Source of the DNA: Thermoproteota archaeon
Lineage (GTDB): Archaea > Thermoproteota > EX4484-205 > JAAOZP01
NCBI GenBank assembly: GCA_049700215.1
Contig: JBNAVT010000001.1
Location: 1 to 64,000, forward strand
Reading direction: 5' to 3'
DNA: 64,000 nucleotides
In this document: positions 1 through 64,000 of the stretch, piece after piece
How positions within the stretch are numbered: position 1 is the stretch's first letter
Layout of the letters: every line of letters starts with the position of its first letter
The notes under the pieces: generated by a model
Databases searched by the model: none
What the model saw: the letters and a program-made list of their open reading frames with translations, nothing else
What the model was told of the DNA's origin: nothing
Translations under genes and position numbers: made by a program

Positions 1-54
1 CCGGGATTCCCAGCTTGGAAGGCTGGTGTCCTAACCAGGCTAGACCAGCGCCGC
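1..54 (-). tRNA. tRNA-Gly(TCC), 3' end cut by window edge
   Basis: Reverse complement GCGGCGCTGGTCTAGCCTGGTTAGGACA-CCAGC-CTTCCAA-GCTGG-GAATCCCGG; D arm and anticodon arm with TCC. Confidence 0.92.
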
Positions 55-91
55 GGGTATGAAAGTTAGTAGCTGGAATGGTTTAAAAGTT

Positions 92-760
92 TTATTCCCT
101 ATAGCTGAGGCTTTCCTCCCAGGTCCTCCTGTCCACCAGGCTGTAATTGTTCATCCCGTATTCCAGAATGATCGGGTCCTTGAAGCCGGCTTCCCTGCAT
201 ATCGAGCCGAGGGTTTTCGCATCCATGAGGAAGTAGAACCTTCTATGCGGTCCCCAGCTTACCAAGAAATAGTTCCCACTGATCTTCCTAGCCCTGCGTA
301 GAAACTTCTCGTCCCTAACCATCTTCACAGACCATGAGGAGACAAGCATCCATCCCGTGTTCCTCAGAACCCTTCCCATCTCTTCCAGAGCCTTCACGGA
401 ATCACTCTTCCTCAAATGGTGTATTGCTGAAATACATACTATGCTGTCGAAAACACTATTCCTGAAAGGCAGGCGTGTTAACTCGTACTGCACATGGTGA
501 ACCTCCCTTCCTGAAATGTTTTTCAAACATTGTTTAAGCATGTTTCTCGAAAAGTCTCCTGCAACTATAGTGCCCCGGGTAAAAGCCTTAAGGTTCCTGC
601 AGTTTCCACAACCGTTGTCAAGTATTAACGCGGCTCCTCTCTGAAAGCTCCTCTTAAGCAGGGTTTCAAGAAGAGGGTCTGGCTTAACTCTCGTCTTGTC
701 AAACTCTTCAGATATGGTGTCGTATAGCCTGCGGACCTTCCACCGGTAGTCGCCAGCCAT
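92..760 (-). CDS. Class I SAM-dependent methyltransferase, Trm9/ALKBH8-like
   Basis: LDNGCGN motif I, FDSIVCISAIHHL, N-terminal YDTISEEFDKTR resembling Trm9 YDxIAxxFxxTR. Confidence 0.75.
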   Translation of the reverse strand: MAGDYRWKVRRLYDTISEEFDKTRVKPDPLLETLLKRSFQRGAALILDNGCGNCRNLKAFTRGTIVAGDFSRNMLKQCLKNISGREVHHVQYELTRLPFRNSVFDSIVCISAIHHLRKSDSVKALEEMGRVLRNTGWMLVSSWSVKMVRDEKFLRRARKISGNYFLVSWGPHRRFYFLMDAKTLGSICREAGFKDPIILEYGMNNYSLVDRRTWEESLSYRE

Positions 761-872
761 CTGAAGTCTCCACTATGCTGGAGTTATAAGCTTGAAAATC
801 CTTCGGGGGGAGCGGACTACATTTATAAGCATCCTTCCGAAAACCTATTAGTTCGAACAGAAGGAAAAAGTC

Positions 873-1895
873 ATGGTTAGGAGGAAGGCTGAAGAAGAGG
901 GCGAGGAGGAATCTAAAGGAGTAGAGGTTTTCGAATCGATAGAGGATATTCCTGGCATAGGTCCCTCCACTGCTGCTAAGCTGAAGGAGCTCGGCTACAC
1001 TACTGTTGAGGCGCTGGCGACGGCTACTGTAAACGAGCTTGTTGCCGGGGGTGTTCCCGATAAGACTGCTGCCAAGATAATATCCTTGGCGAGAAGCAGC
1101 ATTGAGGTTAAGTTCGTCTCAGCCCTCGATATTCTGAAGCAGCGGGAGCACATTCAGAAGCTTACTACGGGGAGCAGGAAGCTTGACGCTCTTCTGGGAG
1201 GAGGGTTGGAGACGATGACGATAACCGAGTTCTTCGGGGAGTACGGGACTGGGAAATCCCAGATAAGCCATCAGCTTGCCGTTAATGTTCAACTTCCTGT
1301 GGAGAGAGGTGGTTTAAACGGAAACGTTGTCTACATAGATACTGAAAACAGCTTCAGGCCTGAGCGCATTGTTGCAATGGCTAAGTATTTGAAGCTGGAC
1401 CCGATTAAGACTGTTGAAAACATTACTGTAGCGGAAGCCTTTAACTCGGATCACCAGATACTTATAGCTGAGCGCCTGGATGAAGTCGTAAAGAGTAAGA
1501 GGGTGAAGCTCGTCATAGTGGATTCGCTGACGACCCACTTCAGAAGCGAGTACTTGGGCAGGGAGAGCCTTGTTAAAAGGCAGCAGAAGCTGAATGCTCA
1601 TCTCCACAGGCTTGAACGTCTTTCAAAGGCTTTCAACCTTGTCATCGTTGTTACCAACCAGGTTATGGCTAAGCCGGATGAGATCTTCGGCATGGGGGCC
1701 TACCCCGTTGGTGGCCATATTCTTGCACACAGGAGCCACACCAGAATATACCTGCGCAAGGCCAGGGGTGAACAGGGTTTAAGGGTTGCCCGCCTGATAG
1801 TTAGCCTAGACAGGCCCGAGGGAGAATGCCTTTTCAAAATCACTGAGAACGGCATAACTGATGTTGAAGAAGAAGCCTACGGTGAAGAGGGCTAG
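873..1895 (+). CDS. radA: DNA repair/recombination protein RadA
   Basis: N-terminal HhH (IPGIGPSTA), Walker A GEYGTGKSQ, YIDTENSFRPER, VVTNQV. Confidence 0.97.
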   Translation: MVRRKAEEEGEEESKGVEVFESIEDIPGIGPSTAAKLKELGYTTVEALATATVNELVAGGVPDKTAAKIISLARSSIEVKFVSALDILKQREHIQKLTTGSRKLDALLGGGLETMTITEFFGEYGTGKSQISHQLAVNVQLPVERGGLNGNVVYIDTENSFRPERIVAMAKYLKLDPIKTVENITVAEAFNSDHQILIAERLDEVVKSKRVKLVIVDSLTTHFRSEYLGRESLVKRQQKLNAHLHRLERLSKAFNLVIVVTNQVMAKPDEIFGMGAYPVGGHILAHRSHTRIYLRKARGEQGLRVARLIVSLDRPEGECLFKITENGITDVEEEAYGEEG

Positions 1896-3184
1896 GGTTC
1901 CAGCCTGAACCTGTCCCTCGGGTATAGTGTTGCCTCCCTAATGTTGTCAAGCCTAAGGATGCTCATTAACAGCCTTTCAAGACCTATTGCCCATCCTGCG
2001 TGGGGAGGCATGCCGTATCCAAAAGCCTTCAAATGATATGAGAAATCGCTGGGATTCAGGTTTTTCGCCATCAACTGGTTTACAAGCTTCTCCTTGTTCT
2101 CCTCCCTGGTTCCACCGGAACCCAGCTCCAACGGGCCGTAGTTCAGGTCGAAGGATTGTGAAGTACCGTCCTCGTTAACCTTTATGTAGAAAGGCTTGAT
2201 CTTGCTCGGCCAGTGTGTTATGAAGTAATACTCCTCCCTAAGCTCCTCAAGGCTCCTAAGCTCCTCGCTCCCCACATCGTCCCCGAAACTGACTTGAACC
2301 CCTTTCTCGTTAAGCATGGAAATAATCTCATCGTACCTAAATCTTTTCAGCGGGATCTCCAGGGCTCTTATTTTTAAACCCAGGTTGTCAAACTCGTCCC
2401 TGCATTTCTCAACAATCTTATCATGAACATACTTTATCATTTTCTCGCATATAATCATAACGTCCTCCATGTCTGCGAAAGCAACTTCAATGTCTACTGA
2501 GGTAAACTCGTTCAGGTGCTTGGTTGTGTTGAAGGGTTCAGCCCTGAAAAACGGACCTATTTCAAAAACTCTTTCAAAGCCTATTACCATTTGCTCTTTG
2601 AAAAGCTGAGGGCTCTGTGCAAGGTAAGCTATCTTGTCGAAGTAGGGCAGGGGGAAGAGGGCGGCTCCACCCTCGGTTGCAGAGGCTATTATCCTGGGAG
2701 TAATTATCTCGACGAAATCGTTTTCATGGAAGAAGTCCCTCAAAACCTCTAGGAGGGCGCTCTTAATTATAAAGATGCTTCTAACTCTCGGTCTGAAAAC
2801 ATCTAGGGGCCGCGCGTCCAGCCTGATGTCAAGACTGCTTTTAATCCTGTCAGTAGGGTCCAGTGGCAGGGGGTGTTCAGAGGCATTTAAAATCCTTATT
2901 TCAACAGGATCTATTTCAAGCCCCTTGGGAGCCTGCGGTGTCCTTCTCACTCTTCCACTTACCTCTATTACGTCGTTAAGCTTTATTTTGTCAAGCGTGT
3001 TCTCGACACTAGGGTCTGACCTGCCCCTGACCCACGTTATTTGTATCCTGCCCCAACGGTCAGCTAGAACTATGAACTTGACTCCGCCAAGGTCTCTTCT
3101 GTCGAGCGCCCACCCGTAGACTCTAACCATCTTCCCCTCGTCTTCAAGCGTTATGTCAACACTTCTTCTCCTGTCTCCAAACAT
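1892..3184 (-). CDS. aspS: Aspartyl-tRNA synthetase (archaeal type, probably non-discriminating)
   Basis: OB-fold N-terminus, YLAQSPQL, FRAE..HLNEF, GMPPHAGWAIGLERL, YPRD. Confidence 0.96.
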   Translation of the reverse strand: MFGDRRRSVDITLEDEGKMVRVYGWALDRRDLGGVKFIVLADRWGRIQITWVRGRSDPSVENTLDKIKLNDVIEVSGRVRRTPQAPKGLEIDPVEIRILNASEHPLPLDPTDRIKSSLDIRLDARPLDVFRPRVRSIFIIKSALLEVLRDFFHENDFVEIITPRIIASATEGGAALFPLPYFDKIAYLAQSPQLFKEQMVIGFERVFEIGPFFRAEPFNTTKHLNEFTSVDIEVAFADMEDVMIICEKMIKYVHDKIVEKCRDEFDNLGLKIRALEIPLKRFRYDEIISMLNEKGVQVSFGDDVGSEELRSLEELREEYYFITHWPSKIKPFYIKVNEDGTSQSFDLNYGPLELGSGGTREENKEKLVNQLMAKNLNPSDFSYHLKAFGYGMPPHAGWAIGLERLLMSILRLDNIREATLYPRDRFRLEP

Positions 3185-3196
3185 TCTCCATCATCT

Positions 3197-3694
3197 TCAG
3201 GGAGTCTGAATCCTCACGTTAATACCTAGTTTTTTAGCAAGCTTCTCAAGCTTCTGAACATGCTTCTCATCCAATTCTCTTCCCTCAACCATGATTTTAA
3301 ACTCGGTAATGTTGCCTGGAAGCCACACCTTGCTTAAGCTAATTATTCTAAACGGGTACACGAGTTCCTCAAGCTTCCTCTTCTGATCTTTCCTGTAATC
3401 GACAACGGTTATTTTCTCAACGCCAGCCTCCCTTATGATTCTTTCAGCAATGTCCTTCCTGTCCCTGAGAATCCTAACCCCATCATTATTGCTTAAAATA
3501 AGTAGAAAACCGTCTTCAACATAGGTCTTCTTAAACTCTACTTTTTCAAGCTCACGGACCATGCCGGCTTCCTCAAGCAGGATCCTGCATAATGTTAAAT
3601 CCAGATTACTATTCCTGCCGCTGTCTATAAGCTCTCTGCATTTCTGGCATAGGATTCCGCTTTTCGCGCAGAAATCGCAGAAAGGTATTTTCAT
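3197..3694 (-). CDS. Archaeal NusA-like protein with N-terminal Zn finger
   Basis: Start reassigned to MKIPFCDFCAKSGILCQKC; upstream ORF extension overlaps rpl40e antisense. Confidence 0.7.
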   Translation of the reverse strand: MKIPFCDFCAKSGILCQKCRELIDSGRNSNLDLTLCRILLEEAGMVRELEKVEFKKTYVEDGFLLILSNNDGVRILRDRKDIAERIIREAGVEKITVVDYRKDQKRKLEELVYPFRIISLSKVWLPGNITEFKIMVEGRELDEKHVQKLEKLAKKLGINVRIQTP

Positions 3695-3791
3695 GTACGT
3701 CTTGAGGGCTATTAAACTCTTTTTAAATCTTCTCTCCCCGCGAAAGCTGAGTAAACCTTTTAAATACTGTTCTGAAGCATGGTTTGGCAAC

Positions 3792-3959
3792 ATGAAGATA
3801 AGCGACCCAGTGTTGATCGAGATCGTTAAGAAACGGAGGCTGCGGTTCATGATATGCAGAGACTGCGGCGCTAGGAATGCTATTAACGCGAAGAAGTGTA
3901 GGAAATGCCGCAGTAAAAATTTAAGGCCGAAGAGGACTGAGAGGAGAGCCAAGAAGTAG
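3792..3959 (+). CDS. rpl40e: 50S ribosomal protein L40e
   Basis: ICRDCGARNAINAKKCRKCRSKNLRPK zinc ribbon. Confidence 0.95.
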   Translation: MKISDPVLIEIVKKRRLRFMICRDCGARNAINAKKCRKCRSKNLRPKRTERRAKK

Positions 3960-4004
3960 GGTTTGGATAGAAAAGAATATAAAAGAGGCTTTGATTTTTT
4001 AAAC

Positions 4005-4097
4005 GGGCCGGTCGTTCAGATGGTTAGGACGCCGCTCTCACACAGCGGAGGTCGCCGGTTCGAAAACAGGGGTTAATCGGAAATCCGGCCCGGCCCA
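4005..4097 (+). tRNA. tRNA-Val(CAC) with 19-nt intron in T-loop (59/60; 4065-4083)
   Basis: CCGCT-CTCACAC-AGCGG anticodon arm; BHB with central helix TTCG/CGGA and bulges AAA/AAT; splicing restores GCCGG-TTCGAAT-CCGGC. Confidence 0.92.
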
Positions 4098-4124
4098 TTT
4101 TTTTCTCCGATTCGGTTTAACTGT

Positions 4125-5381
4125 TTAAACAGTGTAGGTTTCTCCAAGCTCCGGGGCTACTGCGTCGAGCCCAAGGCGGTTTCTAGCGTATTCCGCGAGT
4201 TTCTCACAGTTATCTGAATCACCGTGGACCATGAAGGTTTTCTCAGCCTTAATCCTGCCTACTAGTTTTTCAAGCTGGTTCTTCCCGCTGTGCGAGGAAA
4301 GCTCGAAATGCTTCACTTCAGCCTTGACTTTAGACAGCTTTCCGTCAACCGTCACTATCTTCTTCTCTAAGAGAAGCCTCCCAGGGGTTCCTTCAACCTG
4401 ATAACTGACGAAGGCTATTAGGTTCCTGCCTGATTTCCCAACCTCCTTAAGGTAGAAGTTGACGGGGCCTCCTTGAAGCATCCCGGCTGGCGTGACGATA
4501 ACGCCGGGCCTCTTTAAAGCCTCCTCTCTCTGCTTCTGCGTGGTTATCCATGTTACTTGTCTAGCTGCTTTCTCGAGAAGATCAGGGTATGAGAGCCACT
4601 CTGGGAAATCGAAAAGTATTTCCGTAACAGTCCTAGCCATGCCATCGTAATACACGTTGTGGGGGAAACCGTGTTTAGCAAGTATCGTTATCACTTCCTG
4701 AGATCTCCCCAGCCCGAAGGCTGGGACTAGCGCTATGCCGCCTCTTTCAACAGTTTCCCCAAGCTTTCTGACGAACTTCTTCTCAACCTCCTCTCTAGGC
4801 GGATGATTCTTGTTCGCGTAAGTGCTTTCAACTATCGCTACGTCAACCGGAGGATAATCAGTATAGGCGCCTTTAAGCAGGGTTGTTTCAATCGTGTTAA
4901 TGTCTCCTGTGTAAAGTATCCTCTTCCCGTCGAGCTCAAGCAGCACCTGTCCTCCTCCTGGAGTATGGCCTGCTGACATGAAGACGAGCTTGAAACCGTT
5001 TCGGGAGAACTCCTCCTGGTAACCAAGCTTTCTCGACCTGCTTACGAACCTATCTACTTCAGGAATTTCAAACGGAACAGTTTCCTTAGATACTCTTATG
5101 AAGTCCAGCAGTATTAGTTTAGCCAGTGGCGCTGTTAAACTTGTTAGGAATGCTTCTCTCTCCCCGCTTATGAAAAATATGGGTGCGGCTCCGACGTGAT
5201 CCAAATGAGCGTGCGTTATGATTATACTGTCTACTTCTCTAGGCGGGATGTGCATGGGGTATTTAACCTGCCTCCCGGAGAGCATTACTCCCGCATCTAG
5301 GAGAAGGCGTTTCTCCCTACCCGCCAGGTAAATAGCGGATCTCCCTACTTCACGTACTCCGCCAAGAAATTTTATAATCAT
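4125..5381 (-). CDS. Metallo-beta-lactamase/beta-CASP ribonuclease (aCPSF-family)
   Basis: THAHLDHVG, AGHTPG, YTGD, ESTY, SSHSG, VHGD motifs. Confidence 0.9.
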   Translation of the reverse strand: MIIKFLGGVREVGRSAIYLAGREKRLLLDAGVMLSGRQVKYPMHIPPREVDSIIITHAHLDHVGAAPIFFISGEREAFLTSLTAPLAKLILLDFIRVSKETVPFEIPEVDRFVSRSRKLGYQEEFSRNGFKLVFMSAGHTPGGGQVLLELDGKRILYTGDINTIETTLLKGAYTDYPPVDVAIVESTYANKNHPPREEVEKKFVRKLGETVERGGIALVPAFGLGRSQEVITILAKHGFPHNVYYDGMARTVTEILFDFPEWLSYPDLLEKAARQVTWITTQKQREEALKRPGVIVTPAGMLQGGPVNFYLKEVGKSGRNLIAFVSYQVEGTPGRLLLEKKIVTVDGKLSKVKAEVKHFELSSHSGKNQLEKLVGRIKAEKTFMVHGDSDNCEKLAEYARNRLGLDAVAPELGETYTV

Positions 5382-5666
5382 GTTTTAATCCTCTTCACCG
5401 CTTTCTTCCGGGTCTTTTATTTAAAGTTTTAAGCTCTCCGGGCATGTATTCCAATCCATTACTATTATCCTGCTCCTGAAAGTCTCATGCTTCTGGTTCC
5501 CTGCTTTATCACGTTGCTGCACACTGGGTTCTCTAAGAATGCTTCCACAGGTTTTCGCCCACCTCATGGAACACCCTCTTCACCATCTAAAAACGTGAGG
5601 GAATTACCTAAGGTTTTTAAGCCTATGGGGCTGAGGTTCTTCTCAGGGTTGAAAGAAAGGGGGAGG

Positions 5667-6221
5667 ATGATGGAGATTGTGCTTTTCACAGCATTGCTGG
5701 TTTACTCAACCTTCCTGTTTGCAGAGAACAGTAGGCTCAGGGGGATTGTTGAAAACCAGCGTGCGACGATAAATACTCTGGAGGGTAAACTAAGTCTTCT
5801 CGCCGAACTTGAGAGAAAATACGAGTCTCTTTCCGTCAACTATACTCTGATGATTGAGAAGGAGGAAGCCGGAAAATTCTTCGGAAGCTTCGAGGAGCTC
5901 CGAAGCTGGTTAGAAAACGATGGTACTGACGGGCTCACCTACAACGAGAGCTTCACATGCGTCAACTTCTCTGAAACGCTCGTCAAAAAGATGCGTGCAG
6001 ATGGTTACAAGGGTGTCTACATGGTTTATATGAATCCTTTATCATACAACGTTATCTTCTCCTACGCGGTTCACAAGGGCTCCGTAATTACGGCCCCTGA
6101 ATGGCACAGCTTCGTACTCGTCTTGACTAGAAGTAAATGTTTCTGGCCGAACGGCACATGGTATTACAAATATGCTGTTTTCTTCGTAGAGCCCCAGAAC
6201 GATGCGATTGCACCGGGTTGA
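5667..6221 (+). CDS. Membrane-anchored coiled-coil protein with putative papain/transglutaminase-like domain
   Basis: N-terminal hydrophobic helix, coiled coil, FTCVNFS / WHSF / FVEPQND; start chosen after GGAGG. Confidence 0.55.
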   Translation: MMEIVLFTALLVYSTFLFAENSRLRGIVENQRATINTLEGKLSLLAELERKYESLSVNYTLMIEKEEAGKFFGSFEELRSWLENDGTDGLTYNESFTCVNFSETLVKKMRADGYKGVYMVYMNPLSYNVIFSYAVHKGSVITAPEWHSFVLVLTRSKCFWPNGTWYYKYAVFFVEPQNDAIAPG

Positions 6222-6447
6222 GGGCAAAAACTGCTGGCGGCTTCGTTGAGACGAGGCTAAAAGAATATGTGTCACCATGTTCTTCTGAGGAAGCAGCTGC
6301 ATGCCGAGTTTTCCCAGGTTGAAAGCGAATTACTGTAGACGTCTCGGAGCGGAAAACGCAACTCTAATCCTATTATGCTTAGCCTGTGTGCAAATCCTCC
6401 TAAAAAGTTTTAATAAGGAGCTGGCTTTCCTAACAGAGAGCTGAGGT

Positions 6448-7083
6448 TTGCTGGAGAAGATTCTTAGAAAAGAGGCTTGGACCGCGGACTGCATGCTTAT
6501 ATGTCTACCGGGCATCGGGCTGGTGGGCTCCTTGACGGGGGAGCTTTTCATAGAGTCGGCGACTGAAAATATTCCACTGCGGGAGCTTTACCCTGAGCCG
6601 CTCCTATACGTATCGGTTACTTCTCGAGAGGGTTTGATAACCCCTCCGAAAATAACTGTCAACGGGATTCGCACAGGGGAGTTGAAGGGTGTTATTATAG
6701 TCAGAGGGGTTTCTCAACCCACCAATCAGTTTAGCCAGTATGAGCTGGCTAGGAGACTGGTGGATGTTGCGGAAGCCTCGGGAGTCAGAATCATCATCGG
6801 TATCGGTGGGTATGCTATAACCCGGGTTGGTGAAAAAAGGAGAGTATATATTTCTTCAACTAGCTGGAGGATTTCGATGCTAGGGGCCTCTCTCGGGTTC
6901 TTGCCTTTAAGGGGGACTGTCGTGGGAGCTGCTGGCCTAATACCTGGGCTTGCAAGCCTGCATGGTTTAGATAGTGCATGCATCCTCGTAGAAACTAATG
7001 GGGAGAGCCCCGACCTTGCTGCTGCTAAAACTGCTCACAATAGTGTCCTGAGCTTCTTTAAAAAATATTTTTCCGAGTCTTAG
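6448..7083 (+). CDS. PAC2 family proteasome assembly chaperone
   Basis: LPGIGLVG, IIGIGGY, VVGAAGL, CILVET..PD..AA. Confidence 0.85.
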   Translation: MLEKILRKEAWTADCMLICLPGIGLVGSLTGELFIESATENIPLRELYPEPLLYVSVTSREGLITPPKITVNGIRTGELKGVIIVRGVSQPTNQFSQYELARRLVDVAEASGVRIIIGIGGYAITRVGEKRRVYISSTSWRISMLGASLGFLPLRGTVVGAAGLIPGLASLHGLDSACILVETNGESPDLAAAKTAHNSVLSFFKKYFSES

Positions 7084-7093
7084 CGAGAGAAAC

Positions 7094-7519
7094 CTATTCC
7101 TTCTCCACAGAACTTTCTTTAATGAAATCGTTATATATTTCACTCACCTTCTCGGCTGCAAGCCCGCTTCCTTCTATAACACCGTTTTCAGTAACCCTTA
7201 TTCTGTTCATAACTATTATGACGCCTGCTTCCTCATTATACTGAACCATCTTCGGGAAGACTCTTTCTATTCTTTCAGCAAGTTTTCTCAAATCAAGTAT
7301 CGCAGTTCTCACCTCTATTCTCTTAACATCGTTCCCGTTAAGTATTGCCTTAGGAATCTTCCTTCCTCCTTTCAACTCCACTTCGTTCAAAACAACTGAA
7401 AAAGTATCAATGTCCAGTGAAGCTAAGACGCCTAGGATCTCTTCACCACCCTGAGTGACCACTGCAACCTTCTTGCCTATCAAACGATTAACCTCTGTCG
7501 TGAACCCTGTTCTCATCAT
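7094..7519 (-). CDS. Sm-like protein SmAP3 (Lsm with C-terminal domain)
   Basis: Sm1/Sm2 N-terminus plus ERVFPKMVQY..IRVTENGV.EGSG.AAE C-terminal domain typical of crenarchaeal SmAP3. Confidence 0.88.
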   Translation of the reverse strand: MMRTGFTTEVNRLIGKKVAVVTQGGEEILGVLASLDIDTFSVVLNEVELKGGRKIPKAILNGNDVKRIEVRTAILDLRKLAERIERVFPKMVQYNEEAGVIIVMNRIRVTENGVIEGSGLAAEKVSEIYNDFIKESSVEKE

Positions 7520-7640
7520 TTTAACGTCACTTTTACAGTACACTCCCTGTTTTTAATACTTTCTGGAGTAAAAGACTTATTCTAAATCATAGCTTTTTTT
7601 CATGGCTACTTTTATTGTTCTGCAGCCACTCTTTATAGAA

Positions 7641-8585
7641 ATGAAGCAGGAAACTGTTCCGTCAGTTGCTCCCGTCAGATGCCCCGATTGCAACTCTCAG
7701 CTGGTGAACTCAGGGAACGAGCTTGTCTGCAGCAAGTGCGGCCTAGTGGTCGATTTTTTCGATAAGTATGTTGCATCCTACGATCAGGGTCAAACTCTCC
7801 AGAGTGACTCCTGCTACGGGAGCCTGATTGCGGAACACGGCTTTAAAAACGGCATCTCCAGGGTGCAGAAGAACATTTTCTACTCTGCTACTAGAAGGGA
7901 GAACGAGCTGAAATGGATAATAGACAAGATCTGTAGCAATTTCCACCTGGGGTCTTCAATAAGACAGTTCTCTCACAGTATTGGTTTAGCTCTGCTGCAT
8001 AATTCTAAAAGCAGAAAGAACAATCTGACAGCGGTTGCAACGTACTCTGTAGTCAGTGCAGCAAGATCATGCGATTTAAACATTGCTCCTCATTATAAGA
8101 AGATCCAAGCGTATCTGCGGAGCATAGGTTTTAAAATAAGGCCGAGAGACCTGTTCAATGTGATTTCAGTCGCAAGAGAGATTGGGATTGCTGAGGCAAA
8201 ATACGATATGGGTAAAACTGTCAATGAAATAATATCTCTGATGATGGCGAACAACCGCAAGCTTCAGACGCTTGGTGAGAAAGAAGCGTTTCTAAGCATT
8301 CTCAGATTAATGTCGATTAGGCTTTTCAACGATTTAAAGTCTAAACATTACTATTTTCACGGTAAAAACCCGATGATATGTTTGGCGGCAGCTATCTACG
8401 CGGCATCCAAGGAGGCTGCAGCCATGTTAAAGATTAAAAACCCTGTGACTCAGAGGGAGCTAGCAGGATACGTGGGGTACGCTGAGTACAGCGTTAGAGA
8501 AACATATGAAGAGTTTTTCGGAAAAGCTTCTCAACCTGTTAAACCATTATCCGCTGTAGAATCCTGCCGTTTAACCGTTTTGTAA
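7641..8585 (+). CDS. Divergent transcription initiation factor IIB (TFB) paralog
   Basis: Zn ribbon CPDC..CSKCGLV, GKNP..LAAAIY, TQRELA..VG..E.SVR..Y HTH. Confidence 0.8.
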   Translation: MKQETVPSVAPVRCPDCNSQLVNSGNELVCSKCGLVVDFFDKYVASYDQGQTLQSDSCYGSLIAEHGFKNGISRVQKNIFYSATRRENELKWIIDKICSNFHLGSSIRQFSHSIGLALLHNSKSRKNNLTAVATYSVVSAARSCDLNIAPHYKKIQAYLRSIGFKIRPRDLFNVISVAREIGIAEAKYDMGKTVNEIISLMMANNRKLQTLGEKEAFLSILRLMSIRLFNDLKSKHYYFHGKNPMICLAAAIYAASKEAAAMLKIKNPVTQRELAGYVGYAEYSVRETYEEFFGKASQPVKPLSAVESCRLTVL

Positions 8586-8998
8586 ACACGTTCGAATGAG
8601 AAGAATCCTTCCGGGTCACTCACATGAATCCTGCTTATAATCTCTACTGAACACTCTTCATCGTAAGATTCAGTATTGCAGCTGAACCGGACGAGTATTC
8701 CATATTCTCTGAAGAATTCCTCATCGCAAAGATTCTCTGTTAAGCGTTCCAACTCCTCCTCCAGGGTTTTCTTAAACTCAGAGAAATTGCCTTTAGAAGA
8801 ACGCATACATGCCTCCGCAATGTTTTCCACACTGTTGAAAGTATCGTTTATCAGGGAATCCGCTAAAACGAGCTTCACCCTTTGTTTTAAAAAGCCTGCT
8901 AGGAAGGTGCTTCCGGAAAGAACCATCAGGTTCACCATCAGCAGTGAAACCATGATGATCGTGGAGGCGGCTATAGGTATCAGCCACGTTTTAATCAT
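8531..8998 (-). CDS. Pilin-like/minor pilus component with N-terminal TM helix
   Basis: Hydrophobic N-terminus then soluble domain with Cys residues; last gene of a coupled operon divergent from Tad-type ATPase. Confidence 0.55.
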   Translation of the reverse strand: MIKTWLIPIAASTIIMVSLLMVNLMVLSGSTFLAGFLKQRVKLVLADSLINDTFNSVENIAEACMRSSKGNFSEFKKTLEEELERLTENLCDEEFFREYGILVRFSCNTESYDEECSVEIISRIHVSDPEGFFSFERVYKTVKRQDSTADNGLTG

Positions 8999-9378
8999 TT
9001 TTCAATGCTCACCACTATGCGCACGATATCATCACCGCTAACTCTTATTATTTGAACACGTCTAGCCTGCTGTCCACCAGGATTGTTTGAAGCCTGCTTG
9101 TTCTCCACCACTATTTTCCCATTCTTCTTGCTTAGAAGTTCTATTTCGCTCCACTCAACCCCATTCTGGTTCAGGATTCTCATGACCTCGCTAAGCATGG
9201 CCTCACCATCGCTCAGGTTTTGAAGGGGGATCCCTGCTAGGCTGCTCTCTAAAGCCAAGTCTGTTCTCACCACTTCTATTTTTTCAAACGTGGTTCTGAC
9301 GCTTTGCGAGACAATTATTATCGGTATTAGCAGAAGGATGCTCAGGGCGATTGCAATAACGCCTTCTAAAAACTCCAC
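8995..9378 (-). CDS. Pilin-like protein (minor pilin candidate)
   Basis: MEFLEGVIAIALSILLLIPIIIV: Glu at +5 followed by hydrophobic helix. Confidence 0.6.
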   Translation of the reverse strand: MEFLEGVIAIALSILLLIPIIIVSQSVRTTFEKIEVVRTDLALESSLAGIPLQNLSDGEAMLSEVMRILNQNGVEWSEIELLSKKNGKIVVENKQASNNPGGQQARRVQIIRVSGDDIVRIVVSIEK

Positions 9379-9384
9379 TCTGCC

Positions 9385-9516
9385 TCACACCCGCCCAACC
9401 AGCTCAGTGTAGGCGGAAACATTGCTTAAAGTAAGCAAAACGGCTAATGCCAGCTCTAAGACTAGTAGGAAAATTAGGAATGATGCTGATATGAAATCCA
9501 GAAGCTTGTCGCTCAT
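9385..9516 (-). CDS. 43-aa hydrophobic pilin-like peptide (not in ORF track)
   Basis: MSDKLLDFISASFLIFLLVLELALAVLLTLSNVSAYTELVGRV; ATGA overlap with upstream gene stop. Confidence 0.65.
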   Translation of the reverse strand: MSDKLLDFISASFLIFLLVLELALAVLLTLSNVSAYTELVGRV

Positions 9517-9869
9517 CGCCGGTTTAAAACAAACCCGTTGCCAGTGGTTCTCACAGCGTATGTTCCACCCGGCTCTAAAGACGTGCTGTTAAACCTGTAT
9601 TTCCAAGTCCCGTTGAGAACCAGAGTCTCCTGAATCAGCACAGTGTATTCGTCATCCTTAAGCAGGATTGAATAGTTAAACAAGGGTATTCTAGGGATGG
9701 TCAGGATGAACTCTCCCCCGTACTCCGCTGAAAGATCAGCGTATTCTCCTATTAAAAACAGGATGCTGTTAAAAACCTTGTTTAAGAAAAACGTTCTAAG
9801 ACTGTTTGCCGCGTGAAGCAGTGTAAAGCTCACTACGAGTGTTAAAGACATCCAGAGAGCATCTTTCAA
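9513..9869 (-). CDS. Pilin-like membrane-anchored protein
   Basis: N-terminal TM then beta-rich domain; frame stays open upstream to a possible CTG start after GGTGA (LNEILEEHL). Confidence 0.55.
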   Translation of the reverse strand: MKDALWMSLTLVVSFTLLHAANSLRTFFLNKVFNSILFLIGEYADLSAEYGGEFILTIPRIPLFNYSILLKDDEYTVLIQETLVLNGTWKYRFNSTSLEPGGTYAVRTTGNGFVLNRR

Positions 9870-9905
9870 ATGCTCCTCGAGAATTTCGTTCAGGCTGTTT
9901 CACCC

Positions 9906-10049
9906 CTAGCCGGTGGCAAGCAATTTAACCACACTTTCATAAATCTGCTTAAGCATGGGTATCACCCGTTCTGATAAATAGGCTATGCCCAGTCCAAGGA
10001 GTATTGCGGAGAGCAGCATTACTAGGGTTTTCTCAAGCAGGCTACTCAT
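9906..10049 (-). CDS. 47-aa Flp-like pilin candidate (not in ORF track)
   Basis: MSSLLEKTLVMLLSAILLGLGIAYLSERVIPMLKQIYESVVKLLATG preceded by GAGGGGTG RBS. Confidence 0.65.
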   Translation of the reverse strand: MSSLLEKTLVMLLSAILLGLGIAYLSERVIPMLKQIYESVVKLLATG

Positions 10050-10130
10050 AGCCACCCCTCTCCTTGAGCCGCCTAGCCTCTACGTTCATTTTTAAATTCA
10101 AGCTATACTAGCGTCTCAAGCCTTATAACC

Positions 10131-10144
10131 GCCAACGGGTTGGC
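10131..10144. promoter_or_regulatory. Palindrome GCCAAC-GG-GTTGGC in divergent promoter of pilus locus
   Basis: Perfect 6-bp inverted repeat next to TTATAA in the 10050-10185 intergenic region. Confidence 0.35.
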
Positions 10145-10185
10145 ATTGGAGGATAAATACGTTTTTTCACTACTCTGGTTTGGAG

Positions 10186-10335
10186 ATGATCTCCCAGGAT
10201 GATCTGCTGGTCAACGCAATACTTCAGGAGATAGAGGATTTGAAAGTGAGCATAGGGAAGTTGAACAATAAGATTCTAAATCTTGAGAAGAAGTATCGCG
10301 AGCTGAGCGAATTCGTAAGGGTTACTTCAAAATGA
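10186..10335 (+). CDS. 49-aa coiled-coil protein (not in ORF track)
   Basis: MISQDDLLVNAILQEIEDLKVSIGKLNNKILNLEKKYRELSEFVRVTSK; heptad pattern; ATGA overlap with ATPase start. Confidence 0.65.
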   Translation: MISQDDLLVNAILQEIEDLKVSIGKLNNKILNLEKKYRELSEFVRVTSK

Positions 10336-12212
10336 GCAGTATCCAACAAGGTTTCCTCCATGCTGGTTTTGAAAGAAAATGGGCTTGGAACAGTAGGGAT
10401 AAGGCCCTGCTCCTATCATACTCAGAAACCCCGGAGACAGACCCTTGGCTTATCTGTGATATTATGCATAAGCTCACGTATTTTAAGCCGGAGAAAATAC
10501 TGGTGCGTGTCAAGGACCGTTTGCTCGAAGCCCGGGAGGAATATGTTGAGCTGATGAAGGGCTTATCTGGGAAGGTTGAAAAGGAGAAGAAAGAGCTTTA
10601 CAAAAGGCTTTTAGAGGAATATGAGGAGAACAGGCTCGACTTGAATAGTGCTCGAGGAATGCTTTCTATTAGACCCTTTCATGGAAGCGTATACTCTAAG
10701 CTGTTGCTGCGTTTCCCAGCGCCTGCTGAACTTTTCACCGATCACGGTGCTCAAGGATTTGAAAAGGTTTTTCACGGGCCAAGTAGGGCTGAGCATAGCT
10801 ACGTAGTGGGGCACCTGCTATACTGTGTAGACTCTGAAAAAGGCTCCTACAGGGTTTTCTTCAAGTCTGACGATTACTTCTGGGTTGAGAAGGAGCTTTC
10901 AAAAATTCTACGCTTTGCCTACTCGACTAGAATGCTCAGAACCGGGAGGCTTAAAGACATTTTTAGCTACCGGTTTAAAGCCGGCTTACGGCTTCTGGGG
11001 GTGTTAACAAGCTGGGAAGCAGCGGAGCCGGCAAGCTCCATAGTCAGTCATGCTGTATACTCTTCTATAGGCTTGTCGAAAATATATCCGTTGGTGAACG
11101 ATAACAATGTGCAGTGTTTCTTCCTAGACGATGTTGGGGAGAGGCTTTACGTGGACCACGCCCGTTTCGGAAGGCTTAGCACGAACCTCGTGTTTAAAGA
11201 GAGGGATTTTGAAAGCCTCGTGTCCCTCGTGAAGAGAGAGTCTGGACTGAACCTGGATTACTCTAACCCCTCGATTAAAACCGCTATTGTCTTCAACAGG
11301 GTTTTGACAAGGGTTTCGATAGATATTCCTCCCCTAACGCTGGGGAGAGGCGTGTTAGATGTGCGGAAACACGTGGCGAGCGTGCTTCACCTACGGGACC
11401 TTTTGGAATCAGGATATTTCTCGGTTGAGGCTGCAGCATTCTTAATCTTCGCCATTCTTAACCGTGCTAACGTCTCTATTGTAGGAGAGCCTAGCTCCGG
11501 GAAAACCTCTCTCCTTAACTTTCTAAGCTACTTCGCTCCCTCATGGTGGCGCATAGTTCATATTGAGGATGCTCTTGAAACCCTTCCGCCCAGGGTTTTC
11601 GACCAGCATAGAGTAGTATATATTGTAGACCCTTTTGAAAGCAGGGGGAGAAGCGATACTAAGACGTTTGAAATAGTTAAGAGTCTGCACAGGACTCCCT
11701 CCTACCTTATTCTGGGAGAGATTCAAACCGGGAGCCATGTTAAGGCTATGTTCCGCGCTGTCTCAGCCGGCCTAAGGATAATGCATACTGCGCACGCCTC
11801 GTCCAGCAAGGGCTTTGTTAAAAGGCTTGTAGACGTTCATAACATTCCGAGGATACTGGTTTCAGAGCTTGATCTAATAATAGTTATGAAGAGGATTGAG
11901 GCGAATAATTTTGTTAAAAGGTTTATCGGGGAAATAGCTGGGATAAGTGGGAATTCAAGCATCACCGAAATTTTTTCAAGACGTACCGCCACGGATGAGT
12001 TGTGCTGCTACCCTGGGCTAGAAGCCTCAAGGCTTTTCGAGAAACTAGCTTGCTTAAACTATGTCGATGAGAAAAATCTTTACGAGGAATATGAAGACAT
12101 TTTAAGAGTGGTTGATAAGAACCTTTTTTCAGATAATTTCACCGTTAAAAGGCTTGTTCAGAAAATCCATATGGAAATGCTTGGGAAGTCTGGGGGAGGT
12201 TTTCAAAAGTGA
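10332..12212 (+). CDS. Type IV/Tad pilus assembly ATPase (VirB11/CpaF family)
   Basis: Walker A GEPSSGKT, Asp box HIEDALE, LILGEI, His box MHTAHA. Confidence 0.9.
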   Translation: MSSIQQGFLHAGFERKWAWNSRDKALLLSYSETPETDPWLICDIMHKLTYFKPEKILVRVKDRLLEAREEYVELMKGLSGKVEKEKKELYKRLLEEYEENRLDLNSARGMLSIRPFHGSVYSKLLLRFPAPAELFTDHGAQGFEKVFHGPSRAEHSYVVGHLLYCVDSEKGSYRVFFKSDDYFWVEKELSKILRFAYSTRMLRTGRLKDIFSYRFKAGLRLLGVLTSWEAAEPASSIVSHAVYSSIGLSKIYPLVNDNNVQCFFLDDVGERLYVDHARFGRLSTNLVFKERDFESLVSLVKRESGLNLDYSNPSIKTAIVFNRVLTRVSIDIPPLTLGRGVLDVRKHVASVLHLRDLLESGYFSVEAAAFLIFAILNRANVSIVGEPSSGKTSLLNFLSYFAPSWWRIVHIEDALETLPPRVFDQHRVVYIVDPFESRGRSDTKTFEIVKSLHRTPSYLILGEIQTGSHVKAMFRAVSAGLRIMHTAHASSSKGFVKRLVDVHNIPRILVSELDLIIVMKRIEANNFVKRFIGEIAGISGNSSITEIFSRRTATDELCCYPGLEASRLFEKLACLNYVDEKNLYEEYEDILRVVDKNLFSDNFTVKRLVQKIHMEMLGKSGGGFQK

Positions 12213-12775
12213 TCCTGCAAGGGCTTTTAAAGAAAATGTTCAACAATGAGGATAAGCATGCTTACGAGTTAATGACTCCAATCATAGCTGAAATAATGAT
12301 AGCACAATCCGCCTATAACAATCTTTATAGGACTATTCTCGACGTTTCAAGCAAAAACTATGAGGAGGTTTCCAGGGTCTTGCGCTATTGTCTTGAACAG
12401 AATCTGAACGGCGTGGGCGTTCAGAAATCGCTGAACACGGTTCTCCGGGAACACCCGGATCTGCTCAACACGATTATCCATGTGGTTCAAAACACTCCTA
12501 AGCGGGGAGTCGACCCCGAGGAGACACTGATGTTCTTCAGGATCCTTGAGTCGAAAGCCAGGATGAAATACCGTGAGTACACGTTAAAGCTGAACTCCAT
12601 AGTTTCCGTTTTCTTCTTCTACGTGTTTCTTGTCCCAACACCGGTAATACTGGCCTCCGGGTTTTCGCCGGGGGCTTCAACAGTCTTATTCTCAGCGTTC
12701 CTCATCGTAAGCATGATTGTGTTCAGGTTCTTCTTCAACAAGATTGGTAGGATTAGAGGTGTCCTACTGGGTTGA
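12209..12775 (+). CDS. TadB/GspF-like membrane platform protein
   Basis: Helical soluble domain plus two C-terminal TM helices, coupled to ATPase. Confidence 0.6.
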   Translation: MILQGLLKKMFNNEDKHAYELMTPIIAEIMIAQSAYNNLYRTILDVSSKNYEEVSRVLRYCLEQNLNGVGVQKSLNTVLREHPDLLNTIIHVVQNTPKRGVDPEETLMFFRILESKARMKYREYTLKLNSIVSVFFFYVFLVPTPVILASGFSPGASTVLFSAFLIVSMIVFRFFFNKIGRIRGVLLG

Positions 12776-13569
12776 GGAAAATACACTTGTTTCTAGTAAT
12801 AGGTTTCGGGTCACTTGCCTTTTTAATGCCTGTTTTAAAGCTTAAACCGTACGTCGCATGCTCGATACAACTCTTAGTCTACACGCTCATACTGACCCGG
12901 AGGAGGAGAGACGATGGTGAAAACCTGGCGGAGACCGTTGACTTAACGCTAATAGGGAGGTTGGCAGACTGTCCTGAAAACCTGAACCTTGAAAGCTCAG
13001 TTTTCAAAACCCTGTCAGACTCGGATCTTGAAACAGAGTACCGTGGTCTCTTCGAGAAAGCTGCGCTCAGAAGCATAAATGGGCACCCGGTGGTGGAAAC
13101 CTTAATCTCACATTCCAGTGGGCTTGGTAAAACAGGAAGGCTTCTACTCATGCTTGCTTCAAGCCTTTTCGCCAAGGATGCCGTCTCCGCTAAAAGAATT
13201 CTGAAGAGCTATGTGTTTCTACTCAGGGAAAACGAGGCTTTGAAGAACGAGAGGCGGACCCTGTTTTCAGAAGCCAGGTTCAGGGCTAGAATAATGCTTA
13301 TAGTAAGCGCCTCTTTAATGGGTTTCCTCTCTGCTGCAACCCCTGTTCTCAACGCTTTCTCAACTTTTTCACCTACACCTGTTTTCCAGAGCGATCCCTC
13401 GCAGCTTCTCTCTCTCTTCCTCTACGTGTTAAGCATCTCCATACTCGTCCACCGCTCCCTAGCCTTCAGAACGCTTGCTAAAACAATGTTTTACTCAGCT
13501 TTCAGCTTCGCAGCATCATTCCTGGTTTTCAACAGTATGATCAGCAGCTTCGCGGCGCAAGTCGGCTGA
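12772..13569 (+). CDS. TadC/GspF-like membrane platform protein
   Basis: 2 N-terminal TM, helical domain with basic ERR..EARFRAR, 3 C-terminal TM. Confidence 0.6.
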   Translation: MRKIHLFLVIGFGSLAFLMPVLKLKPYVACSIQLLVYTLILTRRRRDDGENLAETVDLTLIGRLADCPENLNLESSVFKTLSDSDLETEYRGLFEKAALRSINGHPVVETLISHSSGLGKTGRLLLMLASSLFAKDAVSAKRILKSYVFLLRENEALKNERRTLFSEARFRARIMLIVSASLMGFLSAATPVLNAFSTFSPTPVFQSDPSQLLSLFLYVLSISILVHRSLAFRTLAKTMFYSAFSFAASFLVFNSMISSFAAQVG

Positions 13570-13613
13570 AGCCATTGGCGCTTAAATTGTTTGAGAATAC
13601 TGTATTTATCGGG

Positions 13614-13817
13614 TTGACGAGAATCTGGAAAACCAGGTTGAAGGCGTCGCAGCTCATTGAGGAGGGTCTGCTGATAGTGTTAGCCTTAGTCATGCTAGGG
13701 GCCGTCTTCGGAGTCTCCAGGCAAATCGTGGACAACATATCCGACTTCTTCAACTCTCTAATAGAGGAAGTGGGCAGTCTGGGTCAAAGCCTATTCGGCT
13801 GGCTGCTGCCTAAGTAA
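13614..13817 (+). CDS. Small Flp-like major pilin with class III signal peptide
   Basis: Basic leader KTRLKA / SQLIEEGLLIVLALVM (Q+2, E+5); 56-aa mature form; TATA-like CTTAAAT about 30 nt upstream. Confidence 0.7.
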   Translation: MTRIWKTRLKASQLIEEGLLIVLALVMLGAVFGVSRQIVDNISDFFNSLIEEVGSLGQSLFGWLLPK

Positions 13818-15622
13818 TGGCTGGCGGCAAGAATAGAAAGTGGGACCCGACATACATGATCGTAGCCATAGTACTGCTGATAAGCGTGTTGAAAAACGCT
13901 TCAAGCCCCCAGTTTTTTTCAAGCCTCTCCTCACCGGGGGTTGTTCAAACAGTCTCCCTGCTAATCCTGCTACTCCCAGTGTTTCTCCTCCTTTTTCACA
14001 AGCGGTCGAGCCTTGTTCAACACTTGTCTTTCAGAGAAAGCGATGATTACTTCGTCGCGAAAACGGGTTCGTCGGAGCTTGTGATAGGAGCGGTTTCAAT
14101 ACTTCCAGAGGAGGGTTCTGATAGGATCGGAGCCGGGGAGGAGGACTTCTACATCAGGACCAGGGGCCTTGTTAACGGGCTTCTTAAAGCAGGTGTCTCA
14201 ATAACGTTTGTGACCCACATGCTTCCCTCGGGAAACCCTGACGAGGATGCTCTCCTCGCCCAGCTGCTTGTGGTCAGCAGGGAAATAGGGCGGGGAGGGG
14301 TTGAGGAAGCGGTGAAAATGCTTGGAACAGATTTTGAAAAGATAAGATCTGTCTACAACACTGTTTTCCCCGGGTTAAAGCTCGTCAGGCTGAGGGGGAA
14401 GGACCTGCTTAAATACTTGAGGCGGATCCTGGTGGATGATTCCGTTATTCAGAGGGTTAAGGCAGATGACTCTGTTAAGCTTCTCACACCCCACATGCCT
14501 GACGATGAGCTCTGTTTCCTATCGTCCTCCTACAGGCCTTCGGCGGATCCTGGTGAAAACAGGGAGATCATTAGCCTCGGGTCGATTGTTTTCAACGGTT
14601 CAAAGATCATTCCTTTTAGGCTGGAGGCAGACAAGTTTAAGAAGCATATGGCTGTCTACGGTTCAACGGGATCCGGTAAGACGACAACTGTAAAGCATGT
14701 TTTAAGGGAGCTCGCTCGCCTCAAATACCCTTTTATGGTTCTAGACTGGCATAACGAGTACAGGCGTCTGGCTGAGGAGCTAAACGGCATTGTTTTTTCA
14801 CCCGGTTCTTTCTCCATAGACATACTTAACCCGATTGAGGCGAACAGCCTGTCTGAGCACGTAGCCATAGTTACAGATATTTTCGACCAGATATACGGCT
14901 TCACACCCTCCCAGTCATACATGTTTAGAGAGGTGCTTCTTCAAACACTCACGGAAAAAGAGCTCGGTATACCCGTTTCAAGCCTTCTCCGGGGGCTTGT
15001 AGAAACTTTGGAGAGGTGGAGCATTAAATCGTTCTACGAGAACGAGACAAAGTTCGCGCTTCTAAGAAGGCTGAGGCCCTTGGTAACCGGGCAGAGCGGG
15101 GAAATATTCTGCAACACGAGTAGGCTGGTGAAGATCGAAGACATTATAGATAGGAACGTGGTTTTTGAGCTGGGGGACATAGTTGAGGTGGATGTTCGTA
15201 AGCTGGTTTCGCTCTTCATCCTGGCGCTTCTCTACGAGTTCAGGGTTAAAAACGCAAGTACTAGGGGACACTTCACCGTGGTTGAGGAGGCGCATAATAT
15301 TCTGCCGTACAGGAGGCGTGACTCTCCACCGGGGATTGCTGAAAAACTTTTCTTGGAGATGAGAAAGTTTAACGAGAGCCTGATACTTGTGTCGCAGTTC
15401 CCGTCGCAAATCTCCCCTGAAATAGTTAAGTCCACAAGCCTGAAAATATCCCACAGGATATGCGAGGGGGAGGAGTCAAGGGTTCTGACAGACATAATGG
15501 GTCTTTCCCCCGGGGACTATGAGCTTCTTAAGAGGCAGATGCCGGGATACGGGTTCCTGACGGCGGAGGGCTTTCCCAAACCCGTGTTTTTCACCACGGG
15601 GCTTAACGGAAAAGGAAGCTAA
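13817..15622 (+). CDS. Membrane-anchored HerA/FtsK/VirB4-like ATPase (DUF87)
   Basis: Two N-terminal TM helices; VYGSTGSGKT, LDWHNEY, VVEEAH, EMRKF, VSQFP. Confidence 0.85.
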   Translation: MAGGKNRKWDPTYMIVAIVLLISVLKNASSPQFFSSLSSPGVVQTVSLLILLLPVFLLLFHKRSSLVQHLSFRESDDYFVAKTGSSELVIGAVSILPEEGSDRIGAGEEDFYIRTRGLVNGLLKAGVSITFVTHMLPSGNPDEDALLAQLLVVSREIGRGGVEEAVKMLGTDFEKIRSVYNTVFPGLKLVRLRGKDLLKYLRRILVDDSVIQRVKADDSVKLLTPHMPDDELCFLSSSYRPSADPGENREIISLGSIVFNGSKIIPFRLEADKFKKHMAVYGSTGSGKTTTVKHVLRELARLKYPFMVLDWHNEYRRLAEELNGIVFSPGSFSIDILNPIEANSLSEHVAIVTDIFDQIYGFTPSQSYMFREVLLQTLTEKELGIPVSSLLRGLVETLERWSIKSFYENETKFALLRRLRPLVTGQSGEIFCNTSRLVKIEDIIDRNVVFELGDIVEVDVRKLVSLFILALLYEFRVKNASTRGHFTVVEEAHNILPYRRRDSPPGIAEKLFLEMRKFNESLILVSQFPSQISPEIVKSTSLKISHRICEGEESRVLTDIMGLSPGDYELLKRQMPGYGFLTAEGFPKPVFFTTGLNGKGS

Positions 15623-16202
15623 TTTTACCAGGGTTCTTCAGGAGGAAGTCAGCCCAGTCAACCGTGTCACCCCTACACTTGAAACCGTATCTGTAACACT
15701 TCATGAACCTAGCGTAGGTTTCCCCAACACTAGCACCAGTCGTATCCAGCTGTACGATTCTCTTTCTCTTCAAGTGGAGCTTCGCCATCAGGTAGCAGTA
15801 GTCCGTAATCTCGGATTCCACGTTCCTTCTCGCCTTCTCCTCACTGTATCCCTTTATGCTGCGGAGCCTGCGCCAGAGAACATCTGGTCTACATCTTAGG
15901 ACAAGACAGTAGTTAACGTGCTCTGCCGGAGAAACTTCCGCCGCGTAATGGCCATCTATCAGGAGGCGAACGCCTTCTCCAACACTGTTTGAAACATGCT
16001 TGCGCAGAGCCTTTTTCAAAATGTTCACGTCAACAATACTGGTTTCCAAAGAATCGTCATAACCAGCGATCGCGTTAGCCTCCGCCGCGAACCTGCCTAG
16101 ATCCAGGTGAATCCAGCCCTTATTCCTGCTAACAATGTGTCTACACAAGGATGTCTTGCCGGTTCCGGGAGTACCAGTCACCACTATTACCTTGCTCCTC
16201 AC
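15603..16202 (-). CDS. Adenylate kinase AK6/Fap7 family
   Basis: VTGTPGTGKT, IDGHY, VLRCRP, GYSEEK..NVESEI. Confidence 0.88.
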   Translation of the reverse strand: MRSKVIVVTGTPGTGKTSLCRHIVSRNKGWIHLDLGRFAAEANAIAGYDDSLETSIVDVNILKKALRKHVSNSVGEGVRLLIDGHYAAEVSPAEHVNYCLVLRCRPDVLWRRLRSIKGYSEEKARRNVESEITDYCYLMAKLHLKRKRIVQLDTTGASVGETYARFMKCYRYGFKCRGDTVDWADFLLKNPGKISFLFR

Positions 16203-16298
16203 AGCTTAAGCTGAGCATACGGGTTATAAAAGTTCAACGGCTCCGAATATTTTTTAAACAGCAAAAGATTTAATTCCCCCTTTGAAGAATGTTTCCCA

Positions 16299-16373
16299 GC
16301 TCCGATGGTGTAGCCCGGTCAAGCATACGAGCCTCTCGAGCTCGGGGCCCGGGTTCAAATCCCGGTCGGAGCA
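16299..16373 (+). tRNA. tRNA-Glu(CTC)
   Basis: GCTCCGA acceptor, CGAGC-CTCTCGA-GCTCG anticodon arm, GGTTCAAATCC. Confidence 0.95.
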
Positions 16374-16872
16374 TTTTAAATATTTTTATCTTCTTTTTCA
16401 AAACGCTTAAACTAAGCATCACCATCCCCTTCCTTGGGCTCACCGCATAAGCCCAAGTAGTGTGTTTTCACAGGAGCCTTTAAATCCGAATAAGGTAATA
16501 AATTGGGGTAATGGTCCTGCTATGAGGAGAGGATAGTGTGGGTTTGATGGTTATAAGGCTTATTTCCTTTGCAAACGATTCCCTAAAGCGTGCTAAACTC
16601 AGATACGGGTGTTTCTGATCCAAGCTCATAGCTTTTCTTGCAGTGGTGTTTCTAGGACGCGTGATTTTTCAGGATTTAGAGTTTTCTTGTCTAAAGTAGT
16701 TTCCGGCGAGTCATTGGGAAAGCTGAGTGTGGGAAATGCTTCAAGCAGTATGGCGAACATTAGGAAATTTCATTCTTGCATTCCTGGGTTTCGTCCCCGT
16801 TTTAAAAACCGGTTTAACATTTTTCAGTGAATTAGTAAAGTTCAAATACTTTTAGAAAATTGGTGGGGAGAG

Positions 16873-18057
16873 TTGGAACCAAGAGGATCGAGCCGTGCAC
16901 TATTAACTTTATCAGTAGTCGGCGGACTGGTATGGGCTTCATTCGCACCCTTCACCCTTTTATTCGGCATCTACCTGAGATCTCAGGGATTATCCTATAC
17001 CTCTATCGGTCTGCTCATGACTATAACTAGCCTTCTTTCCTCCCTTCTTCAACCGGTATTCGGCGCTATTACCGATAAGTATCGCAACAGGAAAGTCATC
17101 GTTTCCACTTCTCTTCTCGTTAGGAGTTTAGCATATCTGTTTCTATTGCTGTCGGCTGACGTTATAAGCATGTCAATATGGTATATTGTTGCCGGCTTGT
17201 TTCTAGCCGGGTTCATGCCGCTCGCCCAGTCCATGGTTGCCGATCTTTCTGAAAACAATCGGCTCGGGGTTTCAATGGGAAGATACAGACTGTTTGGATC
17301 CATGGGTTGGGCAGCCGCCTGTATTCTCACGGGTTTGCTTGCCAGAGACCGCTTGTGGAACATTTTTCCAGTCGCCTTAGTGTTCTCCACCCTGTCTTTT
17401 CTGGTGAGCCTGTTCCTGCCCAGGGTTGAGAGCGATAGGAGGAGCCGCCACGAGAATATTCAGGAAAGAAGAGACTCGTCTGTTAGACTCGCCGCCTGCT
17501 TCACAGCAAGCATTTTAATATCGGGAGTAGGTATGGGGGCGACATCCTCATTCCTAACTATTTCACTATCGCAGCTGGGCAGCGACCCTCTTTTCATGGG
17601 CGTGGTGATCGCTTTAGGGGCTCTTCTCGAGGTTCCAGCCATGTACTTGGGGGGCAGGCTCTCCGACCGGATCGGAGGTATTCCAGTCTTAGTCTTGGGC
17701 GAAATAGGCTTGGGCATGGTTTACTGGCTCTACGGGACCGTTAGGAACCTTTACAGCTACCTGCTTATTCAGAGTGTTAGAGGCGTACTCTACGCGTTTT
17801 TCACCGTCTCAGGAATGTCGATCAGCTCAAGCCTTGGAGGAAGCAGGAGAAGAGGGCTTTACGCTGGCTTTTACAATCTTTCACTTCAACTGGGAACAGC
17901 CTCCGGCCCCTACTTTGGCGGCATGGTTTCGGATTACCAGGGATTATGGGCCATGTTTGCACTCTCTTCAGCCTTGTCCGTGGTCTCCGCAATGCTTCTC
18001 ACCCCGTGGATAATGGGAAATCGTAAAAAAGGAGTACGGCAGAGTGTTTTAGGCTAG
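16873..18057 (+). CDS. MFS transporter
   Basis: About 12 TM helices, GAITDKYRNRK and GRLSDRIG motif A copies. Confidence 0.9.
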   Translation: MEPRGSSRALLTLSVVGGLVWASFAPFTLLFGIYLRSQGLSYTSIGLLMTITSLLSSLLQPVFGAITDKYRNRKVIVSTSLLVRSLAYLFLLLSADVISMSIWYIVAGLFLAGFMPLAQSMVADLSENNRLGVSMGRYRLFGSMGWAAACILTGLLARDRLWNIFPVALVFSTLSFLVSLFLPRVESDRRSRHENIQERRDSSVRLAACFTASILISGVGMGATSSFLTISLSQLGSDPLFMGVVIALGALLEVPAMYLGGRLSDRIGGIPVLVLGEIGLGMVYWLYGTVRNLYSYLLIQSVRGVLYAFFTVSGMSISSSLGGSRRRGLYAGFYNLSLQLGTASGPYFGGMVSDYQGLWAMFALSSALSVVSAMLLTPWIMGNRKKGVRQSVLG

Positions 18058-18103
18058 AGTAAACCTTTAATGAAGCGTTAAAAAACAGGGCATTCGTTAA
18101 GGC

Positions 18104-19702
18104 TTAGCTTTTCTCCTCTGTCTTGGGTTTCACTGTTAATATTACTTCGTCGACGCCTATTATCGTCGTAGCCAGTTCCACGGCTGAAACCATCCAGCTT
18201 TTAACTACGAGATAAGGGTCAACCACCTTTCCGTCCAGATCCGCTACTTCCCGGCTGATAGCGTCTATTCCGTATCCCGCGCCATCTTTAGAATGCTTGC
18301 TGTTAAGCAGCGACATCGTTGTTAGAGGCTTCATGCCGACATTTGTAGCAAGGGTTCTTACAAGCGATTCCAGGCTGTCGGCGAAAGCCTCGTATATCAG
18401 TCTATCCTCCTCAGACTGGTTCTCCGCACTTCTCCTCAACGCCCTCACTATCTCAAGCAGCTCCGCGCCGCCGCCGACGACGCGTCTCGGATCCCTGTAT
18501 AGGCTGAGGACTGCTGAGAGTGCGTGTTTAAACTCTCTCTCATACTCTTTTAAAAGATCCTCGTTTACGCTTCTCAAAAGTATTGAAACAGCCTTTGGCT
18601 CGCGGCAGCCTTCTACGAAAACTATTTTCTCGTTTTCGAAAACCTCTTCCCTGACGGTGTCTGCCCTGCCAAGCTTATCCTCAGAAACATCCTCCGGGTC
18701 TGAAACGATCTTTCCATAGGTTGCTCTCTCAAGCCTCTCCATGTCTGACCTTTTCACCCGTCTGACTGCTGTGACGCCGTTCCTGTAGAGGTATTGCTGT
18801 GCAAGCTCGTCTATACCCTTCTGGCAGAAAACAACGTTGGCTCCAGACTTAACTATCCTGTCAACCCTTTCCCTTATCATCTCCTCCTCTTCCCTAATGA
18901 ACCCGCGGAGCTCCTCAGTCGTCTTAACCTCTATTTCAGTCGATATTTCAGTCTTCTTAACCTCCAGAGCGTAGTCTATCAGTGCAATCCTAGCGTCTTT
19001 AACTGTTTTACTCATGTTCGGATGGACGACTTCCTTGTCGACTATAACACCGTTTACAAGCCTGGAGTCTAAAACCTCGTGCCCACGCTTCCTAACTATG
19101 CTCACCCAGTCTATGTCCGCGTAATACCCGCCGTCCCTCTTTTCAACAATTCTTTCAGCAGTGCTCAGAACTATTTCGGCAAGACGTTTCCTCTCGTCTG
19201 GAGAGGAGAAGAAAGTGATCGCCGTTTCAGCAATCCTCTTAAGCTTCTCCCTGTCTGAAAGGTCAACCGGCTTAGCGTCCTTCTCAAGCTTTTCAAGAGC
19301 CTCGGTGAGCGCCTTATTATACCCTCTGACTATTGAAATCGGGCTTATTCCCTGCTTATACAGGCTGTACGCGTTCCTAACTAGGTCGCAGGTTAAAAGT
19401 ATGAGTGAAGTGGTACCGTCTCCAACCTCTTTCTCAAGAGCCTTGGCAGCGTCTATTATTATCTTGCCCACCGGGTGTTCAATACTCGCCTCGCTGAGAA
19501 TAGTTACCCCGGTCTTAGTCACCGTGACGTCTCCGACTGTGCCTACTAGGAGCTTGTTTAAGCCTCTTGGACCATAGGCGGTTCTGACAACCTCGCCTAT
19601 TACGAGCGAGGCTACAATATTGTTTTCATAAGCCTCCTCCTTGCTCCTCCTCACGGTTGTTTCTTTAAGCACTATTGCCGGTCTAGTCTGTTCATAGGCC
19701 AT
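18104..19702 (-). CDS. Thermosome (group II chaperonin) subunit, divergent
   Basis: YGPRGLNK, VGDGTT, CQKGIDE, RRVKRSDMERL. Confidence 0.93.
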   Translation of the reverse strand: MAYEQTRPAIVLKETTVRRSKEEAYENNIVASLVIGEVVRTAYGPRGLNKLLVGTVGDVTVTKTGVTILSEASIEHPVGKIIIDAAKALEKEVGDGTTSLILLTCDLVRNAYSLYKQGISPISIVRGYNKALTEALEKLEKDAKPVDLSDREKLKRIAETAITFFSSPDERKRLAEIVLSTAERIVEKRDGGYYADIDWVSIVRKRGHEVLDSRLVNGVIVDKEVVHPNMSKTVKDARIALIDYALEVKKTEISTEIEVKTTEELRGFIREEEEMIRERVDRIVKSGANVVFCQKGIDELAQQYLYRNGVTAVRRVKRSDMERLERATYGKIVSDPEDVSEDKLGRADTVREEVFENEKIVFVEGCREPKAVSILLRSVNEDLLKEYEREFKHALSAVLSLYRDPRRVVGGGAELLEIVRALRRSAENQSEEDRLIYEAFADSLESLVRTLATNVGMKPLTTMSLLNSKHSKDGAGYGIDAISREVADLDGKVVDPYLVVKSWMVSAVELATTIIGVDEVILTVKPKTEEKS

Positions 19703-19799
19703 TTCGTATCACCTCAGTACTCCTTCCTTTAAAAGACTTTTTAAAAGCTTTTCCTAAGAGACAACATTTATTAGGTTAGTGTTCTTCTTCTGCGCAAGT

Positions 19800-20027
19800 T
19801 TGGGAAAGATCTACGACAGCCGGGTTAAAGGGGTTGCGAGGATGCTGCTGCTTAAATACGGTGATCTCTTCACCAACGATTATTACGCGAACAAGCAGGT
19901 TTTGAGGAAGATCGCGGTTTTCCAGTCTAAGAAGCTTCTGAACAGGGTTGCCGGCTATATTACGTCAGTTAAATCCTCGGAGGGAGGAGGACGGCGGGAG
20001 GAGGTTATTGAGGTTGGAGAAGAGTGA
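19800..20027 (+). CDS. rps17e: 30S ribosomal protein S17e
   Basis: FTNDYYANK, SKKLLNRVAGYIT. Confidence 0.9.
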   Translation: MGKIYDSRVKGVARMLLLKYGDLFTNDYYANKQVLRKIAVFQSKKLLNRVAGYITSVKSSEGGGRREEVIEVGEE

Positions 20028-20391
20028 GTTCCCAATCTTTCTCTCTGTCTTCGACTACGGCTGGTTGAAGAGGGCTCTGAGGGAAGCTGAAGCCTATCTA
20101 AAGGAGTCTAAGAAGGCTTCTCCGCCTTTAAAACTCATATACGCGAGGATGTCAATCCTTTCAAGCAGAATGCTTGTAACCATGCTTTTCCCACCGATGA
20201 GCAAGTATGAGAACGCTAACGTCAGCGAAGAGGCTTCCAACCCTGTTGAGTATAGGCTTCGAAGCCTATACGATAAGGCTCTTGAAAAGGTTGAAAAAAT
20301 ACAGCTTTCAGAGGACGAGGCTGTGGAGATAAGTGATTTCCTGTATAACCTTTCATCCACAATCCTCGAGCAGATTCTCAGCAAAAACTAG
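20014..20391 (+). CDS. Hypothetical helical protein
   Basis: ORF overlapping rps17e stop, host-like codon usage. Confidence 0.6.
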   Translation: MEKSEFPIFLSVFDYGWLKRALREAEAYLKESKKASPPLKLIYARMSILSSRMLVTMLFPPMSKYENANVSEEASNPVEYRLRSLYDKALEKVEKIQLSEDEAVEISDFLYNLSSTILEQILSKN

Positions 20392-20440
20392 CGTGTCAGG
20401 CGCTTGCTTTCAGGTTTAAATAGTTCCTTCAGCATATTTT

Positions 20441-20506
20441 CTCGAATGATGTGAACTGACCTGCTCTGAGAGAACGACTCTATGAAGACCATGCACCTCT
20501 CTGAGG
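20441..20506 (+). ncRNA. C/D box guide sRNA with two 16S rRNA guides
   Basis: C box ATGATGT 20446, D' CTGA 20466, C' ATGAAGA 20482, D CTGA 20501; guides ACTGACCTGCT and CCATGCACCTCT; TTTAAATA upstream, T-run downstream. Confidence 0.85.
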
Positions 20507-20509
20507 TTT

Positions 20510-21103
20510 TCAATCCTGTTTAAAATGGCTGAGTCTCTTCAAGTAGCTGTCTACAATCATTGGCGGCAGCCCGATGTCTATCAGCATATCTCTGAATTCA
20601 TCGAGTGTTTTACCGCCTTCTTTAAGATTCTTCTGAGCGAGGCTTCTCACTGTTTCCCCAATCTCATGGGGGAAAATGATCCATTTCTCAGTTTTCTTAA
20701 CATAGTAGTCTGGCTTCAACGTGCTCCAAGGCTTATAGTATACGGTTGCAACCCTAACCTCTCGAGCACCCTTGGCTTCAAGATGTCTGCGCACTATCTC
20801 CAAGCTTCTACCAGTATCTGCAACGTCGTCAACAACCAGCACCCTCTTCCCGTAAACGTCGACGTTAACATCCTGCAGGATTCTGGGCTCACGGCCTGTT
20901 TTTTTAACATCCTCGTAGAAGGCAACCCTTATGATCCCTATCTCCGGTTTTTCAAACTCGTCTGAAAAAATCCTGAGCGGGACGAGTCCTCCTCTTGAAA
21001 CCCCGATTATGACTTCAGGCGTATATCCTGATTTCAAAACTTTCTCAACGAGCTCCAGCGTGAGCTGGTAGAAATGCTCCCAGCTTATTACTTCGAATTC
21101 CAT
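20510..21103 (-). CDS. Purine phosphoribosyltransferase (HGXPRT-like)
   Basis: GVSRGG, VLVVDDVADTGRSL, WIIFPHE; start reassigned to MEFEVISW. Confidence 0.9.
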   Translation of the reverse strand: MEFEVISWEHFYQLTLELVEKVLKSGYTPEVIIGVSRGGLVPLRIFSDEFEKPEIGIIRVAFYEDVKKTGREPRILQDVNVDVYGKRVLVVDDVADTGRSLEIVRRHLEAKGAREVRVATVYYKPWSTLKPDYYVKKTEKWIIFPHEIGETVRSLAQKNLKEGGKTLDEFRDMLIDIGLPPMIVDSYLKRLSHFKQD

Positions 21104-21167
21104 TCTGGCTTTAAAGCTTAAATGCTCTAAAATAAATGTTTTTATCCCGTTTATCGGCTGAATATCC

Positions 21168-21710
21168 GTGTTGGACCCTGTTCGAAGCATGGATTCGCTG
21201 GGCATGTGCTTCACGCTTCTAATGGTCAACAGCCTCCCGGAGGACTGGGTTAGCCTAACGGCCGAGTTGAAGAAGAATAGGAGAGTTTTCATCCAGTTTT
21301 TCAACCCGGCCTGCCTAGTGAGCGAGCTAATCCCTTTCCTAGCCTATAATGTTCACCAGGCTTTCAAACACGGGTACAACGTGCTCAAAGGCTTTGAGCA
21401 AGAGCTTCTGGTGGCGCTTTACGGGAAGAGGAGCTTCCAGGAGGCGTCATCCACACTCGGAGCCTCGGTTTTACAGCGGGCGGCTATACTCCTTGTTTCA
21501 GAGAGTGCTGCAGTTTTAAAGGAGGCGGTGGCTGCTTTGAAGGAAGAGTTTTCTAAGAGAGGTCTGTCCGTTGAACCCTTCAAGGATGATGAGCAATTGT
21601 TCACATCCTTCTGGAGCAGCCTGCTTTCCAAGAACCTTAACGTTGAGGCGTTGAAGTATTCTGACGTGCTCGAGCTCGTCAAGGAGAGGATAGCGCTTCT
21701 ATACGTTTAA
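21168..21710 (+). CDS. cgi121: KEOPS complex subunit Cgi121
   Basis: IQFFN..AF..G.N....E.ELLVALYG.RSFQEA...G pattern, C-terminal ERIALL. Confidence 0.7.
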   Translation: MLDPVRSMDSLGMCFTLLMVNSLPEDWVSLTAELKKNRRVFIQFFNPACLVSELIPFLAYNVHQAFKHGYNVLKGFEQELLVALYGKRSFQEASSTLGASVLQRAAILLVSESAAVLKEAVAALKEEFSKRGLSVEPFKDDEQLFTSFWSSLLSKNLNVEALKYSDVLELVKERIALLYV

Positions 21711-21832
21711 GTCAGGCTTGAACAGGCTGGGGAGGCGGCTCCGAGGAATTCGGGCTTTGAACGGCTTAAAGAGGCCTTCCTGGAGGCCTGACGGTTGAAA
21801 CCGGGGCTCGCAAGATTAAAATACTAGTTTAC

Positions 21833-22576
21833 ATGCAGAAGAATGCAGCCTTGGAGGCACCGGAAATAGTAGTGGACGTTAAGGAGGTCACTAAGGATTA
21901 TGTTCTGAGGAGCGGTGTTGTGAAGGCTTTGAAAGGGATCGACCTGCAGGTGAAGAGAGGGGAGTACGTGGTTGTGATGGGCCCCTCTGGAAGCGGTAAG
22001 ACGACGCTGTTCAACATGATCGGCGGCTTGGATAAGCCTACGAGCGGAAGCGTTTCCATAGACAGTATAAACTTAGCTAAGATGAATGATCGCCAGCTCG
22101 CATGGGTTAGAAGCAGAAAAATAGGCTACATATTCCAGACTTTCAACTTGATACCTGTGCTTTCAGCCCAGGATAATGTTGCGCTGCCAATGGTCTTCCT
22201 CGGTATAAGCAAGGAGGAGAGGCGTAGGAAGGCTGCTGAGCTTCTTAGCCTAGTAGGCCTGGGGGACAGGCTCAGCCACAGGCCGCAGGAGCTTTCCGGT
22301 GGGCAGCAGCAGAGGGTGGCGATCGCAAGAGCGTTGGCGAACAATCCCTCCATAATACTTGCGGACGAGCCTACGGGCAACCTCGACCTCTCAACCGGGC
22401 TTTCAATAGTTCAGCTGCTATACAGGCTTAAGGTGGAGAGAAACACTACCGTGATATGCGCCACCCACGACCTTAAAATGGTGGACGTGTCTGACAGGCT
22501 TGCATGGCTTAGGGACGGAGTTATAGAGAGGATTGAGGAGAGGACAACAGTAACCCTAACCGCGGAAGAAATATAG
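21833..22576 (+). CDS. ABC transporter ATP-binding protein (LolD/MacB family)
   Basis: [32 protein letters not shown]. Confidence 0.93.
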
Positions 22577-22653
22577 TTTGGGGAAGGTGCTTCATACTTT
22601 TAACCAGGGGGATATGTTTTTATACTGCTTTTCAAAGTTCCATCCGACCCGAA

Positions 22654-22761
22654 ATGAGCGAGGATTTTGGCGAGGAGGAAGAAGAGGAAGAAGAATGGGA
22701 GGAAGAGGAAGAGGACTGGGAGGAAGACTGGGAAGAGGAAGAACTAGAGGAAGAATGGTAG
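22654..22761 (+). CDS. 35-aa hyperacidic Glu/Trp peptide (not in ORF track)
   Basis: MSEDFGEEEEEEEEWEEEEEDWEEDWEEEELEEEW; TTTTTATA about 30 nt upstream; tandem TAG TAA stop; mixed GAA/GAG codons. Confidence 0.65.
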   Translation: MSEDFGEEEEEEEEWEEEEEDWEEDWEEEELEEEW

Positions 22762-22818
22762 TAAGGGCAAAGCTTTTTCTCAAATAGTTTTCAAAAAGTT
22801 TTCCAGGGTTGATACGGA

Positions 22819-24597
22819 TTGGTTAGAGTAGCCGTAATAGACAAGGACTCCTGCAAACCCACGAAGTGTGGAAAACCCTGCAGGAAATACTGCCCAATAG
22901 TTAGGATAGGCCAGGAGGCAATATACTTCGTTGAGGAAGAGAATCCTCCCGTAATAAACGAGTACCTGTGCAGCGGATGCTGCATATGCGTTAAGAAGTG
23001 TCCTTTCAACGCCATATGGGTGGTAAACCTTCCGGACGAGCTTGAGAAGAAGGTTTTCCACAGGTATGGTGTTAACGCTTTCAAGCTCTACGGTTTCCCG
23101 GTTCTCTCTAGGGGGGCTGTTACAGGCATACTCGGCGAAAACGGAATAGGAAAGTCGACGGTGCTGAAGATAATAAGCGGGCTTGTGAAGCCGAACTTGG
23201 GAAGGGTTGGCGAAGAGGTAGGTGTGGATGAAATCCTGTCGTTCCTCAGGGGGAACGTTTCCTTCAGCCTTGTTGAAGATATTTTCAAGGGCAGGGTGAG
23301 ATGCATCTATAAGCCACAGTACTTGGACGATATTCCTAGGATTATCGGCGGTAAAAGCGTCGGGGAAACACTTGAGAAGGTGGATGAGAAGGGGGTTTTG
23401 AACGAGGTATTGGAAAAGCTGGAGCTGGAGAGCATTGTGGAAAATAGGGTGAGCAGTCTAAGCGGTGGAGAGCTGCAAAGGCTGGCAGTTGCAGCAGCCT
23501 TTATGAGGAAGGGCGACGTATACCTGTTCGACGAGCCCTCCAGCTTCCTCGACGTGAAGCAGCGTCTCAAGGTTGCTGAGCTAATAAGCTCTCTGAAGGA
23601 GGATGGTAAGATAGTCGTTGTTGTGGAGCATGACCTCACGCTGCTCGACTATCTTGCTGACTACCTCGTGATACTCTACGGGCAGCCCTCAGTTTACGGG
23701 GTCGTCTCACAGGTTCTCTCAGCACGCGTCGGGATAAACTCCTACCTGGAAGGCTACATAAGGCAGGAGAATATTCGTTTCAGGAGGGACAGGATAAGGT
23801 TCCATGCTCACAGCCTGGCGGAGGAGTCTCCAGCCCTGAAAATGTTCGAATGGCCGTCGATGCAGGTTTCGCTAGGAGGCTTCACTCTTAAGGCTGAGAA
23901 GGGCTTCATAGGGGTGGGTGAGGTAATAGGCATAGCTGGCCCAAACGGGATAGGTAAGACAACTATGCTTAAAGAACTGTTAAAATATTTCTCCGGCGGA
24001 GAATCCTTGTCGGACAGCGATCTGGCTAAGAGGATAGGATACAAGCCGCAGTATGTCTCCGGCCTGTTTAAGGGGGTTGTGGGAGACCTTTTGAAAGAAG
24101 CATACGGCGGTGAGGTGCCTGAGGTTTTTGAAAGCGAGCTGATAAAACCCCTTAAGCTGGACAGGCTTTCTGATAGGCTTGCGGAAACTCTTAGCGGCGG
24201 CGAACTTCAGGCTCTCGCGATAGCAGTAGCTCTTCTGAAGGATTCCCCAATATACTTCTTAGATGAGCCGTGCGCATACCTGGATGTTGAACAGAGGCTT
24301 GTCGTTATACGTGCGATACGCCACACCGTTATGAATAAGAAGGCTTCAGCATTCGTTGTTGAGCACGATATTGCAGCCCTAGCCTTCCTTTCCGACAGGC
24401 TTGTCTTCATCAGGGGTGAGCCCGGTGTCCAGGGGTATGCCTCTGAACCATTGAACGTCGCCGAGGGCATGAATAGTCTTCTCAAGTATCTGGACGTAAC
24501 CCTTAGAAGAGAGCCTGAAAACCTCCGTCCCAGGATAAACAAGAAGGATTCTAAGACAGACAGGCTTCAAAGGGCTCAGGGAAAGTATTACTACTAG
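22819..24597 (+). CDS. Ribosome recycling ATPase ABCE1/Rli1
   Basis: N-terminal Fe-S cysteines CSGCCICVKKCPF, twin ABC domains, RPRINK. Confidence 0.96.
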   Translation: MVRVAVIDKDSCKPTKCGKPCRKYCPIVRIGQEAIYFVEEENPPVINEYLCSGCCICVKKCPFNAIWVVNLPDELEKKVFHRYGVNAFKLYGFPVLSRGAVTGILGENGIGKSTVLKIISGLVKPNLGRVGEEVGVDEILSFLRGNVSFSLVEDIFKGRVRCIYKPQYLDDIPRIIGGKSVGETLEKVDEKGVLNEVLEKLELESIVENRVSSLSGGELQRLAVAAAFMRKGDVYLFDEPSSFLDVKQRLKVAELISSLKEDGKIVVVVEHDLTLLDYLADYLVILYGQPSVYGVVSQVLSARVGINSYLEGYIRQENIRFRRDRIRFHAHSLAEESPALKMFEWPSMQVSLGGFTLKAEKGFIGVGEVIGIAGPNGIGKTTMLKELLKYFSGGESLSDSDLAKRIGYKPQYVSGLFKGVVGDLLKEAYGGEVPEVFESELIKPLKLDRLSDRLAETLSGGELQALAIAVALLKDSPIYFLDEPCAYLDVEQRLVVIRAIRHTVMNKKASAFVVEHDIAALAFLSDRLVFIRGEPGVQGYASEPLNVAEGMNSLLKYLDVTLRREPENLRPRINKKDSKTDRLQRAQGKYYY

Positions 24598-24624
24598 TGT
24601 TTTTCAAAAAGGTTAAGTTTTTAA

Positions 24625-25341
<717 letters not shown>

Positions 25342-25377
25342 GTCCAACTGGTTTATTGATAATCTGCAAAATCGGAA

Positions 25378-25543
25378 CTATTTTCTAAAAGTTTTCTCCA
25401 TCCCATAGCTATAAGTTTTTGAAACCAAGCATCCTGTAAAACTTAACCGGAGCCCTGTTCTCTTTCAACACATTAAGCCTAACGGTTTTCACACCCCTAG
25501 CCTTCAGAGTTTTCAAGCTTTCAACAACCAGCTTCCTGCCTAG
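25378..25543 (-). pseudogene. C-terminal fragment of GNAT acetyltransferase
   Basis: LGRKLVVESLKTLKARGVKTVRLNVLKENRAPVKFYRMLGF; begins exactly at palindrome 25541; A-run frameshift near end. Confidence 0.7.
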
Positions 25544-25552
25544 CGCGTGCTT
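25541..25552. repeat. Dispersed palindrome TAGCGCGTGCT(T)
   Basis: Direct reading; junction of two gene fragments. Confidence 0.7.
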
Positions 25553-25553
25553 T

Positions 25554-25775
25554 TTGAAAATTCTCTATACGGTGCCTCAGAATTCGAAATATACATGGAG
25601 GGCTTCTCTTTACTATGGTGGGAAGCAGATAGGCCTCGGCATGGTTAGGATTTACATCTCCACAGAGCCTGAACTCTTGACGGGTAAAGTACTGGTAGGC
25701 AGGAAGGCTTTAAACAATAAAATAAGGTCGTTGATAATGAATATGCTGAAAAGGCGAGTTCTTCTAGAGTTTTAG
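25554..25775 (+). pseudogene. Gene fragment between two palindromes, possibly clan AA aspartic protease-like C-terminus
   Basis: VLVGRKALN resembles LLGRDVLN motif; no convincing start. Confidence 0.35.
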
Positions 25776-25786
25776 CACGCGCTAAA
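25771..25786. repeat. Dispersed palindrome TTTAGCACGCGCTAAA
   Basis: Direct reading. Confidence 0.75.
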
Positions 25787-25828
25787 CCCTTGTATAAACC
25801 TGTTCGACATCTTATGGCTGTTAAATAA

Positions 25829-25858
25829 AACTTTTAATAGCACGCGCTATTAAAAGTT
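25829..25858. repeat. 30-bp near-perfect palindrome AACTTTTAATAGCACGCGCTATTAAAAGTT
   Basis: One mismatched pair; ends 2 nt before ATG 25861. Confidence 0.85.
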
Positions 25859-25860
25859 GG

Positions 25861-26631
25861 ATGAAAAAAGAAGGAACCAAAGTTTTAACACTTATGGTTC
25901 TCAGTTTTCTTCTTATCCCTTTTTTTAATTCTGACATACGGATTAGGTATAGATGCAGAAACTGTAGCGTAGGCTCTTCTCTATCTTTAGAAGTGGGTTC
26001 CACAGCTCCATTTGTCTGGAAGAAAATGAGAATACTTAAAGGTGAAGAAAGGAATATGCTTATCTCCAACATAATGAAGACCAATGACTATAAAATGGTG
26101 GCTCTCAGCTTGGAAAAACTAGGTCTTGAACCCCTCTTCGAAGAGGCTTGGGCAGTAGAGGTGTTAGAGGCTCGTGATGCGATACTGACCAGAACTTTAG
26201 GGGTTAGCGTTGAATTTCTTCGTAAATCTGATGGTTTTTCGCTTATCGCAATTTTCGTTCTGGAACCATATGCAAAATCGCTTGTTTACAGGTTTAACAA
26301 GGAGACGAACATGCTCAATCTGGTGAGTGGTACGATCGGCGGAAAGAACATCATCTTACCTTCAGAGGGACAAACTCTTTCATCATGCCCACCTTGCGAA
26401 GTTCTTGTGAGCGAGTGTGTATCGATCGATCTTGCCTGTGTTCTATTGCAATGCTATGACTGTTATGATGTATGCGAGATACCCACACCGGTTTGTGTCG
26501 GCTGCATCATCTTCTGGTGCGGCTTTGGTTCACTTTATCTTTGTTGCAACAGTCAGCTGGTCTGCAAACCTTGCGACCCGGCAAGTTGTTATTATGCGGA
26601 ATGCATGGGTTGTCCAGGATGTGGCGGGTAA
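25861..26631 (+). CDS. Secreted precursor with Cys-rich C-terminus (halocin C8-like bacteriocin candidate)
   Basis: Signal peptide, about 150-aa pro-region, 18 Cys in last ~82 aa with repeated CxxC. Confidence 0.6.
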   Translation: MKKEGTKVLTLMVLSFLLIPFFNSDIRIRYRCRNCSVGSSLSLEVGSTAPFVWKKMRILKGEERNMLISNIMKTNDYKMVALSLEKLGLEPLFEEAWAVEVLEARDAILTRTLGVSVEFLRKSDGFSLIAIFVLEPYAKSLVYRFNKETNMLNLVSGTIGGKNIILPSEGQTLSSCPPCEVLVSECVSIDLACVLLQCYDCYDVCEIPTPVCVGCIIFWCGFGSLYLCCNSQLVCKPCDPASCYYAECMGCPGCGG

Positions 26632-26653
26632 AAAGCCTCTGTGGAGCAAGTGA

Positions 26654-27088
26654 ATGAGAACATTGAATGAATACCTTCAAAAAATTTCTGAATGGAAGAA
26701 ATTTGCAGTGTGGAGTATAATTACCCTAATTCCGTTAATCCTTCTCTGGTTCATAATACTCGACGAGAACATGTTCATGAGCCTGATCAGGAATCAGGGT
26801 TCCAGGGTTCCACTGATCATCGTGGCTATAGCCGCTTCAACATCGTGGACCTATGGAGTATTGAAAAGGCTTAGACTTTATACCAGAGTCCTCCAGATCA
26901 AGCTATTACCGGGCAGGCTTATGGTCAGCATAGTGTTCTTCACACTATTGCTAACGGCGAAAGCAATATACTCGTGGCAAACTCAAAACTGGGGGCTGCT
27001 CGTAGGAGGTATTTTCTTCGCAACATTCTGCTTCCTACTTCTCTGGAAACTAGTTTACGGTCATCCTGAAGAAAAAGCTAAATCCTAG
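26654..27088 (+). CDS. 4-TM membrane protein, candidate immunity protein
   Basis: Four hydrophobic helices; directly downstream of Cys-rich precursor. Confidence 0.55.
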   Translation: MRTLNEYLQKISEWKKFAVWSIITLIPLILLWFIILDENMFMSLIRNQGSRVPLIIVAIAASTSWTYGVLKRLRLYTRVLQIKLLPGRLMVSIVFFTLLLTAKAIYSWQTQNWGLLVGGIFFATFCFLLLWKLVYGHPEEKAKS

Positions 27089-27102
27089 TAGCGCGTGCGC
27101 TA
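27089..27102. repeat. Dispersed palindrome TAGCGCGTGCGCTA
   Basis: Immediately after stop codon 27088. Confidence 0.75.
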
Positions 27103-27254
27103 TAAACCACTTTCACCCAACCCTCTCTCTTAAGCGTTTACTTACCGTAGTCTTTAAACACTTTCCCAGAGGATATGTAGGCATGCTGGGCGGGTACTTA
27201 ACTGGGGAGCGTGCTGGAAAGCCTTATCTTAAGCCTACGCTCAGCATATTCAGA

Positions 27255-28011
27255 ATGGTTAAGCATGCTCTGAGGAGCCTGCTTTTAACAGTATTCTTCT
27301 CAGCATTCCTCGCGCTTCTCCCGCCCTGTTTAAGCCACCCGTTCAACAGGCCCACAGCCTTGGGGTCGCCTTCATCATACTCCTGGAGCAGCCTGAGCAC
27401 GAATACCGTGACGATAACCTACTCTATCAGCGAGGAAGCGTGGTGCGGCGGGACAGGCTACCTCCACATTGACGCTAGACCCGGCCAGGGAACCTACGGC
27501 GACACTAAAGACGCTACTGCAAGGATAACAGTGCCGGAGGGCCTCGTAGCAGGAGTTTACGTTTGCGGCGATGACCGCAACCCTCCTCCAAACGGCTGGA
27601 CGGTTCAGGATAAGTATCTCAGGATTGAGGTCGACGGGGCTAAGGTTTTCGAGCTCGGTAAGGAGTACTGGTGGGCGAAATGCTACTCTAAGGCCACTGT
27701 TCTAGGCCCAGGTACGCACGAGGTTAAGCTGACCATAGGCATCACTGTTAAGGTTTCCTCGAACTACGAGGAGCGCGACATAGCCTACGCTGCGATGGAT
27801 ATCAGGCTAGCGCGCGCTATCCTTTAAGGGAAAGTACTTCGCCGATGATGAATGGAAAGATCAGTTTAAGGACGTTAGATATGGAATTCCTGTTGCCACT
27901 TTCATTAAAGTTGATGCTTTACCGAAGGCTTTGGCAGAGAAGAATTTGGAAGGGATCATCGATGTTGCAGTAGATCCCGACTTTTATGAAAATCCCAACT
28001 ATCAGCCATGA
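27255..28011 (+). pseudogene. Internally deleted secreted protein: N-terminal part (to 27827) and out-of-frame C-terminal part (27820-28011)
   Basis: Signal peptide MVKHALRSLLL..; after palindrome 27808 a start-less 63-aa frame SFKGKYFADDEW..YQP*. Confidence 0.6.
27808..27819. repeat. Dispersed perfect palindrome TAGCGCGCGCTA
   Basis: At frame-switch junction. Confidence 0.8.
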
Positions 28012-28708
28012 TCACTTGGAGAATAAAGCACCCATCCTCTTCTCCTTAATTTCTTCTCTTCCTTTCGTGAAAGAAAGATGTAGTTTATTGTGTGATTTGG
28101 ATGGAAAGAATAGTATTGATATCCAGTATCCTCTACCCACCTATTTATTTTCTTCACGGCCGAATCAAGGTTAAGAAAGTTGTGAAAAGTATAAATTTCA
28201 ATAACATGCCCTTCACCCTTAAACTTAAAATGTACCTCGAAGCAATAACCCCACTTCTCTTCGGGCTTCAAGCTCGGGGGGATCTAATCCAGTAGGAGCC
28301 TTCCCTTTCCACTCTAACATTTTCTCAACTACATTAGTAGGCTGGAAGAAACCCCTAGAGATTCTACCAAGCTTCTTAACTAAGCCCGCTCCAACGCCTT
28401 CTTCTATTACGATATCCCAAATTTGGACGAGGACTCTTCGGATCAAAGCAGGCTAATTCGTAATCTATCTCAGCGATCTTCTTTTTCATATACCTTGCCT
28501 CATGCTTCTTTATACGTTTTTTCAAAAGGGCACCCTGAGGGGTGTCCCATAACCTATCTTCCCAGTTCACTGCATAATCTATTTCTCCATTGAAAATCTT
28601 CTTAAGGATTTCTTCAGAGTTTAAATCAGAGTAGTCTTTGAAGAAATCCATCTCGCGAAGGAAATCGATTGAGCTTATGAAGCGTTTCTTTAGCTTAGAG
28701 TTCATCAC
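28002..28708 (-). pseudogene. Hypothetical protein split by two frameshifts
   Basis: Three overlapping ORFs (28376-28708, 28225-28446, 28002-28271) join into one reading if 2-nt deletions are restored. Confidence 0.7.
28170..28289 (+). repeat. 120-bp segment duplicated in inverted orientation at 60864-60984
   Basis: Identical apart from a 1-nt and a 2-nt indel. Confidence 0.92.
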
Positions 28709-28799
28709 GTAAAAAATTGTTGAGTAGGTTCTTAAGCATAACTGTCTGCACTATTACTTCCATCTCAATAAAGCAATTGCGGTAGTAGAAGTTAAGAAG

Positions 28800-28894
28800 C
28801 GGGCCCGCTGGGATTTGAACCCAGGCTCTCCGGCTCCGCAGGCATGCGCAAGGCTATCCTTTCGACGCCTTTATCCTGGCTTGGCCACGGGCCC
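28800..28894 (-). tRNA. tRNA-Arg(GCG) with 19-nt intron at 29/30 (28844-28862)
   Basis: BHB with central helix GCGT/GCGC, bulges CGA/ATG, inner AAGG/CCTT; spliced arm TCGGC-CTGCGGA-GCCGG. Confidence 0.9.
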
Positions 28895-28921
28895 TTTAAA
28901 ATTCTGGCTGCAGGGGCTTAT

Positions 28922-30820
28922 TTAAACTTCATTCAGCTTCTCAATACCTGCTATTTCAAACGCGTTGTCCATGGTTATCACGAAGGCTTTAACCAGCGCC
29001 AGCCTGTCCATTCTAATGCCCTCGCCCGTTATCACGGAGCATTTCTCGTAGAAGCTGTTGAACACGTCTGCTAGATGCCTCATGTATACTGCGATAATGT
29101 TCAGCGCCAGTGTTTCACTAGCCATGTTTAAAACCCATGAGAATTTGCCTATCTGCTTAACCAGCTCCAGTTCTTCAGGAGTGTTGAAGGAGGCCTCGGT
29201 CAAACTGTTCACGTCGACACCCGCTTTCTCAAGTATTCTGCATCCCCGCGCGTAAGTGTATTGAAGGTAGGGGGCAGTGTCACCCTCCAGCCTTGTGGCG
29301 TCCTTCACGTCGAAAACTATTATGTTGTTCCTGTCAGTCTTGAAAAGAGAGTATCTTATGGATGCGACGCTCAGATGAGTGCTAACGCTCCTAACCCACT
29401 CCTCATCCCTAGAAGGGTTTCTCCTCCGAGTCTCCTCGTAAACCTTCTGGAACACCGTCTTAAGAAGCTCGTTGGCGTTGAAGACTATTCCCTTCCTACC
29501 GGACATGTGGACCATTCTCCTCCCCTTTAACTCCTCGACCCCCGTCAGCTCGCTCGCCGTCTCCCCAGAGAGGGCAACGACCTCATAGAGATACGGAAGA
29601 TACTTTTTCCCAGAGGGGGCTCCAAGCTTCCTAAGAGCGTGCTCAACCACTTTCTGCGGGTACTCCTGCCTCTTGTCGACAACCGTTATTGCTACGTCCG
29701 CCCCAGGGTAATCATACTCCTCCCCGTCCCAATGTGTTGTTAAAAGAATCCTCCCGTTCGGCTGCTCAATCCACTTCTTCACTCTGAACCTTTTCGGCGT
29801 TAAGCCGAGCTTCCAGGCCGCGTAAGCAATATCCTTTCCAACGTAGGTGGCTGTGCCGTCTGACCTGACGAGAACCTCGTCGGGTGCCTTAAGCCTGCTA
29901 AACTCCTCAATATCCCTGAGCCTGATCATTAGACACCCCTTGTTCTCACCCTCCTTCTCCAAGTAGGCTTCACCCCTGCTTCTCAACTCGTTCACAGCCC
30001 ACTCGAATATCCCTGACCTCAAAACATCCGTCTCCCAGTTAAGCAGATCATAATATATTCTGAAGCTCCAGGCTGTTTCAAGCTGGCATTCAACAACCTT
30101 CTCCGAGAACATTCTTGCGAAGCCAGCCACCTCGTTCCCACCCTCCTCAATCCTCCTTATTATCTCGCTCCTCAGCCTCCTCAGCTCCTCGTCCTTCTGG
30201 ATCTTCTCACTATGCTCGGCGTAAACCCTACCGCTGTACTCGTCGAACCCCATGCCCTCCGGGGGCTCCAAAGGAACTTTCATAAAGTAGTGGGCAAGAA
30301 TGTTATCAGCAACCTGTGAACCACTGTCGTCAATATAGTTGACAACCATTACCTCGTGGCCCAGGAACCTTAGAAGCCTCGCCAAAACGTCTCCGATGAC
30401 GGCGTTCCTCAGCGTTCCAACGTGCAGAGCCTTATTCGGGTTCGAATTAGTATGCTCTATAAGTATTTTCCTCCCGGCGACAGGAAACCTCCCGTAATCG
30501 CCGCGTTTGGAAAGAGCCTCGTTCAACACTCTGACGGAGTACTTCACGGGGTCGAAGCGGAAATTAATGAAGCCGTTCACGTTTTCAACATTCTTCAAAA
30601 CCTCCAGCTTGCTGACGTCTATGGCTGCTATTATCCTGTCAGCGGCCTCTAAAGGGTTTAAACCGTGTTTCCTAGCTAGGTCGAAGGCTACGGGGGTCGC
30701 TAGGTCTCCGAGCTCGGGGCTAGGTGGCTCCTCAATCCTCGCCCTAGTGATAAACCCCAGTGTCTCCAACACTTGGTCCACGTGAACCCTTATCCTTTCA
30801 GCCTCCTCCAGAAACCCCAT
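28922..30820 (-). CDS. argS: Arginyl-tRNA synthetase
   Basis: EHTNSNPNKALHVGTLRN, MSGRKG, PYLQYTYAR. Confidence 0.96.
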   Translation of the reverse strand: MGFLEEAERIRVHVDQVLETLGFITRARIEEPPSPELGDLATPVAFDLARKHGLNPLEAADRIIAAIDVSKLEVLKNVENVNGFINFRFDPVKYSVRVLNEALSKRGDYGRFPVAGRKILIEHTNSNPNKALHVGTLRNAVIGDVLARLLRFLGHEVMVVNYIDDSGSQVADNILAHYFMKVPLEPPEGMGFDEYSGRVYAEHSEKIQKDEELRRLRSEIIRRIEEGGNEVAGFARMFSEKVVECQLETAWSFRIYYDLLNWETDVLRSGIFEWAVNELRSRGEAYLEKEGENKGCLMIRLRDIEEFSRLKAPDEVLVRSDGTATYVGKDIAYAAWKLGLTPKRFRVKKWIEQPNGRILLTTHWDGEEYDYPGADVAITVVDKRQEYPQKVVEHALRKLGAPSGKKYLPYLYEVVALSGETASELTGVEELKGRRMVHMSGRKGIVFNANELLKTVFQKVYEETRRRNPSRDEEWVRSVSTHLSVASIRYSLFKTDRNNIIVFDVKDATRLEGDTAPYLQYTYARGCRILEKAGVDVNSLTEASFNTPEELELVKQIGKFSWVLNMASETLALNIIAVYMRHLADVFNSFYEKCSVITGEGIRMDRLALVKAFVITMDNAFEIAGIEKLNEV

Positions 30821-30879
30821 TCTGCAGACGGTTTTGGAAGCATAACAGGGTTAATAAGTATTAAAGGGGGATAAACCGG

Positions 30880-31407
30880 CTACTGGCCTTTCAGCCTTTC
30901 CCTCAGCCTCCACTTGGAGGCCAGCCTCTCAAAATCCTTCTTGAAAGCCCTTCTGAGATAGGGCACGTAGAATTCTATTTCTTCCCGCGTCATGTATTGA
31001 AACTGGTACTCGCCCTCGTAGGGAGAAGGCTCTCCAGCTCTCGTTATGAACTCTATGTGCATAAAGGGCTCTCCCTTTCTGACAACCACCGGCTCCCTCT
31101 CGTTGTTCAGGTTCACGATCTCCAGTGCAAGCCTTCCGATAAACCCGCTGTGAACCTTGGCTGCGTTTAAAAAGGACAGGCCTGCTCTCCCGTAACGGCT
31201 TTTAGCAGTAAGGTGCGCGACAATGTTCGGCGGTGTGAAAACTATCTCGTTAGAAATAACGTTCTTATGCTCCAAGTATTGAAGCTTAACATCGTCCATC
31301 ACCGTCAAAACATACCCGTCTCCATCCATGTACTTCTCGTCGAACGGGTGTATTATCGGTAGTTTCTTCACCATCTTCAGCAGCTCGCTTTTCCCCAGTA
31401 TGCTCAT
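30880..31407 (-). CDS. dCTP deaminase/dUTPase family protein
   Basis: AKSRYGRAGL, VHSGFIGRLALEI, PYEGEYQ. Confidence 0.85.
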   Translation of the reverse strand: MSILGKSELLKMVKKLPIIHPFDEKYMDGDGYVLTVMDDVKLQYLEHKNVISNEIVFTPPNIVAHLTAKSRYGRAGLSFLNAAKVHSGFIGRLALEIVNLNNEREPVVVRKGEPFMHIEFITRAGEPSPYEGEYQFQYMTREEIEFYVPYLRRAFKKDFERLASKWRLRERLKGQ

Positions 31408-31428
31408 CGGCCTCTATGCTCCGGGGCA

Positions 31429-32325
31429 CTAATATAAATTTTCAAGGAGCCGTTTTAACGCTCTAACCCTGTTTTCAACCTCGCTAATGCTGAAGTCGAA
31501 GAATGATCCTGTTTTCTCAGCCTTTATGCTTGAGCAGGCTGACGCGTAGAGGCTTGACTCTAACAGGCTTCCTGTTTCGAGATGCTTCGCCAGGAAAACA
31601 GCCGCGTAAACGTCCCCTGCCCCAGTCGGGTCAAGCGTCTCCACCTCAACAATAGGCGTGTAGAAGCATCCCTGCTTGTAAACAATCATGGAGCCGTGTT
31701 CAGAGTTAGTCAGCTCAACAATCATGCCCGGGTTGATTTCGAAAAGCTCCTTAACGTCGCGATTCAGAAAGAAAAACTGCTCGTCAACATTCATGTGAAC
31801 ATAATCCACCCTGCTGAGAACATTATCCGGGAGCATTCTCTTAACATGGTGAACACGCCCGTCGACACCGCTGGTCCTGATGAACCCCTGTGCGTCGATA
31901 GAGATTCTGCAGCCTGCTTCCTCAAGCTCCTTGAAAACCCCGTGGTCAACCTCGTTTAAAACAGGCGTAACGTGTACAGCGTCAAAGCCCTCGAGCCTAC
32001 TCCTGTCGACAAATATCCTTCTAGAAGGCTCGCCGGAGGTCTTCTGGAGCCTAGTGGAATCCCGGTAAATGTTTTCAAAAAGAATGCTTTTCTCAAGCTC
32101 TGTGGCGTGGACCTCAACCCCCCTCCGCTTCAGATGCTCCACCCACTCCGGGTTCATATCGGGCCCGTAGGCTGTGAAAAGAACTGTTTCAACACTCATT
32201 CGGGAGAGGCTGAGCGAAGAGTAGAATCCTCCCCCACCCATGTAACTGTAGGCTCCGCCACGGCTCCTGTTAACGTCTATCGTTAAAGCACCTATCACGC
32301 CTATTCTGAGACGCCTCCTGGACAT
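31429..32325 (-). CDS. PfkB family carbohydrate kinase
   Basis: GGGGFY N-terminal motif, DPTGAGDVYAA. Confidence 0.9.
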   Translation of the reverse strand: MSRRRLRIGVIGALTIDVNRSRGGAYSYMGGGGFYSSLSLSRMSVETVLFTAYGPDMNPEWVEHLKRRGVEVHATELEKSILFENIYRDSTRLQKTSGEPSRRIFVDRSRLEGFDAVHVTPVLNEVDHGVFKELEEAGCRISIDAQGFIRTSGVDGRVHHVKRMLPDNVLSRVDYVHMNVDEQFFFLNRDVKELFEINPGMIVELTNSEHGSMIVYKQGCFYTPIVEVETLDPTGAGDVYAAVFLAKHLETGSLLESSLYASACSSIKAEKTGSFFDFSISEVENRVRALKRLLENLY

Positions 32326-32503
32326 TTAGACGCAGAATCAGACTAAGCCCCCTATTTAACCACTATCGGGACAATGGGTCTTACTAAAAACTTAAAAACC
32401 TGTTTGCCGAAAAACAATGGTTAAACGTTTTCTGCTCCTAGAGCCTAGGGTTAGGGCAAAGTGTATAAGGCAGTGTTCTCAACTTTTCCCGAGGCTGATG
32501 AGA

Positions 32504-33073
32504 ATGGTGAAAACAAGTAGGATTGTTGAAATAAGGTGGCACGGCAGGGGAGGCCAGGGTGTTGTGCTTGCAAACCAGCTCGTAGGCATGGCTCTCTTCG
32601 AAGAGGGGAAAAACATTCAGACTTTCCCGGACTTCGGCCCAGAGAGGACAGGTGGTCCAGTAAGGGGTTACACACGCTTCTCAGAGGAGCCCATAGATAT
32701 ACATTCCTCAGTATACGAGCCCGACATATTGGCAGTGATAGACCCCTACTTGGCTGAGGACCCGAGCGTCTACGCCGGCCTCAAACCGGAGGGTGTTGCA
32801 GTGGTTAACTCCGCTAAAACCCCGGGAGCCCTCAGGGGGAAGCTGGGTTTAAACGTTAAGACTCTCGGCGTCGTAGACGCAGCCAGGATCTCGAAGGAGG
32901 TCTTCGGAACCTATGTTTTCAACACGCCTGTCCTAGGGGGACTGGTGAGGCTCACAGGCATAGTCAGGCTTGAGACGCTTGAAAAACTGTTTTTAAGCAG
33001 GTTCCCAGGCAGAGTTGGGGAGCTTAACGTGAAAATGCTTAAGAGGGGATATGAGGAGGTGGCGGCCCAATGA
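32504..33073 (+). CDS. porG: Pyruvate/2-oxoacid:ferredoxin oxidoreductase gamma subunit
   Basis: HGRGGQG, FGPERTGGPV. Confidence 0.92.
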   Translation: MVKTSRIVEIRWHGRGGQGVVLANQLVGMALFEEGKNIQTFPDFGPERTGGPVRGYTRFSEEPIDIHSSVYEPDILAVIDPYLAEDPSVYAGLKPEGVAVVNSAKTPGALRGKLGLNVKTLGVVDAARISKEVFGTYVFNTPVLGGLVRLTGIVRLETLEKLFLSRFPGRVGELNVKMLKRGYEEVAAQ

Positions 33074-33348
33074 GCACGACCGTAAGCTGGAGGGAGATAG
33101 ATCTGGGTGGAAGCGTAGCCGGCGGGACGAGTGAGAAGTATAAGACGGGTAACTGGAGGGTTGAGAAACCCGTTATAGACTACGAGAAGTGCGTCAGATG
33201 CCTGATATGCTGGCTCTACTGCCCTGAGCCCGCGATAATCAGGAACGGGAACGAGGTTAAAATAGACTATGACTATTGCAAGGGCTGCGGCATATGTGCA
33301 GAGGAGTGTCCGAGGAAGGCGATAACGATGGTTCCGGAGGAGATTTAG
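33070..33348 (+). CDS. porD: Pyruvate/2-oxoacid:ferredoxin oxidoreductase delta subunit
   Basis: TGNWR, two CxxCxxCxxxCP motifs. Confidence 0.93.
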   Translation: MSTTVSWREIDLGGSVAGGTSEKYKTGNWRVEKPVIDYEKCVRCLICWLYCPEPAIIRNGNEVKIDYDYCKGCGICAEECPRKAITMVPEEI

Positions 33349-33349
33349 G

Positions 33350-34546
33350 ATGATGGCTGAAGCTTTAGCAAGGCAGCACAGGATCGCGCTGACCGGGAAC
33401 GACGCTGTGGCCTACGCTGTTAAACAGGCTAACGTCGACGTGATAAGCGCATACCCGATAACTCCACAGACATTCGTCGTCGAGACGCTTTCGAGATACG
33501 TTTACGACGGCGAGTTGAACGCCAAGTTCATAAACGTGGAGTCTGAGCACTCAGCCCTCTCCGCGGTGATAGGGGCCTCGCTAGCCGGGGCGAGAGCATT
33601 CACGGCGACAGCAAGCCAGGGCCTCGCCTACATGTGGGAGGCGCTCTACGCGGCTTCAGGATTAAGGCTGCCGATAGTCATGGCTTTAGCGGCAAGAGCA
33701 TTATCCGCACCAATAAATATTCACAACGATCATTCAGACTTCTTCGGAATGAGGGACGCGGGCTGGGTAATGTTCAACGGCGAGGAGGCGCAGGAGACCT
33801 ACGACCTCACAATCATGGCTTTCAAAATCGTTGAAGACCCTAGAGTACTCCTGCCGGTAGTGGTCTCGTACGACGGCTTCATAGTGTCACACGCGATAAC
33901 AAACTTCTACGCTTTAAACGACGACGTTGTCAAGGAATTTCTGGGAGTGAGAACAACCGGGCCCAAGATAAACCCGGACGACCCGAGAACCTTCGGCGTC
34001 CTAGCTTTGCAAGACTCCTACTACGAGTTTAAAAGGCAACAGTATGAGGCGATGGAGAACGCTAGGCAAGTAATACAGGAAGTGTTTAAAAAATACGGGG
34101 AGATTTCTGGGAGAAACTACAAGCCCCTGAAAGAATACATGACGAGCGACGCGGAAACCTGCATAGTCGCGATGGGAAGCACCGTGGGAACAGCAAGACA
34201 CGCAGCCAAGATGCTGAGGGAAGAAGGCGAGAAAGTAGGCGTCGTAGGAATACTACAATACAGACCATGGCCGATTAAGGAGGCTGAACAACTATTCTCA
34301 AGGTTCAAAAGGATAATAATCATGGAGAAGGTTATGAGCCCAGGAGCAAGAGCAGGGCCTGTCTACGAGGACATCGCTTCAACACTATACCCCAACCACA
34401 ACGTTAAAATGGTGGACTTCACATACGGCCTTGGTGGAAGAGACATCTCGACGCAAGGGATCATTGAGATATACAGGAGGGGGAAGGAGCTTATCGACAA
34501 GGGTAAGACGGACAGAACCCAGTTCTACGGGGTGAGGGGAGAATGA
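33350..34546 (+). CDS. porA: Pyruvate/2-oxoacid:ferredoxin oxidoreductase alpha subunit
   Basis: YPITPQT, ESEHSA, TATASQG, GLGGRD. Confidence 0.94.
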   Translation: MMAEALARQHRIALTGNDAVAYAVKQANVDVISAYPITPQTFVVETLSRYVYDGELNAKFINVESEHSALSAVIGASLAGARAFTATASQGLAYMWEALYAASGLRLPIVMALAARALSAPINIHNDHSDFFGMRDAGWVMFNGEEAQETYDLTIMAFKIVEDPRVLLPVVVSYDGFIVSHAITNFYALNDDVVKEFLGVRTTGPKINPDDPRTFGVLALQDSYYEFKRQQYEAMENARQVIQEVFKKYGEISGRNYKPLKEYMTSDAETCIVAMGSTVGTARHAAKMLREEGEKVGVVGILQYRPWPIKEAEQLFSRFKRIIIMEKVMSPGARAGPVYEDIASTLYPNHNVKMVDFTYGLGGRDISTQGIIEIYRRGKELIDKGKTDRTQFYGVRGE

Positions 34547-35490
34547 GCAAGCTGGAACCAATATCCAAAATATCCGACCTCCCTGAGGAATCTAGATTCA
34601 GACCGGGGCACAGGCTGTGCGCAGGATGCGGGCCGGCAATAACCGCTAAACTCATAACGCTCGCAGCTCCCGAGGCAATAATCGTCAACGCGACGGGCTG
34701 CGTAGAAGTCGGGACAACAATCTACCCGTACTCAGCATGGAAAACACCATGGGTCCACGTACTCTTCCAGAACAACGCACCAGTCGCCTCAGGCATAGCA
34801 GCGGCGCTTGAAAAACTCTCAGTGGAAGGAAGAGCAAGAAAAGTACCGGTCATAGCACTAGGAGGAGACGGCGCAACATTCGACATAGGACTCGGAGCGA
34901 TCTCGGGAGCACTAGAAAGGTTAGACAAATTTATATATATATGTTATGACAATTTTGCATATATGAATACTGGGATCCAACGGTCAGGAGCTACTCCTTT
35001 GGGCGTTGCGACGACGACTAGTCCTGCTGGCAGTGTGATTCCGGGTAAGCAGGAGAACAAGAAGGATTTGATTGGGATTGTTGCTTCTCATCATATCCCT
35101 TATGCTGCTACCGCAACCATTTGGCTTTGGCGCGACATGGTTAATAAGATTAGGAAGGCTGTTAACTATAGTGAGCAGGGCCCAGCGTTTCTGCACATTC
35201 TTGCTCCATGCCAGTTCGGCTGGCGTTACGAGCCGCGTTTGACGGTTAAGGTTTCGAGGATGGCTGTTGAAACAAGGCTGTTCCCGGTTTACGAGGTTGA
35301 GGATGGTCAGCTCAGGATTAACTATAGGGTCGCTAAGCCTACTCCGGTTGAGGAGTATCTTAAGATCCAGAGGTGGACAAGGCACCTTTTGGATCCTAAG
35401 AACGCTGAGACTTTGCAGAGGCTTAAGGCTTGGATTGAGTGGAACTGGCTGCGCTTGGAGAACCTGGAGAAGGCTGGTAAAGTATTCTAG
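34543..35490 (+). CDS. porB: Pyruvate/2-oxoacid:ferredoxin oxidoreductase beta subunit
   Basis: CAGCG, GGDG TPP motif, YMNTGIQRS. Confidence 0.94.
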   Translation: MSKLEPISKISDLPEESRFRPGHRLCAGCGPAITAKLITLAAPEAIIVNATGCVEVGTTIYPYSAWKTPWVHVLFQNNAPVASGIAAALEKLSVEGRARKVPVIALGGDGATFDIGLGAISGALERLDKFIYICYDNFAYMNTGIQRSGATPLGVATTTSPAGSVIPGKQENKKDLIGIVASHHIPYAATATIWLWRDMVNKIRKAVNYSEQGPAFLHILAPCQFGWRYEPRLTVKVSRMAVETRLFPVYEVEDGQLRINYRVAKPTPVEEYLKIQRWTRHLLDPKNAETLQRLKAWIEWNWLRLENLEKAGKVF

Positions 35491-35550
35491 GGAGCAGCGG
35501 TTTCACAATAGGTTTGGCGCGCCTATAGTAGGGAACCTTCGCGCGCTGCT

Positions 35551-35944
35551 TCCAAGACTGTTAGGCAGCCTTACAGAGCCATTCCCCTTCCTGAGGAAGC
35601 CTGATGCTTAGGAACCTTGCTAGGCTCTGGAGAAGGTTCTCAGGCATGTCCCTCGACTACAGGGATTACGTTAAATGGGTTGACAGGGGTGGTGTCGCAC
35701 TGGCGGGCTTCCCCACCGGGATTAGGACAGTAAGGGTCTATGAGCATCCCAAGTCGAATAAATGGCGCGCGCGCTCATGGGCTTCACCAGTGCAGTGAGG
35801 TTCTCCATCCCCAAGGACATATATGCTGAGAGGTTTGCGAGGCTCACCGATGCGCTGATGAGGCTCGCGGAATACTCTAACGTTGGTGGCAATAGGACAG
35901 CTGGCTTCGGAGTCGTAAAGTATCTCCCTAAAAACACTTACTAG
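35551..35944 (+). pseudogene. cas6: Orphan cas6 C-terminal fragment with two frameshifts
   Basis: PLPE/SLMLRNLARLW, MGF.SAVRF, G-rich loop YSNVGGNRTAGFGVV. Confidence 0.75.
35765..35774. repeat. (GC)5 tract at cas6 frameshift
   Basis: TGGCGCGCGCGCTC where the two cas6 frames switch. Confidence 0.6.
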
Positions 35945-36125
35945 CACACTAGTATACGAGTTTCAACACGGATGACTTGAACAAGGGAGCAACGTTATTC
36001 GGAGTTTAATTTTTCAAATCGATTCGCATGGGTGCTTAAAAACTTCTCGATTCACGTTTAGCGGGATGAAAATATGCTGTTATTCGAAAAACTTATTTAA
36101 AACCTTAACCCTTATTAATCCAGCT

Positions 36126-36944
36126 ATGAGTAAGCATATTCGGCTTGTTTTAACCATAGCCTTACTATCAACCGTCCCCTCAAGCCCTCTCAAGGCTTAC
36201 GCTTCCCCCTTCGAGCTTGCTTACGATGATGGTGACTTCGACTATGCTTGGAGCGATTTCTACCCTAATGGCGCGGGGGTCAGGTTTACTCCGCCAGCAC
36301 TACCATGGAGGATAACCAGCGTTTTGCTCTACGGCCTGGCTTTGGAGAGGGGTGGAAACATGCTTTTCACCCTCGAGGTAAGGGACCAGTTTTTCGGCCT
36401 AGTCTACGTGACTCAGTATGCCACCCTCCAGTTCTTTGAGAACGGCACGTTCAGCTGGGCCAGGATTCCCCTTCCAAACATTACTCTTAACAGCGAATTC
36501 TACGTGTGCATCTACCCATGCTTCTCCCTCGACGCGACTCAGCTCTGGATAGGCGTTGACGAGGATCCCCCAATAAGCAACAGGAGCCTCCTCGTGGACA
36601 GGGAGAATGATAGGATAGTCAAAGCATGGGATATTGGCAGCGGCAGGCCTAGGAACTTCATGATAAGGGTCGAGGTGGAAGGAGAAGCCAAGCACCTGAT
36701 GGTCGACGCTCCCGGAGTATTAAAGGGCTTTGATGTGGAGAATATTGTTTTCAAAAGGCCTAAGGGCGATATTGTGAACCTGGTCGTGGCGTTTAAGAGC
36801 GGCGACGCAATCGGCTTCAGGCTGAGCCTGGGGGAAGACGGTAAGTCGGTGAAGATTACTCCGATGGTCGCTCGGGGAGAAGGCAACTACGACGAGATAC
36901 TTAGCTTAGAGTATAAGTCGGAGGTGGGACTTCGATCCTGTTGA
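36126..36944 (+). CDS. Secreted hypothetical protein, possibly chimeric
   Basis: Signal peptide MSKHIRLVLTIALL..AYA, ELAYDDG beta-sandwich-like domain; unrelated-looking tail after FMIRVEV. Confidence 0.55.
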   Translation: MSKHIRLVLTIALLSTVPSSPLKAYASPFELAYDDGDFDYAWSDFYPNGAGVRFTPPALPWRITSVLLYGLALERGGNMLFTLEVRDQFFGLVYVTQYATLQFFENGTFSWARIPLPNITLNSEFYVCIYPCFSLDATQLWIGVDEDPPISNRSLLVDRENDRIVKAWDIGSGRPRNFMIRVEVEGEAKHLMVDAPGVLKGFDVENIVFKRPKGDIVNLVVAFKSGDAIGFRLSLGEDGKSVKITPMVARGEGNYDEILSLEYKSEVGLRSC

Positions 36945-36969
36945 CCGTGTTCCGGATATAACTTTGAAG

Positions 36970-36983
36970 AAGCGCGCGCGCTT
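36970..36983. repeat. Palindrome AAGCGCGCGCGCTT
   Basis: Direct reading. Confidence 0.65.
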
Positions 36984-37340
36984 AGAAGTGCGGATCCCAA
37001 CAATAAAAAATTGGGACATGTGGTTTCGCCGAGCAGCTGAAGAGGTTTTCTAGGGTTAGGCTTCTCGTCGAATCAAGCTGTGGGCGACGTGCGCTGCCAG
37101 TTCGACTAGTAACGGGCGTACAGAGCCTTCGGTTTCTAAGTTTGCAAAGCTGTTTTAAAAATAATGCAAAGAGTTTTTCAAAATGGTTAAGCATGGCGCG
37201 GTATCAGGCCTCCTCTGCTCGAGCTCATTATCCAACGTATCATGTTCACCGACACGACTACTGTAAACACTGTTTTCCTGCAACGCGGAGCGTTAGAAAT
37301 GACTTGTCTATCGAGGGCTGGAAGCATGCGGATTCCGGTT

Positions 37341-38129
37341 TCAATAGAAGTATTCCGGCGGTTCCCTTCTCCAGGTTGATTCCTGTTGTCGGGTTGCCTC
37401 CTCCATCAGTCTGTCGAAATCTCTGCTAGCTATTTCGATATCCTCCAGGTCAATATCGATCTTCAGCATTTCAGCCAGTTTCTCAAGCATGGTGTAAATG
37501 CTTCTGGGATAAACACTGGCGGAAGGGGGGGCTTGCCCCCATAGGCTTATCACGTCAATGCCTCTTTTTTGACACGCGAGAACTAAGAGCGAGTGTATGC
37601 CTACTGGTGCAGGCTGTCGGCTGCTCCCATATGTCACGTATCCTATTCCATACTCTTTCAACTCGTCTTTCAACTTCGGGTCTCCAACTACTGCCTCCAC
37701 CGGCTGTTCTCCCATGGCTGAAATCTCCGGACTCATGACTCCGCCAATTACGTATATCCTCCTAACTTTGTAAAAGCTTGCTAAATCAATAATCGCCTCC
37801 ACGTATTCGTTGGGTCTGAAATTAGGCTCGTCGGCAAGCAAGAATATTAAATCACTACCCCTAGTATTCTTATGGTAAAATAATTCCGTGGAGGACCATT
37901 CTATCTTTCTTATAATACCCTCCTCAATCCATCCTAATGGCCGAGAGTTTTGAAGGATGTAAAAATCGTAGGGAATCATCTCGCCGAATCTCCTTGCTCC
38001 CAATTTCCTTATCAAGTAGCCCACGCTTCCGCTTGAAATTCTTCCAGCATCCGCCCATCCCCTGAACCCTAGTACGAGCAGAGGATCTTTAAGCTCAGGC
38101 TCCTCGTAAATAATGAATCTCCCCTTCAT
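37341..38129 (-). CDS. PAC2 family protein (second paralog)
   Basis: LGFRGWADAG, EPNFR, YVIGG, SLWGQAP. Confidence 0.82.
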   Translation of the reverse strand: MKGRFIIYEEPELKDPLLVLGFRGWADAGRISSGSVGYLIRKLGARRFGEMIPYDFYILQNSRPLGWIEEGIIRKIEWSSTELFYHKNTRGSDLIFLLADEPNFRPNEYVEAIIDLASFYKVRRIYVIGGVMSPEISAMGEQPVEAVVGDPKLKDELKEYGIGYVTYGSSRQPAPVGIHSLLVLACQKRGIDVISLWGQAPPSASVYPRSIYTMLEKLAEMLKIDIDLEDIEIASRDFDRLMEEATRQQESTWRREPPEYFY

Positions 38130-38309
38130 CCGCTCGGTTTAAAACTTGATTGCAGGATTTAAATCTACTGTAACCGGAATACTGGATTTTCTGGCCGCTA
38201 CCGGGGCTCATCCTTCTCCAGGGACCTTGAGAAGAGGTTGAGGGTGTGTTGATAAAAAATAAAAACATATAACCGTAAAATTTATATATTCCGAGAGGTT
38301 TGTGCCCAC

Positions 38310-38555
38310 ATGGTTAAAACAACGATAATTCTGGACGATGAGCTTTACAAGAAGCTTGTTCAAGAAGCCTTGGAGAAGTATGGGACGACGAAAAAGCTTT
38401 CTAAACTCATAAACGAGAAGTTGAGGGGTGAGGATGTTTGGAAAGCGCATAGAAAGGAGAGGCTTAGGATAAGGCTTGGGAAGGATCTTAAACGGGAGGA
38501 TATTGAGAGGCTTATTGAAGACGGTTGGAGGGAGATAGTGAAATGGAGGCCGTGA
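38310..38555 (+). CDS. vapB: VapB-like antitoxin (RHH type)
   Basis: KTTIILDDELYKKL; overlaps downstream PIN gene. Confidence 0.75.
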   Translation: MVKTTIILDDELYKKLVQEALEKYGTTKKLSKLINEKLRGEDVWKAHRKERLRIRLGKDLKREDIERLIEDGWREIVKWRP

Positions 38556-38929
38556 TTGATACGAACGTACTGGTCTACGATACTTTCGAAGACTCTGTCT
38601 ATCATAAGGATGCGGAGAGCAGGCTCTCTAATCTTAGGAAATGGGTTATTCCAACAGTTGTACTTGAAGAGTTCGTGATTGTTTTACTTCAACTTAAGAT
38701 AGAAAGGAGCTTCATCAGGGAGAAATTGCTGGAGCTTCTTGAGGACGATAGGGTGGAAGTAGTCCCGCTTTCTAGACAAAACTTTCTAGACTCTGTTGGC
38801 ATGATTTCGAGGGAGAACGTTTCTTTTAAAAGGTTAAACGACAAGCTTATAGTTTCTGTCGCTAAAGCAAGAAGACTACCGGTCTTAACGTACGATAAAG
38901 AGCTTAAGAAGGAGCGTCAAGCATCGTAA
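38543..38929 (+). CDS. vapC: VapC PIN-domain toxin
   Basis: VIDTNVLV, VLEEF, NDKLI, TYD. Confidence 0.88.
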   Translation: MEAVIDTNVLVYDTFEDSVYHKDAESRLSNLRKWVIPTVVLEEFVIVLLQLKIERSFIREKLLELLEDDRVEVVPLSRQNFLDSVGMISRENVSFKRLNDKLIVSVAKARRLPVLTYDKELKKERQAS

Positions 38930-39269
38930 AAACTCATGGTCTTTCCCAAGTATGCAGCATCTGTTGAGCCCTTGGTTCTCCTTGTCTGGAGCCCTCCATA
39001 GAGCAACGCTTTCTCTGAAACCCTATGACTAAAGGCTTAAGACTGGTTTTCAACTCTGATCTGTCGGAAAAGCACTGGGATAATCTTCCTAAGTATCTAG
39101 CCTCTTCCAAGTCTTAAAGCCGGTCTCCAGCATGCAACCAGCCTGAATTGTTTTAGCACGAATGGGCAGCGTTAGGCAGTAAGTTTTAGTAAAACAGGAT
39201 TTCCATAACCAGAGTAAAGAGTTTGAAAAATCTTTAAAGCTACAGGCTGTTCAAAAGCAAGTTTGAGAA

Positions 39270-40379
39270 ATGGTTGTATACAGCGATAAGTTTCTGGCTC
39301 TGATGGGGGGTCGTTTCGGCAGGCCTAGGCGTGTTCCGCACTGGGAACACTGGTCCTGCCCGGATGCTGAAACATACATTACTGGTATCGAATACTACGA
39401 GCATCCTAGACTCTGCAGGTTGAAGATGGCTGAGCTCTACCCGCAGCTGGAGCTACCGGTTCCAGAGAGTGACAGGCCTATTCCCCGTCCGGAGAGCTTG
39501 ATGAACAGTGGAGACTTGTATGTTGACGAGTGTGGCCGTAGGCATGTCCGCTGGGGAGATTCGCTCACCAGCCATTGGAACTGGGGGAGAGTTGTTCAAG
39601 ACGCCGGAGGACGTTTTCGCCTTCTCGCCGTTGAGCCAGGGAGACTTCACTAATATTCCTGTGGTGGAGTCCCGCGACTACCGTGACGAGGAGAAGCTTT
39701 ACCGCGAGTATCGCGCCCGCTACCCGGCCGAGTGGGGCGACAGCGCACCCGAGGGCTCAACAGCCTCTGTTTCTTCAACACGATGTTCATGTGGCCACTT
39801 CTCACCTTCGGCTGGAGGCTGTTTCTGAGAACCTGCTTAGATAAGCGTTTCGAAAGGATAATGGACGAGTTTGCTGAGATCAATAGGCGTGTCTTCCGTG
39901 TTTTCGCAAGGCTACCCGTTAACTTCGTGGTTTGCCACGATGATATTGCTACTTCCCGTGGGCCCGTTCTTTCACCGGCTTGGATGCGGAAACTGGTTTT
40001 TCCACGCTATAGAGAGTTCTGGGGGATTCTGAGAGACGCTGGGAAGACTGTTATCTTCATGTCAGACGGGTGTTTGGATGTTTTTGCAGACGATGTTCTC
40101 GCATGCGGTGCTCAGGGAATTATAACTGAGCCCCATACGAACATTCAGGCAATAGCGCGTAGTCATCCGGATGTTTTCCTGGCTGGCGAGGGTGATTGCC
40201 GTATACTCCTGCGTAGCGACCCGGTTGAGATTGAAAACATGGTTAGGAGAATGGTGGAGACCGCTAAAACAGCAGGGGGTTACGCCTTCTGCGTTGGGAA
40301 CCATATTCCCTGGAATACGCCTCCGCAGGCTGTTAAACTCTATCTGGATCTCTGCGCTGAGCTTGGGCATCTGGACTAG
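39270..40379 (+). pseudogene. URO-D/MtaA-like methyltransferase family gene with +1 and -1 frameshifts
   Basis: CHDDIA..GP..SP.W....FP.Y, FMSDG, GNHIP; three overlapping ORFs. Confidence 0.75.
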
Positions 40380-40530
40380 TTTTTCCAAGCCTCTTTAAAG
40401 GCCTTTTGACAAGGGTTATTCCCCACGCCGGACTGAGGCTGCTCACGCTTTTCAGCGCTCTTTTCCAGCGCGCGTAGACCAGGGTTGAGGGGAAAGGGTT
40501 ATATAGCCTTGCTCGTTAAAACGGTTAAGG

Positions 40531-40941
40531 ATGTCTACTGTCCAAACCTACCGGGGCAGGACCTTGGAGGAGCTGAACAGTCTTTCGATGAACGAGTTGA
40601 TGAAGCTCCTTCCAGCCAGGATTAGGAGGAGTCTCAGAAGGGGGCTACATCCTGAGACTCGGAAGCTTCTTGAGACTGTTAGGAGGGTTAAGGCTGAGAT
40701 GGCTCAGACTGGGGTTCAGCCTAAGAGGATAAGGACGCATAGAAGGGATATGCCTATTCTCCCCGAGATGGTTGGATTAACCATTGAGGTTCACAACGGT
40801 AAGGACTTCATACCTGTTGAAATCACTCTGGATAAGGTTGGCCACTATCTAGGCGAGTTCGCAATAACCAACAAGAGGGTTGTTCACGGTAAGCCTGGAG
40901 TCGGAGCGAGCAAGGCTTCTACTTACGTGCCTTTGAAGTAA
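40531..40941 (+). CDS. rps19p: 30S ribosomal protein S19
   Basis: [22 protein letters not shown]. Confidence 0.96.
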
Positions 40942-40974
40942 GGAAAAATAAAAAGATTGGGGAAAGTATTGGGC

Positions 40975-41205
40975 TTACTGCTTCTTAGGCTGCTCCTTCC
41001 AAACGTATGTTATCCTGTCGTCAATCACTAGGTATTCTCCACTGTCCTTGACTGAGACCATGGGTTTCTTCAATATTGTAGCTATCTTTCTAAGTCCTTC
41101 AAGCGACTTAACGTGTGCAACATATCCTTCAGGAGTTCTCTCAAGCTTGTCCACGTTCACTGCTCTGCGTATGCTGGGCTCGGCTTCAGCCGCCTCCTTG
41201 CTCAT
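40975..41205 (-). CDS. Small hypothetical protein inverted within ribosomal cluster
   Basis: 76-aa ORF, TATA-like TTAAAT upstream on minus strand. Confidence 0.65.
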   Translation of the reverse strand: MSKEAAEAEPSIRRAVNVDKLERTPEGYVAHVKSLEGLRKIATILKKPMVSVKDSGEYLVIDDRITYVWKEQPKKQ

Positions 41206-41310
41206 TTTCTATCGCTAAAGCTACTTTAGCCTAGGATTTAAGCATTGCCTATAACGGGCAAAATATTTAATAGTTGGCACATATTCCTCTCCTGCTCCCG
41301 CGAGCCAAAG

Positions 41311-41787
41311 GTGTCGGGTTTGCCAAGCTTCAAATACAGTCTGGTGGAGGTGGATAGGGCCCGTTCGGCTAAGGCCAGTCTCAGAGAGGTTAGAGTGTCT
41401 CCTAAACACTCGGTTGAGCTAGCCCGGTTTATAAAGGGTTTAAGGATACCTGAGGCTAGAGAGAGGCTGGAGGCGGTTGCGGAGAAAAGGCTCCCCGTCC
41501 CCTTTAAAAGGTACAGGAAGAAGGTTCCGCACAGGCGGGGGGTTTTAAAGACAGGCTCCGGGAGGTATCCTGTTAAGGCAGCCAGGTTCTTCCTGAGACT
41601 GCTGTCGCAGCTTGAGGCTAATGCTGAGTTTAAAGGATTGTCTCCAGACAGTATGAGGATAACCGGTGTCGTTGTCCACTGCGGCAGGAAGCTGAAAAGG
41701 TATACGCCCAGGGCCTTTGGAAGGGCTACGCCAAGGTTTGAAACCCTTGTTCACGTTGAGGCCCTGGCTGTTGAGGAGGCTGGTTGA
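41311..41787 (+). CDS. rpl22p: 50S ribosomal protein L22
   Basis: VSPKHS, GRYPVKAA, PRAFGRA. Confidence 0.95.
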   Translation: MSGLPSFKYSLVEVDRARSAKASLREVRVSPKHSVELARFIKGLRIPEARERLEAVAEKRLPVPFKRYRKKVPHRRGVLKTGSGRYPVKAARFFLRLLSQLEANAEFKGLSPDSMRITGVVVHCGRKLKRYTPRAFGRATPRFETLVHVEALAVEEAG

Positions 41788-41788
41788 C

Positions 41789-42436
41789 ATGTCGGCTAGG
41801 AGAAAAGTTATTTTCTACAAGAGGGTTCTCGAGTTCGGGAAGCTCCACCAGAAGATCGACGATTTCCTAAGGGAGTACTTGAAGGAGGCTGGTTACAATG
41901 GTGTCAGACTGATGAACATCCCGATGGGCCTAGTGGTCACGATATACACTAGTAAGCCGGGGTCTGTTATAGGTCCGGATGGGAGGAGCATAAGGGAGCT
42001 TCAGAATGCTCTCCAGAAAAAGTTTGGGCTTGAGAATCCTCAGGTTAACGTGGCTGAGGTTGAGAACCCTGATCTTGAGCCTCAGCTTGTTGCGCAAATG
42101 ATATGCAGGGCTCTGGAGCGGGGTGTTAAATATCGTAGGGCAGCCAGGGTTGCTCTACGAAGGATTGTCGCAGCCGGGGCCGTGGGGTGTGAGATAAGGA
42201 TAGCTGGTAAGCTGGCGACTGACAGAAGCAGGTTTGAAAAGTTTACGTACGGCTATATGCCTGCAGCCGGGGACCCGGCTATGAAGCATGTTAAAATCGG
42301 GAAGGCGAGCGTGCTGCTGCCGCAGGGCCTGATAGGGGTCAAGGTTAAGATTCTCCGTAAAGCATCCTTCCCAGACGAGGTTCAGATAATAGAGGCTCAG
42401 AAGGAGGCTGTTGAGGTTGGCGAGGCTAAAGGCTAG
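41789..42436 (+). CDS. rps3p: 30S ribosomal protein S3
   Basis: KH domain PGSVIG, GCEIRIAGKL, GLIGVKVKI. Confidence 0.95.
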   Translation: MSARRKVIFYKRVLEFGKLHQKIDDFLREYLKEAGYNGVRLMNIPMGLVVTIYTSKPGSVIGPDGRSIRELQNALQKKFGLENPQVNVAEVENPDLEPQLVAQMICRALERGVKYRRAARVALRRIVAAGAVGCEIRIAGKLATDRSRFEKFTYGYMPAAGDPAMKHVKIGKASVLLPQGLIGVKVKILRKASFPDEVQIIEAQKEAVEVGEAKG

Positions 42437-42617
42437 TGAAATAAGATCGATGCCTAGAGAGGAGAGGCTTAAGAGGCTTCGGGAGCTTAGGAGCGAGCTT
42501 ATGATGGCGAGGATGAGGGCTGCCTCAGGGCTGGAGGAGAACACTAAGATGGTTAGAGAGCTAAAACGCGCGATCGCAAGAATACTTACCGTCGAGAAGG
42601 AGGAGGATGGTAAGTGA
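42411..42617 (+). CDS. rpl29p: 50S ribosomal protein L29
   Basis: EIRSM..E, RELKRAIARILT. Confidence 0.93.
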   Translation: MRLARLKASEIRSMPREERLKRLRELRSELMMARMRAASGLEENTKMVRELKRAIARILTVEKEEDGK

Positions 42618-42883
42618 GGACCCCGAGTAACCTTGCGTACCATGAGCTGAATGGTCTGCAGGTTAGGGTTGTGAATTCGAGTAGCGGCTTCACTATTGCT
42701 TCAGGCAGGGTTGTCTGGGAGACGAAGAACACTTTCACCATACTGTCTGAGAAAGGCAGGCGTCTAAAAATACCTAAGCATGGTAACAGGTTCATTTTCA
42801 AACTTGGCGCTGCGGAAGTAGCCATTAACGGGGGCTCGATTGCTTTCAGGCCTGAGGACAGGACTGGGAGGGTTGACCCGTGA
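42614..42883 (+). CDS. rnp1: RNase P protein Rpp29
   Basis: HELNGL, GRVVWETKNT, RPEDR; conserved position. Confidence 0.9.
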   Translation: MRTPSNLAYHELNGLQVRVVNSSSGFTIASGRVVWETKNTFTILSEKGRRLKIPKHGNRFIFKLGAAEVAINGGSIAFRPEDRTGRVDP

Positions 42884-43203
42884 GCTTTCTTAAGGATCTT
42901 AGCATTTCTCCCCCGGAAGCCGGGTGCAGCGACAAGAAGTGTCCGTTCCACGGCGACGTGAAGATTAGGGGGAGTGTTTTCGAGGGGGTTGTCGTCTCAG
43001 ACAGAATGAGGAACACTGTGATCGTTATGAGAGAATACCTGCAGTATGTTCCGAAGTATAAGCGTTACATGAGGAAGAGGAGCAGAATACCTTCTCACAA
43101 CCCTCCCTGCGTCTCCGCCAGGACGGGGGATAGAGTTATAATAGGTGAAAGCAGGCCTTTAAGCAAGACGGTGCACTTCGTCGTGCTGGGGAAGGTGAAG
43201 TAG
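42880..43203 (+). CDS. rps17p: 30S ribosomal protein S17
   Basis: CPFHG, HNPPC, RPLSKT. Confidence 0.96.
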   Translation: MSFLKDLSISPPEAGCSDKKCPFHGDVKIRGSVFEGVVVSDRMRNTVIVMREYLQYVPKYKRYMRKRSRIPSHNPPCVSARTGDRVIIGESRPLSKTVHFVVLGKVK

Positions 43204-43204
43204 C

Positions 43205-43642
43205 ATGGCTGTGAAGAAATCCAGAGCGGTTTCCGCGAGAGGCATCTTAGAGTATAGGCTGAGGGGCTCCAGGGGTCTCCCAGTCGGAGCAAACCTTGTC
43301 TGCGCGGACAATTCTGGGGCTAAGCTCCTCAGGATTGTTCAGGTGGCTAAGTCCGGGGGACGGCTTAGGCGTCTACCTTCAGCCAAGGTCGGCGACCTGG
43401 TTACGGTTTCTGTTAAAAAGGGTACTCCCGACCTTAAGAACAAGCTTATGAAAGCGATAATAGTTAGGCAGCGTTTCCCCATAAGGAGGAGGGATGGTTT
43501 AAGAGTTGTTTTCGAGGATAATGCGGCTGTGCTTATGACGCCTGAAGGAGACTTGAAGGGTACTGAGGTTAAGGGACCGGTTGCCAAGGAGGCTGTAGAC
43601 CTGTGGCCTAAGCTTTCAGCACTAGCTTCATCGGTGGTGTAG
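43205..43642 (+). CDS. rpl14p: 50S ribosomal protein L14
   Basis: CADNSGAK, FEDNAAV, KGPVAKE. Confidence 0.96.
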   Translation: MAVKKSRAVSARGILEYRLRGSRGLPVGANLVCADNSGAKLLRIVQVAKSGGRLRRLPSAKVGDLVTVSVKKGTPDLKNKLMKAIIVRQRFPIRRRDGLRVVFEDNAAVLMTPEGDLKGTEVKGPVAKEAVDLWPKLSALASSVV

Positions 43643-43650
43643 GTGGGAGA

Positions 43651-43998
43651 ATGAACGAGAGACATTTAGCATACAGGGCTTCCTCCGTCCATCTGAGCCG
43701 TGAACTCAGGGGCAAGTATGGTTTTAGAAGCCTGCCTGTTAGAGCCGGGGACAGGGTCATGATAATCAGGGGAGACTATAAGGGTGTTGAGGGTGATGTG
43801 AACAGGGTTGACAGGGTAAGGGGCCGTGTTTACGTTTCAGGAGTCTACCGTGAGAATGCTCGCGGCGAGCAGCGCTTAATACCCATACCGTTAAGCTCTG
43901 TGATACTTGTTAAGATTGAGGATAAGGACAAGTGGAGGCAGCGCTTGATAGAGAGGAAGCGTGGGGCCGTTAAGGAGGCTTCGCAAAATGGCTCGTAA
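43651..43998 (+). CDS. rpl24p: 50S ribosomal protein L24
   Basis: LSRELRGKYG.RSLPVR.GD.V.I.RG KOW motif. Confidence 0.93.
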   Translation: MNERHLAYRASSVHLSRELRGKYGFRSLPVRAGDRVMIIRGDYKGVEGDVNRVDRVRGRVYVSGVYRENARGEQRLIPIPLSSVILVKIEDKDKWRQRLIERKRGAVKEASQNGS

Positions 43999-44710
43999 AG
44001 GCGGTTCTAAGAGTCTAAAGAGGTATGCTGCACCATCCGTAATGCAGGTTTCAAGCGTTAAGGAGAGGAAGTTCATCACCCGGCCCCAGCCCGGTCCGCA
44101 CAGCCTCAAAATGTCCCTGCCGTTACAGGTTCTCGTCAGAGACATTTTGAAAATGGCTGAAACTGGTAGGGAGGCGAAATACGTGATAAGCCACTCAATG
44201 GTTCTCGTAGACGGGGTTGTTAGGACTTCCCACAGGTTTCCAGTAGGCTTAATGGATGTTGTAAGCATGAAGGAGCTTGGCAAACACTACCGGGTTCTAG
44301 TGGACAAAAAGGGTAGGCTCATCCCGGTTGAAATACCGCCGGAGGAGGCTTCCATGAAAATATGCAGGATAAACAGGAAATACCTTTACAAGGGTAGGCT
44401 GAGACTCGCTACTGAGGATGGGAGAACATTTGAAACAGACGACTCGTCTCTGAACGTAGGGGGCTCGCTCCTAGTTAGGGTTCCGGAGGGCGCTATCCTA
44501 GACAAGGCGCCTCTCTCCGAGGGGAGCCTCGCATACGTGTTCATGGGTAAGCATACTGGCACCATGGGTACTGTTAGAAGAATCTCTGGGTCGAGCCTAG
44601 TTAGAGAGAGCATTGTTACGCTGGGGCTTGAAGACGGGAGTGAGGTAAACACGGTCAGGGACTACGTTATTATCGTTGGGAGGGATAAGCCTTGGCTGAA
44701 ACTGTTCTAG
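43988..44710 (+). CDS. rps4e: 30S ribosomal protein S4e
   Basis: LKRYAAP, PGPH, FPVGLMDV. Confidence 0.96.
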   Translation: MARKGGSKSLKRYAAPSVMQVSSVKERKFITRPQPGPHSLKMSLPLQVLVRDILKMAETGREAKYVISHSMVLVDGVVRTSHRFPVGLMDVVSMKELGKHYRVLVDKKGRLIPVEIPPEEASMKICRINRKYLYKGRLRLATEDGRTFETDDSSLNVGGSLLVRVPEGAILDKAPLSEGSLAYVFMGKHTGTMGTVRRISGSSLVRESIVTLGLEDGSEVNTVRDYVIIVGRDKPWLKLF

Positions 44711-45231
44711 ACGAGAGGAAAGCACAGGAGAATCCTATGAGGAGGATAATGATCGAGAAGGTTGTTGTTAACATTTCCCCCGGGAAGCCGGGTGAGCCCC
44801 TTGAGAAGGCTAAGCAAGTTTTAACACTTCTAACCGGCATGAAGCCTGTTGAAAGAAGGGCTAGGAAAACAATAAAGGAGTTCGGCGTAAGGAGGCGTGA
44901 AGCCATAGCTGCAATAGTGACTCTAAGGGGCAGGAAGGCTGAGGAGTTCCTCGAGAAGGCTTTCACCGCCGTCGGCAGGAGGGTTAAGGCTTCCAGCTTT
45001 CAGAACGGGGTCTTCAGCTTCGGCGTGAAGGAGCATATTCAGTTTCCAGGGGTTAAGTATGATCCTAAGATCGGTGTACTGGGCATGGATGTCTGCGTTA
45101 AGCTTTGCAGGCCAGGGTTCCGCGTGACGTATAGGAGGCGCCGGAGGAGCAGGGTGGGCAGGGCTCACAGGATAACAAGGGAGGAGACGATTAACTTTAT
45201 GAGGGAGCGTTTTGGGCTGGAGGTTGTCTGA
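44692..45231 (+). CDS. rpl5p: 50S ribosomal protein L5
   Basis: [28 protein letters not shown]. Confidence 0.96.
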
Positions 45232-45233
45232 AA

Positions 45234-45395
45234 ATGGCTCGGCAAACCCCTAAGAAGAGGACTTTCGGCAAGGGTTCTAGACCCTGCGTGAGGTGCGGCG
45301 CATACGGGCCGGTAATCAGACAGTACGGCCTGAACTATTGTAGACACTGCTTCAGGGAGGTTGCTCCACTACTGGGCTTCAGGAAGTATAATTAG
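45234..45395 (+). CDS. rps14p: 30S ribosomal protein S14 (not in ORF track)
   Basis: [40 protein letters not shown]. Confidence 0.95.
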
Positions 45396-45407
45396 GGTGT
45401 TGCGCGA

Positions 45408-45800
45408 ATGACTCTTAATGATCCCCTGGCCAACGCGTTGACGGCTCTTCAAAACGCTGACTTGCGCAGGAAGAGGGAGTGCGTAATCTCTCCTGCTTCA
45501 AACCTCATCGGCCACGTGCTTAAGATTCTCCAGCAATCAGGCTACATAGGCGAGTTCGAGTTTATAGATGACGGTAAAGCAGGCTTCTTCAGGGTTCAGC
45601 TCGTCGGGAGGATCAACAAGTGTAGGGCGATTAAGCCCAGGTTCCCAGCATCCTACCGCGATATTGAGAAGTTTGAGAAAATGTTTCTCCCGGCTTACAG
45701 CGTTGGGCTTCTAATCGTTTCAACACCCCAGGGCTTAATGACACACTCAGAGGCTAAGAGCAAGAAGGTTGGAGGAAGGCTGATCGCGTATGTCTACTAG
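45408..45800 (+). CDS. rps8p: 30S ribosomal protein S8
   Basis: DPLANAL, GYIGEFE.IDDG, STPQG. Confidence 0.96.
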
Positions 45801-46359
45801 CGCTCTCGAGCCTGCTGTGCATTCGGCAACCGTGGAAATACCTGATGGTGTAAGAATCAGCCTGCAGTATTCAACTGTGACTGTTGAGGGGCCTCTTGGA
45901 AAGCTTTCCAGAGACTTTTCACACACCGGTTTGAAACTTGCTCTAGAAGGAAACGTTCTAAAGGTTTTCAGCGTGAACAAGGGTAGAAGGTTTAAGGCGA
46001 GGGTTGGAACCGTCGCGAAGCTTGTTAGGAACATGATCGAAGGCGTTCTCCACGGTTACGTCGCTAGGTTGAAAGTCGTCTATTCCCACTTCCCCGTCAC
46101 GGTTAAGTATGATAAGCATACTGGAACGGTTTCCATACATAATTTCATGGGTGAGAAGTCGCCTAGGCTCTTCAAAATACCTTTTCCAAACGTTGACATT
46201 CAGGTTTCGGGTCAAGACATAACCGTCACGGGGCTCGACAAGAACGAGGTTACTCAGGTTGCAGCCATGTTCGAATTAGCAACCAAGATTAAGGATAAGG
46301 ATCCAAGGATCTACGTCGACGGCATATACGTTGTTGAGAAAGGATTATGGAGGAAGTGA
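45790..46359 (+). CDS. rpl6p: 50S ribosomal protein L6
   Basis: [22 protein letters not shown]. Confidence 0.96.
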
Positions 46360-46361
46360 AG

Positions 46362-46775
46362 ATGACTCCTGAAGCTAGGAAGCTGCTCTCCGCCAGGAGG
46401 AGGCGGAAGGAAACAAAGCCTGAGTTCGTCAGGCAGGAGAGCTGGCGCTACATCAGGCTTAGTGAAAACTGGCGTAGGCCTAGGGGGAAGGATAGTAAGA
46501 TGAGGCTCAGCGTCAAGGGCTGGCCTAAGACTGTCAACATTGGCTACGGCACGCCGAGGCCGGCTAGGGGCCTCCATCCCTCAGGCCTAAAGCCAGTCCT
46601 CGTCTCCTCAAAGCGAGACTTGGAGAAAGCAGGTTCACCGGAGGGTAAGATACTGGTCTTCTCCTCCAGGCTCGGCAGGAGGCTGAGGGAGGCTCTTGCC
46701 AAGGAGGCTTCTTCCAGAGGCTTCGCTATAGCGAACTACGAGAGGAAGGTTATTGAGAAGGCTGAGGAGGGTTAG
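46362..46775 (+). CDS. rpl32e: 50S ribosomal protein L32e
   Basis: WRRPRG.DSKMR, RGLHPSG. Confidence 0.95.
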   Translation: MTPEARKLLSARRRRKETKPEFVRQESWRYIRLSENWRRPRGKDSKMRLSVKGWPKTVNIGYGTPRPARGLHPSGLKPVLVSSKRDLEKAGSPEGKILVFSSRLGRRLREALAKEASSRGFAIANYERKVIEKAEEG

Positions 46776-46778
46776 GGG

Positions 46779-47210
46779 TTGAGCATTAAGACTGTTAGGA
46801 GACTGGCTGCTGACATCATGAAGGTCGGGGAGTCGAGAATCTGGATAGACCCGGCGAGGATTGAAGAGGTTGAGGATGCTATCACAAGGGCTGACGTCAG
46901 GAGGCTTATTAAAAGCGGCGTGATAAGGGAGAAGCCTCCCTCAACCCCGAGCCGGGGGAGGGTTAGGGAGAGAAGCGGGAGAAGAGGCCCTGGAAGCAGG
47001 AAGGGCGCCAAGGGCGCCAGGATGACTGTGACATGGGTTGAGAGAGTCAGGGCTCAGAGAAGTCTTCTAAAGCAGCTTAGGGACAAGGGGGTTGTTTCCA
47101 GGAGGCTCTACAGGAGGCTCTACCTGATGGTTAAGGGGGGAGCTTTCTCCAGCAGGAGGGTTTTAATGAACTATGTTGCTTCGCTGAAGGAGAGGGGTGA
47201 GGCGGCTTAA
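46779..47210 (+). CDS. rpl19e: 50S ribosomal protein L19e
   Basis: RRLAA, RIWIDP, GPGSRKG. Confidence 0.95.
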   Translation: MSIKTVRRLAADIMKVGESRIWIDPARIEEVEDAITRADVRRLIKSGVIREKPPSTPSRGRVRERSGRRGPGSRKGAKGARMTVTWVERVRAQRSLLKQLRDKGVVSRRLYRRLYLMVKGGAFSSRRVLMNYVASLKERGEAA

Positions 47211-47785
47211 TGGCTAGGTCAGCATCCTACAGGGTTAAGTTTAAGCGTCGCAGGAATGGTTTTACAGACTACTATCTGAGAACCAAGCTTCTCAGGTCAG
47301 GCTTACCAAGGGTCGTCGTAAGGGTTTCGAACAAGCATGTACGCGTGACGGTTGTTTCAAGCAGGCCTACGGGTGACATTGTGGTTGCTTCAGCGTTTTC
47401 CCAGGAGCTTAAAGGATTCGGCTGGCCCTTCAGCTTCAACAATACTCCGGCAGCCTATCTTACAGCATACTTAGCTGGATTAAGGTGTTTGAAGAAAAAT
47501 GTTTCAGAGGGTATTCTAGACGCTGGGCTCAGTAAGCCGACTAAGGGTGGAAGAATATATGCTGCTTGCAGCGGGCTTCTAGACGCGGGCTTTAAGGTGA
47601 GGGTTGATCCGTCTATGCTTCCGGATAAGGTCAGGATAACGGGGGGACACATAGTCAGCTTTTTCAAAGAATCTGGGGGGCAAGGTTTTTCAAGGTATGT
47701 TGAAGCCGGCCTGAAGGTGGAGGAGATGCCGAGAATACTGGAGGAGGTTAAAAGCAGGATTAGGGAGGCTGTTGGAAATGGCTGA
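47210..47785 (+). CDS. rpl18p: 50S ribosomal protein L18
   Basis: RRR.G.TDY..R, NTPAAYLT. Confidence 0.95.
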   Translation: MARSASYRVKFKRRRNGFTDYYLRTKLLRSGLPRVVVRVSNKHVRVTVVSSRPTGDIVVASAFSQELKGFGWPFSFNNTPAAYLTAYLAGLRCLKKNVSEGILDAGLSKPTKGGRIYAACSGLLDAGFKVRVDPSMLPDKVRITGGHIVSFFKESGGQGFSRYVEAGLKVEEMPRILEEVKSRIREAVGNG

Positions 47786-48437
47786 GGAGGAGGCGGGGGA
47801 GCCTGAGGAGGAAGTCGGGGAGATCACCGTAGAAACCCCTTTAATAAGGATGATTAAAGAGGGCAGGGTTTCATCGGTTGAAGACGTTTTCAACATGGGT
47901 CTGAAGATAAGGGAGCCTGAGGCGATAGACCTTCTGCTGCGCAAGATAAGGGAGGAAGTCATATCGATGAGCCCTGTTCAGAAGCAGAGCGACGCTGGCG
48001 AGAAGACTCGTTTCAGAGCACTCGTGGTCGTCGGGGATGAGGACGGTCACGTCGGCATAGGCTCAGCCAAGGCTAAGCAGGTTAGGGATGCGATTGAGAA
48101 GGCTGCGAGGAAGGCCAGGCTGAACATAATACCTGTGCCAAGGGGATGCGGCTCATGGGAGTGTAAATGCGGGGAGCCCCACTCAATACCTTCTAAAACA
48201 TTCGGGAAGACTGGAAGCGTCTATGTCGCCTTCTTCCCCGGACCCAAGGGCCTCGGCCTAGTTGTAGGGGATGCTGCGAAGCCTCTTTTCAGGCTCGCCG
48301 GAATAAGGGACGTATGGTCTAAGACTAAGGGCTCAACCTCTACCAGCCACTCGTTCGTAGCTGCCGCCTACTCTGCTCTGAAAAGGCTTTACACAACTAG
48401 TTTCCTAGCTTCGGAGGCTGCTCGCGTTGAAGGCTGA
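47778..48437 (+). CDS. rps5p: 30S ribosomal protein S5
   Basis: QKQSDAG, RGCGSWEC.CG.PHS, PGPKGLGL. Confidence 0.95.
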   Translation: MAEEEAGEPEEEVGEITVETPLIRMIKEGRVSSVEDVFNMGLKIREPEAIDLLLRKIREEVISMSPVQKQSDAGEKTRFRALVVVGDEDGHVGIGSAKAKQVRDAIEKAARKARLNIIPVPRGCGSWECKCGEPHSIPSKTFGKTGSVYVAFFPGPKGLGLVVGDAAKPLFRLAGIRDVWSKTKGSTSTSHSFVAAAYSALKRLYTTSFLASEAARVEG

Positions 48438-48918
48438 GGAAAACCTTCCTCCGCTTGCAGTCGTCGTCAGAGTAAGGGGGTCTGTCAACGTTACCAGGGA
48501 TGTTTCAGCCACGCTGAGGAAGCTCAGGCTTCTCAGGGTGAACTCGTCGACGCTCGTCAGGCTAACCCCCCCGGTTGAAGGCATGTTGAGAAGGGTGAAG
48601 GAGCATGTTTTCTGGGGCAGGGTGGATAAAAACATGCTTCGCCTGCTGCTCTTGAAGAGAGGAAGGCTTCCGGGAGACAGGCGTTTAAGCGACGAGAATG
48701 TTTCAAAATACACTAGGTACCGGACGCTGGATGAGCTGGTTGAAGCAGTCTGGCTTAGCAGCTCTCCGGCTGAAGCCATCAAGCCTGTTAAACCTGTTTT
48801 CAGGCTAACCCCGCCTAAGGGCGGTTTTAAGAGGAGTGTTAAGAAGCCTGTTAAGAAGGGCGGGATACTGGGAGACTGGGGCGATAGAGTAGGCTGGATA
48901 CTGAGACGGATGGTCTAG
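48427..48918 (+). CDS. rpl30p: 50S ribosomal protein L30
   Basis: VVRVRG, FRLTPPKGG. Confidence 0.93.
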   Translation: MKAEENLPPLAVVVRVRGSVNVTRDVSATLRKLRLLRVNSSTLVRLTPPVEGMLRRVKEHVFWGRVDKNMLRLLLLKRGRLPGDRRLSDENVSKYTRYRTLDELVEAVWLSSSPAEAIKPVKPVFRLTPPKGGFKRSVKKPVKKGGILGDWGDRVGWILRRMV

Positions 48919-49048
48919 CTGCCGGATACGGCTGAAGGCTTTTTAAAGCTGTTGCGGATTAATGGATGATGGTGGAAAACCGGTTTAAGGCTTGCGCTGA
49001 CCAAACGGTAAGGGTTAAAAAGTCCAGAATACTCCTCTCGCCGAGAAA

Positions 49049-49468
49049 TTGCCGACCAGGTTGAGAAAAGTTAGGAGGATGCGGGGCAGCAGGACCCACG
49101 GCTGGGGCCAGATAGGCCAGCACCGTAAATCAGGGTCGAGGGGCGGCGTTGGCAGGGCTGGCAGCATGGGGCACAAGTTTCTAATGTTCTACAAGGAGGA
49201 GAAGGATAAGGGTTTCATAAGGAGGGTTCCAAAGGCTGAGGGGAAAAGGATAAACGTCGGGGAACTGGATGAACTCTTCAGGAGGACGCGTGGGCAGGCC
49301 GCGGAGGGTGAGAAAACACTGGATCTTGCTGCGCTCGGCTATTCTAAGCTTCTGGGTTCGGGGAGTGTTTCCACAGCCTACGTGGTTAGGGTTGCCTCCT
49401 GCAGCGAGAAGGCGAGGATGAAGGTGGAGGCTAAGGGCGGTAGGATTGTTAAGCCTGGTGAACCCTGA
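49049..49468 (+). CDS. rpl15p: 50S ribosomal protein L15
   Basis: RGSRTHGWG, GSRGG.G.AG, KLLGSG. Confidence 0.95.
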   Translation: MPTRLRKVRRMRGSRTHGWGQIGQHRKSGSRGGVGRAGSMGHKFLMFYKEEKDKGFIRRVPKAEGKRINVGELDELFRRTRGQAAEGEKTLDLAALGYSKLLGSGSVSTAYVVRVASCSEKARMKVEAKGGRIVKPGEP

Positions 49469-50874
49469 TGGGCTTCCTGGAAGCCATGGAGAGCATCGAG
49501 CCATACGTCCCCCAGATAGAGGCCCCGACTAGAAAGGTTAGCTTCACTACAAGGCTGATGTGGACAGGGCTCGTGCTAGCGCTCTACCTGGTTATGGGCT
49601 ATGTTCCTCTCTACGGGGTTGGAAGCCAGGGAGCTGACCCATGGGCGTCCTACAGGATCATAATAGGGGGGCAGCAGGGTTCTCTCCTACACCTCGGCAT
49701 CGGCCCCCTCGTGACAGGCAGCCTCGTAGTACAGCTTCTAGCGGGCTCAGGCTTGATCAGGTATGACCCGGGCTCAGAGTATGACAGGAGGATGCTGCAG
49801 GTTGCTACGAAGCTGGCTACCCTTCTGCTTATCCTCTTCTCAGCCGGCTCGACTGTTTTCAGCGGGTCGCTGGGGGCATTGAGTTTGAAGGCTGAAATCA
49901 TAGCTATGGTGCAGCTCTCAATAGCCTCGATCCTACTGCTATTCATGGATGAGACGCTTCAAAAAGGCTGGGGCCTGGGCAGCGGGATAAGCCTCTTCAT
50001 ACTTGCCGGTGTAGCTAAGGAGATATGGCTGGGCTGTTTAAACCCGCTCCCGGCGCCCGACGGCTACATGTGGGGAGTGCTGCTCTTCTTCTTCCAGAAG
50101 GCTTTCGCTCTTAAAAGCCCTCTGGCCGACTTCTTCTACAGGGGTGCCCCGACGGTTCCCACGATTTTCCAGCTGATTGTAACCGTGGTCTTCATACTCG
50201 TGCTCATCTACCTTGAAAACGTTAGGATTAACGTTCCTATTTCACACGGGCGTTTCAGAGGCTTCTCCAGAGGCTTCCCCATTAGGCTGCTTTACGTTTC
50301 GAATATTCCAGTCATTCTCGCGGCGGCAATATTCTCAAACATACAGCTGATGGCTAATGTTGCGAGTGGAACCTGGCTCGCCAACACTCCGGTGGCTGAT
50401 TTCATAGGCAGGGTTGAAGTGGTTAACAACACGTATGTTCCTGTTTCAGGCTTAGCTTGGCTTGTGAATCCTCCGCGAGGCATCACGCATGTTGCTGCAG
50501 AGCCTCTTCGTGCAGTAGGCTACATACTACTGCTCGCCCTCTTAAGCCTAGGCCTGTCAATGGTTTGGCTCTCTGTTTCAGGCATGGATGCTAAATCGGT
50601 TTCCTCTCAGCTGGTTGACTCAGACGTTTTTCTAAGGGGCTTCAGGTCCACCCCGGGAGTGATTGAGAGTAAAATAGCCCCGTACATAAACACGGTTGCG
50701 CTGCTGGGGGGTTTGATTATCGGGCTTATCGCGGGCGTTGGGGACGTGCTAGCCGTCATAGGCGGGGGCATGGGTGTCCTGCTGGCGGTGGACATAGTGC
50801 AGCAGTACTACCAGTTAATCATGGAGGAGACTATTGAAACCCACCCCGGCCTGCTTAGGGTGCTGGGAAAGTAG
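49468..50874 (+). CDS. secY: Preprotein translocase SecY
   Basis: LGIGPLVT, GWGLGSGISLFI, LYVSNIPVIL; 10 TM. Confidence 0.96.
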   Translation: MGFLEAMESIEPYVPQIEAPTRKVSFTTRLMWTGLVLALYLVMGYVPLYGVGSQGADPWASYRIIIGGQQGSLLHLGIGPLVTGSLVVQLLAGSGLIRYDPGSEYDRRMLQVATKLATLLLILFSAGSTVFSGSLGALSLKAEIIAMVQLSIASILLLFMDETLQKGWGLGSGISLFILAGVAKEIWLGCLNPLPAPDGYMWGVLLFFFQKAFALKSPLADFFYRGAPTVPTIFQLIVTVVFILVLIYLENVRINVPISHGRFRGFSRGFPIRLLYVSNIPVILAAAIFSNIQLMANVASGTWLANTPVADFIGRVEVVNNTYVPVSGLAWLVNPPRGITHVAAEPLRAVGYILLLALLSLGLSMVWLSVSGMDAKSVSSQLVDSDVFLRGFRSTPGVIESKIAPYINTVALLGGLIIGLIAGVGDVLAVIGGGMGVLLAVDIVQQYYQLIMEETIETHPGLLRVLGK

Positions 50875-50974
50875 CCAGAAACATTTATTTAACAACAGTT
50901 TTTTCAGTGATTAAGCATGGCGCGTAATGTTGAGCATCCGGCTGCGAATTGTTTAAACCCGTGTTCAGTGGGGG

Positions 50975-51433
50975 GTGAGAAGGTTGTCCGCTAGTGGGGT
51001 TGCCATGGTTACGCTGGTTACAGCAGTCTCCTCGCTCCTGGGTCACTTAGTTCTGAAATTCGTCCTCCACCCTGAGAGAATGCGGTTGAAGACGGAGGAG
51101 TTGAAAGCATACAGGTTGGAGCGTGATGCCGCAACCAAGCTTAAGGACCAGAAGCTTCTTAAAAAGCTCGACAAGCAGAAGGTATACATGTCTAAGGTTG
51201 AGCAGGAGGTCTCCTCCTTCCAGCTTAAAACAATGCTTGTTAACATGGGCATCATGTTTTCAGCATTCTACTTTCTATGGTTCACCATACCTATGGGGGA
51301 TGTGGCTGGCCGCTTCTCAGCGTCGCTCTACGGCGGAAACGAGGAAATACAGTTAAGCTACGGCCTCTGGTACTTCATAGCTCTCTCCTTCTTCATACAG
51401 GTCTTCCGGAAGGCGTTTGGAGTAGGCGGCTGA
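50975..51433 (+). CDS. DUF106/EMC3-TMCO1 family membrane insertase
   Basis: TM-coiled coil-TM, WYF motif, conserved position after secY. Confidence 0.8.
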   Translation: MRRLSASGVAMVTLVTAVSSLLGHLVLKFVLHPERMRLKTEELKAYRLERDAATKLKDQKLLKKLDKQKVYMSKVEQEVSSFQLKTMLVNMGIMFSAFYFLWFTIPMGDVAGRFSASLYGGNEEIQLSYGLWYFIALSFFIQVFRKAFGVGG

Positions 51434-51434
51434 G

Positions 51435-51998
51435 GTGGTTTGGTTGAAGAGGCCGAGAAACCCGATAATAATAATAACGGGCCTGCACGGGGTTGGGAAA
51501 TCAACTTTCGCAGCCCCGCTTGCAAGAGAGTTCAACCTTAAGTATGTTTCAACGGGCTCCGTTTTCCGTTCGATAGCTGAAAAGAAGGGGTTGACGCTCG
51601 CCCAGCTCTCAGAGCTCTGCAAGAAATCTCCCGAGTTCGACAGGGAGATAGACAGCGTTACTCTCTCTCTGCTCGACTCAGGCGGGGTTGTTCTAGACAG
51701 TCTCCTCGCAGGATGGTTCGCCAAGGGTGTTGAGTCCTTCAAAATATATTTGAAGGCGCCTTTCGAAGAAAGGTGCAGGAGGATCGCCGTCAGGGAGAAA
51801 AGGCCGTTTGAAGAAGTAGTTTCTGAAACCCTTACCAGGGAGGACTCGGAGAGGAAAAGGTTCGTTGAATACTACGGGTTTAACATTGATGATCTGAGCA
51901 TCTACGACATTGTTATCGACACAGGGAGCCTCTCCCAGGAATCAGTCGGTGGAATACTTAAGTTAGCCGTCTCAGCCTACTTAAAGGAGAAATGGTGA
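51435..51998 (+). CDS. cmk: Cytidylate kinase
   Basis: GLHGVGKST, STGSVFR, LAGW, IYDIVIDT. Confidence 0.9.
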   Translation: MVWLKRPRNPIIIITGLHGVGKSTFAAPLAREFNLKYVSTGSVFRSIAEKKGLTLAQLSELCKKSPEFDREIDSVTLSLLDSGGVVLDSLLAGWFAKGVESFKIYLKAPFEERCRRIAVREKRPFEEVVSETLTREDSERKRFVEYYGFNIDDLSIYDIVIDTGSLSQESVGGILKLAVSAYLKEKW

Positions 51999-52004
51999 TG
52001 GAGA

Positions 52005-52298
52005 ATGCCTAGGGAAGTGTTGCGACCAGGAAGGATTTGCGTGATAACCCGCGGCAGAGACAAGGGGAAGAAATGCGTCGTAGTCGGCAGCGTTGACGAT
52101 ACGAGTGTTCTCGTAACCGGTCCGAAGGAGTTGAACGGCGTTAAGAGGGGTAGGAAGAACATCCTCCATCTCATGCCTCTCGCTGAAAACGTTAGAGTAA
52201 GGGTTAACTCTAAGGATGAGACTGTTCTAGCAGCCCTGGAGAAAAGCGGCTTGAAAGAATTCATGAGGGAGATAATGAGGGTTGAGGATGCTGGTTGA
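52005..52298 (+). CDS. rpl14e: 50S ribosomal protein L14e
   Basis: GRICV.TRGRD.GKKCVV, VLVTGPK. Confidence 0.92.
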   Translation: MPREVLRPGRICVITRGRDKGKKCVVVGSVDDTSVLVTGPKELNGVKRGRKNILHLMPLAENVRVRVNSKDETVLAALEKSGLKEFMREIMRVEDAG

Positions 52299-53281
52299 CT
52301 TCGTAAAGTTCAGGACGCTGGTTAAGGAGGAGTGTGAAACCGACGAGAAGTACGGTGAGCACCCGGATAAGAGGAGCGTCTCCAGGCTTCTGCAGCTGGG
52401 GGTTGTGAACCTGGATAAGCCGCCAGGGCCCTCGAGCCACGACGTTTCTTCAACAGTTAAGAGGATTCTTAACGCTGAGAAGGCTGGGCACGCCGGGACC
52501 CTTGAAGCAATGGGGAGATCCCGGTGTCTCCGGTGTTCTACCCGTATGCCTCAACGACGCTACTAAAACAATAGAATACCTCCATCTGATGAGTAAAGAG
52601 TATGTCGGAGTGTGCGAGGTCCACAGGGATTTCGACGAGAAGGCTCTGCGAAGATGGGTTGAGAAGATGACTGGCCCGATATACCAGCGGCCACCGGTTA
52701 AATCATCCGTTAAAAGATCGCTACGGCGGAGGATTGTTCTAAAGTTTACAGTCGAGGATGTTTCAGAGAGAAGGTTTGTCTTCAGGGTTGCTACTGAACC
52801 CGGCACGTACATCAGGAAGCTTCTTCACGATCTTGGCCTGCTCCTGGGAACTGGTGCACACATGGTTGAGCTTAGAAGAGTTAGGGACGGTTTTCTCAAC
52901 GAGGATTCTTCAACAACCCTCCTCGAGCTCTACGCAGCCTGGCAGCTCTACTCTAAGAAGGGTGACGAGACGCTTATCAGGAGATTCGTTAAGCCTGTTG
53001 AAGAAGCTTTCAAAGGATTTCCATCAGTCTACATTAAGGACAGCGCGGTCGCGGCAGTTGCACACGGCGCCCCCCTCGCCTCCCGGGGTGTTTCAAAAAT
53101 AGACCACCCGCTTTCCAAGGGCGACGTAGTATGCATAAAAACCCTGAAGGGAGAGTGCGTAGGCTTCGGCACTCTCACCATGGGTTCAGACGAGGTTCTG
53201 CAGGCTAAGAGCGGGATAGTTGTTTCAGTGGAGAGAGTTGTGATGGATAGGAGCCTCTACCCCAAGATGTGGGGCGGCTAA
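52288..53281 (+). CDS. cbf5: H/ACA pseudouridine synthase Cbf5, interrupted by 13-nt BHB intron (52505-52517)
   Basis: LDKPPGPSSH, GHAGTL|DPGVSGVLP restored on splicing, GTYIRKL, PUA domain. Confidence 0.92.
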
Positions 53282-53370
53282 GAAGGCTTTAACCCGCCAG
53301 CCTCCTATCGTCGTGTTCAGTGCTCCGGCAAACAAAACTTAAAAACATGCCTCGCAAGCACTCTTCAAAT

Positions 53371-53499
53371 GCCGAGGTGCCCGAACTTGGCTAAGGGGCA
53401 AGCCTGGAGCACGCGCGCTGGCGTGCTAAAGCAGTTAAAGCGGTTTCAGCGAGCTTGTGGCCCTCCTGGGCCTTAGGGGTTCAAATCCCCTCCTCGGCG
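53371..53499 (+). tRNA. tRNA-Ser(GGA) with 42-nt canonical 37/38 intron (53410-53451)
   Basis: CAAGC/GCTTG anticodon stem, long variable arm, central helix CTGG/TCAG. Confidence 0.9.
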
Positions 53500-53561
53500 T
53501 TTTAAATATTTATGTTTATTCAAGTAATGCGCTGGTTAAAAACCTGGATATTCTGTCCCTA

Positions 53562-53573
53562 TAGCGCGCGCTA
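53562..53573. repeat. Dispersed perfect palindrome TAGCGCGCGCTA
   Basis: Identical to copy at 27808. Confidence 0.8.
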
Positions 53574-53869
53574 GTTGCGGCATCATCGTGAGCGGATAGG
53601 GCTGCGACGATGACAGCGTTAGGCGAAGGATGAATCCGGGTATTAAGTGTGCCGGAGGAAGGGTTTTATGAGGCTGGTTAAATGGCGTTTAGAGGACAGA
53701 AACCCGTTGGACTAGTTGAGCAGGTTCTCAGGCTTCAAACAGCCGTAGGATTAAACCGCTGTTTCCCAGGCACCGGCAGTCGTCCCGCCGGGTTTTTAAA
53801 CATCCCTGCTTGTTTCTTTGAAAAATAATGTTTATAACCAGCCTTATCCAGAGCCCTTTAGGCCTGCTT

Positions 53870-54346
53870 ATGAGCAACAGGGAGTTTAGGGAGATAGTGC
53901 GGATCGCCGGTGTGGATTGCGACGGCAAGAGAAAGGTATTGGACGGTCTATCGCTGGTTAAAGGCATAGGCTGGTCCACGGCTAGAGCGCTTTGCATAGC
54001 GCTGAACATACCTATGGACACTAGGCTGGGCTACTTGTCTGAGGAGGAGGTGGCTAGGATAGAGGCTGCGCTAAACAATCCCGGGTCGCTGGACATGCCT
54101 GTTTGGATGCTCAACAGGAGGAGAGACCCCCTGACCGGTGAGGATAAGCACTTGTTAACGTCTGATCTAGAGCTTACTCAGAAGATGGATATTGAGAGGA
54201 TGATGAGGATTAAGTCTTGGAAGGGTGTTAGGCATTCCCTCGGCTTAAAGGTGAGGGGGCAGAGGACTAGGACGACCGGAAGGACAGGCGGCCCAATAGG
54301 TTTTTCAAAGGCTGCCTTGAAGCAGGCTGAGAGCAGCAAGCAGTGA
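53870..54346 (+). CDS. rps13p: 30S ribosomal protein S13
   Basis: IVRIAG.D, WMLNRRRD, GLKVRGQRTRTTGR. Confidence 0.96.
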   Translation: MSNREFREIVRIAGVDCDGKRKVLDGLSLVKGIGWSTARALCIALNIPMDTRLGYLSEEEVARIEAALNNPGSLDMPVWMLNRRRDPLTGEDKHLLTSDLELTQKMDIERMMRIKSWKGVRHSLGLKVRGQRTRTTGRTGGPIGFSKAALKQAESSKQ

Positions 54347-54352
54347 TGAGCA

Positions 54353-54844
54353 TTGGGCGACCCGCGTAAGATTAGAAGCAAAATCCTGCATCCGAAGCAC
54401 CCCTGGGTTAAGGAGCGTCTGGCGGAGGAGCTTGTCCTAGTCGGGGAGTATGGTTTGAGGAACAAGAGGGAGCTTTGGAGGGCTGCTTCCCTACTTAGGG
54501 GTGTGAGGGCTTCAGCCCGCTCCTACCTAAGCCTGACTGGTGAGGAGAGGGTTAAGAGAGAGTCTGAGCTTATTTCGAGGCTTCACAGGCTCGGCTTAGT
54601 GAGCAAGGATGCGAAGCTTGACGATGTTCTCTCCCTGACTGTTTCAAACATTCTTGAAAGGAGGCTTCAAACAATCGTCTACAGGAAGGGTTTTGCGAAG
54701 ACTATTCACGGCGCTAGGCAGGCGATAGTACACGGCAAGATCATGATAGGCAGCCAGGTTGTAAGATCCCCCGGCTACTTCGTCACCAGGGACGAGGAGC
54801 CTCTCATACGGGTTAAGACAGTCGAGGAGACTAAAGCAGCGTAG
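54353..54844 (+). CDS. rps4p: 30S ribosomal protein S4
   Basis: YGLRNKRELW, LERRLQT, ARQAIVHG. Confidence 0.96.
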   Translation: MGDPRKIRSKILHPKHPWVKERLAEELVLVGEYGLRNKRELWRAASLLRGVRASARSYLSLTGEERVKRESELISRLHRLGLVSKDAKLDDVLSLTVSNILERRLQTIVYRKGFAKTIHGARQAIVHGKIMIGSQVVRSPGYFVTRDEEPLIRVKTVEETKAA

Positions 54845-54997
54845 ACTAGTTTCTCAACAGCAGGGCTGAGTTTAAACCCTTATGCGTGCCTGCTAAAGTA
54901 GTGAAGCAAACGTGTCTTTTATTCGGGGCTAAGCCTAAACTTATCTGTGTACCGCCGTCTCTCAAGCATGCTTACCGTAAACCATAGTCTTAAAAGC

Positions 54998-55393
54998 CTA
55001 GAACCTTCTTCCCCTTCTACCGCCTGGCTTCCTAGTTCCATCGGTTGGAATAGGAGTGACGTCTTCAATAGCTATTATCCTTAGTCCGGCTCTCGTCAAC
55101 GCTCTTATGGCTGCCTGAGCCCCCTGCCCAGGGGTTCTCGACTTTATGCCTCCTGGAGCCCTAACCCTGACCTTTATGCTTGTTATCCCCAGCTTTTTCA
55201 AGGCTCCAGCCACAGTGTTTGCAGCCACCATCGCGCCGTACGGGCTGCCGCCAAGCCTGTCAGCCTTAACATGCTGGCCTGCCGCGGATATTGCTAGGGT
55301 TGAGGAGCCGCTTGGGTCAGTAGCGTGAACTATAGTATTGTTGCCGGACGAGTATATTCGTACGACTGCGTATTTCTCTTGCTCAGTGCTCAC
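54998..55393 (-). CDS. rps11p: 30S ribosomal protein S11 (inverted relative to cluster)
   Basis: [33 protein letters not shown]. Confidence 0.95.
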
Positions 55394-55514
55394 GCAGCCA
55401 TCCTGCGTAAGGAGGTTAATAAGCGTTCTCAAGACGGCTTCGGAGCCGGGTAGGGCCCATGACTGTGGAAACGCTAACCCTTAAATACCTTCCCGGGAAA
55501 ATAGCACGTTAATA

Positions 55515-56201
55515 TTGGATGTAAAGATACTTAGGCTGAGCGACGACTATCTGGAGGCTAGGCTGGAAGGCTGTTCAGAGGCGCTTGTAAACGCGATTAG
55601 AAGGGCTATTCTCGAAGAGGTTCCGACGCTGGCGATACACGAGGTCTTCATCTTCGAAAACTCCAGCCCGATGTTCGACGAGGTTCTTTCAAACAGGCTT
55701 GGCCTAATACCTTTGAGAACCCCGCCTGGGAAATACCTGCCGATGGATTCTCAAGAATGTCTGCAGGGCTCCAGCGAGAGGTGCTTCACCTCGCTGAGCA
55801 TAGATGTTTCCGCCGGCGACTCCCCGTTGACGGTTTACTCTAAGCATCTCGTCTGTAGGGATGAGGAGGTCTACCCTGTCTACGGCAATATTCCTATAAC
55901 CAAGCTTCCCCCTGGTGGAAAGCTTAGGCTTGAGGCAATAGCCAGGCTTGGAAGGGGTAAGATGCATGCTAAATGGCAGCCTGCCTCCCTAGCAACGTAC
56001 AGCTTCACGGATTCCCCGGATACGTTTGTTTTCAGGCTTGAATCAACGGGTTCTCTGCCCGCAATAGAGGTCTTCAGGCAGGCTCTGGGTATCCTGAGAG
56101 ATAAGTTTAAAACGCTTCTGGATTCTCTCATGCTTCCTGAGGTTGAAGAGAAGCGTGGCGGCGAGGAGGGTGTTGCTTTCGGTGAGGAAGGCGGCAGGTG
56201 A
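55515..56201 (+). CDS. rpoD: RNA polymerase subunit D (Rpo3)
   Basis: NAIRRA..EVPTLAI, RLGLIPL, HAKWQP, ESTGSL. Confidence 0.95.
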   Translation: MDVKILRLSDDYLEARLEGCSEALVNAIRRAILEEVPTLAIHEVFIFENSSPMFDEVLSNRLGLIPLRTPPGKYLPMDSQECLQGSSERCFTSLSIDVSAGDSPLTVYSKHLVCRDEEVYPVYGNIPITKLPPGGKLRLEAIARLGRGKMHAKWQPASLATYSFTDSPDTFVFRLESTGSLPAIEVFRQALGILRDKFKTLLDSLMLPEVEEKRGGEEGVAFGEEGGR

Positions 56202-56487
56202 CTCCAGGTTCTGGAGGAGTGTTGAGAGGCTTTTATCCAGACCAGGGAGCAGGATGGCTGAGGTTAACGTGGGTAAGATTGCGCGTTTAACCCAGCGGGG
56301 CGACCGTGTAGTAGTGCCTGGAAAAGTCTTGGGGAAGGGGGAGATTAACCATAGCGTCACGGTTGCCGCCCTGTTCTTCTCCTCAGCCGCGCTCGATAAG
56401 CTTAGGTCAGCCGGATGCACGGTTATGCGGCTTGACGAGTTTGCCAAGGTTGAGCAGAAGGGCTCAGGGGTGAAACTAATTGTCTGA
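56143..56487 (+). CDS. rpl18e: 50S ribosomal protein L18e
   Basis: VNVGKI, VVVPGKVLGKG. Confidence 0.93.
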   Translation: MKRSVAARRVLLSVRKAAGDSRFWRSVERLLSRPGSRMAEVNVGKIARLTQRGDRVVVPGKVLGKGEINHSVTVAALFFSSAALDKLRSAGCTVMRLDEFAKVEQKGSGVKLIV

Positions 56488-56920
56488 GAAAATCCTTGTT
56501 GTGGATGCTACTGACCAGGTTCTAGGAAGGATGTGCTCAATCATAGCTAAGAGGCTCCTGGAGGGATACAGGGTTTACGTGGTTAACGCTGAGAAGACAA
56601 GGATCTCTGGGGGGAGAGACAGCTTCATCAGGGAGTACGAGGCCTTCCTGGGGGTGAAGAGCGTTAGGAACCCTAAGCATACGCCGAGGCATCCGAGGAG
56701 CCCGGTGACATACGTTAGGAGCGTTGTTAAAAGCATGCTTCCAATGGATAAGCCGAAGGGGATGGAGGCGTTTAGAAGGCTCAGGGTCTACTGCGGCTGG
56801 CCGAGCAGCGTTAAGGGTGGGGCTGTGAGGTTTAAGGATGCTGACGCATCCAGGCTTGGGAGAAGATCGTTCACTCTTTCAGACTTGAAGGGCTTTTTCA
56901 ACATTCCGGAGGCTGATTAG
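56480..56920 (+). CDS. rpl13p: 50S ribosomal protein L13
   Basis: VDA..LGR, VNAEK..ISG, MLP. Confidence 0.94.
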   Translation: MSEKILVVDATDQVLGRMCSIIAKRLLEGYRVYVVNAEKTRISGGRDSFIREYEAFLGVKSVRNPKHTPRHPRSPVTYVRSVVKSMLPMDKPKGMEAFRRLRVYCGWPSSVKGGAVRFKDADASRLGRRSFTLSDLKGFFNIPEAD

Positions 56921-56922
56921 GT

Positions 56923-57336
56923 TTGCCGACTCCTAGGAAACTGCCTTTGGTTGTAACGGGTTCCGTCAAGAGCTCGGTTGCTAGGGCTGTTGTTAAGCAG
57001 GGTTCCGGGCGCGTCACGATAAACGGCTACCCTGCTGAAAACTGGCTTTACGACCCGTACAGGATGCTCGCCTTAACGCCTTTGAAGCTTCTCCCTGAGC
57101 AGTTTAAGGATGTTGACGTCGAGGTTAAGGTTGAAGGCGGGGGTCATGCTTCGCAGGCTAGGGCGGTTATGCAGGCTTTAGCCAGGGGTATTACTCAATG
57201 GACGAGGAGCACGAGCGTTAGAAACGTTTTCAGAGTGTTCGACAGACATCTTCTCTCAGGAGACCCGCGGAGGAAGGAGCCTAAGAAGTTTGGAGGACCC
57301 GGTGCTAGAAGGAGGTTCCAGAAGTCCTACAGGTAG
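56923..57336 (+). CDS. rps9p: 30S ribosomal protein S9
   Basis: VEGGG, DPRRKEPKKFGGPGARRRFQKSYR. Confidence 0.96.
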   Translation: MPTPRKLPLVVTGSVKSSVARAVVKQGSGRVTINGYPAENWLYDPYRMLALTPLKLLPEQFKDVDVEVKVEGGGHASQARAVMQALARGITQWTRSTSVRNVFRVFDRHLLSGDPRRKEPKKFGGPGARRRFQKSYR

Positions 57337-57350
57337 GTGATTATGGCTTG

Positions 57351-57572
57351 ATGTTCCCAGTTAGGTGTTTCACGTGTGGCAAAGTAATAGGCCACTTGTG
57401 GGAGGATTACCAGAGGAGGGTTGCTTCAGGCGAGGATCCGAAGCAGGTGCTTGACTCTCTCAGCGTCACAAGAATCTGCTGTAGGCGAATGTTTATTTCC
57501 CATGTCGATTATATTGACGAGCTGCTCTCATACTCTAGGGGACTATCTCTGGGGGAGGACTACAGGCAATGA
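57351..57572 (+). CDS. rpoN: RNA polymerase subunit N (Rpo10)
   Basis: PVRCFTCGK, CCRRM. Confidence 0.96.
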   Translation: MFPVRCFTCGKVIGHLWEDYQRRVASGEDPKQVLDSLSVTRICCRRMFISHVDYIDELLSYSRGLSLGEDYRQ

Positions 57573-58207
57573 GCACCGGTGAGAAAAGCGGGGAAGGACT
57601 GCTGATCCTTAGGACGGAGTATATTGCTGCAGGCGTCCACATAGGGACCAAGGTCTGCACCGTATGCATGAGGCGCTTCGTCAGGTTCACTAGGCCTGAC
57701 GGGCTGAACCTGATTGAGATCGCTCAGACCGATGAGAAGATCAGGGTTGCCGCCAAGGGGCTTTCAAGGTATGAGCCTGGTGACGTGATAGTTGTTTCAG
57801 GCAAGGAGTATGGGCGGATGCCTGTGCTTAAAATGTGCGAGTACACTGGCTTCAAGCCTATTGTCGAAAGGTTTCCCCCCGGGATCTTCTCAAACCCGAA
57901 GTATGAGGGCTATATTTCCCCGAAGATAATTCTTGTTTCAGACCCTAAGGTTGACGAGAAGGCTATTCGCGAAGCCACGCTCATCGGAATACCGGTTATA
58001 GGCATATGTGACACGGACGACTCCTGCTCCTACATAGACCTAATAATACCTGCAAACAATAAGGGGCGCAGCTCCCTAGCCCTCGTATTCTGGCTTCTAA
58101 CCAGGGAGGTTCTTAGAAACAGGGGTGTCCTCTCTCCGACTGAAAGCATGAGCGAGAACTTCCATGCTTTCGAAACCCAGATCGAGGAGGCTGCGGAGAC
58201 AGTCTAG
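57569..58207 (+). CDS. rps2p: 30S ribosomal protein S2
   Basis: AGVHIGT, CDTD, IPANNKGR. Confidence 0.96.
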   Translation: MSTGEKSGEGLLILRTEYIAAGVHIGTKVCTVCMRRFVRFTRPDGLNLIEIAQTDEKIRVAAKGLSRYEPGDVIVVSGKEYGRMPVLKMCEYTGFKPIVERFPPGIFSNPKYEGYISPKIILVSDPKVDEKAIREATLIGIPVIGICDTDDSCSYIDLIIPANNKGRSSLALVFWLLTREVLRNRGVLSPTESMSENFHAFETQIEEAAETV

Positions 58208-58208
58208 C

Positions 58209-59054
58209 ATGGCTAGGGTTAGAAGGCCAGCGTACGCCGGAAGCTGGTACGAGGGCACTAGGGAGCGTCTTCTCGAGCAGCTTCAGAGCTTCTTCAAGGG
58301 TAGGCTCGGCTACGGGAGTCTTCCGGTTTTAGGCGAGTATGACTCTAGGCTGCTCGGGCTGATGGTTCCGCACGCCGGCTACGTGTACTCGGGCATGGCT
58401 GCCACATGGGCCTACGGGGAGGCTGCTAAACATGGCCCGAGGGAAACCGTGGTAGTGATGGGGCCGGACCACCATATGGCTTCAACGGGCTTCGCCACCA
58501 TGAGCGAGGGCGTGTGGCGTACTCCGCTGGGGGATGTTGGGGTCGACAGGCAGACGGTGAGCCTGCTGCTCAGCTCAGCGCCCTTCGTCGAGGATAATTT
58601 TCACGCGCACGCTTTCGAGCACTCTGTTGAAATACAGCTACCGTTCCTCCAGCTCGTCTACGGAGGCTCCTTCAAGCTCGTCCCAATAATAATACATGAT
58701 TTCAACCTTGACAGGAACATTAGGCTTGGGAAGGCTTTGTCTAAGGCTCTTGAAGGAAAGAAGGCTATTGTTATCGCTAGCTCAGACATGAGCCATTATG
58801 TTCCCGCGGGGGAAGCGGGGGAGAACGATATGAAGACGGTTAGGGCGATAGAGTCGCTGGATGAAAGGCTGATTCACTCCGTCGCCACCAACTATGAGTC
58901 GCTATGCGGCCTAGGGCCAGTTATAGCCCTAGTATCCTATGCGAAAGAAACCGGGTGCTCAAAAGCAAGCTTGCTAAAATATTATACTTCCGGTGAAATC
59001 ACGGCTGACTATCAGGGTGTAGTAGGATACGCTTCAATAGCCTTCTACAAGTGA
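58209..59054 (+). CDS. MEMO1 family protein (AmmeMemoRadiSam B)
   Basis: PAYAGSWY, PHAGYVYSG, EHSVEIQLPFLQ, SSDMSHY. Confidence 0.92.
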   Translation: MARVRRPAYAGSWYEGTRERLLEQLQSFFKGRLGYGSLPVLGEYDSRLLGLMVPHAGYVYSGMAATWAYGEAAKHGPRETVVVMGPDHHMASTGFATMSEGVWRTPLGDVGVDRQTVSLLLSSAPFVEDNFHAHAFEHSVEIQLPFLQLVYGGSFKLVPIIIHDFNLDRNIRLGKALSKALEGKKAIVIASSDMSHYVPAGEAGENDMKTVRAIESLDERLIHSVATNYESLCGLGPVIALVSYAKETGCSKASLLKYYTSGEITADYQGVVGYASIAFYK

Positions 59055-59060
59055 CGGGGT

Positions 59061-60017
59061 TTGAAAGTAGTTTGCAGGGCTCCTGCAAAAGTAATAATTT
59101 CCGGCGAGCACTCCGTAGTATACGGACACCCCGCTCTAGTGGTTGCGGTTAACGTTTACTCGAAGGTTTCTGTTGAAGCTTTCGACGAAATCGGTGCCCA
59201 TGAGATTTTCTCCGATAAGTATGGGGTTGCGAAGATGATAGGGAGGGCCTTCTCCGGACCCAGCCAGCTGAAGCCTTTTGCGAGAATCATAGATGTTTTC
59301 AAGGATTCTGAAGGGTTCAAAGGCAGGCTCAGGGTTCGCATAAGCTCCGAGATTCCCCCCGCCTCCGGAATGGGTTCTTCAGCATCATTATCCGTCGCGC
59401 TGGCTAACGCCCTGCTTAAACTGGTTTACGATAAGCCTAGTGACGAGAAAGTGTTCAGCCTCGCCATGGAGGGGGAGAGGGTTGCCCACGTTAACCCGAG
59501 CGGCGTGGATGTGGCTGTAGCCCTCTGGGGCGGCCTAATCCTGTTCGTTAAAGATAAAGGGGTTGAACGGCTTGAGGCTGGGCAGGGAGTATTCCTGCTA
59601 GCAGACTCAGGCTTGGAGAGGAGTACGAAAGAAATGGTTCTTAAAGTAGCATCCCTAAAGGAGAGGGAGCCGAATCTCTTCAACATGATAATGACATCCG
59701 TAAGCGATGTCACGATCAAGATAAGCCGCCTCTTGAAGACCGATATTGTTGAAGCAGGCAGGCTCATGACGCTTAACCATCTCCTCCTATCCCTAATGGG
59801 CGTTTCAAACAGTAGGCTGGACTCCCTGGTGTGGACAAGCATATCGGCAGGCGCCTATGGCGCTAAGCTTACTGGCGGAGGAGGCGGGGGCTGTGTCCTG
59901 ACGCTGGTTGACGAGAAATCCTTGAACCCTGTTGAGGAAGCATTACGCAATTCGAACGCTCCCACAATGCTTCTTAAAATGGTTGAGAAAGGAGTTTACA
60001 CGGAGGAATTAGACTAG
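59061..60017 (+). CDS. mvk: Mevalonate kinase
   Basis: GEHSVVYG, GMGSSA, PSGVD, KLTGGGGGGC. Confidence 0.93.
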   Translation: MKVVCRAPAKVIISGEHSVVYGHPALVVAVNVYSKVSVEAFDEIGAHEIFSDKYGVAKMIGRAFSGPSQLKPFARIIDVFKDSEGFKGRLRVRISSEIPPASGMGSSASLSVALANALLKLVYDKPSDEKVFSLAMEGERVAHVNPSGVDVAVALWGGLILFVKDKGVERLEAGQGVFLLADSGLERSTKEMVLKVASLKEREPNLFNMIMTSVSDVTIKISRLLKTDIVEAGRLMTLNHLLLSLMGVSNSRLDSLVWTSISAGAYGAKLTGGGGGGCVLTLVDEKSLNPVEEALRNSNAPTMLLKMVEKGVYTEELD

Positions 60018-60192
60018 AAGCCTTTTCGAACCCTTGCAGAATCCCTTTAACACATCACCCGCCGTGTCTGGCAGATTCAGATTCTACCTTGTTAAAGGCA
60101 AAAAGTCTTGGAGTAACCTAGCCATGCGGAATAATCAGTTTTATACGGATTTTTCTAAGCATACGCCGTGTAGATATTCGCATAAGACTCGC

Positions 60193-61795
60193 TTATGAAG
60201 GTGGAGGAGGCGGAGGAAACGGAGGAGGCTTAGGCTTTCTCCAGAGCTTCAGCGCAATGAGAATCACTATGAGGAGGACCACTATCGCTATAGCGCCTAA
60301 AATCAGGAATACTTGCGTGTAATTCTCGTCGTAGATTGCAATGAGCGTTAAGCTCGTCTGCTCACCCATCATCTGGATAACGACCTCACCATCTCTAGAT
60401 TCGACTACACTCGTCCAACGGTTAAACCGGTACTTGCCCCCGAGCATTCCGAAGAAGCCTTTCATCGGCTCCTCCGCAGGGGCCTTCGCCCTAACCACGT
60501 CACCCTCCTCATAGGCTCCTGAACCCTCGATCATCAACCCCACGTTGGAACCCACGGTCAGAGTGTATGTCTTAATCTGCTCCGGTTCAACAATCTGCAC
60601 GTGTATGATTTTCACAGCCGTGTTAACACCATCAGTAGACTTAACCTGTATCTCGTAACTGCCCTCCGGAAAGTCGCTTCTCCCAAGCTTTATTCTTTCA
60701 CTGCCCAATGATATTCTGTCCTCAGTTATCCTGCTTGCTTCCTCCTTATCAGAACAGTATACCAGAGCGTATCGCCGTCAGCGTCAGTCCCCCTCCAGGC
60801 CAGGGTGTAGTTGCGGCCGATCCCGAGCTTCTTACTCTTCTTCTTTTAGAAGAAGAAAATAAAGATTAGATCTCCCCCCGAGCTTGAAGCCGAAGAGAAG
60901 TGGGGTTATTGCTTCGAGGTACATTTTAAGTTTAAGGGTGAAGGGCATGTTATTGAAATTTATACTTTTCACAACTTTCTTAACGCCAGACTGCGATCTG
61001 CCCCTTATTGTTACCAGGTGGTATCTTCTAGCACCTCCTGGTCCAGCAAGCTCCATCCAGCTGCCCGTTTTACTAACGTAGAAGCTCATTGTGAGAGTAG
61101 CCTCTCCGTCGAGAAACAGGTTCTCCAAGACTAGGCTCTCAGGGGCTTCGATGTAATTGCCTGAGACCTGCATTACGACGCCCCTGGGGAGTCCTTCCTG
61201 CTCCAGCCTTATCATCTCGCTGTCACCACTCAGCTTCCTTAGCCTTATGGTGTAGTTCTCCTTTTCAATAAGGCCCTGGTCGAAGGCTAATGGTGTCAGG
61301 TCGAACTCCACAACGTTCGTGACGCCTACATCAACATCTATATGGTAATTTATCCTTTCGACGGGGGGAAGTGTTTCAGAAGGTTGGATCGTTATCATAT
61401 ACCTTTTTGAACAGTATGTGGTTCCATCCGGAATGGTTTCCCTAGCGTCAACAGTGAAGTAGAAGTCCCCTGCTTCACGGGGGAAGCCTGACAACGTGAG
61501 AGTCCTTGACTCCACGCCTAGCGATGGGGAGGCTCCAAGCCCTGCTGGGGGAGAGCCGTCTTTTATTCTCCAAATCATGTTGTTTGGATAGGAGGACCCT
61601 GTGGTTGAGAATACTGCTGAGTAATACTCGCCCACCCTGCCATCCGGCAACTTGAGATAAAGCTGGCCTTCATGAGTCACCGTGTCGATGGGCGACGGGT
61701 TTGAGATTATATCCATGTTGCTGCACTGCGCGTACGCTGCTAACAACGTGAAAGATGCTGGCAATTAGGTAGGCTAGAAATAGCGAAATCCTCAT
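60193..61795 (-). pseudogene. Disrupted cell-surface protein (signal peptide, Ig-like domain, C-terminal TM and Pro-rich tail)
   Basis: Frameshift in signal peptide, He_PIG-like LPDGRVGEYY..LSG.P..AG.F.FTV, foreign 121-bp insert, tail KPPPFPPPPPPS. Confidence 0.65.
60864..60984 (-). repeat. Inverted copy of 28170-28289
   Basis: Direct sequence comparison. Confidence 0.92.
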
Positions 61796-62012
61796 CTTCA
61801 ACACGCTTCGCCATTCTCGTACTCTAAAAGCTATATTTAAGCATTCATTTGCTCTGAAAGGAGTGGGACTGTTTGGGCGACTAGGCTCCGTTTTTTATCA
61901 GGTTGCGTACGCTTGCTGAAGACGAATGGTGTGAGAAAAGCATCATGCCCCTGTTCACGTCTTGCCGGAGGCTTGGCAACAGAGTTAAAAACTCTCTGAG
62001 AGTCTTCAAACC

Positions 62013-63107
62013 GTGGAAACAGAGAGCAGGAAGGCTGAGCACATCCGAATAGTCCTTGAGAAGGATGTTTCCTCCAGGGTTTCCGCGGGCTTCGAGGATG
62101 TCGAGCTTATTCACAATGCTGTTTGCGAGATTGATTTGAGCGAGATAGATACTAGTGTCACAGTCATGGGTAAGAGGCTTAGGCTGCCGCTCATAATAGA
62201 GGCTTTAACGGGTGGAACAAGGGAGGCTAAAAGGATAAACACGGGTCTGGCTGAGGTTGCTGAAACCGAGGGGATTGGGATCGGTGTTGGAAGCGTCAGG
62301 GCTGCGATGGAGGATCCTAGCCTGGCTGACACTTACTCGGTGGTCAGGGAAAGGGCTTCGAGGACACTGGTGATTTCGAACATAGGGGCTGCCCAGGTTG
62401 CTAAGCACGGTTCAGAGTATGCTTTGAAAACAATGGAGGTTGTTGGAGCCGACGCTTTAGCCATACATTTCAACAAGCTTCAGGAGCTGGCTATGCCTGA
62501 GGGAGAAACATGTTTCAAAGGATATGGGCCGCATATAATTGAGCTTTCCAGGAAGCTCGGCGAAAAGCTGTGTTTGAAGGAGACTGGCGCAGGCTTCAGC
62601 TGCGAGGCTGCAAGGCTCGCAGAATCCTGGGGTGTTGAATGGGTTGACGTCGCTGGTGTCGGTGGGACAAGCTGGTACGCTGTGGAGTATTACCGTTCAA
62701 AGGGTAGCGGGAGTAAGGCTTCTCTGCTGGGTAAGTCTCTCTGGGACTGGGGTGTCCCGACGGCTGTCAGCATCGTTGAATCAAAGATGTGTGCAAAGAG
62801 CCTTAGGGTGATCGCGAGCGGGGGCGTCAGGACTGGTGTTGACGCTGCTAAGGCTATGGCGCTTGGAGCCAGCTGCGTGGGCATGGCTAGGCCTTTCCTA
62901 GTCTCCTTCTCGAAGGGTGGTGTAGAGGAGGCTAGAAGGCTGGTTAAATCGTTCGAGCTCGCCTTAAGATTCACAATGCTCCTCGTCGGCGCCAGGAGTG
63001 TTGAGGAGCTCGGCTTAGTGCCGCTGGTGGTAACGGGTAGGACGGCTGAATGGCTTGAGCAGAGAGGGCTTTTGAAAAAGCTTCTAAGCGGGAGGGGGAG
63101 CATATGA
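62013..63107 (+). CDS. fni: Type 2 isopentenyl-diphosphate isomerase
   Basis: RKAEHI, LTGG, SNIG, QEL..PEG, KETG, ASGGVR. Confidence 0.94.
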   Translation: METESRKAEHIRIVLEKDVSSRVSAGFEDVELIHNAVCEIDLSEIDTSVTVMGKRLRLPLIIEALTGGTREAKRINTGLAEVAETEGIGIGVGSVRAAMEDPSLADTYSVVRERASRTLVISNIGAAQVAKHGSEYALKTMEVVGADALAIHFNKLQELAMPEGETCFKGYGPHIIELSRKLGEKLCLKETGAGFSCEAARLAESWGVEWVDVAGVGGTSWYAVEYYRSKGSGSKASLLGKSLWDWGVPTAVSIVESKMCAKSLRVIASGGVRTGVDAAKAMALGASCVGMARPFLVSFSKGGVEEARRLVKSFELALRFTMLLVGARSVEELGLVPLVVTGRTAEWLEQRGLLKKLLSGRGSI

Positions 63108-64000
63108 GCGAGGAGCTCCTCAGCCTGATCGAGAGGCTTGCCCTGGAGAACGCTCTGGCTTTCAAGGGCGTGGCTAGGGCTGAAGCGGTGCTTGGGAAAC
63201 TGCTCGGCATGAACCCTAGCTTGAGAAGCAGTGTTAAGGAGCTTATTCCGGTGATCCGGGAGGTGGCTGAAAGAGTTAACAGGCTTACGCTTGACGAGCA
63301 GGCTGAGCTTCTCAGGAGGCTCGGGGCTTTTGAGAAGACGGAGAAGGCTTTGAAGCAGGAGCCTCCGTCACTACCCAGGGCAGAAGGCTTCAGCCAGGTG
63401 GTTTTAAGGTTCGCCCCGAACCCAGACGGGCCGCTTACGCTCGGCAACGCTAGGCCAGCCGTGCTCTGCGACTATTATGCTAAGAGGATGAACGGGAGGC
63501 TTATCCTAAGGTTTGAAGACACGTCGCCGTCGGTTAAGCCGCCGTTAAGAGAGGCTTACGACTGGATTGTTGAAGACCTGGAGTGGCTCGGCATCCATCC
63601 GGATGAGACGCATTACCAGTCGGACAGGCTTCAAACATACTACGGCTATGCTGAGGAGTTTCTGGAGAAGGGCTTCGCATACGTCTGCTTATGCAAGCCT
63701 GAGGAGTTCAGGCTTTTCGAAAAAAAGGGTGAGCCGTGCCCACATAGGGATCAGGAGCCCAGCGTAAGCCTGAGCCTCTGGGAGAAGATGCTGAACGGGG
63801 GCCTTAACCCGGGTGAGGCTGTTGTGAGAGTCAAGACTGACATGAAGCATCCTAATCCTGCTGTGAGAGACTGGCCTGCGTTAAGAATAGATGTTGCAAA
63901 GCATCCCAGGGTTTCGGGCTTCAGGGTCTGGCCGCTCTACAACTGGTCGTGCGCCATCGACGATTATGAGATGAGGGTTTCCCACGTGATAAGGGGTAGG
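63104..64000 (+). CDS. gltX: Glutamyl-tRNA synthetase, 3' partial (not in ORF track)
   Basis: MSEELL..ALENAL..G.A..AVLGK, RFAPNPDG, LRFEDT, AYVCLC, HVIRG. Confidence 0.93.
   Translation, partial: MSEELLSLIERLALENALAFKGVARAEAVLGKLLGMNPSLRSSVKELIPVIREVAERVNRLTLDEQAELLRRLGAFEKTEKALKQEPPSLPRAEGFSQVVLRFAPNPDGPLTLGNARPAVLCDYYAKRMNGRLILRFEDTSPSVKPPLREAYDWIVEDLEWLGIHPDETHYQSDRLQTYYGYAEEFLEKGFAYVCLCKPEEFRLFEKKGEPCPHRDQEPSVSLSLWEKMLNGGLNPGEAVVRVKTDMKHPNPAVRDWPALRIDVAKHPRVSGFRVWPLYNWSCAIDDYEMRVSHVIRGR

Follow-up and report, generated by a model that had tools for sequence, protein, structure and literature searches.

A conserved thermoproteotal locus that may couple a divergent type IV pilus-like machine to a CedD-family membrane ATPase

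Can a single chromosomal locus bring together a filament machine, a membrane DNA translocase and a transcription factor of its own? The question is raised by a 64,000-nucleotide stretch from a hot-spring Thermoproteota archaeon (assembly GCA_049700215.1, contig JBNAVT010000001.1, positions 1 to 64,000), here called the window. An original prediction made from its sequence proposed a machine for competence or cell-to-cell DNA import, and its genes are present where it placed them. The locus comprises the following features.

7602..8585, plus strand: TFB-like gene (Pfam and profile alignment), convergent with the small-protein operon
8531..8998, minus strand: p155, an ORF with an N-terminal hydrophobic helix; last gene of the leftward operon
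8995..9378, minus strand: p127, an ORF with an N-terminal hydrophobic helix, conserved in relatives
9385..9516, minus strand: p43, a 43-aa membrane peptide
9513..9869, minus strand: p118, a small protein of uncertain start
9906..10055, minus strand: p49, a 47-49-aa membrane peptide; first gene of the leftward operon
10056..10179, no strand: divergent promoter region (alignment of nine orthologous intergenic regions)
10180..10335, plus strand: 51-aa coiled-coil peptide, an ORF conserved in 14 loci
10332..12212, plus strand: 626-aa FlaI/T2SSE-family secretion ATPase (Pfam, NCBIfam, tree)
12209..12775, plus strand: m188, likely T2SSF (TadB/C-type) platform protein (profile alignment, language model)
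12772..13569, plus strand: m265, likely second platform protein (paralogy with m188, language model)
13575..13817, plus strand: short Flp-like pilin (alignment of 14 orthologs)
13817..15622, plus strand: 601-aa CedD-family membrane ATPase (NCBIfam, hhalign, tree, AF2 model)

The translational coupling of the genes is evident from 4-nt overlaps at 8995-8998, 9513-9516, 10332-10335 (linking the coiled-coil peptide to the secretion ATPase), 12209-12212 and 12772-12775, and from a 1-nt TAATG overlap at 13817. All twelve genes are conserved in relatives, and are thus real genes rather than chance ORFs. The locus is flanked by LSm, PAC2, beta-CASP, kinase and thermosome genes in all relatives examined, and neither Pfam and NCBIfam profiles nor the synteny of relatives reveals mobile-element genes in the block or its flanks, in agreement with the claim that integrase and relaxase are absent. 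Taken as a whole, the best explanation is a chromosomal, vertically inherited module, which we hold with about even confidence.

What kind of filament machine is this? The 626-aa protein has a long N-terminal region, and matches T2SSE in Pfam (7.2e-12) and FlaI in NCBIfam (3.1e-32, 112 bits against a cut-off of 550). In a tree nine ATPases of this locus are monophyletic (SH-aLRT 100), lying outside the clade that takes in every one of the 14 ordinary T4P and archaellum ATPases sampled from archaea. By sequence it is a deep-branching FlaI/T2SSE-family secretion ATPase, and with its clade distinct the locus does not fall among characterised adhesion pili. A separate canonical T4P locus is found on contig 11 of the same genome.

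The two proteins encoded next are related to each other, the m188 and m265 families aligning at E 9.8e-6 and 1e-3 in two hhalign runs. In m188 a helical cytoplasmic domain precedes two TM helices; m265 has extra N-terminal TM helices. A wide family profile of m188 aligns with six canonical single-domain T2SSF proteins over 124 columns (E 4.7e-5, probability 68%), and an m188 ortholog in a related locus (L063) matches T2SSF in Pfam at 0.0079; for m265 the alignment with canonical T2SSF proteins gives E 5e-4 and probability 32%. The language-model look-alikes of both are T2SSF clusters (0.92, 22 of 30 matches, for m188; 0.93 for m265). They are likely to be paralogous T2SSF-type platform proteins, the T2SSF assignment itself being weak.

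With TTG at 13614 as its probable start codon, the short pilin would have an 11-aa leader of class-III/Flp type, MTRIWKTRLKA, and a mature protein of ~56 aa that begins SQLIEEGLL, with Glu at +5. Across 14 aligned orthologs SQLIEEGLL.VLALVM.GAVFG is invariant and is preceded by K/R-[AG]. No other protein of the locus is as conserved: its identity is 55-60% where the ATPases have 35-40%. Genes for A24 prepilin peptidases lie inside the locus in relatives (Pfam 6.6e-10), and two are present in this genome outside it.

The leftward genes had been called pilin-like, and there are indeed five minus-strand small proteins with an N-terminal hydrophobic helix. Yet none of these, nor m188 or m265, matches a Pfam or NCBIfam family, and so ‘pilin-like’, like ‘TadB/C-like’ for the two platforms, is a reading of topology, motifs and weak profile matches. 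Models of pilin families find nothing among the six small proteins of the locus, and the Flp family model does not match the short pilin. p155 (N-terminus MIKTWLIP..., conserved, with an ortholog in every one of the 13 complete Brockarchaeota loci) and p127 (conserved N-terminus M-x-FLEG...) are candidate minor filament subunits. p43 begins MSDKLLDFL... and was found by tblastn in nine of those 13 loci, being missed in the other four, while p49 begins MSNLLEK.... The start of p118 is uncertain, since the window has CTG at the codon, eight upstream, where relatives begin with MNEILEEHLKD.

The operon ends with a 601-aa ATPase whose gene overlaps the stop codon of the pilin gene. It is anchored by two N-terminal TM helices and combines an N-terminal domain of alpha/beta type with a HerA/VirB4-type ATPase domain, whose Walker A sequence is GSTGSGKT. 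The protein matches DUF87/HerA in Pfam (5.1e-17) and the NCBIfam CedD model at 2.4e-50, with 171.7 bits against a cut-off of 600; a Sulfolobaceae CedD (L089) scores 676 bits. It is the best match to that model in the genome (~171.5 bits, the next being 43.9). Alignment with nine Sulfolobaceae CedD proteins by hhalign runs the full length, including the TM and N-terminal domains (probability 100%, E 2.1e-61, 496 columns), although identity in the ATPase domain is only ~30%. In a tree it lies with bona fide Sulfolobaceae CedD in a 16-row clade (SH-aLRT 96), from which CedB and HerA are separate. These comparisons identify a full-length CedD homolog, at a score far under the equivalog cut-off, and assignment as HerA or CedB is rejected. 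Thus the ‘TM-anchored HerA-like ATPase’ of the original prediction is borne out in its two-TM anchor and DUF87/HerA match, but the closest characterised relative is CedD. The repair HerA, with Mre11, is encoded elsewhere in the genome, on contig 5, so that the role of end-resection helicase does not fall to this ATPase. Work published in 2025 showed that neither S. acidocaldarius nor Sa. islandicus can import DNA without CedD (PMC11823120; PMC11868833).

Could the whole be instead a T4SS-derived, conjugation-like system of Ced/Ted type, with VirB11 as its ATPase, a VirB2/CedA1-type pilin and m265 as a VirB6/CedA-type channel? The VirB11 model of NCBIfam does match the 626-aa ATPase at 5e-15, and in Thermoproteales TedD lies inside the Ted locus (PMC11823120). 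However, FlaI matches that ATPase with a much higher score (3e-32), the prepilin leader ends in K-[A/G] and the mature pilin carries Glu5, with an A24 peptidase in the locus of relatives, m188 and m265 resemble T2SSF rather than VirB6, and no CedB/VirB4 is found. We regard this as extremely unlikely. A T2SS-like pseudopilus for the export of proteins or of some other macromolecule, in which the second ATPase would be an accessory motor, is very unlikely as well. As with pseudopilins, the pilin is short and highly conserved and there are several small helix-anchored subunits, and no adhesin-sized subunit is among the ORFs of the window; but neither a candidate cargo nor a secretin-like gene is present, and the only tested members of the clade of the second ATPase move DNA.

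How general is the locus? Of 19 related loci, 13 hold the whole block at 53-96% identity, two are cut by contig ends, and the other four retain, at 35-42% identity, genes for the ATPase, the pilin and the CedD-like protein. In a sample of 401 genomes of the phylum the CedD-like gene directly follows the pilin gene in at least 46 of the 58 genomes with a pilin match, and the TFB gene flanks the ATPase gene in many families; the HerA-like and TFB genes are therefore linked to the pilus genes in relatives too. The full architecture occurs in Brockarchaeota, in Methanosuratincola within the Methanomethylicia, and in at least eight further families of Thermoproteota, so that it is widespread in the phylum and not special to the source genome. 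The exceptions are f27 and f45, labelled Methanomethylicia, where TFB, ATPase, membrane protein and pilin are kept and the locus has no CedD-like gene, so that the filament part can exist without the translocase.

This distribution bears on whether the CedD-type ATPase might act on the filament and not on DNA, by extracting or dislocating membrane pilin, the role proposed for VirB4 with respect to VirB2, or by driving a retraction for which archaea have no other motor. Its gene is translationally coupled to that of the pilin and usually adjacent to it, the ATPase domain of the AF2 model matches VirB4 as well as HerA (TM 0.72 on VirB4 4ag5), and PilT is reportedly not encoded by archaea (PMC4858521). 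Moreover, the locus holds no CedA/VirB6- or ComEC-like channel protein through which DNA might pass. Yet the cedD mutants of the only two genetic studies no longer import DNA but still aggregate, indicating that Ups pili still form; Sulfolobaceae cedD has no pilin gene alongside, and f27 and f45 have pilin and assembly genes without the ATPase. We consider action on the filament rather unlikely.

The TFB gene completes the locus. Its likely start is the ATG at 7641, internal to the ORF. Pfam matches to the TFIIB Zn ribbon (7.2e-6) and TFIIB repeat (0.004) are both below cut-off, and it scores only 15.8 bits where the canonical TFB of the genome, on contig 40, scores 342.8. Nevertheless positions 23-312 of its family profile (A6) align with 9-300 of the canonical TFB (probability 98.7%, E 4.7e-16), which marks it as a divergent full-length TFB (TFIIB) paralog with cyclin repeats. 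It is kept at the same position in relatives. The original prediction had it divergent at the left end; it is there, but it converges on the small-protein operon, with an overlap of the two 3′ ends at 8531-8585, and is divergent only from the LSm gene. The region 10056-10179 between the operons contains two TATA-like boxes, CTTATAA and ATAAATA, that are conserved in an alignment of nine orthologous intergenic regions.

The TFB and CedD-like genes could also be mere conserved neighbours of an ordinary adhesion or biofilm pilus in an ancient housekeeping block. The region from LSm to thermosome is syntenic throughout the phylum, and in a neighbourhood with so many conserved housekeeping genes part of the linkage could be ancestral synteny that was merely preserved and says nothing about function. 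Across many kinds of archaeal T4P locus the regulators met most often are TFIIB homologs (PMC4858521), and f27 and f45 dispense with the CedD-like gene. This reading is improbable, however, for a pilin far more conserved than is usual for exposed adhesins, a CedD-like gene that overlaps its stop codon in a shared operon, and a locus ATPase outside all ordinary pilus clades, in a genome with a canonical T4P locus elsewhere.

On balance we favor, at roughly even confidence, a locus in which a highly divergent T4P-like filament machine is coupled to a membrane DNA translocase of CedD type and a TFB paralog dedicated to the module lies alongside. DNA import or exchange appears its best functional reading; the CedD-clade ATPase, the linkage and the distinct ATPase clade support the competence interpretation originally offered, with DNA as the substrate that we infer. 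The TFB paralog would direct or boost transcription from the divergent TATA boxes. A prepilin peptidase would cut the short pilin after K-[A/G], a motif that is present, exposing SQLIEEG with its Glu5, and the FlaI-like ATPase with its two platforms might then polymerise it into a short filament or pseudopilus, with the five small proteins as minor or priming subunits. The filament may make cell contact or capture DNA, and a hexameric CedD homolog, held by its two-TM anchor, may pump DNA across the membrane, as the genetics of Sulfolobales CedD suggests.

We found no description of this architecture in the literature searched, but its parts can be compared with known systems. Bacterial competence pseudopili (ComGA/GB/GC with ComFA/ComEC) and Tad/Flp pili combine a T4P-type ATPase, a platform, short and minor pilins and a separate membrane-associated DNA motor. 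The locus follows the same logic, and its pilin is Flp-like in size and in Glu at +5, but its candidate DNA motor is of the HerA/VirB4 class rather than a DEAD-box helicase, and there is no ComEC-like channel. In the subclade 4D T4P-like systems of Thermoproteales, which Makarova, Koonin and Albers (2016, PMC4858521) regarded as "functionally distinct from other T4P", a single operon encodes a TFIIB homolog, a secretion ATPase of very divergent sequence and a small membrane protein that may derive from TadC. Likened by description, the f27 loci have the same order of TFB, ATPase and membrane protein, the TFB gene being directly upstream of the ATPase gene on the same strand; as described, subclade 4D lacks pilins and a HerA/CedD-type ATPase. 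In the one f28 genome examined, the two divergent ATPases lie in other contexts.

CedD and TedD share with the present homolog the two TM helices, N-terminal domain, HerA/VirB4-type ATPase domain and clade. TedD of Thermoproteales sits with VirB4/VirB6/VirB2-like Ted genes, however, and the present genome differs from the Ced system in that CedB was not found (best 14.3 bits). In Sulfolobales, ups and ced genes are activated by TFB3 (PMC11823120), so that there too a T4P machine and a TFB-family factor are tied to DNA exchange. The 626-aa ATPase is not an UpsE ortholog, since it lies outside the clade of all ordinary crenarchaeal T4P ATPases sampled, and the mature pilin of the locus, at ~56 aa, is far smaller than the 18 kDa UpsA. 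The locus TFB is full length with cyclin repeats, whereas TFB3-like proteins have 166-200 aa; TFB3 aligns with it only over the 34-column Zn ribbon (E 1.7e-7), and better with canonical TFB (155 columns, E 8e-9). The correspondence of the two is one of position, with no specific sequence tie.

In S. acidocaldarius tfb3 is saci_0665 (PMC5817253; PMC6934391), and cedD is saci_0667 (SiRe_1715 in Sa. islandicus). All 15 Sulfolobaceae genomes found by both searches have a short TFB3-like gene no more than ~6 kb from cedD, and in 14 of them the distance is within 3 kb; the order is cedD, thermosome, tfb3-like in all nine loci read. These genes share the LSm/thermosome neighbourhood, so that a TFB-family gene accompanies cedD as it does here, beside the thermosome gene and near LSm; the present homolog ends an operon with a T4P-like ATPase, platforms and pilin, which Sulfolobaceae cedD lacks. 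Together with the CedD clade and the full-length alignment, this makes the link to Ups, Ced and TFB3 stronger than originally claimed. Since tfb3, thermosome and cedD sit together in this same neighbourhood, the TFB3-CedD pair looks like a remnant of such a locus, and the present locus appears to preserve, intact, the ancestral form of DNA-exchange genes that in Sulfolobus are scattered.

A CedD homolog, a predicted filament machine and a TFB paralog are brought together here in one conserved module, found in several deep lineages. The locus is arranged as follows in the ORF listing.

7602-8585, plus strand: TFB-like gene
8531-8998, minus strand: small protein p155
8995-9378, minus strand: small protein p127
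9385-9516, minus strand: small protein p43
9513-9869, minus strand: small protein p118
9906-10055, minus strand: small protein p49
Between the 9906-10055 (minus) and 10180-10335 (plus) genes: divergent intergenic region, 124 bp
10180-10335, plus strand: coiled-coil peptide
10332-12212, plus strand: secretion ATPase (626 aa)
12209-12775, plus strand: membrane protein m188
12772-13569, plus strand: membrane protein m265
13575-13817, plus strand: small pilin
13817-15622, plus strand: CedD-like ATPase (601 aa)

Inspection of the ORF listing and the DNA shows a 4-nt overlap at five gene junctions of the block, and the stop codon of the pilin gene shares bases with the start codon of the last gene in the sequence TAATG. 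The original prediction, of a Tad-type pilus combined with a HerA/VirB4 ATPase and a private TFB as a machine for DNA uptake or exchange, placed the gene block correctly except for the orientation of the TFB gene. This had been taken as divergent at the left end of the small-protein operon, but the two are convergent, with 3′ ends overlapping at 8531-8585, and the LSm gene (7094-7543) is the sole gene from which the TFB gene diverges. The proposed TFB start at 7641 is an ATG on the plus strand, but internal to the ORF 7602-8585. The flanks are of housekeeping character, comprising genes for a beta-CASP nuclease, PAC2, LSm, an AAA_18/PRK03839-type kinase, tRNA-Glu, an MFS transporter and the thermosome. 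As predicted there is no integrase or relaxase, nor any other mobile-element family, among the Pfam and NCBIfam matches of the 17 proteins scanned.

The beta-CASP/MBL nuclease (4125-5381) is kept as a neighbor of the locus across the phylum. Its match to aCPSF1 starts only at model position 177, so that the N-terminal part is absent, and it also matches the type VII CRISPR Cas14 model at 204 bits, far below the cut-off of 800. On the other side tRNA-Glu(CTC) (16299-16373) lies between the kinase and MFS transporter genes, and the kinase-to-MFS spacing is 2-2.5 kb greater in some relatives (L010, L015 and L016).

The 601-aa protein encoded by the last gene contains a HerA central domain (5.1e-17), and by far its best NCBIfam match is CedD (NF053655; 171.7 bits, E 2.4e-50). 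The match covers model positions 199-521 only and lies below the equivalog cut-off of 600 bits; a Sulfolobaceae CedD control scored 676.2 bits with the same model. The ATPase scores 14.1 bits against the CedB model and at most 46.9 bits against HerA models (cut-off 800), placing it outside the HerA proteins of end resection. CedD as described in one paper (PMC11868833) starts with TM helices, continues with an N-terminal domain and ends in a HerA/VirB4-like ATPase. The 601-aa protein is organized likewise, with hydrophobic helices at residues ~12-30 and 37-60. A profile of the Brockarchaeota proteins aligns with nine Sulfolobaceae CedD sequences over residues 47-600 versus 36-537 (probability 100%, E 2.1e-61), so that the similarity extends to the second TM helix and N-terminal domain. 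The AF2 model (pLDDT 72.7) is confident in the ATPase domain, and its structural matches are HerA and VirB4.

Phylogeny places the protein in the same family. We ran a quick IQ-TREE analysis of 29 HerA-superfamily rows; the search was brief, SH-aLRT is its only measure of support, and several branches are long. Seven locus ATPases join six Sulfolobaceae CedD proteins in a CedD clade (16 rows, SH-aLRT 96), together with CedD-like members from three further crenarchaeal families. CedB (three rows), HerA (six rows) and the other HerA-like proteins of this genome fall outside. The protein was originally described as a TM-anchored HerA-like ATPase; the TM helices and the HerA/VirB4 fold stand, but its family is the CedD clade, apart from HerA. 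Linkage to mre11, rad50 or nurA, expected of the end-resection helicase, is likewise absent, and the HerA gene of the genome lies on contig 5 with Mre11 beside it.

Variant forms of the CedD-like gene are found. In four lineages (L062, L063, L083 and L084) it is split into a gene for the two TM helices and N-terminal domain (~184-323 aa) and a separate ATPase gene (~258-516 aa), recalling reported CedB and CedD proteins without the TM part. One copy, on contig 18 of genome G023, contains a single in-frame TGA.

The 626-aa protein is a secretion ATPase of the T2SSE family (Pfam 7.2e-12, 45.1 bits against a cut-off of 24.9). The nearest NCBIfam model is FlaI (3.1e-32), at merely 112 bits against a cut-off of 550. 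We constructed a quick maximum-likelihood tree of 30 proteins rooted on PINA, an ATPase that this genome also encodes; the search was short and some branches are long. It includes 14 ordinary type IV pilus (T4P) and archaellum ATPases, from five other genomes and from contig 11 of this one. All nine locus ATPases are monophyletic (SH-aLRT 100), and their clade is sister to a clade (97) holding all 14 of the ordinary T4P and archaellum enzymes. The 626-aa protein is therefore not an ortholog of the Ups-, Aap- or Arl-type ATPases, and the comparison of ATPases envisaged at the outset yields a deep clade that had not been placed before. The idea that the locus ATPase is an ortholog of UpsE, moved elsewhere in Sulfolobales, is rejected, since both T4P ATPases of the sampled Sulfolobaceae genome lie in the ordinary clade. 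Two divergent ATPases in a genome of family f28 were considered as a Thermoproteales counterpart, but this is unsupported; they are surrounded by MinD-like ATPases and pilins, with no LSm/TFB/thermosome block. A canonical T4P/archaellum-like locus is present separately in this genome, at about 46.6-51.4 kb of contig 11 (L029, L076, L077 and L027), with a 610-aa two-domain FlaJ-like protein, an ATPase (350 bits with the FlaI model) and an A24 peptidase.

A TadB/C-like nature had been predicted for m188 and m265, the membrane proteins of the block. Neither has a direct Pfam or NCBIfam match. With family profiles drawn from more lineages, an alignment of m188 to six canonical single-domain T2SSF proteins spans 124 columns, in register as expected, with E 4.7e-5 and probability 68%; for m265 the values against these six are E 5e-4 and probability 32%, and between the two families E 9.8e-6. 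These supersede shallow profiles restricted to Brockarchaeota, which in hhalign gave probabilities of 0.2% and 7% against the canonical FlaJ-like protein of the genome. One ortholog (L063) has a Pfam T2SSF match of 0.0079, and the language-model look-alikes of both proteins are T2SSF clusters. Neither profile has a meaningful match among the sequences of solved structures, and the AF2 model of m265, built from an 11-row alignment and too poor to tell either way (pLDDT 62.6), has no Foldseek match at E ≤0.001. A TadB/C-like identity is likely, though not proven.

The most conserved protein of the locus is the small pilin, at 55-60% identity where both ATPases are at 35-42%. All 14 orthologs have K/R-[AG] followed by an invariant SQLIEEGLL.VLALVM.GAVFG and a hydrophobic helix. 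Starting from the in-frame TTG at 13614 the leader would be 11 residues, giving a mature protein of ~56 aa with glutamate at +5. By motif and size this is a class-III, Flp-like prepilin with a predicted cleavage site. There is no match to Flp or other pilin families in Pfam at E ≤0.1 for the pilin of the window, while Pilin_N (archaeal) is matched at 0.015 in one distant ortholog (L066). Among 1.84 billion proteins the profile finds just 15 cluster representatives at E ≤1e-3. By sequence a class III signal peptide is provided by the pilin motif, and prepilin peptidases by A24 genes. One such gene opens the leftward operon in L063 (Pfam 6.6e-10, 39.8 bits against a cut-off of 26.5), a 196-aa protein resembling it stands at the same place in L023, and the genome of the window has two A24 genes elsewhere.

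All five minus-strand proteins have an N-terminal hydrophobic helix, and their first residues are conserved: MSNLLEK.., MNEILEEHLKD.. (in relatives), MSDKLLDFL.., M.FLEG.. and MIKTWLIP... After removal of the initiator methionine two of the five have the register x-x-L-[LI]-E-[EK] of the mature pilin. This is suggestive of leaderless minor subunits, an inference only. Scanned against Pfam, 24 small proteins of five lineages matched no pilin family below 0.01. The description of these proteins as pilin-like therefore has a weak basis, in topology and motifs. Orthologs of p118 have an ATG start eight codons upstream (MNEILEEHLKD) where the window, in the region 9869-9905, has CTG with a TGA two codons ahead of it; its start is either the inner TTG or a non-standard one.

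How general is this architecture? The close relatives are named Candidatus Brockarchaeota MAGs by NCBI. Among 19 related loci the whole block from TFB to CedD-like gene is present in 13, flanked by the same housekeeping genes; contig ends truncate another two, and four more distant loci have the ATPase, pilin and CedD-like genes together with the flanks. In a phylum sample of 401 genomes the pilin profile matches 58, including 24 of the 26 in the same order as the window; the pair without a match there have completeness of 70% and 80%. The CedD-like protein matches 162 of the sampled genomes at E ≤1e-10, and by comparison of coordinates such a match lies immediately downstream of the pilin, on the same strand, in at least 46 of the 58 pilin-positive genomes. 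The original prediction looked to synteny in relatives, and this is what we find. Gene maps of the fetched regions reveal one architecture in families f2, f8-f11, f34, f38, f40, f46, f47 and f53. The order is LSm, TFB, four or five small helix-anchored proteins (with or without an A24 peptidase), coiled-coil peptide, an optional soluble protein of 130-156 aa, ATPase, two membrane proteins, pilin, CedD-like protein, kinase and thermosome. Family f11 is Methanomethylicaceae, where two closed genomes carry the locus, one from Methanosuratincola petrocarbonis LWZ-6 and one from M. verstraetei LCB70, both described as cultivated. The architecture is widespread and ancient, and is not peculiar to the genome of the window.

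The optional protein, absent from the window, is helical and has only weak Pfam matches of coiled-coil type; it is found in three lineages (L062:13325-13771, L083:4263-4733 and L084:5498-5896). Genome G192 (57% complete) has two pilin/CedD-like pairs, on contigs 12 and 17, and may be a mixed bin or have undergone duplication. The sequencing runs matched were 21 of DNA, mostly labeled as hot-spring metagenomes, and none of RNA.

The TFB-like protein has a TFIIB Zn ribbon and a weak cyclin repeat (Pfam). Its family profile aligns over nearly the full length with the one canonical TFB of the genome (contig 40, 342.8 bits), with probability 98.7% and E 4.7e-16. It therefore lacks the form of TFB3, which is short, with a Zn ribbon and without the C-terminal cyclin/DNA-binding core; the TFB3-like proteins of Sulfolobaceae are 166-200 aa, whereas the locus TFB aligns with almost the whole canonical protein. 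Only the Zn ribbon aligns between TFB3 and the locus TFB (34 columns, E 1.7e-7), more weakly than between TFB3 and canonical TFB.

In genomic position the two are alike. In the Sulfolobaceae locus L089, CedD (676 bits, above the cut-off) is tail-to-tail with the thermosome gene; just past this is a gene for a 187-aa Zn-ribbon TFB-like protein, followed by HisRS-like, proteasome-beta, LSm and tgtA-like genes. The genes cedD, thermosome and tfb3-like are adjacent in the same order in all nine Sulfolobaceae loci examined (L089 and L146-L153). Of 41 Sulfolobaceae genomes, 36 have a match to the TFB3-like protein. Fifteen genomes are common to both searches; in every one the gene is no more than ~6 kb from cedD, and in 14 no more than 3 kb. 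Passages of two papers give tfb3 as saci_0665 (PMC5817253, PMC6934391), and neither CedD paper of 2025 mentions in its main text that this gene adjoins cedD (PMC11823120, PMC11868833). From these gene orders TFB3 and CedD occupy the same LSm-to-thermosome neighborhood as the locus TFB and CedD homolog, both TFB genes lying between LSm and thermosome/cedD genes. This fits a single ancestral locus from which the pilus-like genes were lost in Sulfolobaceae, and offers an evolutionary origin for their tfb3/cedD neighborhood. Kinship of the two TFB proteins would be a matter of shared position, since their sequences do not confirm it.

What might such an assembly do? The parts present, and the conservation of their coupling, speak for a filament machine tied physically or functionally to a CedD-type motor, and CedD thereby gains a candidate physical partner system. 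According to the main texts of the CedD papers, CedD (saci_0667, SiRe_1715) is induced by DNA damage and essential for DNA import, properties known only for S. acidocaldarius and Sa. islandicus (PMC11823120, PMC11868833). From the genetics in these two Sulfolobales species we infer that the motor would move DNA. The main rival is that the ATPase acts on the pilin or the filament, as a VirB4-like dislocase or retraction motor. The structural matches include VirB4 as well as HerA. Some points may tell against DNA import: no CedA-, VirB6- or ComEC-like channel protein is found at the locus, CedB is not found in this genome (estimated 94.6% complete), the best score being 14.3 bits, and the locus also exists in a form without CedD. 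Plain adhesion, protein secretion and a T4SS of Ced/Ted type are less likely. The interpretation as DNA uptake or exchange is supported as a well-founded hypothesis.

A more far-reaching proposal, possible but in our view rather doubtful, is that the locus is the intact ancestral DNA-exchange apparatus of the Thermoproteota (TACK), with a dedicated TFB, a T4P-like filament of a tiny, almost invariant pilin and a CedD translocase, and that TFB3-CedD of Sulfolobales is its eroded remnant. If so, natural DNA import would be of ancestral origin and would persist widely among lineages that are uncultured or only recently brought into culture, Brockarchaeota and methanogenic Methanomethylicia among them, by means of a hybrid machine of type IV pilus parts and a motor of the type IV secretion (HerA/VirB4) class. 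DNA uptake or exchange predicted in these two groups would bear on gene flow in hot-spring and methanogenic communities.

DNA transfer between archaeal cells is poorly understood outside Sulfolobales. In that order the pili (Ups), importer (Ced) and regulator (TFB3) are encoded at scattered sites, and not until 2025 was a role for CedD recognized. In the papers searched we found CedD only in Sulfolobales papers and for no other lineage, and nothing on pili in Methanosuratincola or type IV pili in Brockarchaeota. The main texts of the CedD papers restrict the protein to orders of Crenarchaeota (PMC11823120, PMC11868833). TFIIB homologs are common in archaeal T4P loci in the main text of the 2016 census (PMC4858521). 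Apart from the superfamily name FtsK-HerA and the title of one reference, HerA does not occur there, and no T4P locus is said to contain it. That text sets apart subclade 4D of Thermoproteales, which lacks pilins, comprises an ATPase, a TFIIB homolog and a small membrane protein, and may not be a pilus (PMC4858521). A reduced form of our locus resembles this description by Makarova et al. (2016; PMC4858521), the two being compared by description. It occurs in families f27 and f45 (labeled Methanomethylicia by NCBI; L066, L067, L069 and L071), and in it the TFB gene immediately precedes a co-oriented ATPase gene; a single membrane protein and the pilin follow, and the small-protein operon and CedD-like gene are absent. 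In the complete locus the unusually conserved mini-pilin and the separate ATPase clade are joined to a CedD-type motor; the architecture newly combines parts of known kinds.

Follow-up and report, generated by a model that had tools for sequence, protein, structure and literature searches.

The island between the TIM gene and tRNA-Arg

The window, the 64,000-nt stretch of DNA from a Brockarchaeota-like archaeon that was analysed, contains a 3.5-kb island that extends from the TIM gene to a tRNA-Arg gene and whose content is different in every relative. Alignments with relatives run up to 25328-25540 and resume at 28790-28800. The TIM-to-tRNA gap is only 26-53 nt in six genomes (L001, L008, L009, L011, L012, and L014), and other relatives carry 1.3-8.8 kb of differing DNA at this place. 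In the window, the island segments range in G+C from 30 to 54% and their contents are unrelated, with the genes of segments S1, S3, and S4 tightly packed on the plus strand. The island holds five copies of a short GC-rich palindrome, including a half copy at 25541. The features of the island, and related sites elsewhere in the window, are the following:

25381..25540, minus strand: GNAT acetyltransferase gene, 3′ half (Pfam PF00583, profile positions 73-116 of 116)
25541..25550: half copy of the motif, TAGCGCGTGC, then TTTTT; junction J1
25547..25775, plus strand: segment S1, small gene with one frameshift, from a family of 84-143 aa
25773..25784: full copy, TAGCACGCGCTA
25838-25849: full copy, TAGCACGCGCTA, inside a 30-nt near-perfect palindrome (25829..25858)
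25861..27088, plus strand: segment S3, two genes (aligned homologs P0012, P0009, P0010)
27089..27102: full copy, TAGCGCGTGCGCTA
27255..27827, plus strand: segment S4, secreted-protein gene, 3′-truncated, homology ending at 27809
27808..27819: full copy, TAGCGCGCGCTA, where S4 is truncated; junction J2
28002..28750, minus strand: frameshifted pseudogene of a 234-aa protein (tblastn, three frames, against L006 19861-20565)
28799..28894, minus strand: tRNA-Arg(GCG) with intron (ARAGORN with the intron option), 3′ end toward the island; right border
35762-35944: Cas6 C-terminal fragment, starting right after the (GC)5 tract at 35765
35765..35774: (GC)5 tract without TA flanks
36972..36981: (GC)5 tract, 28 nt past the stop codon of ORF 36066-36944, in a second variable island
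53562..53573: full copy, TAGCGCGCGCTA, in a 550-nt intergenic stretch, 62 nt beyond the 3′ end of a tRNA gene with an intron

The 234-aa protein that is a pseudogene here is intact in L006. Classical integration at the tRNA was rejected, since neither an att-like repeat nor an integrase was found; no repeat of the tRNA-Arg region longer than 12 nt, the direct repeat expected of an SSV/pNOB8-type element, occurs in 25300-28789. Blastn of 25541-28796 against phage and plasmid collections gave no match in either, and a virus or plasmid origin of this stretch was discarded. A defence island was likewise dismissed, as comparison of 25 island proteins with PADLOC returned weak matches only, in two of the relatives' proteins.

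Form and distribution of the palindrome

The motif is a 12-14 base palindrome, TA(GC)nTA with n = 3-5, and has the flank consensus tttTA...TAaaa; about 5 nt are conserved on each side, T-rich and A-rich beyond the TA. Full copies of the form TAGC(RY)nGCTA are present in the window at 25773, 25838, 27089, 27808, and 53562. All six copy coordinates of the original prediction were correct, with the caveat that 25541 is a half copy only. The spacing between successive copies from 25541 to 27808 is 232, 65, 1251, and 719 nt. Two orientations of the core had been described; these proved to be single CpG-to-TpG/CpA changes at differing core positions (GCACGCGC, GCGCACGC, GCGCGCAC), which look like CpG transitions. 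The sites listed as variants were a mixed group, in which 35765 and 36972 are (GC)5 tracts without TA flanks, and 53408 corresponds to the first bases of a predicted tRNA intron.

The n = 2 form, TAGCRYRYGCTA, is matched four times in the window, compared to 0.03 expected, and at least four matches occurred in none of 100 shuffles; TAGCRYRYRYGCTA is matched once, compared to 0.01 expected. Under a third-order Markov model, no other 8-mer in the window is as over-represented as GCGCGCGC. A census of GC-rich alternating runs of at least 8 nt, covering the window and eight close relatives (about 217 kb of clade sequence), revealed TA on both sides of 10 of the 59 runs, where a TA frequency of 0.056 predicts about 0.2. 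Ten of the 11 TA-flanked copies lie outside ORFs of at least 70 aa, although such ORFs make up 80-91% of these sequences. The absence of full copies from intact housekeeping ORFs, noted earlier, was upheld, and no copy with n ≥ 1 was found within a conserved gene; the n = 0 form, TAGCGCTA, occurs at 4728 within a beta-CASP gene, about one such match being expected by chance. Within the window, no copies lie between the genes of the conserved blocks or in the ribosomal-protein operons. A candidate abutted-ends form, CGCTATAGCG, was rejected, both of its matches being chance-like and in coding DNA.

Folded as DNA, seven of eight copies form hairpins no better than those of shuffled sequences (-1.1 to -4.2 kcal/mol), and the copy at 25838 gives the sole strong hairpin (-11.3 kcal/mol, z -6.0). 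Extended symmetry is likewise seen in one of the six window copies, that at 25838, where it spans 30 nt. The stretch 25535-25790 (256 nt, holding a 244-nt motif-bounded segment) folds with a z-score of -0.12. Hairpin-based functions (terminator, attC-like, or REP-like) were rejected, as a stable hairpin was found at 25838 only among the eight copies folded. The copy at 25838 is also flanked by two TATA-like AT-rich boxes.

A cas6 gene was said to begin just after 27808. None is present there, and the Cas6 fragment lies 8 kb away, at 35762-35944. It matches PF10040 (E 1.2e-5, positions 51-89 of 89) and TIGR01877 (positions 162-200 of 200), and the frames upstream of it show no match. In CRISPR arrays, repeats are 24-37 nt long and regularly spaced. 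Screening the window and 25 loci for 18-mers present in three or more copies, two or more of the spacings being 50-90 nt, revealed no CRISPR-like array; the one match, in L018, was an 18-nt tandem repeat. A relation of the motif to CRISPR was rejected on these grounds, with the Cas6 fragment as the sole trace.

Junctions and gene ends in the island

The GNAT gene is cut off at 25540 and carries a frameshift near its end. Six relatives align to 25540, beyond which their sequence goes on as GNAT, and an intact GNAT of 161 aa is present in L005 and L010. The predicted boundary of the fragment at 25541 was thus confirmed, the match to the six relatives stopping at 25540|25541, and comparison of the flanks with homologs showed that the motif is missing at that position where the relatives' GNAT continues or is intact. 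A diverged GNAT continuation behind the motif was considered and rejected, as the identity is about the level of an optimised random alignment. At J1, the GNAT fragment meets the adjacent small gene head to head. Because homology of the S1 gene begins at GTG 25547, only TAGCGC is certainly extra at J1. The S1 family has 11 phmmer matches at E ≤ 0.001, and tblastn of P0015, P0020, and P0023 against S1 gave matches in two frames, extending to their C-termini. The stop codon of S1, TAG, is formed by the first three bases of the copy at 25773 and closes a natural C-terminus. The fragment described as bracketed by 25541 and 25773 was confirmed, and represents a small gene carrying a frameshift.

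The two S3 genes, encoding a Cys-rich protein of 256 aa and a membrane protein of 144 aa, are apparently intact, and the last residue of P0010 corresponds to the last residue of the window protein. The copy at 25838 sits 11 nt upstream of ATG 25861, where S3 starts, and that at 27089 begins a single base past the stop codon that closes the 144-aa gene. The homologs of S4 go on ...MDIRLEGGG... for 43-149 further residues, whereas the window protein ends in the tail ARAIL and a stop codon, which are read from the motif and the sequence beyond. The missing C-terminal part was not found anywhere in the window or loci. The secreted-protein gene is broken at 27808, as had been proposed, but it does not merely switch to an out-of-frame C-terminus: it is 3′-truncated, and the window lacks the lost part. 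Three contigs are recorded as carrying the truncated protein and its motif-encoded tail. Homologs of neighbouring cassette genes share one MAG locus-tag prefix but differ in the length given for their longest contig (7,050 nt for P0003, 31,160 nt for P0009), which suggests that they lie on different contigs.

Five of the nine gene or fragment ends in the island lie within 3 nt of a copy, a level that was reached in 0 of 200,000 permutations, where the mean was 0.24; counting J1 once leaves four of eight, again with 0 of 200,000. Joins of unrelated DNA and truncated genes both coincide with the motif. As a mark of breaks, it applies to the GNAT gene (25540|25541), the secreted-protein gene (27809), and two cases in L007, but not to every copy: 27089 follows a natural stop codon, 25773 supplies one, and 25838 precedes a gene start by 11 nt.

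The motif in relatives

The motif is present in MAG records under four distinct accession prefixes (L001, L004, L007, and L010), and is absent or nearly absent in the close relatives L002, L003, and L005, and in more distant relatives within L008-L016. L001 and L010 share it at three orthologous sites with flanks that are 94% identical, and a two-gene unit (DUF4013 and methyltransferase) lies between orthologous copies. A single-assembly artefact is unlikely, because the motif recurs under four prefixes, orthologous sites included. The relatives' copies lie in variable DNA and are found at breaks as well. In L007, a methyltransferase gene that is intact in L004 is broken at the motif (...ATTGAC|GCGCGCGT), and 5 nt past another copy begins a C-terminal remnant of 68 residues, from a protein whose length in the window is 292 aa. 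The broken partners, GNAT and methyltransferase, show no motif-like sequence where the relatives' gene continues, so these two events were not conservative site-by-site recombination. Across genomes, 2 of about 28 runs outside conserved genes fall within 1 nt of a homology breakpoint, compared to an estimated 0.3 or so expected, and the nucleotide-level link of the motif to homology breakpoints is modest.

Copies are paired 50-70 nt apart both in the window (25773/25838) and in L010 (17814/17878). Two short segments are bounded by the motif, 25541-25784 of the window (244 bp, 11-nt perfect inverted ends) and one of 273 bp in L004 (15-nt inverted ends). A single MITE family was rejected, as no second copy of 25541-25784 exists in the window or loci and the two segments have no internal similarity (z -0.9 and -0.06). 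Two further candidates were set aside: a junction in L002 at TGCGCG, which is an ordinary deletion because this sequence is native to L004 and L005, and the inverted S11 gene, whose borders lack the motif.

Neither the 79 window ORFs nor 72 variable-region proteins (67 of them from relatives) yielded a recombinase, transposase, or nuclease candidate; the same two sets gave no match to the Phage_integrase profile or an IntI-type tyrosine recombinase, and no Y1 transposase, DDE transposase, or hairpin-telomere resolvase. No "empty site" or circular form was seen.

Alternative explanations

The copies might derive, as termini and excision footprints, from an IS630/Tc1-like cut-and-paste element that targets TA and from its passenger-carrying non-autonomous derivatives. 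Full palindromes would then consist of end remnants that abut each other between TA duplicates, and truncations would stem from insertion plus adjacent deletion. IS630 elements have been reported in archaea (PMC13343696). The 10 of 59 GC-alternating runs that have TA on each side (about 0.2 expected) fit such an origin, as do the inverted ends of the 244-bp and L004 segments and the joining of a specific end to a random target, as in a transposition product, at the GNAT and L007 methyltransferase genes. Excision footprints of Tc1/mariner elements comprise 2-3 nt per end, which the 8-10 nt seen here exceed. A self-palindromic site gives "inverted ends" automatically, S1 itself is a gene of a conserved family and not a MITE body, and the two motif-bounded segments share no internal sequence. 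Copies placed exactly at natural stop codons, and the lack of a transposase in the window or the 72 variable-region proteins, also speak against this origin, which we consider unlikely. A shade less likely again is a cis-acting signal native to intergenic DNA (an operator, terminator-like punctuation, or a Z-DNA-prone element), with the breaks being secondary, for example through a fragile palindrome or through 8-12 nt of microhomology for template switching. The copies are extragenic, 0-52 nt past stop codons or 11-92 nt ahead of start codons, are kept at the three orthologous sites of L001 and L010, and have T-rich and A-rich flanks, and that at 25838 lies between TATA-like boxes, all of which would suit a signal. 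Against it stand the variable distances to starts and stops, the hairpins no better than shuffles in seven of eight copies, and the lack of copies in conserved-block intergenic DNA and ribosomal-protein operons of the window. The absence or near absence from L002, L003, L005, and the more distant relatives also speaks against a native signal, as do the partial copies bordering truncated genes that, in relatives, have no such sequence.

The same partial copies, TAGCGC at J1 and GCGCGCG in L007, would be expected if the motif were filler from double-strand-break repair, in which self-complementary TA(GC)m tails are added, annealed, and sealed to leave TA(GC)nTA between unrelated DNA. The range of n from 3 to 5, the joining of unrelated segments and truncated genes via the motif, and the lack of a recombinase nearby agree with such repair. 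We know of no enzyme that adds a tail of this kind, however, and random breaks would rarely fall at two natural stop codons and 11 nt ahead of a gene start. Nor does repair account for the T-rich and A-rich sequence outside the TA. Such filler is improbable. An assembly, library, or binning artefact deserves mention, every sequence being metagenome-assembled, and is very improbable: the motif occurs under four accession prefixes and at orthologous positions in 94% identical flanks, the truncated protein with its motif-encoded tail is found on three contigs, and 12 nt are too short for a false join in k-mer assembly.

A candidate break-and-join site

The original prediction offered three mechanisms, none of which is proven; recombination at a cassette-bounding site fits best, and the IS630-type footprint and the repair linker both have evidence against them. 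Our preferred reading, with a probability of about 0.4, is that the motif may be a lineage-specific duplex break-and-join site, which bounds cassette-like segments in the flexible islands of a Brockarchaeota-like genus. The observations behind it are the positions of the copies and their exact coincidence with ends of genes or fragments, their confinement to variable DNA, their conservation at orthologous sites, and their weak hairpins. The island structure, the tight cassette-like packing, the differing G+C and unrelated contents of the segments, and the apparent placement of cassette-gene homologs on different contigs also speak for it. Against this reading, the conserved flanks of about 5 nt fall well short of the arm lengths of known site-specific recombinases, no enzyme candidate was seen in the 79 window ORFs and 72 variable-region proteins, the broken partners have no motif-like sequence in relatives, the link to homology breakpoints is modest, and neither an "empty site" nor a circle was observed in the roughly 217 kb covered.

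In the proposed mechanism, a dimeric enzyme encoded elsewhere would recognise the duplex palindrome and break it within the self-complementary GC core. Any two broken sites could then be rejoined, regenerating one palindrome between unrelated segments and yielding the chain S1|S2|S3|S4, and rejoining in a shifted register would alter n. A broken site that was occasionally joined to an ordinary break would leave part or all of a copy next to a truncated gene, as may have happened with GNAT, the secreted-protein gene, and the L007 methyltransferase. Later CpG transitions would erode the core. More generally, it is possible, if rather doubtful, that an undescribed archaeal system acts on, or creates, the minimal duplex TA(GC)nTA, either through a small-site trans-acting recombinase or nuclease or through GC-linker end-joining, and thereby assembles, shuffles, and truncates cassettes without hairpin sites or a linked integrase or transposase.

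Comparison with known systems

Integron attC sites are imperfect palindromes of about 55-140 nt, with conserved R and L boxes, that are active as a folded single strand. Their arrays resemble the island in having mostly promoter-less co-oriented genes, palindromic sites at or right after the stop codon, and unrelated cassette contents; likewise, S1, S3, and S4 are co-oriented, with copies at or 1 nt past stop codons. Clusters of attC without an integrase (CALINs) are reported in archaeal MAGs (PMC9668308), and no IntI was found here either. The sites differ from attC in being 12-14 nt long, perfect, and poor in hairpin potential, and in that genes are also truncated at them. In the Xer-dependent pdif modules of Acinetobacter plasmids, diverse gene modules sit between short palindromic sites for a recombinase whose own gene is located elsewhere in the genome; each site has two conserved arms of 11 bp and a spacer of 6 bp. 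The likeness lies in short palindromic sites flanking diverse modules, the difference in the roughly 5 nt conserved per side and the variable core length. Footprints of IS630/Tc1-mariner elements and MITEs share the TA on both sides, the palindromic remnant, and the disrupted genes, but here there is no transposase, no common internal sequence, and a longer "footprint".

REP/BIME sequences are stable hairpins of 20-40 nt that occur throughout conserved intergenic DNA and are associated with RAYT transposases. They are similar as short GC-rich palindromes past stop codons, sometimes paired 50-70 nt apart, whereas the present motif has weak hairpins, is confined to variable DNA in the sequences examined, and comes with no Y1 transposase seen. 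Hairpin-telomere resolvases (TelN of N15, TelK of phiKO2, and ResT of Borrelia) need sites with tens of bp of inverted repeat; in Borrelia replicons, fused-telomere scars have been proposed, the reverse reaction fusing unrelated ends and leaving a palindrome beside gene fragments. Hairpin-telomere sites share an AT-flanked, alternating C/G palindromic core with the motif, which differs in having extended symmetry at 25838 only and no resolvase found. In the literature, the motif strings were matched only in papers on unrelated subjects, as judged from titles and abstracts. Brockarchaeota were not mentioned among the matches listed for transposases and mobile elements, and no such motif is mentioned among the matches listed for archaeal MITEs and IS630 or in the passages matched in PMC13343696.

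Significance

Little is known about how flexible gene islands are built and turned over in non-model archaea. Here, joins of unrelated segments and broken genes are marked to the base by a 12-nt palindrome, which is found in several species within an uncultured lineage from hot springs. If an enzyme is responsible for the motif, the latter would be among the smallest cassette-joining sites known and would provide a handle on gene flow in Brockarchaeota. Should the motif turn out to be a fragile or regulatory palindrome, it would be a clear-cut case from nature of rearrangement driven by a short alternating-GC sequence. In both cases, it offers a simple, searchable marker of island boundaries and pseudogene junctions in these genomes.

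Conserved setting and variable islands

Pfam scans identified an archaeal gene set in the window, with RadA, thermosome and RLI, ribosomal proteins of archaeal type, and an SmAP carrying Lsm_C. On the minus strand at 28922-30820, the arginyl-tRNA synthetase shares 88-95% identity with those of eight metagenome-assembled genomes (MAGs; loci L001-L007 and L010), whose labels read Candidatus Brockarchaeota, Thermoproteota or the like, and 68-77% with those of eight more distant MAGs (within L008-L016). Since no locus carries an identical synthetase, the window's own genome is absent from the set. Blastn against the relatives delimited conserved blocks at about 16800-25540 and 28797-35490. The TIM gene and tRNA-Arg(GCG) are separated by merely 26-53 nt in six genomes, and the remaining genomes have a mosaic of accessory genes, some of it decayed, over 1.3-8.8 kb at this site (GNAT, DUF362, methyltransferases). 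In the window, the corresponding DNA (island 1) showed no DNA-level match to any relative across 25541-28796; a second variable island begins after the PFOR beta gene, at 35490.

Sequence and distribution of the palindrome

The original prediction of a palindrome, TAGC(RY)nGCTA, was confirmed and sharpened. Full copies were located at 25773, 25838, 27089, 27808 and 53562, whereas only half a copy, TAGCGCGTGC and then T5, stands at 25541. The n=2 pattern matches four times in the window (0.03 expected) and the n=3 pattern once (0.01 expected), counts far above expectation that mark the palindrome as real and non-random; the top-enriched 8-mer of the window is GCGCGCGC. GC-rich alternating runs (at least 8 nt, at least 80% G+C) number only 10 in the window, six of them preceded by TA. 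Across the window and eight close relatives (217 kb; runs of at least 8 nt, G+C cut-off 75%), TA lies on both sides of 10 of 59 alternating runs, compared with ~0.2 expected, and runs within conserved genes (RLI, PFOR alpha, thermosome) are without TA flanks. Outside the TA, the left flank is T-rich and the right A-rich, giving the consensus tttTA(GC)nTAaaa.

The A/T variants carry the substituted base at differing core positions (GCACGCGC, GCGCACGC, GCGCGCAC), most simply explained as CpG-to-TpG/CpA transitions of an ancestral (GC)n; the two core orientations proposed earlier were therefore not borne out. At one site orthologous between L001 and L010, the core differs by substitutions or a two-base slip. 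A further proposed variant, at 53408, corresponds to the start of the predicted 42-nt intron, which opens with AGCACGCGCGCT, of a tRNA gene at 53370-53500. Among the relatives' islands, two copies were found in L004, two in L007, and three to four in L001 and L010; L002, L003 and L005 have cores of 6 nt at most, and the motif was not found in the L008-L016 loci.

Anatomy of island 1

Island 1 contains four motif-bounded segments (S1-S4), arranged as follows.

Ends at 25540, minus strand: 3′ half of a GNAT gene, the leftmost element
25541: half copy, TAGCGC(GTGC), directly after the GNAT 3′ half
Homology from GTG 25547: S1, a small gene from a family of 84-143 aa proteins, with one frameshift
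Preceding the 25838 copy: S2, 53 nt, 30% G+C
Between the 25838 and 27089 copies: S3, two apparently intact genes with aligned homologs
After the 27089 copy: S4, 152 nt of upstream DNA and a secreted-protein gene
Between the 27808 copy and the tRNA, minus strand: frameshifted pseudogene, intact in L006
28799-28894, minus strand: intron-containing tRNA-Arg(GCG), the right end of the island, found by ARAGORN with the intron option only

Segment G+C ranges from 30 to 54%. The natural C-terminus of S1 is closed by a TAG belonging to the 25773 copy, and the 27089 copy begins one base past the stop codon of S3, where one homolog and the window protein end at the same residue. The S4 secreted-protein homology stops at 27809, within the 27808 copy; its homologs run on (...MDIRLEGGG...) for another 43-149 residues, and the C-terminal part that they add was not found anywhere in the window. 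Five of nine gene or fragment ends in island 1 lie within 3 nt of a copy, a number reached in none of 200,000 permutations; when the junction 25540|25541 is counted once, four of eight ends do so, likewise with 0 of 200,000 permutations.

In another MAG, the homolog of the truncated secreted-protein gene is split into two adjacent ORFs (P0006, P0007), so decay has recurred within this gene family. Some of the island pseudogene lies in a 122-nt inverted duplication (28170-28289 and 60865-60984; 98% identity overall, 95 nt exact), the ends of which carry no motif.

Truncated genes and their intact counterparts

Six relatives match the GNAT fragment as far as 25540, beyond which their sequence goes on into the conserved GNAT motif A; L005 and L010 have an intact gene of 161 aa, and no motif-like sequence occurs in the relatives at the break point. 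A methyltransferase gene intact in L004 matches L007 up to ...ATTGAC|GCGCGCGT, followed by 83 nt of unmatched DNA with TAGCGTGCTA and then the tRNA. In the second island of L007, the sequence starting 5 nt after a full copy is homologous to a 292-aa protein of the window, over residues 250-317. A Cas6 C-terminal fragment starts directly after a (GC)5 tract at 35765 in the window, with no Cas6 match in the frames upstream, and is a weak case of a break. The proposed placement of the motif at gene breaks thus held for the GNAT, secreted-protein and L007 cases, but two copies adjoin intact genes. Across genomes, a breakpoint in nucleotide-level homology was located no more than 1 nt away for two of ~28 runs outside genes, compared with ~0.3 expected by our estimate, an association that is only marginal taken alone. 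A deletion in L002 at TGCGCG was rejected as a motif event and considered ordinary, because TGCGCG is native to L004 and L005.

Additional features of the locus

Both intron-containing tRNA genes (28799-28894 and 53370-53500) were missed by default ARAGORN and Rfam, and only the intron option found both; in five relatives the tRNA-Arg(GCG) at the former site lacks an intron. The cbf5 gene (DKCLD/TruB/PUA) is broken into two ORFs that overlap but differ in frame (52282-52566 and 52502-53281), which could reflect a frameshift or a bulge-helix-bulge intron, as occurs in the cbf5 pre-mRNA of Crenarchaeota. The ribosomal protein S11 gene (54998-55432, minus strand) lies between plus-strand S13 and S4 plus RNA polymerase subunit D genes, with no motif at its borders. 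A URO-D-like gene (39270-39653 and 39732-40379) is split and 5′-shortened in the window, and is one 452-aa ORF in L005. A cluster at 7602-15622 may be a pilus or DNA-transfer module: it encodes two ATPases, one of T2SSE type (626 aa) and one of the HerA/DUF87 kind (601 aa), together with a TFIIB-zinc-ribbon protein and several proteins without a family match. In L006, an extra ~6.4 kb (14400-20770) inserted between TIM and GNAT encodes two proteins, one highly acidic and 824 aa long, the other 635 aa long and weakly matching TGT-like and metallophosphatase families. A large inverted repeat in L007 (527-1319 and 4488-5246), whose arms of ~800 nt are made up of several pieces with 82-97% complementarity, surrounds ~3.2 kb of the second island, including the motif copy at 3587.

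Possible mechanisms and related systems

Unrelated segments, packed tightly and in one orientation, are delimited by the motif, which also adjoins truncated genes; the relatives' versions of those genes are without a site. For these reasons, a break-and-join site is our favored reading, held tentatively (probability roughly 0.4). Breakage would occur within the self-complementary core, and any two broken sites could rejoin, regenerating one palindrome per junction while n drifts. Joining of a broken site to a non-site break would yield the truncated genes. No enzyme for such a process was seen.

Transposon termini or footprints would account for the TA flanks and one-ended junctions, and IS630 is present in archaea (PMC13343696). 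However, no transposase, integrase or Y1 enzyme was detected among 79 window ORFs and 72 variable-region proteins, and the segments have no interiors in common, making this origin rather unlikely. A single MITE family is unlikely as well, because the short motif-bounded segments of the window (244 nt) and L004 (273 nt) share no interior similarity and S1 is a gene. That the motif is a native cis element, fragile or serving as microhomology, appears unlikely. A self-complementary linker made during repair would fit the partial copies but not the coincidence with natural stop codons, and we regard it as quite improbable. MAG records under four different accession prefixes contain copies, orthologous copies sit in 94% identical flanks, and the truncated secreted protein is listed on three contigs, all of which argue against an artefact, a very remote prospect.

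Seven of eight copies form hairpins no more stable than those of shuffled sequences; the exception is 25838, part of a 30-nt palindrome, whose hairpin is stable. This speaks against a role like that of attC, REP or terminator hairpins and favors recognition of the duplex. Neither an att repeat of the tRNA nor a CRISPR array was found, and there was no phage or plasmid match. Integron cassette arrays are closest in manner of working, but the defining features tested (IntI, attC size and attC fold) are absent here, as are those tested for REPs, tRNA-integrating elements and telomere-resolution sites. Xer-dependent pdif modules likewise resemble the motif-bounded segments, and the AT-flanked alternating C/G core may, by analogy, recall the target sites of protelomerases and the scars of fused telomeres proposed for Borrelia. 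Archaeal MAGs are reported to contain attC clusters lacking an integrase (PMC9668308). The motif strings occur in six papers, which by title and abstract deal with unrelated subjects, and no paper naming the motif was found among these or by keyword searches.

The original interpretation was partly supported, in that copies do coincide with junctions and truncated genes; the mechanism favored here is tentative. We would place the motif with short palindromes that delimit gene cassettes or serve in their recombination, and put the chance of an undescribed joining system behind it at about one in four.

Follow-up and report, generated by a model that had tools for sequence, protein, structure and literature searches.

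An amino-to-keto composition flip inside an archaeal porB gene coincides with a boundary between DNA of different histories

Introduction

Sudden changes in strand composition are known at bacterial and archaeal oriC, and skew jumps are known in human DNA too. The strand asymmetry of mitochondrial DNA (mtDNA) grows stronger with the time spent single-stranded, and GC-biased gene conversion is a known repair bias.

In the portion of PMC1794132 cited here, the asymmetry of vertebrate mtDNA is attributed to a strand-biased mutation spectrum. Similarly, the cited portion of PMC7615360 describes C>N and A>N changes on the forward strand to the left of meiotic break hotspots, and that of PMC4838380 describes a mismatch preference of NucS/EndoMS that separates keto from amino bases.

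Here, we analysed a stretch of 64,000 nucleotides (the window) of a Thermoproteota archaeon whose genus consists of hot-spring archaea. An initial annotation, made from the letters of the window alone, had described an abrupt change of codon endings inside porB and had read it as a bidirectional start point, i.e. as a hidden origin or as the entry site of a strand-asymmetric process.

Results

In the por operon of the window, porG, porD and porA precede porB, and the parts of the locus are as follows.

32417..33073, + strand: porG, the POR gamma subunit (Pfam POR, 2.2e-37)
33070..33348, + strand: porD, the ferredoxin-type delta subunit (Pfam Fer4 families)
33350..34546, + strand: porA (Pfam POR_N and PFOR_II)
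34543..35490, + strand: porB, the TPP-binding beta subunit and the gene with the flip (Pfam TPP_enzyme_C)
32600..34929, + strand: A/C-type domain, in which free + strand sites avoid T (and G) (base counts)
34930..34980, + strand: seam or overlap zone, A+T-rich (composition, change point and divergence breakpoint)
34922..34941, + strand (sense): promoter-like BRE/TATA match TAGACAAATTTATATATATA (weight-matrix score 12.1)
34981..35490, + strand: G/T-type domain, with A (and C) avoided at free sites as far as the porB stop codon (base counts)
34984..35385, - strand: antisense ORF of 133 codons (ORF call)
35491..38929, no strand assigned: variable DNA 3' of porB (ORFs, Pfam and ends of similarity)

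The seam zone codes for KFIYICYDNFAYMNTG, which is conserved in the TPP-binding domain, and it is A+T-rich because T-ending codons have already begun there and A-ending codons have not yet stopped. No RNA genes or tRNAs were found at the seam or behind it, and folding of the seam as a hairpin was no better than that of shuffled sequences (z 0.45). The antisense ORF is most likely a by-product of composition because a strand depleted of T at such positions holds few stop codons. In the variable DNA, long ORFs are lacking from one stretch of 575 nt; the other features are an ORF that matches no family, a member of the PAC2 family, and a PIN-domain toxin preceded by a small ORF.

The third codon positions of porB are A58 C40 G26 T5 before the seam (34543-34929, n=129) and A10 C27 G68 T64 behind it (34981-35487, n=169), and this difference is significant for keto versus amino bases (Fisher's exact test, p=4.4e-21) as well as for T versus A (p=4.7e-22). 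In the seam zone, the counts are A4 C2 G2 T9, so that 13 of 17 codons end in A or T. Among two-fold codons, the pyrimidine class is C21/T0 and the purine class A17/G6 upstream of the flip, compared with T22/C17 and G42/A2 downstream; in the whole genome, C and G are preferred in these classes. The jump between adjacent 100-codon windows is larger in porB (0.54, window sd 0.074) than in any other of the 1233 ORFs long enough to test, which are longest-ORF calls of at least 120 aa and not a curated annotation. We conclude that the codon flip in porB is real and extreme.

The trend towards few T and many A starts within porG, where third-position G+T drops from 0.70 to 0.33-0.47. The third positions of porA (A107 C130 G122 T40) are moderately skewed towards A/C, and across the final 100 codons before the seam, third-position G+T is 0.15-0.23. 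From porG to the seam, third-position G+T declines (Spearman rho -0.63, p=0.003, 20 bins), as does T (rho -0.72), and A climbs (rho 0.60). The skew extends for about 2.3 kb to the left of the seam and about 0.5 kb to the right, with normal composition in the gene that follows. The counts thus bear out what the initial annotation had described, i.e. codons ending in A/C before about 34930 and in T/G after about 34980, AT-ending codons in between and a skew that strengthens towards the site. Moreover, the skew change, for which a lack of significance had been named as the refuting outcome, is clearly significant.

The initial annotation had also called for a comparison of porB orthologues. The flip is present in 11/11 orthologues from the genus, whichever contig strand holds porB, as is the A/C-type domain (11/11), and a composition change point lies at 34926-34995 in 12/12 genus members. 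By contrast, there was no AT-skew flip in porB of 2/2 genomes from other families. Similarly, third-position G+T in EF-1a is 0.78-0.93 in 5/5 genus genomes versus 0.38-0.57 in 25/25 others. Among the genomes searched, the skewed patches were seen only in this genus. Four-fold sites are highly variable among 12 species (119/126, 45/52 and 41/49), and every species keeps the bias. The persistence of the bias through many turnovers points to an ongoing force on synonymous sites. In pairwise comparisons, four-fold sites are near saturation; therefore, the substitution spectrum obtained from pairwise differences is uninformative.

There are at least 25 flips and about 10 strong patches in the 2.1-Mb genome. 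Patches of the A/C type or the G/T type are also found in EF-1a, EF-2, GDH, PpsA, TFB, TBP and uL2, and porB thus belongs to a set of about ten such cases among conserved housekeeping genes. With |D| of at least 0.16, 25 flips run from A/C to G/T and five in reverse. Read 5' to 3' on either strand, A/C-rich DNA is followed by G/T-rich DNA, a geometry corresponding to a process that runs outward from the site. On the right side of EF-2, there is again a gradient (rho -0.84, p=9e-5). The Ala codons GCA/GCC/GCG/GCT are used at 56/16/18/11% in A/C patches and at 0.7/8.5/21/70% in G/T patches, and the first codon position of Leu shifts as well. The G/T domain of EF-1a extends across a spacer of 225 nt (G+T 0.65) and into the ORF that follows (third-position G+T 0.73), and non-coding flanks of patches are skewed. 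In total, the skew acts on nucleotides rather than codons and crosses gene borders.

Three possible sources of the patches were rejected. A tblastn search with 16 patch proteins detected tail fragments of PpsA and TBP only and no second full copies, speaking against divergence from a second gene copy in the genome. An A/C-rich repeat family was dismissed on finding just two weak pairwise similarities among 28 domains, and conversion mediated by cDNA on finding no reverse transcriptase (PF00078) in this 94.6%-complete genome.

Over 3.08 kb on the left side of the seam, the genus members G006 and G011 share 97-99% identity. At 34938, their divergence leaps from 0.027 to 0.20 (maximum chi2 187), and the right side is about 80% alike; porB is followed by a non-homologous cassette of about 1.1 kb, and then identity returns to 97%. 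In this pair, the variable block begins at the seam. The left-half porB data reject the tree grouping of the right half (AU test, p=2.7e-5); with the right-half data, a G006+G011 clade is not significantly rejected (p=0.117). Thus, the halves of porB have largely discordant phylogenies, an outcome set beforehand as refuting the origin reading. In 9/9 loci of relatives that reach past porB, similarity ends at 35488-35493. These data show that the seam divides DNA of different histories and that exchange involves the 3' half of porB jointly with the variable DNA downstream.

Flips and divergence breakpoints also fall together in other genes. In EF-2, whose composition flips at codon 104, three pairs have breakpoints at codons 104, 102 and 99; EF-1a, with a flip near codon 86, has its breakpoints at codons 86, 75 and 86. 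The TBP flip occurs where a multi-copy repeat of roughly 150 nt begins: 28/40 extra tail copies, from 11/16 other genus members, begin at positions corresponding to 44889-44897 of contig C15, and the flip peaks at 44884. The cassettes between TBP-tail copies carry PIN toxins, toxin-antitoxin pairs, a UDG-like gene and an AAA_14 ATPase. For porB, G013 has one extra copy of the last 128 nt and no tail repeat was found in the genome analysed here (G000). A search for direct repeats bounding the insert behind porB gave just two chance-like 19-nt pairs, no integrase was found in the window, and one scan of viral contigs detected no relative of the porB 3' half. At EF-2, relatives are collinear and no duplicated tail is present, and the tie to cassette insertion is therefore not universal.

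Discussion

Several explanations of the flip compete. A chimera from assembly or binning, or an artefact of the consensus, was suggested by the fragmentation of the genome assembly (85 contigs) and by strong patches that at first seemed A/C-rich mostly on the contig + strand. However, this excess came largely from runs of 100 N counted as non-G/T, the flip tracks the coding sense in 12 genomes on either contig strand, and independent contigs from two studies bridge the flip site with 3 and 0 differences. On these grounds, we reject a consensus that picks the alphabetically first allele, set aside the chimeric assembly that the initial annotation had raised, and consider an artefact of any such kind extremely improbable. 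A chromosomal replication origin, or a regular initiation site, hidden in porB would account for the polarity of the flip, which is that of diverging forks; moreover, genes to the right are mostly on the + strand and the centre is A+T-rich. In addition, the cumulative third-position keto skew, which had been proposed as a check and was computed for the 125-kb contig, has its minimum within 30-40 kb at 34929 (-7), not much above the contig-wide minimum (-18, at 704). Against an origin, the strong skew has gone within 0.5 kb to the right and about 2.3 kb to the left, and treating genes of the two strands separately leaves a shift of about 0.04 outside the por operon, which disappears past 64 kb. 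Also, the site is intragenic. Matches to TIGR02928 (orc1/cdc6) were found on C28 (380 bits, cut-off 181), C2, C21, C7 and C11, and none on C1, the contig that contains the window, in agreement with the earlier remark that the window lacks cdc6/orc1. On C28, repeats of the ORB-like TTCCAGTGGAAA type lie upstream of orc1/cdc6, and there is only a weak composition change and no comparable flip. In the 64 kb, TTCCAGTGGAAA with up to two mismatches occurs 7 times versus 6.3 expected, the nearest at 28306 and none within 6 kb of the site. Given the short skew, the 25 flips in 2.1 Mb, the orc1 gene and ORB-like repeats on C28, the lack of a local ORB-like motif and the split histories of the porB halves, the hidden-origin reading is not supported, and we hold it to be very unlikely. 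Of the start point originally proposed, what stands is the entry site of a strand-asymmetric process, which the geometry fits.

If the A+T-rich centre were instead a strong internal two-way promoter, with exposed non-template strands losing A and C, then G/T-rich DNA would lie to the right and A/C-rich DNA to the left. The polarity fits, the promoter-like match at 34922-34941 is in the sense direction (the weight matrix was built from 491 upstream sites of this genome), and a similar match is present at the TFB flip (C40 4225/4226). The genes for EF-1a, EF-2, GDH, PpsA, POR and ribosomal proteins are usually among the most transcribed, and patch genes are of this kind; as a classic highly expressed set, they fit explanations by transcription and by codon selection alike. 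In addition, the coding strand of ribosomal-protein genes at 39-59 kb is mildly G/T-rich, and several flips are located at promoters of tRNA genes and GDH. However, a general skew jump at promoters is absent: 269 intragenic promoter-like matches have a mean D of 0.006, with only 0.7% above 0.15, compared with -0.002 (sd 0.037) at random intragenic positions, and 102 strong tandem promoters have no jump. Moreover, uL2 is of the A/C type within an operon whose neighbours are not, no antisense promoter match scores at least 11 at the porB seam, and antisense RNAs transcribed over A-rich sense DNA would contain many runs of U, the signal for termination in archaea. Transcription also leaves the divergence breakpoints at the seams unexplained, and we regard it as an unlikely cause. 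It is rather less likely that two codon dialects were selected, e.g. by tRNA pools or mRNA properties, and that recombination joined an A/C-type 5' part of porB to a G/T-type 3' part. The bias is strongest in the usual reference genes for codon adaptation (EF-1a, EF-2 and GDH), third positions have diverged no more in the G/T patch than in a neighbouring normal gene, and the porB halves have different histories; by reasoning, an amino/keto split is the one way to obtain two maximally different synonymous encodings with unchanged G+C. However, gradients cross gene borders from porG to porB and from EF-1a into the spacer and the next ORF, non-coding flanks are skewed, opposite dialects are used by genes for which high expression is expected (uL2 versus other ribosomal proteins), and a selective reason for switching dialect in the middle of a protein is hard to see. 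Translational codon bias would be expected at coding sites only and in one direction per genome; here, the spacer is skewed and opposite directions coexist.

The explanation that we favour, tentatively and at somewhat below an even chance, is a strand-specific process tied to recombination that runs outward from the seam, as suggested by the geometry of the flips and their coincidence with divergence breakpoints. Recombination between diverged relatives would repeatedly begin or end at the seam, which lies in the most conserved coding stretch, a place that offers nucleotide identity. It would create strand-specific intermediates running outward, either displaced single strands or heteroduplex, and a strand-specific filter would then drive free sites to A/C on one strand and to G/T on the other, with the favoured strand changing at the seam. 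The filter might be heat, removing A and C from whichever strand is exposed, comparable to the mitochondrial heavy strand. Alternatively, it might be the archaeal mismatch nuclease NucS/EndoMS, which cuts G/T, G/G and T/T mismatches and not A/C, A/A or C/C; by reasoning, the direction of a bias driven by NucS would depend on details. NucS is present in G000 and 15/16 other genus members. It is also present in many lineages without skew and therefore does not explain a skew limited to the genus, and we rejected it as a genus-specific cause. Similarly, a plain model of a break plus damaged 3' tails fails because the polarity is opposite to that of the strands exposed by resection at meiotic breaks.

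In its widest form, the recombination-linked explanation would be that of an undescribed local force, in which, within this genus, recombination seams of conserved genes seed strand-specific, amino/keto-biased conversion or mutation that saturates synonymous sites within 0.5-2.5 kb and reverses its sign at the seam, and in which the 3' ends of the genes serve as integrase-less cassette platforms. The drivers could be, for instance, NucS/EndoMS acting on heteroduplex or strand-displacement synthesis started by recombination. Taken jointly, we consider these claims conceivable but doubtful.

Synonymous sites in EF-1a, EF-2, TBP and uL2 are usually ascribed to genome-wide mutation bias and translational selection; here, a local strand-specific force has brought such sites almost to fixation, and its sign changes within genes, coincident with recombination seams. 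Should this force arise from recombination or repair, prokaryotes would have their own counterpart of biased gene conversion, with amino/keto as a new axis, and recombination start sites and cassette platforms of uncultured archaea could be located from sequence only. In practice, the patches look like chimeric assemblies and horizontal transfer to screens based on composition, distort expression estimates built on codon usage, and can mislead nucleotide phylogenies of these marker genes.

The locus can be compared with five described systems. As at replication origins, an A/C excess switches suddenly to a G/T excess with the polarity of diverging forks; by contrast, origin skews are weak and as long as a replichore, and the porB site is intragenic and without ORB elements, and the canonical origin candidate beside orc1/cdc6 on C28 has nothing comparable. 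Integrative elements and cassette arrays that sit at tRNA-gene and protein-gene 3' ends are resembled in the extra tail copies of TBP, uL2, PpsA, EF-1a, TFB and, in one relative, porB, by small cassettes separated by TBP-tail copies, and by the end of similarity to relatives at the porB stop codon. Unlike for such elements, neither an integrase nor a porB-tail repeat was found in the window, the G/T domain of porB (510 nt) exceeds the duplicated tail of 128 nt, and EF-2 has a patch without a sign of insertion.

The mitochondrial likeness is in the axis, as vertebrate mtDNA has an A/C-rich light and a G/T-rich heavy strand, and in third positions nearly emptied of one or two bases; in the genome analysed here, the four-fold amino/keto skew comes with near loss of one base, and its strength is graded with distance. 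By contrast, the asymmetry of mtDNA is linked to how that small genome replicates and spans all of it, while here patches of 0.5-2.5 kb flip inside the genes of a 2-Mb chromosome and the most depleted base is A (or T), not G. Meiotic double-strand break hotspots, as described in the cited portion of PMC7615360, share a strand-asymmetric change over about 2 kb on each side that swaps strands at the centre, and a middle zone in which asymmetry is absent; however, the forward strand there loses C and A leftward, and here the + strand gains A and C. Finally, the literature searched contained no description of a strand-specific conversion biased between amino and keto bases, and NucS/EndoMS, unlike the skew, extends to lineages outside the genus. 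As in GC-biased conversion, a repair bias on heteroduplex could shift local composition near recombination sites without selection, and EndoMS separates keto-keto from amino-amino mismatches (in the cited portion of PMC4838380), which is the axis seen here.

The flip within porB

Synonymous codons in porB switch from A/C-ending to G/T-ending at a seam at 34930-34980. The gene is part of the following operon:

32417-35490, + strand: porG-porD-porA-porB (Pfam POR, Fer4, POR_N/PFOR_II, TPP_enzyme_C)

Third positions in porB were A58 C40 G26 T5 before 34930 (n=129), A4 C2 G2 T9 in the 17 codons of the seam, and A10 C27 G68 T64 after 34980 (n=169); before versus after, Fisher tests gave p=4e-21 for keto (G/T) versus amino (A/C) and p=5e-22 for T versus A. 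Two-fold pyrimidine codons were C21/T0 upstream and T22/C17 downstream, and two-fold purine codons A17/G6 upstream and G42/A2 downstream. Between adjacent 100-codon windows, the jump of 0.54 in porB was the largest among the 1233 ORFs long enough for this test (our own calls, 1675 ORFs of at least 120 aa); third-position G+T across windows had a mean of 0.528 (sd 0.074). The bias grows toward the seam over four genes, with T declining and A climbing (rho -0.63, p=0.003). From these counts, tests and the gradient, we conclude that the initial annotation described the codon flip correctly on every testable point; the polarity that it gave, A/C and then G/T, was borne out at the seam.

The porB flip is no artefact. 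Logan contigs from two runs of two studies bridge the seam, covering 33350-35776 with three differences and 34626-35180 with none. The operon is present in 11 same-genus genomes, at 77-87% identity and on either contig strand. In all 11, third-position G+T of porB rose across the seam from 0.09-0.32 to 0.60-0.82, and a change-point search placed the switch at 34926-34995 in 12/12 sequences. The suspicion of an 'alphabetical' consensus artefact was traced to runs of 100 N counted as non-G/T: runs of exactly 100 N break genes on many contigs of the genome itself (e.g. C2 ~14700, C4 ~39600, C11 ~49350), and scripts scoring N as 'not G/T' misread them as A/C-rich patches.

Similar patches elsewhere in the genome

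The flip is not unique to porB, and among the genomes compared the patches are specific to the genus. Likelihood-ratio segments yielded two sets, G/T-type (free sites avoid A and C) and A/C-type (free sites avoid T and G).

Patches picked as likelihood-ratio segments
EF-1a, codons 100-437: G/T-type
EF-2, codons 104-497: G/T-type
Glutamate dehydrogenase (GDH), whole gene: G/T-type
Coiled-coil protein on contig C55: G/T-type
ThrRS, codons 237-470: G/T-type
porB 3' part, codons 149-312: G/T-type
PpsA, codons 12-408: A/C-type
TFB, codons 26-247: A/C-type
uL2, codons 10-193: A/C-type
TBP, codons 2-131: A/C-type
porB 5' part, codons 31-129: A/C-type

Close to their 3' ends, uL2 and TBP switch additionally to G/T. 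Relatives repeat the patterns (uL2 in 10, EF-1a in 11). Third-position G+T of EF-1a was 0.78-0.93 in 5/5 genomes of the genus and 0.38-0.57 in 25/25 genomes from other families of the order and phylum, and the raw AT skew in porB, which goes from +0.29 to -0.12 in this genome, kept its sign in 2/2 other-family genomes. In raw sequence, at |D|>=0.16 (composition-jump statistic, sd 0.041), there were 25 A/C-to-G/T flips versus 5 reverse. Such patches went unmentioned in the literature searched and in a term search of the main text of the Brockarchaeota description; a 2006 paper, by its title, reportedly concerns recombination between archaeal EF-1a genes.

Two G/T-type genes, GDH and the coiled-coil gene, are preceded by copies of a 73-nt stretch (C13 47842-47914 and C55 1332-1404) that match at 95% identity and may be a tRNA-like repeat. 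Almost T-free non-coding stretches of 350-450 nt lie upstream of tRNA genes (C19 1015-1616, C8 50132-50669, C8 55065-55579); the first adjoins a mini-element copy (C19 2-724), and the second is ~1 kb from a partial copy (C8 51617-52233). Copies of this mini-element were also located beside tRNA genes. An A/C-rich non-coding stretch upstream of TBP is duplicated 7 kb away at 71% identity (C15 37260-37609 versus 44041-44395), with more copies in relatives.

Nature of the force

The base order is A >> C, C >= G, G >> T in A/C patches and T >> G, G > C, C >> A in G/T patches, each the complement of the other. At the synonymous first position of Leu, TTA/(TTA+CTA) was 20% in A/C patches versus 49% genome-wide, and TTG/(TTG+CTG) was 69% in G/T patches versus 35%. 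The EF-1a domain crosses a 225-nt spacer (G+T 0.65), enters the next ORF (0.73) and then fades, and the EF-2 domain weakens away from its start (rho -0.84, p=9e-5). Among 12 species, 119/126, 45/52 and 41/49 four-fold sites were variable, with the bias retained in each species. From the Leu codons, the spacer, the EF-2 decay and the four-fold turnover, we conclude that the force is nucleotide-level, regional, distance-fading and still operating. The gene behind EF-1a, which the G/T skew reaches, reads as two adjacent ORFs of 110 and 47 aa (C19 23556-24034; locus L013 557-1035, - strand); it may be frameshifted and, by eye, looks like a flavin-reductase-type protein.

At every flip, T-ending codons start 10-30 codons ahead of the last A-ending codons. 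Because of this overlap the flip centre is A+T-rich, and the (TA)n patch may thus have arisen from the process instead of being an unwinding element that was there beforehand.

Evolutionary breakpoints at the flips

Comparison of relatives indicates that the porB seam divides sequences of different evolutionary history, and trees built from its left and right sides disagree. Two relatives, G006 and G011, are 97-99% identical across 3.08 kb ending at the seam, where their divergence rises from 0.027 to 0.20 (best breakpoint 34938, chi2 187). In porB from codon 135 onward, 67 codons show synonymous and 23 non-synonymous differences. Behind porB follows ~1.1 kb of unrelated DNA (a small ORF and a PIN-like ORF in G006, two small ORFs in G011), after which identity returns to 97%. 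Discordance between the halves, which the initial annotation had named as a refuting result (recombinant or chimeric assembly), was largely borne out: the grouping seen in the right half is rejected by the left-half data (AU p=2.7e-5); the short right half did not reject a G006+G011 clade (p=0.117).

Likewise, the sequences place the EF-2 and EF-1a flips at evolutionary breakpoints, as in porB. The first ~100 codons of EF-2 diverge 4-6 times more than the remaining gene and the next gene; of four pairs compared, three broke at codons 104, 102 and 99 and the fourth at 151, with the composition flip at codon 104. For EF-1a the breakpoints fell at codons 86, 75 and 86, with the flip near codon 86.

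Similarity to this genome ends at the porB stop codon in 9/9 relatives' loci extending beyond porB. The variable DNA behind porB includes, at 38310-38929 of the window, a PIN-domain gene behind a small ORF without Pfam match, possibly together a VapBC-type toxin-antitoxin pair.

Possible explanations

One reading in the initial annotation, the seam as an origin-like start point, is very improbable. Contig C28, outside the window, carries an orc1/cdc6 gene (15114-16355; 380 bits against a cut-off of 181), and the ~590-nt spacer directly upstream (14529-15113), with TTCCAGTGGAAA-type repeats, is likely a canonical replication origin; composition changes only weakly across the neighbouring genes. 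This motif was not enriched in the window and was absent near the seam. The strong skew at porB is local, and flips are numerous in the genome. The proposed check, cumulative keto skew at third positions, did give a local minimum at 34929, yet with gene strands kept apart the shift beyond the por operon was about 0.04 and did not persist; the trend beyond the operon thus probably reflects gene orientation.

We tentatively favour a recombination-linked process that would start or end at the seam, with strand-specific intermediates running outward. The amino/keto bias might arise by loss of A and C from the exposed strand, for which the mitochondrial heavy strand is a precedent (PMC1794132), or by mismatch cleavage by NucS/EndoMS, which cuts G/T, G/G and T/T mismatches and hardly A/C, A/A or C/C (PMC4838380). 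NucS is encoded in this genome and 15/16 other genus members, and also in unskewed lineages. The force may be mutation bias, biased conversion or selection. The simplest break-and-resection damage model was excluded because the polarity around meiotic breaks, as given in PMC7615360, is opposite to that at the porB seam. Transcription as the source of the skew is unlikely but keeps weight, since patch genes are of a kind usually highly expressed and a promoter-like match sits at the porB seam; promoter-like sites generally, however, show no flip. Codon dialects are somewhat less probable again.

Duplicated gene tails and cassettes

The ~150 nt of TBP from flip to stop has 40 extra copies of at least 90 nt in 11/16 other genus members; 28 of the 40 start within 9 nt of one another, 5-13 nt off the flip peak. 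Duplicated tails were also found for uL2, EF-1a, TFB and PpsA, and for porB in one relative. EF-2 is a counter-example: its patch is present, the locus is collinear and the tail is not duplicated.

On one contig, seven TBP tail copies separate cassettes of PIN toxins, a toxin-antitoxin pair, a UDG-like gene and an AAA_14 ATPase. Such arrays lie at locus L080 (G003:C26:1-16820) and, by coordinates, also on G006:C21, G012:C67, G010:C56 and G011:C8; their cassettes comprise PIN toxins, a UPF0175/DUF3368 pair, a UDG-like gene, an AAA_14/DUF4143 ATPase and wHTH proteins. Although no integrase was seen in them, the arrays look like an integron-style cassette platform.
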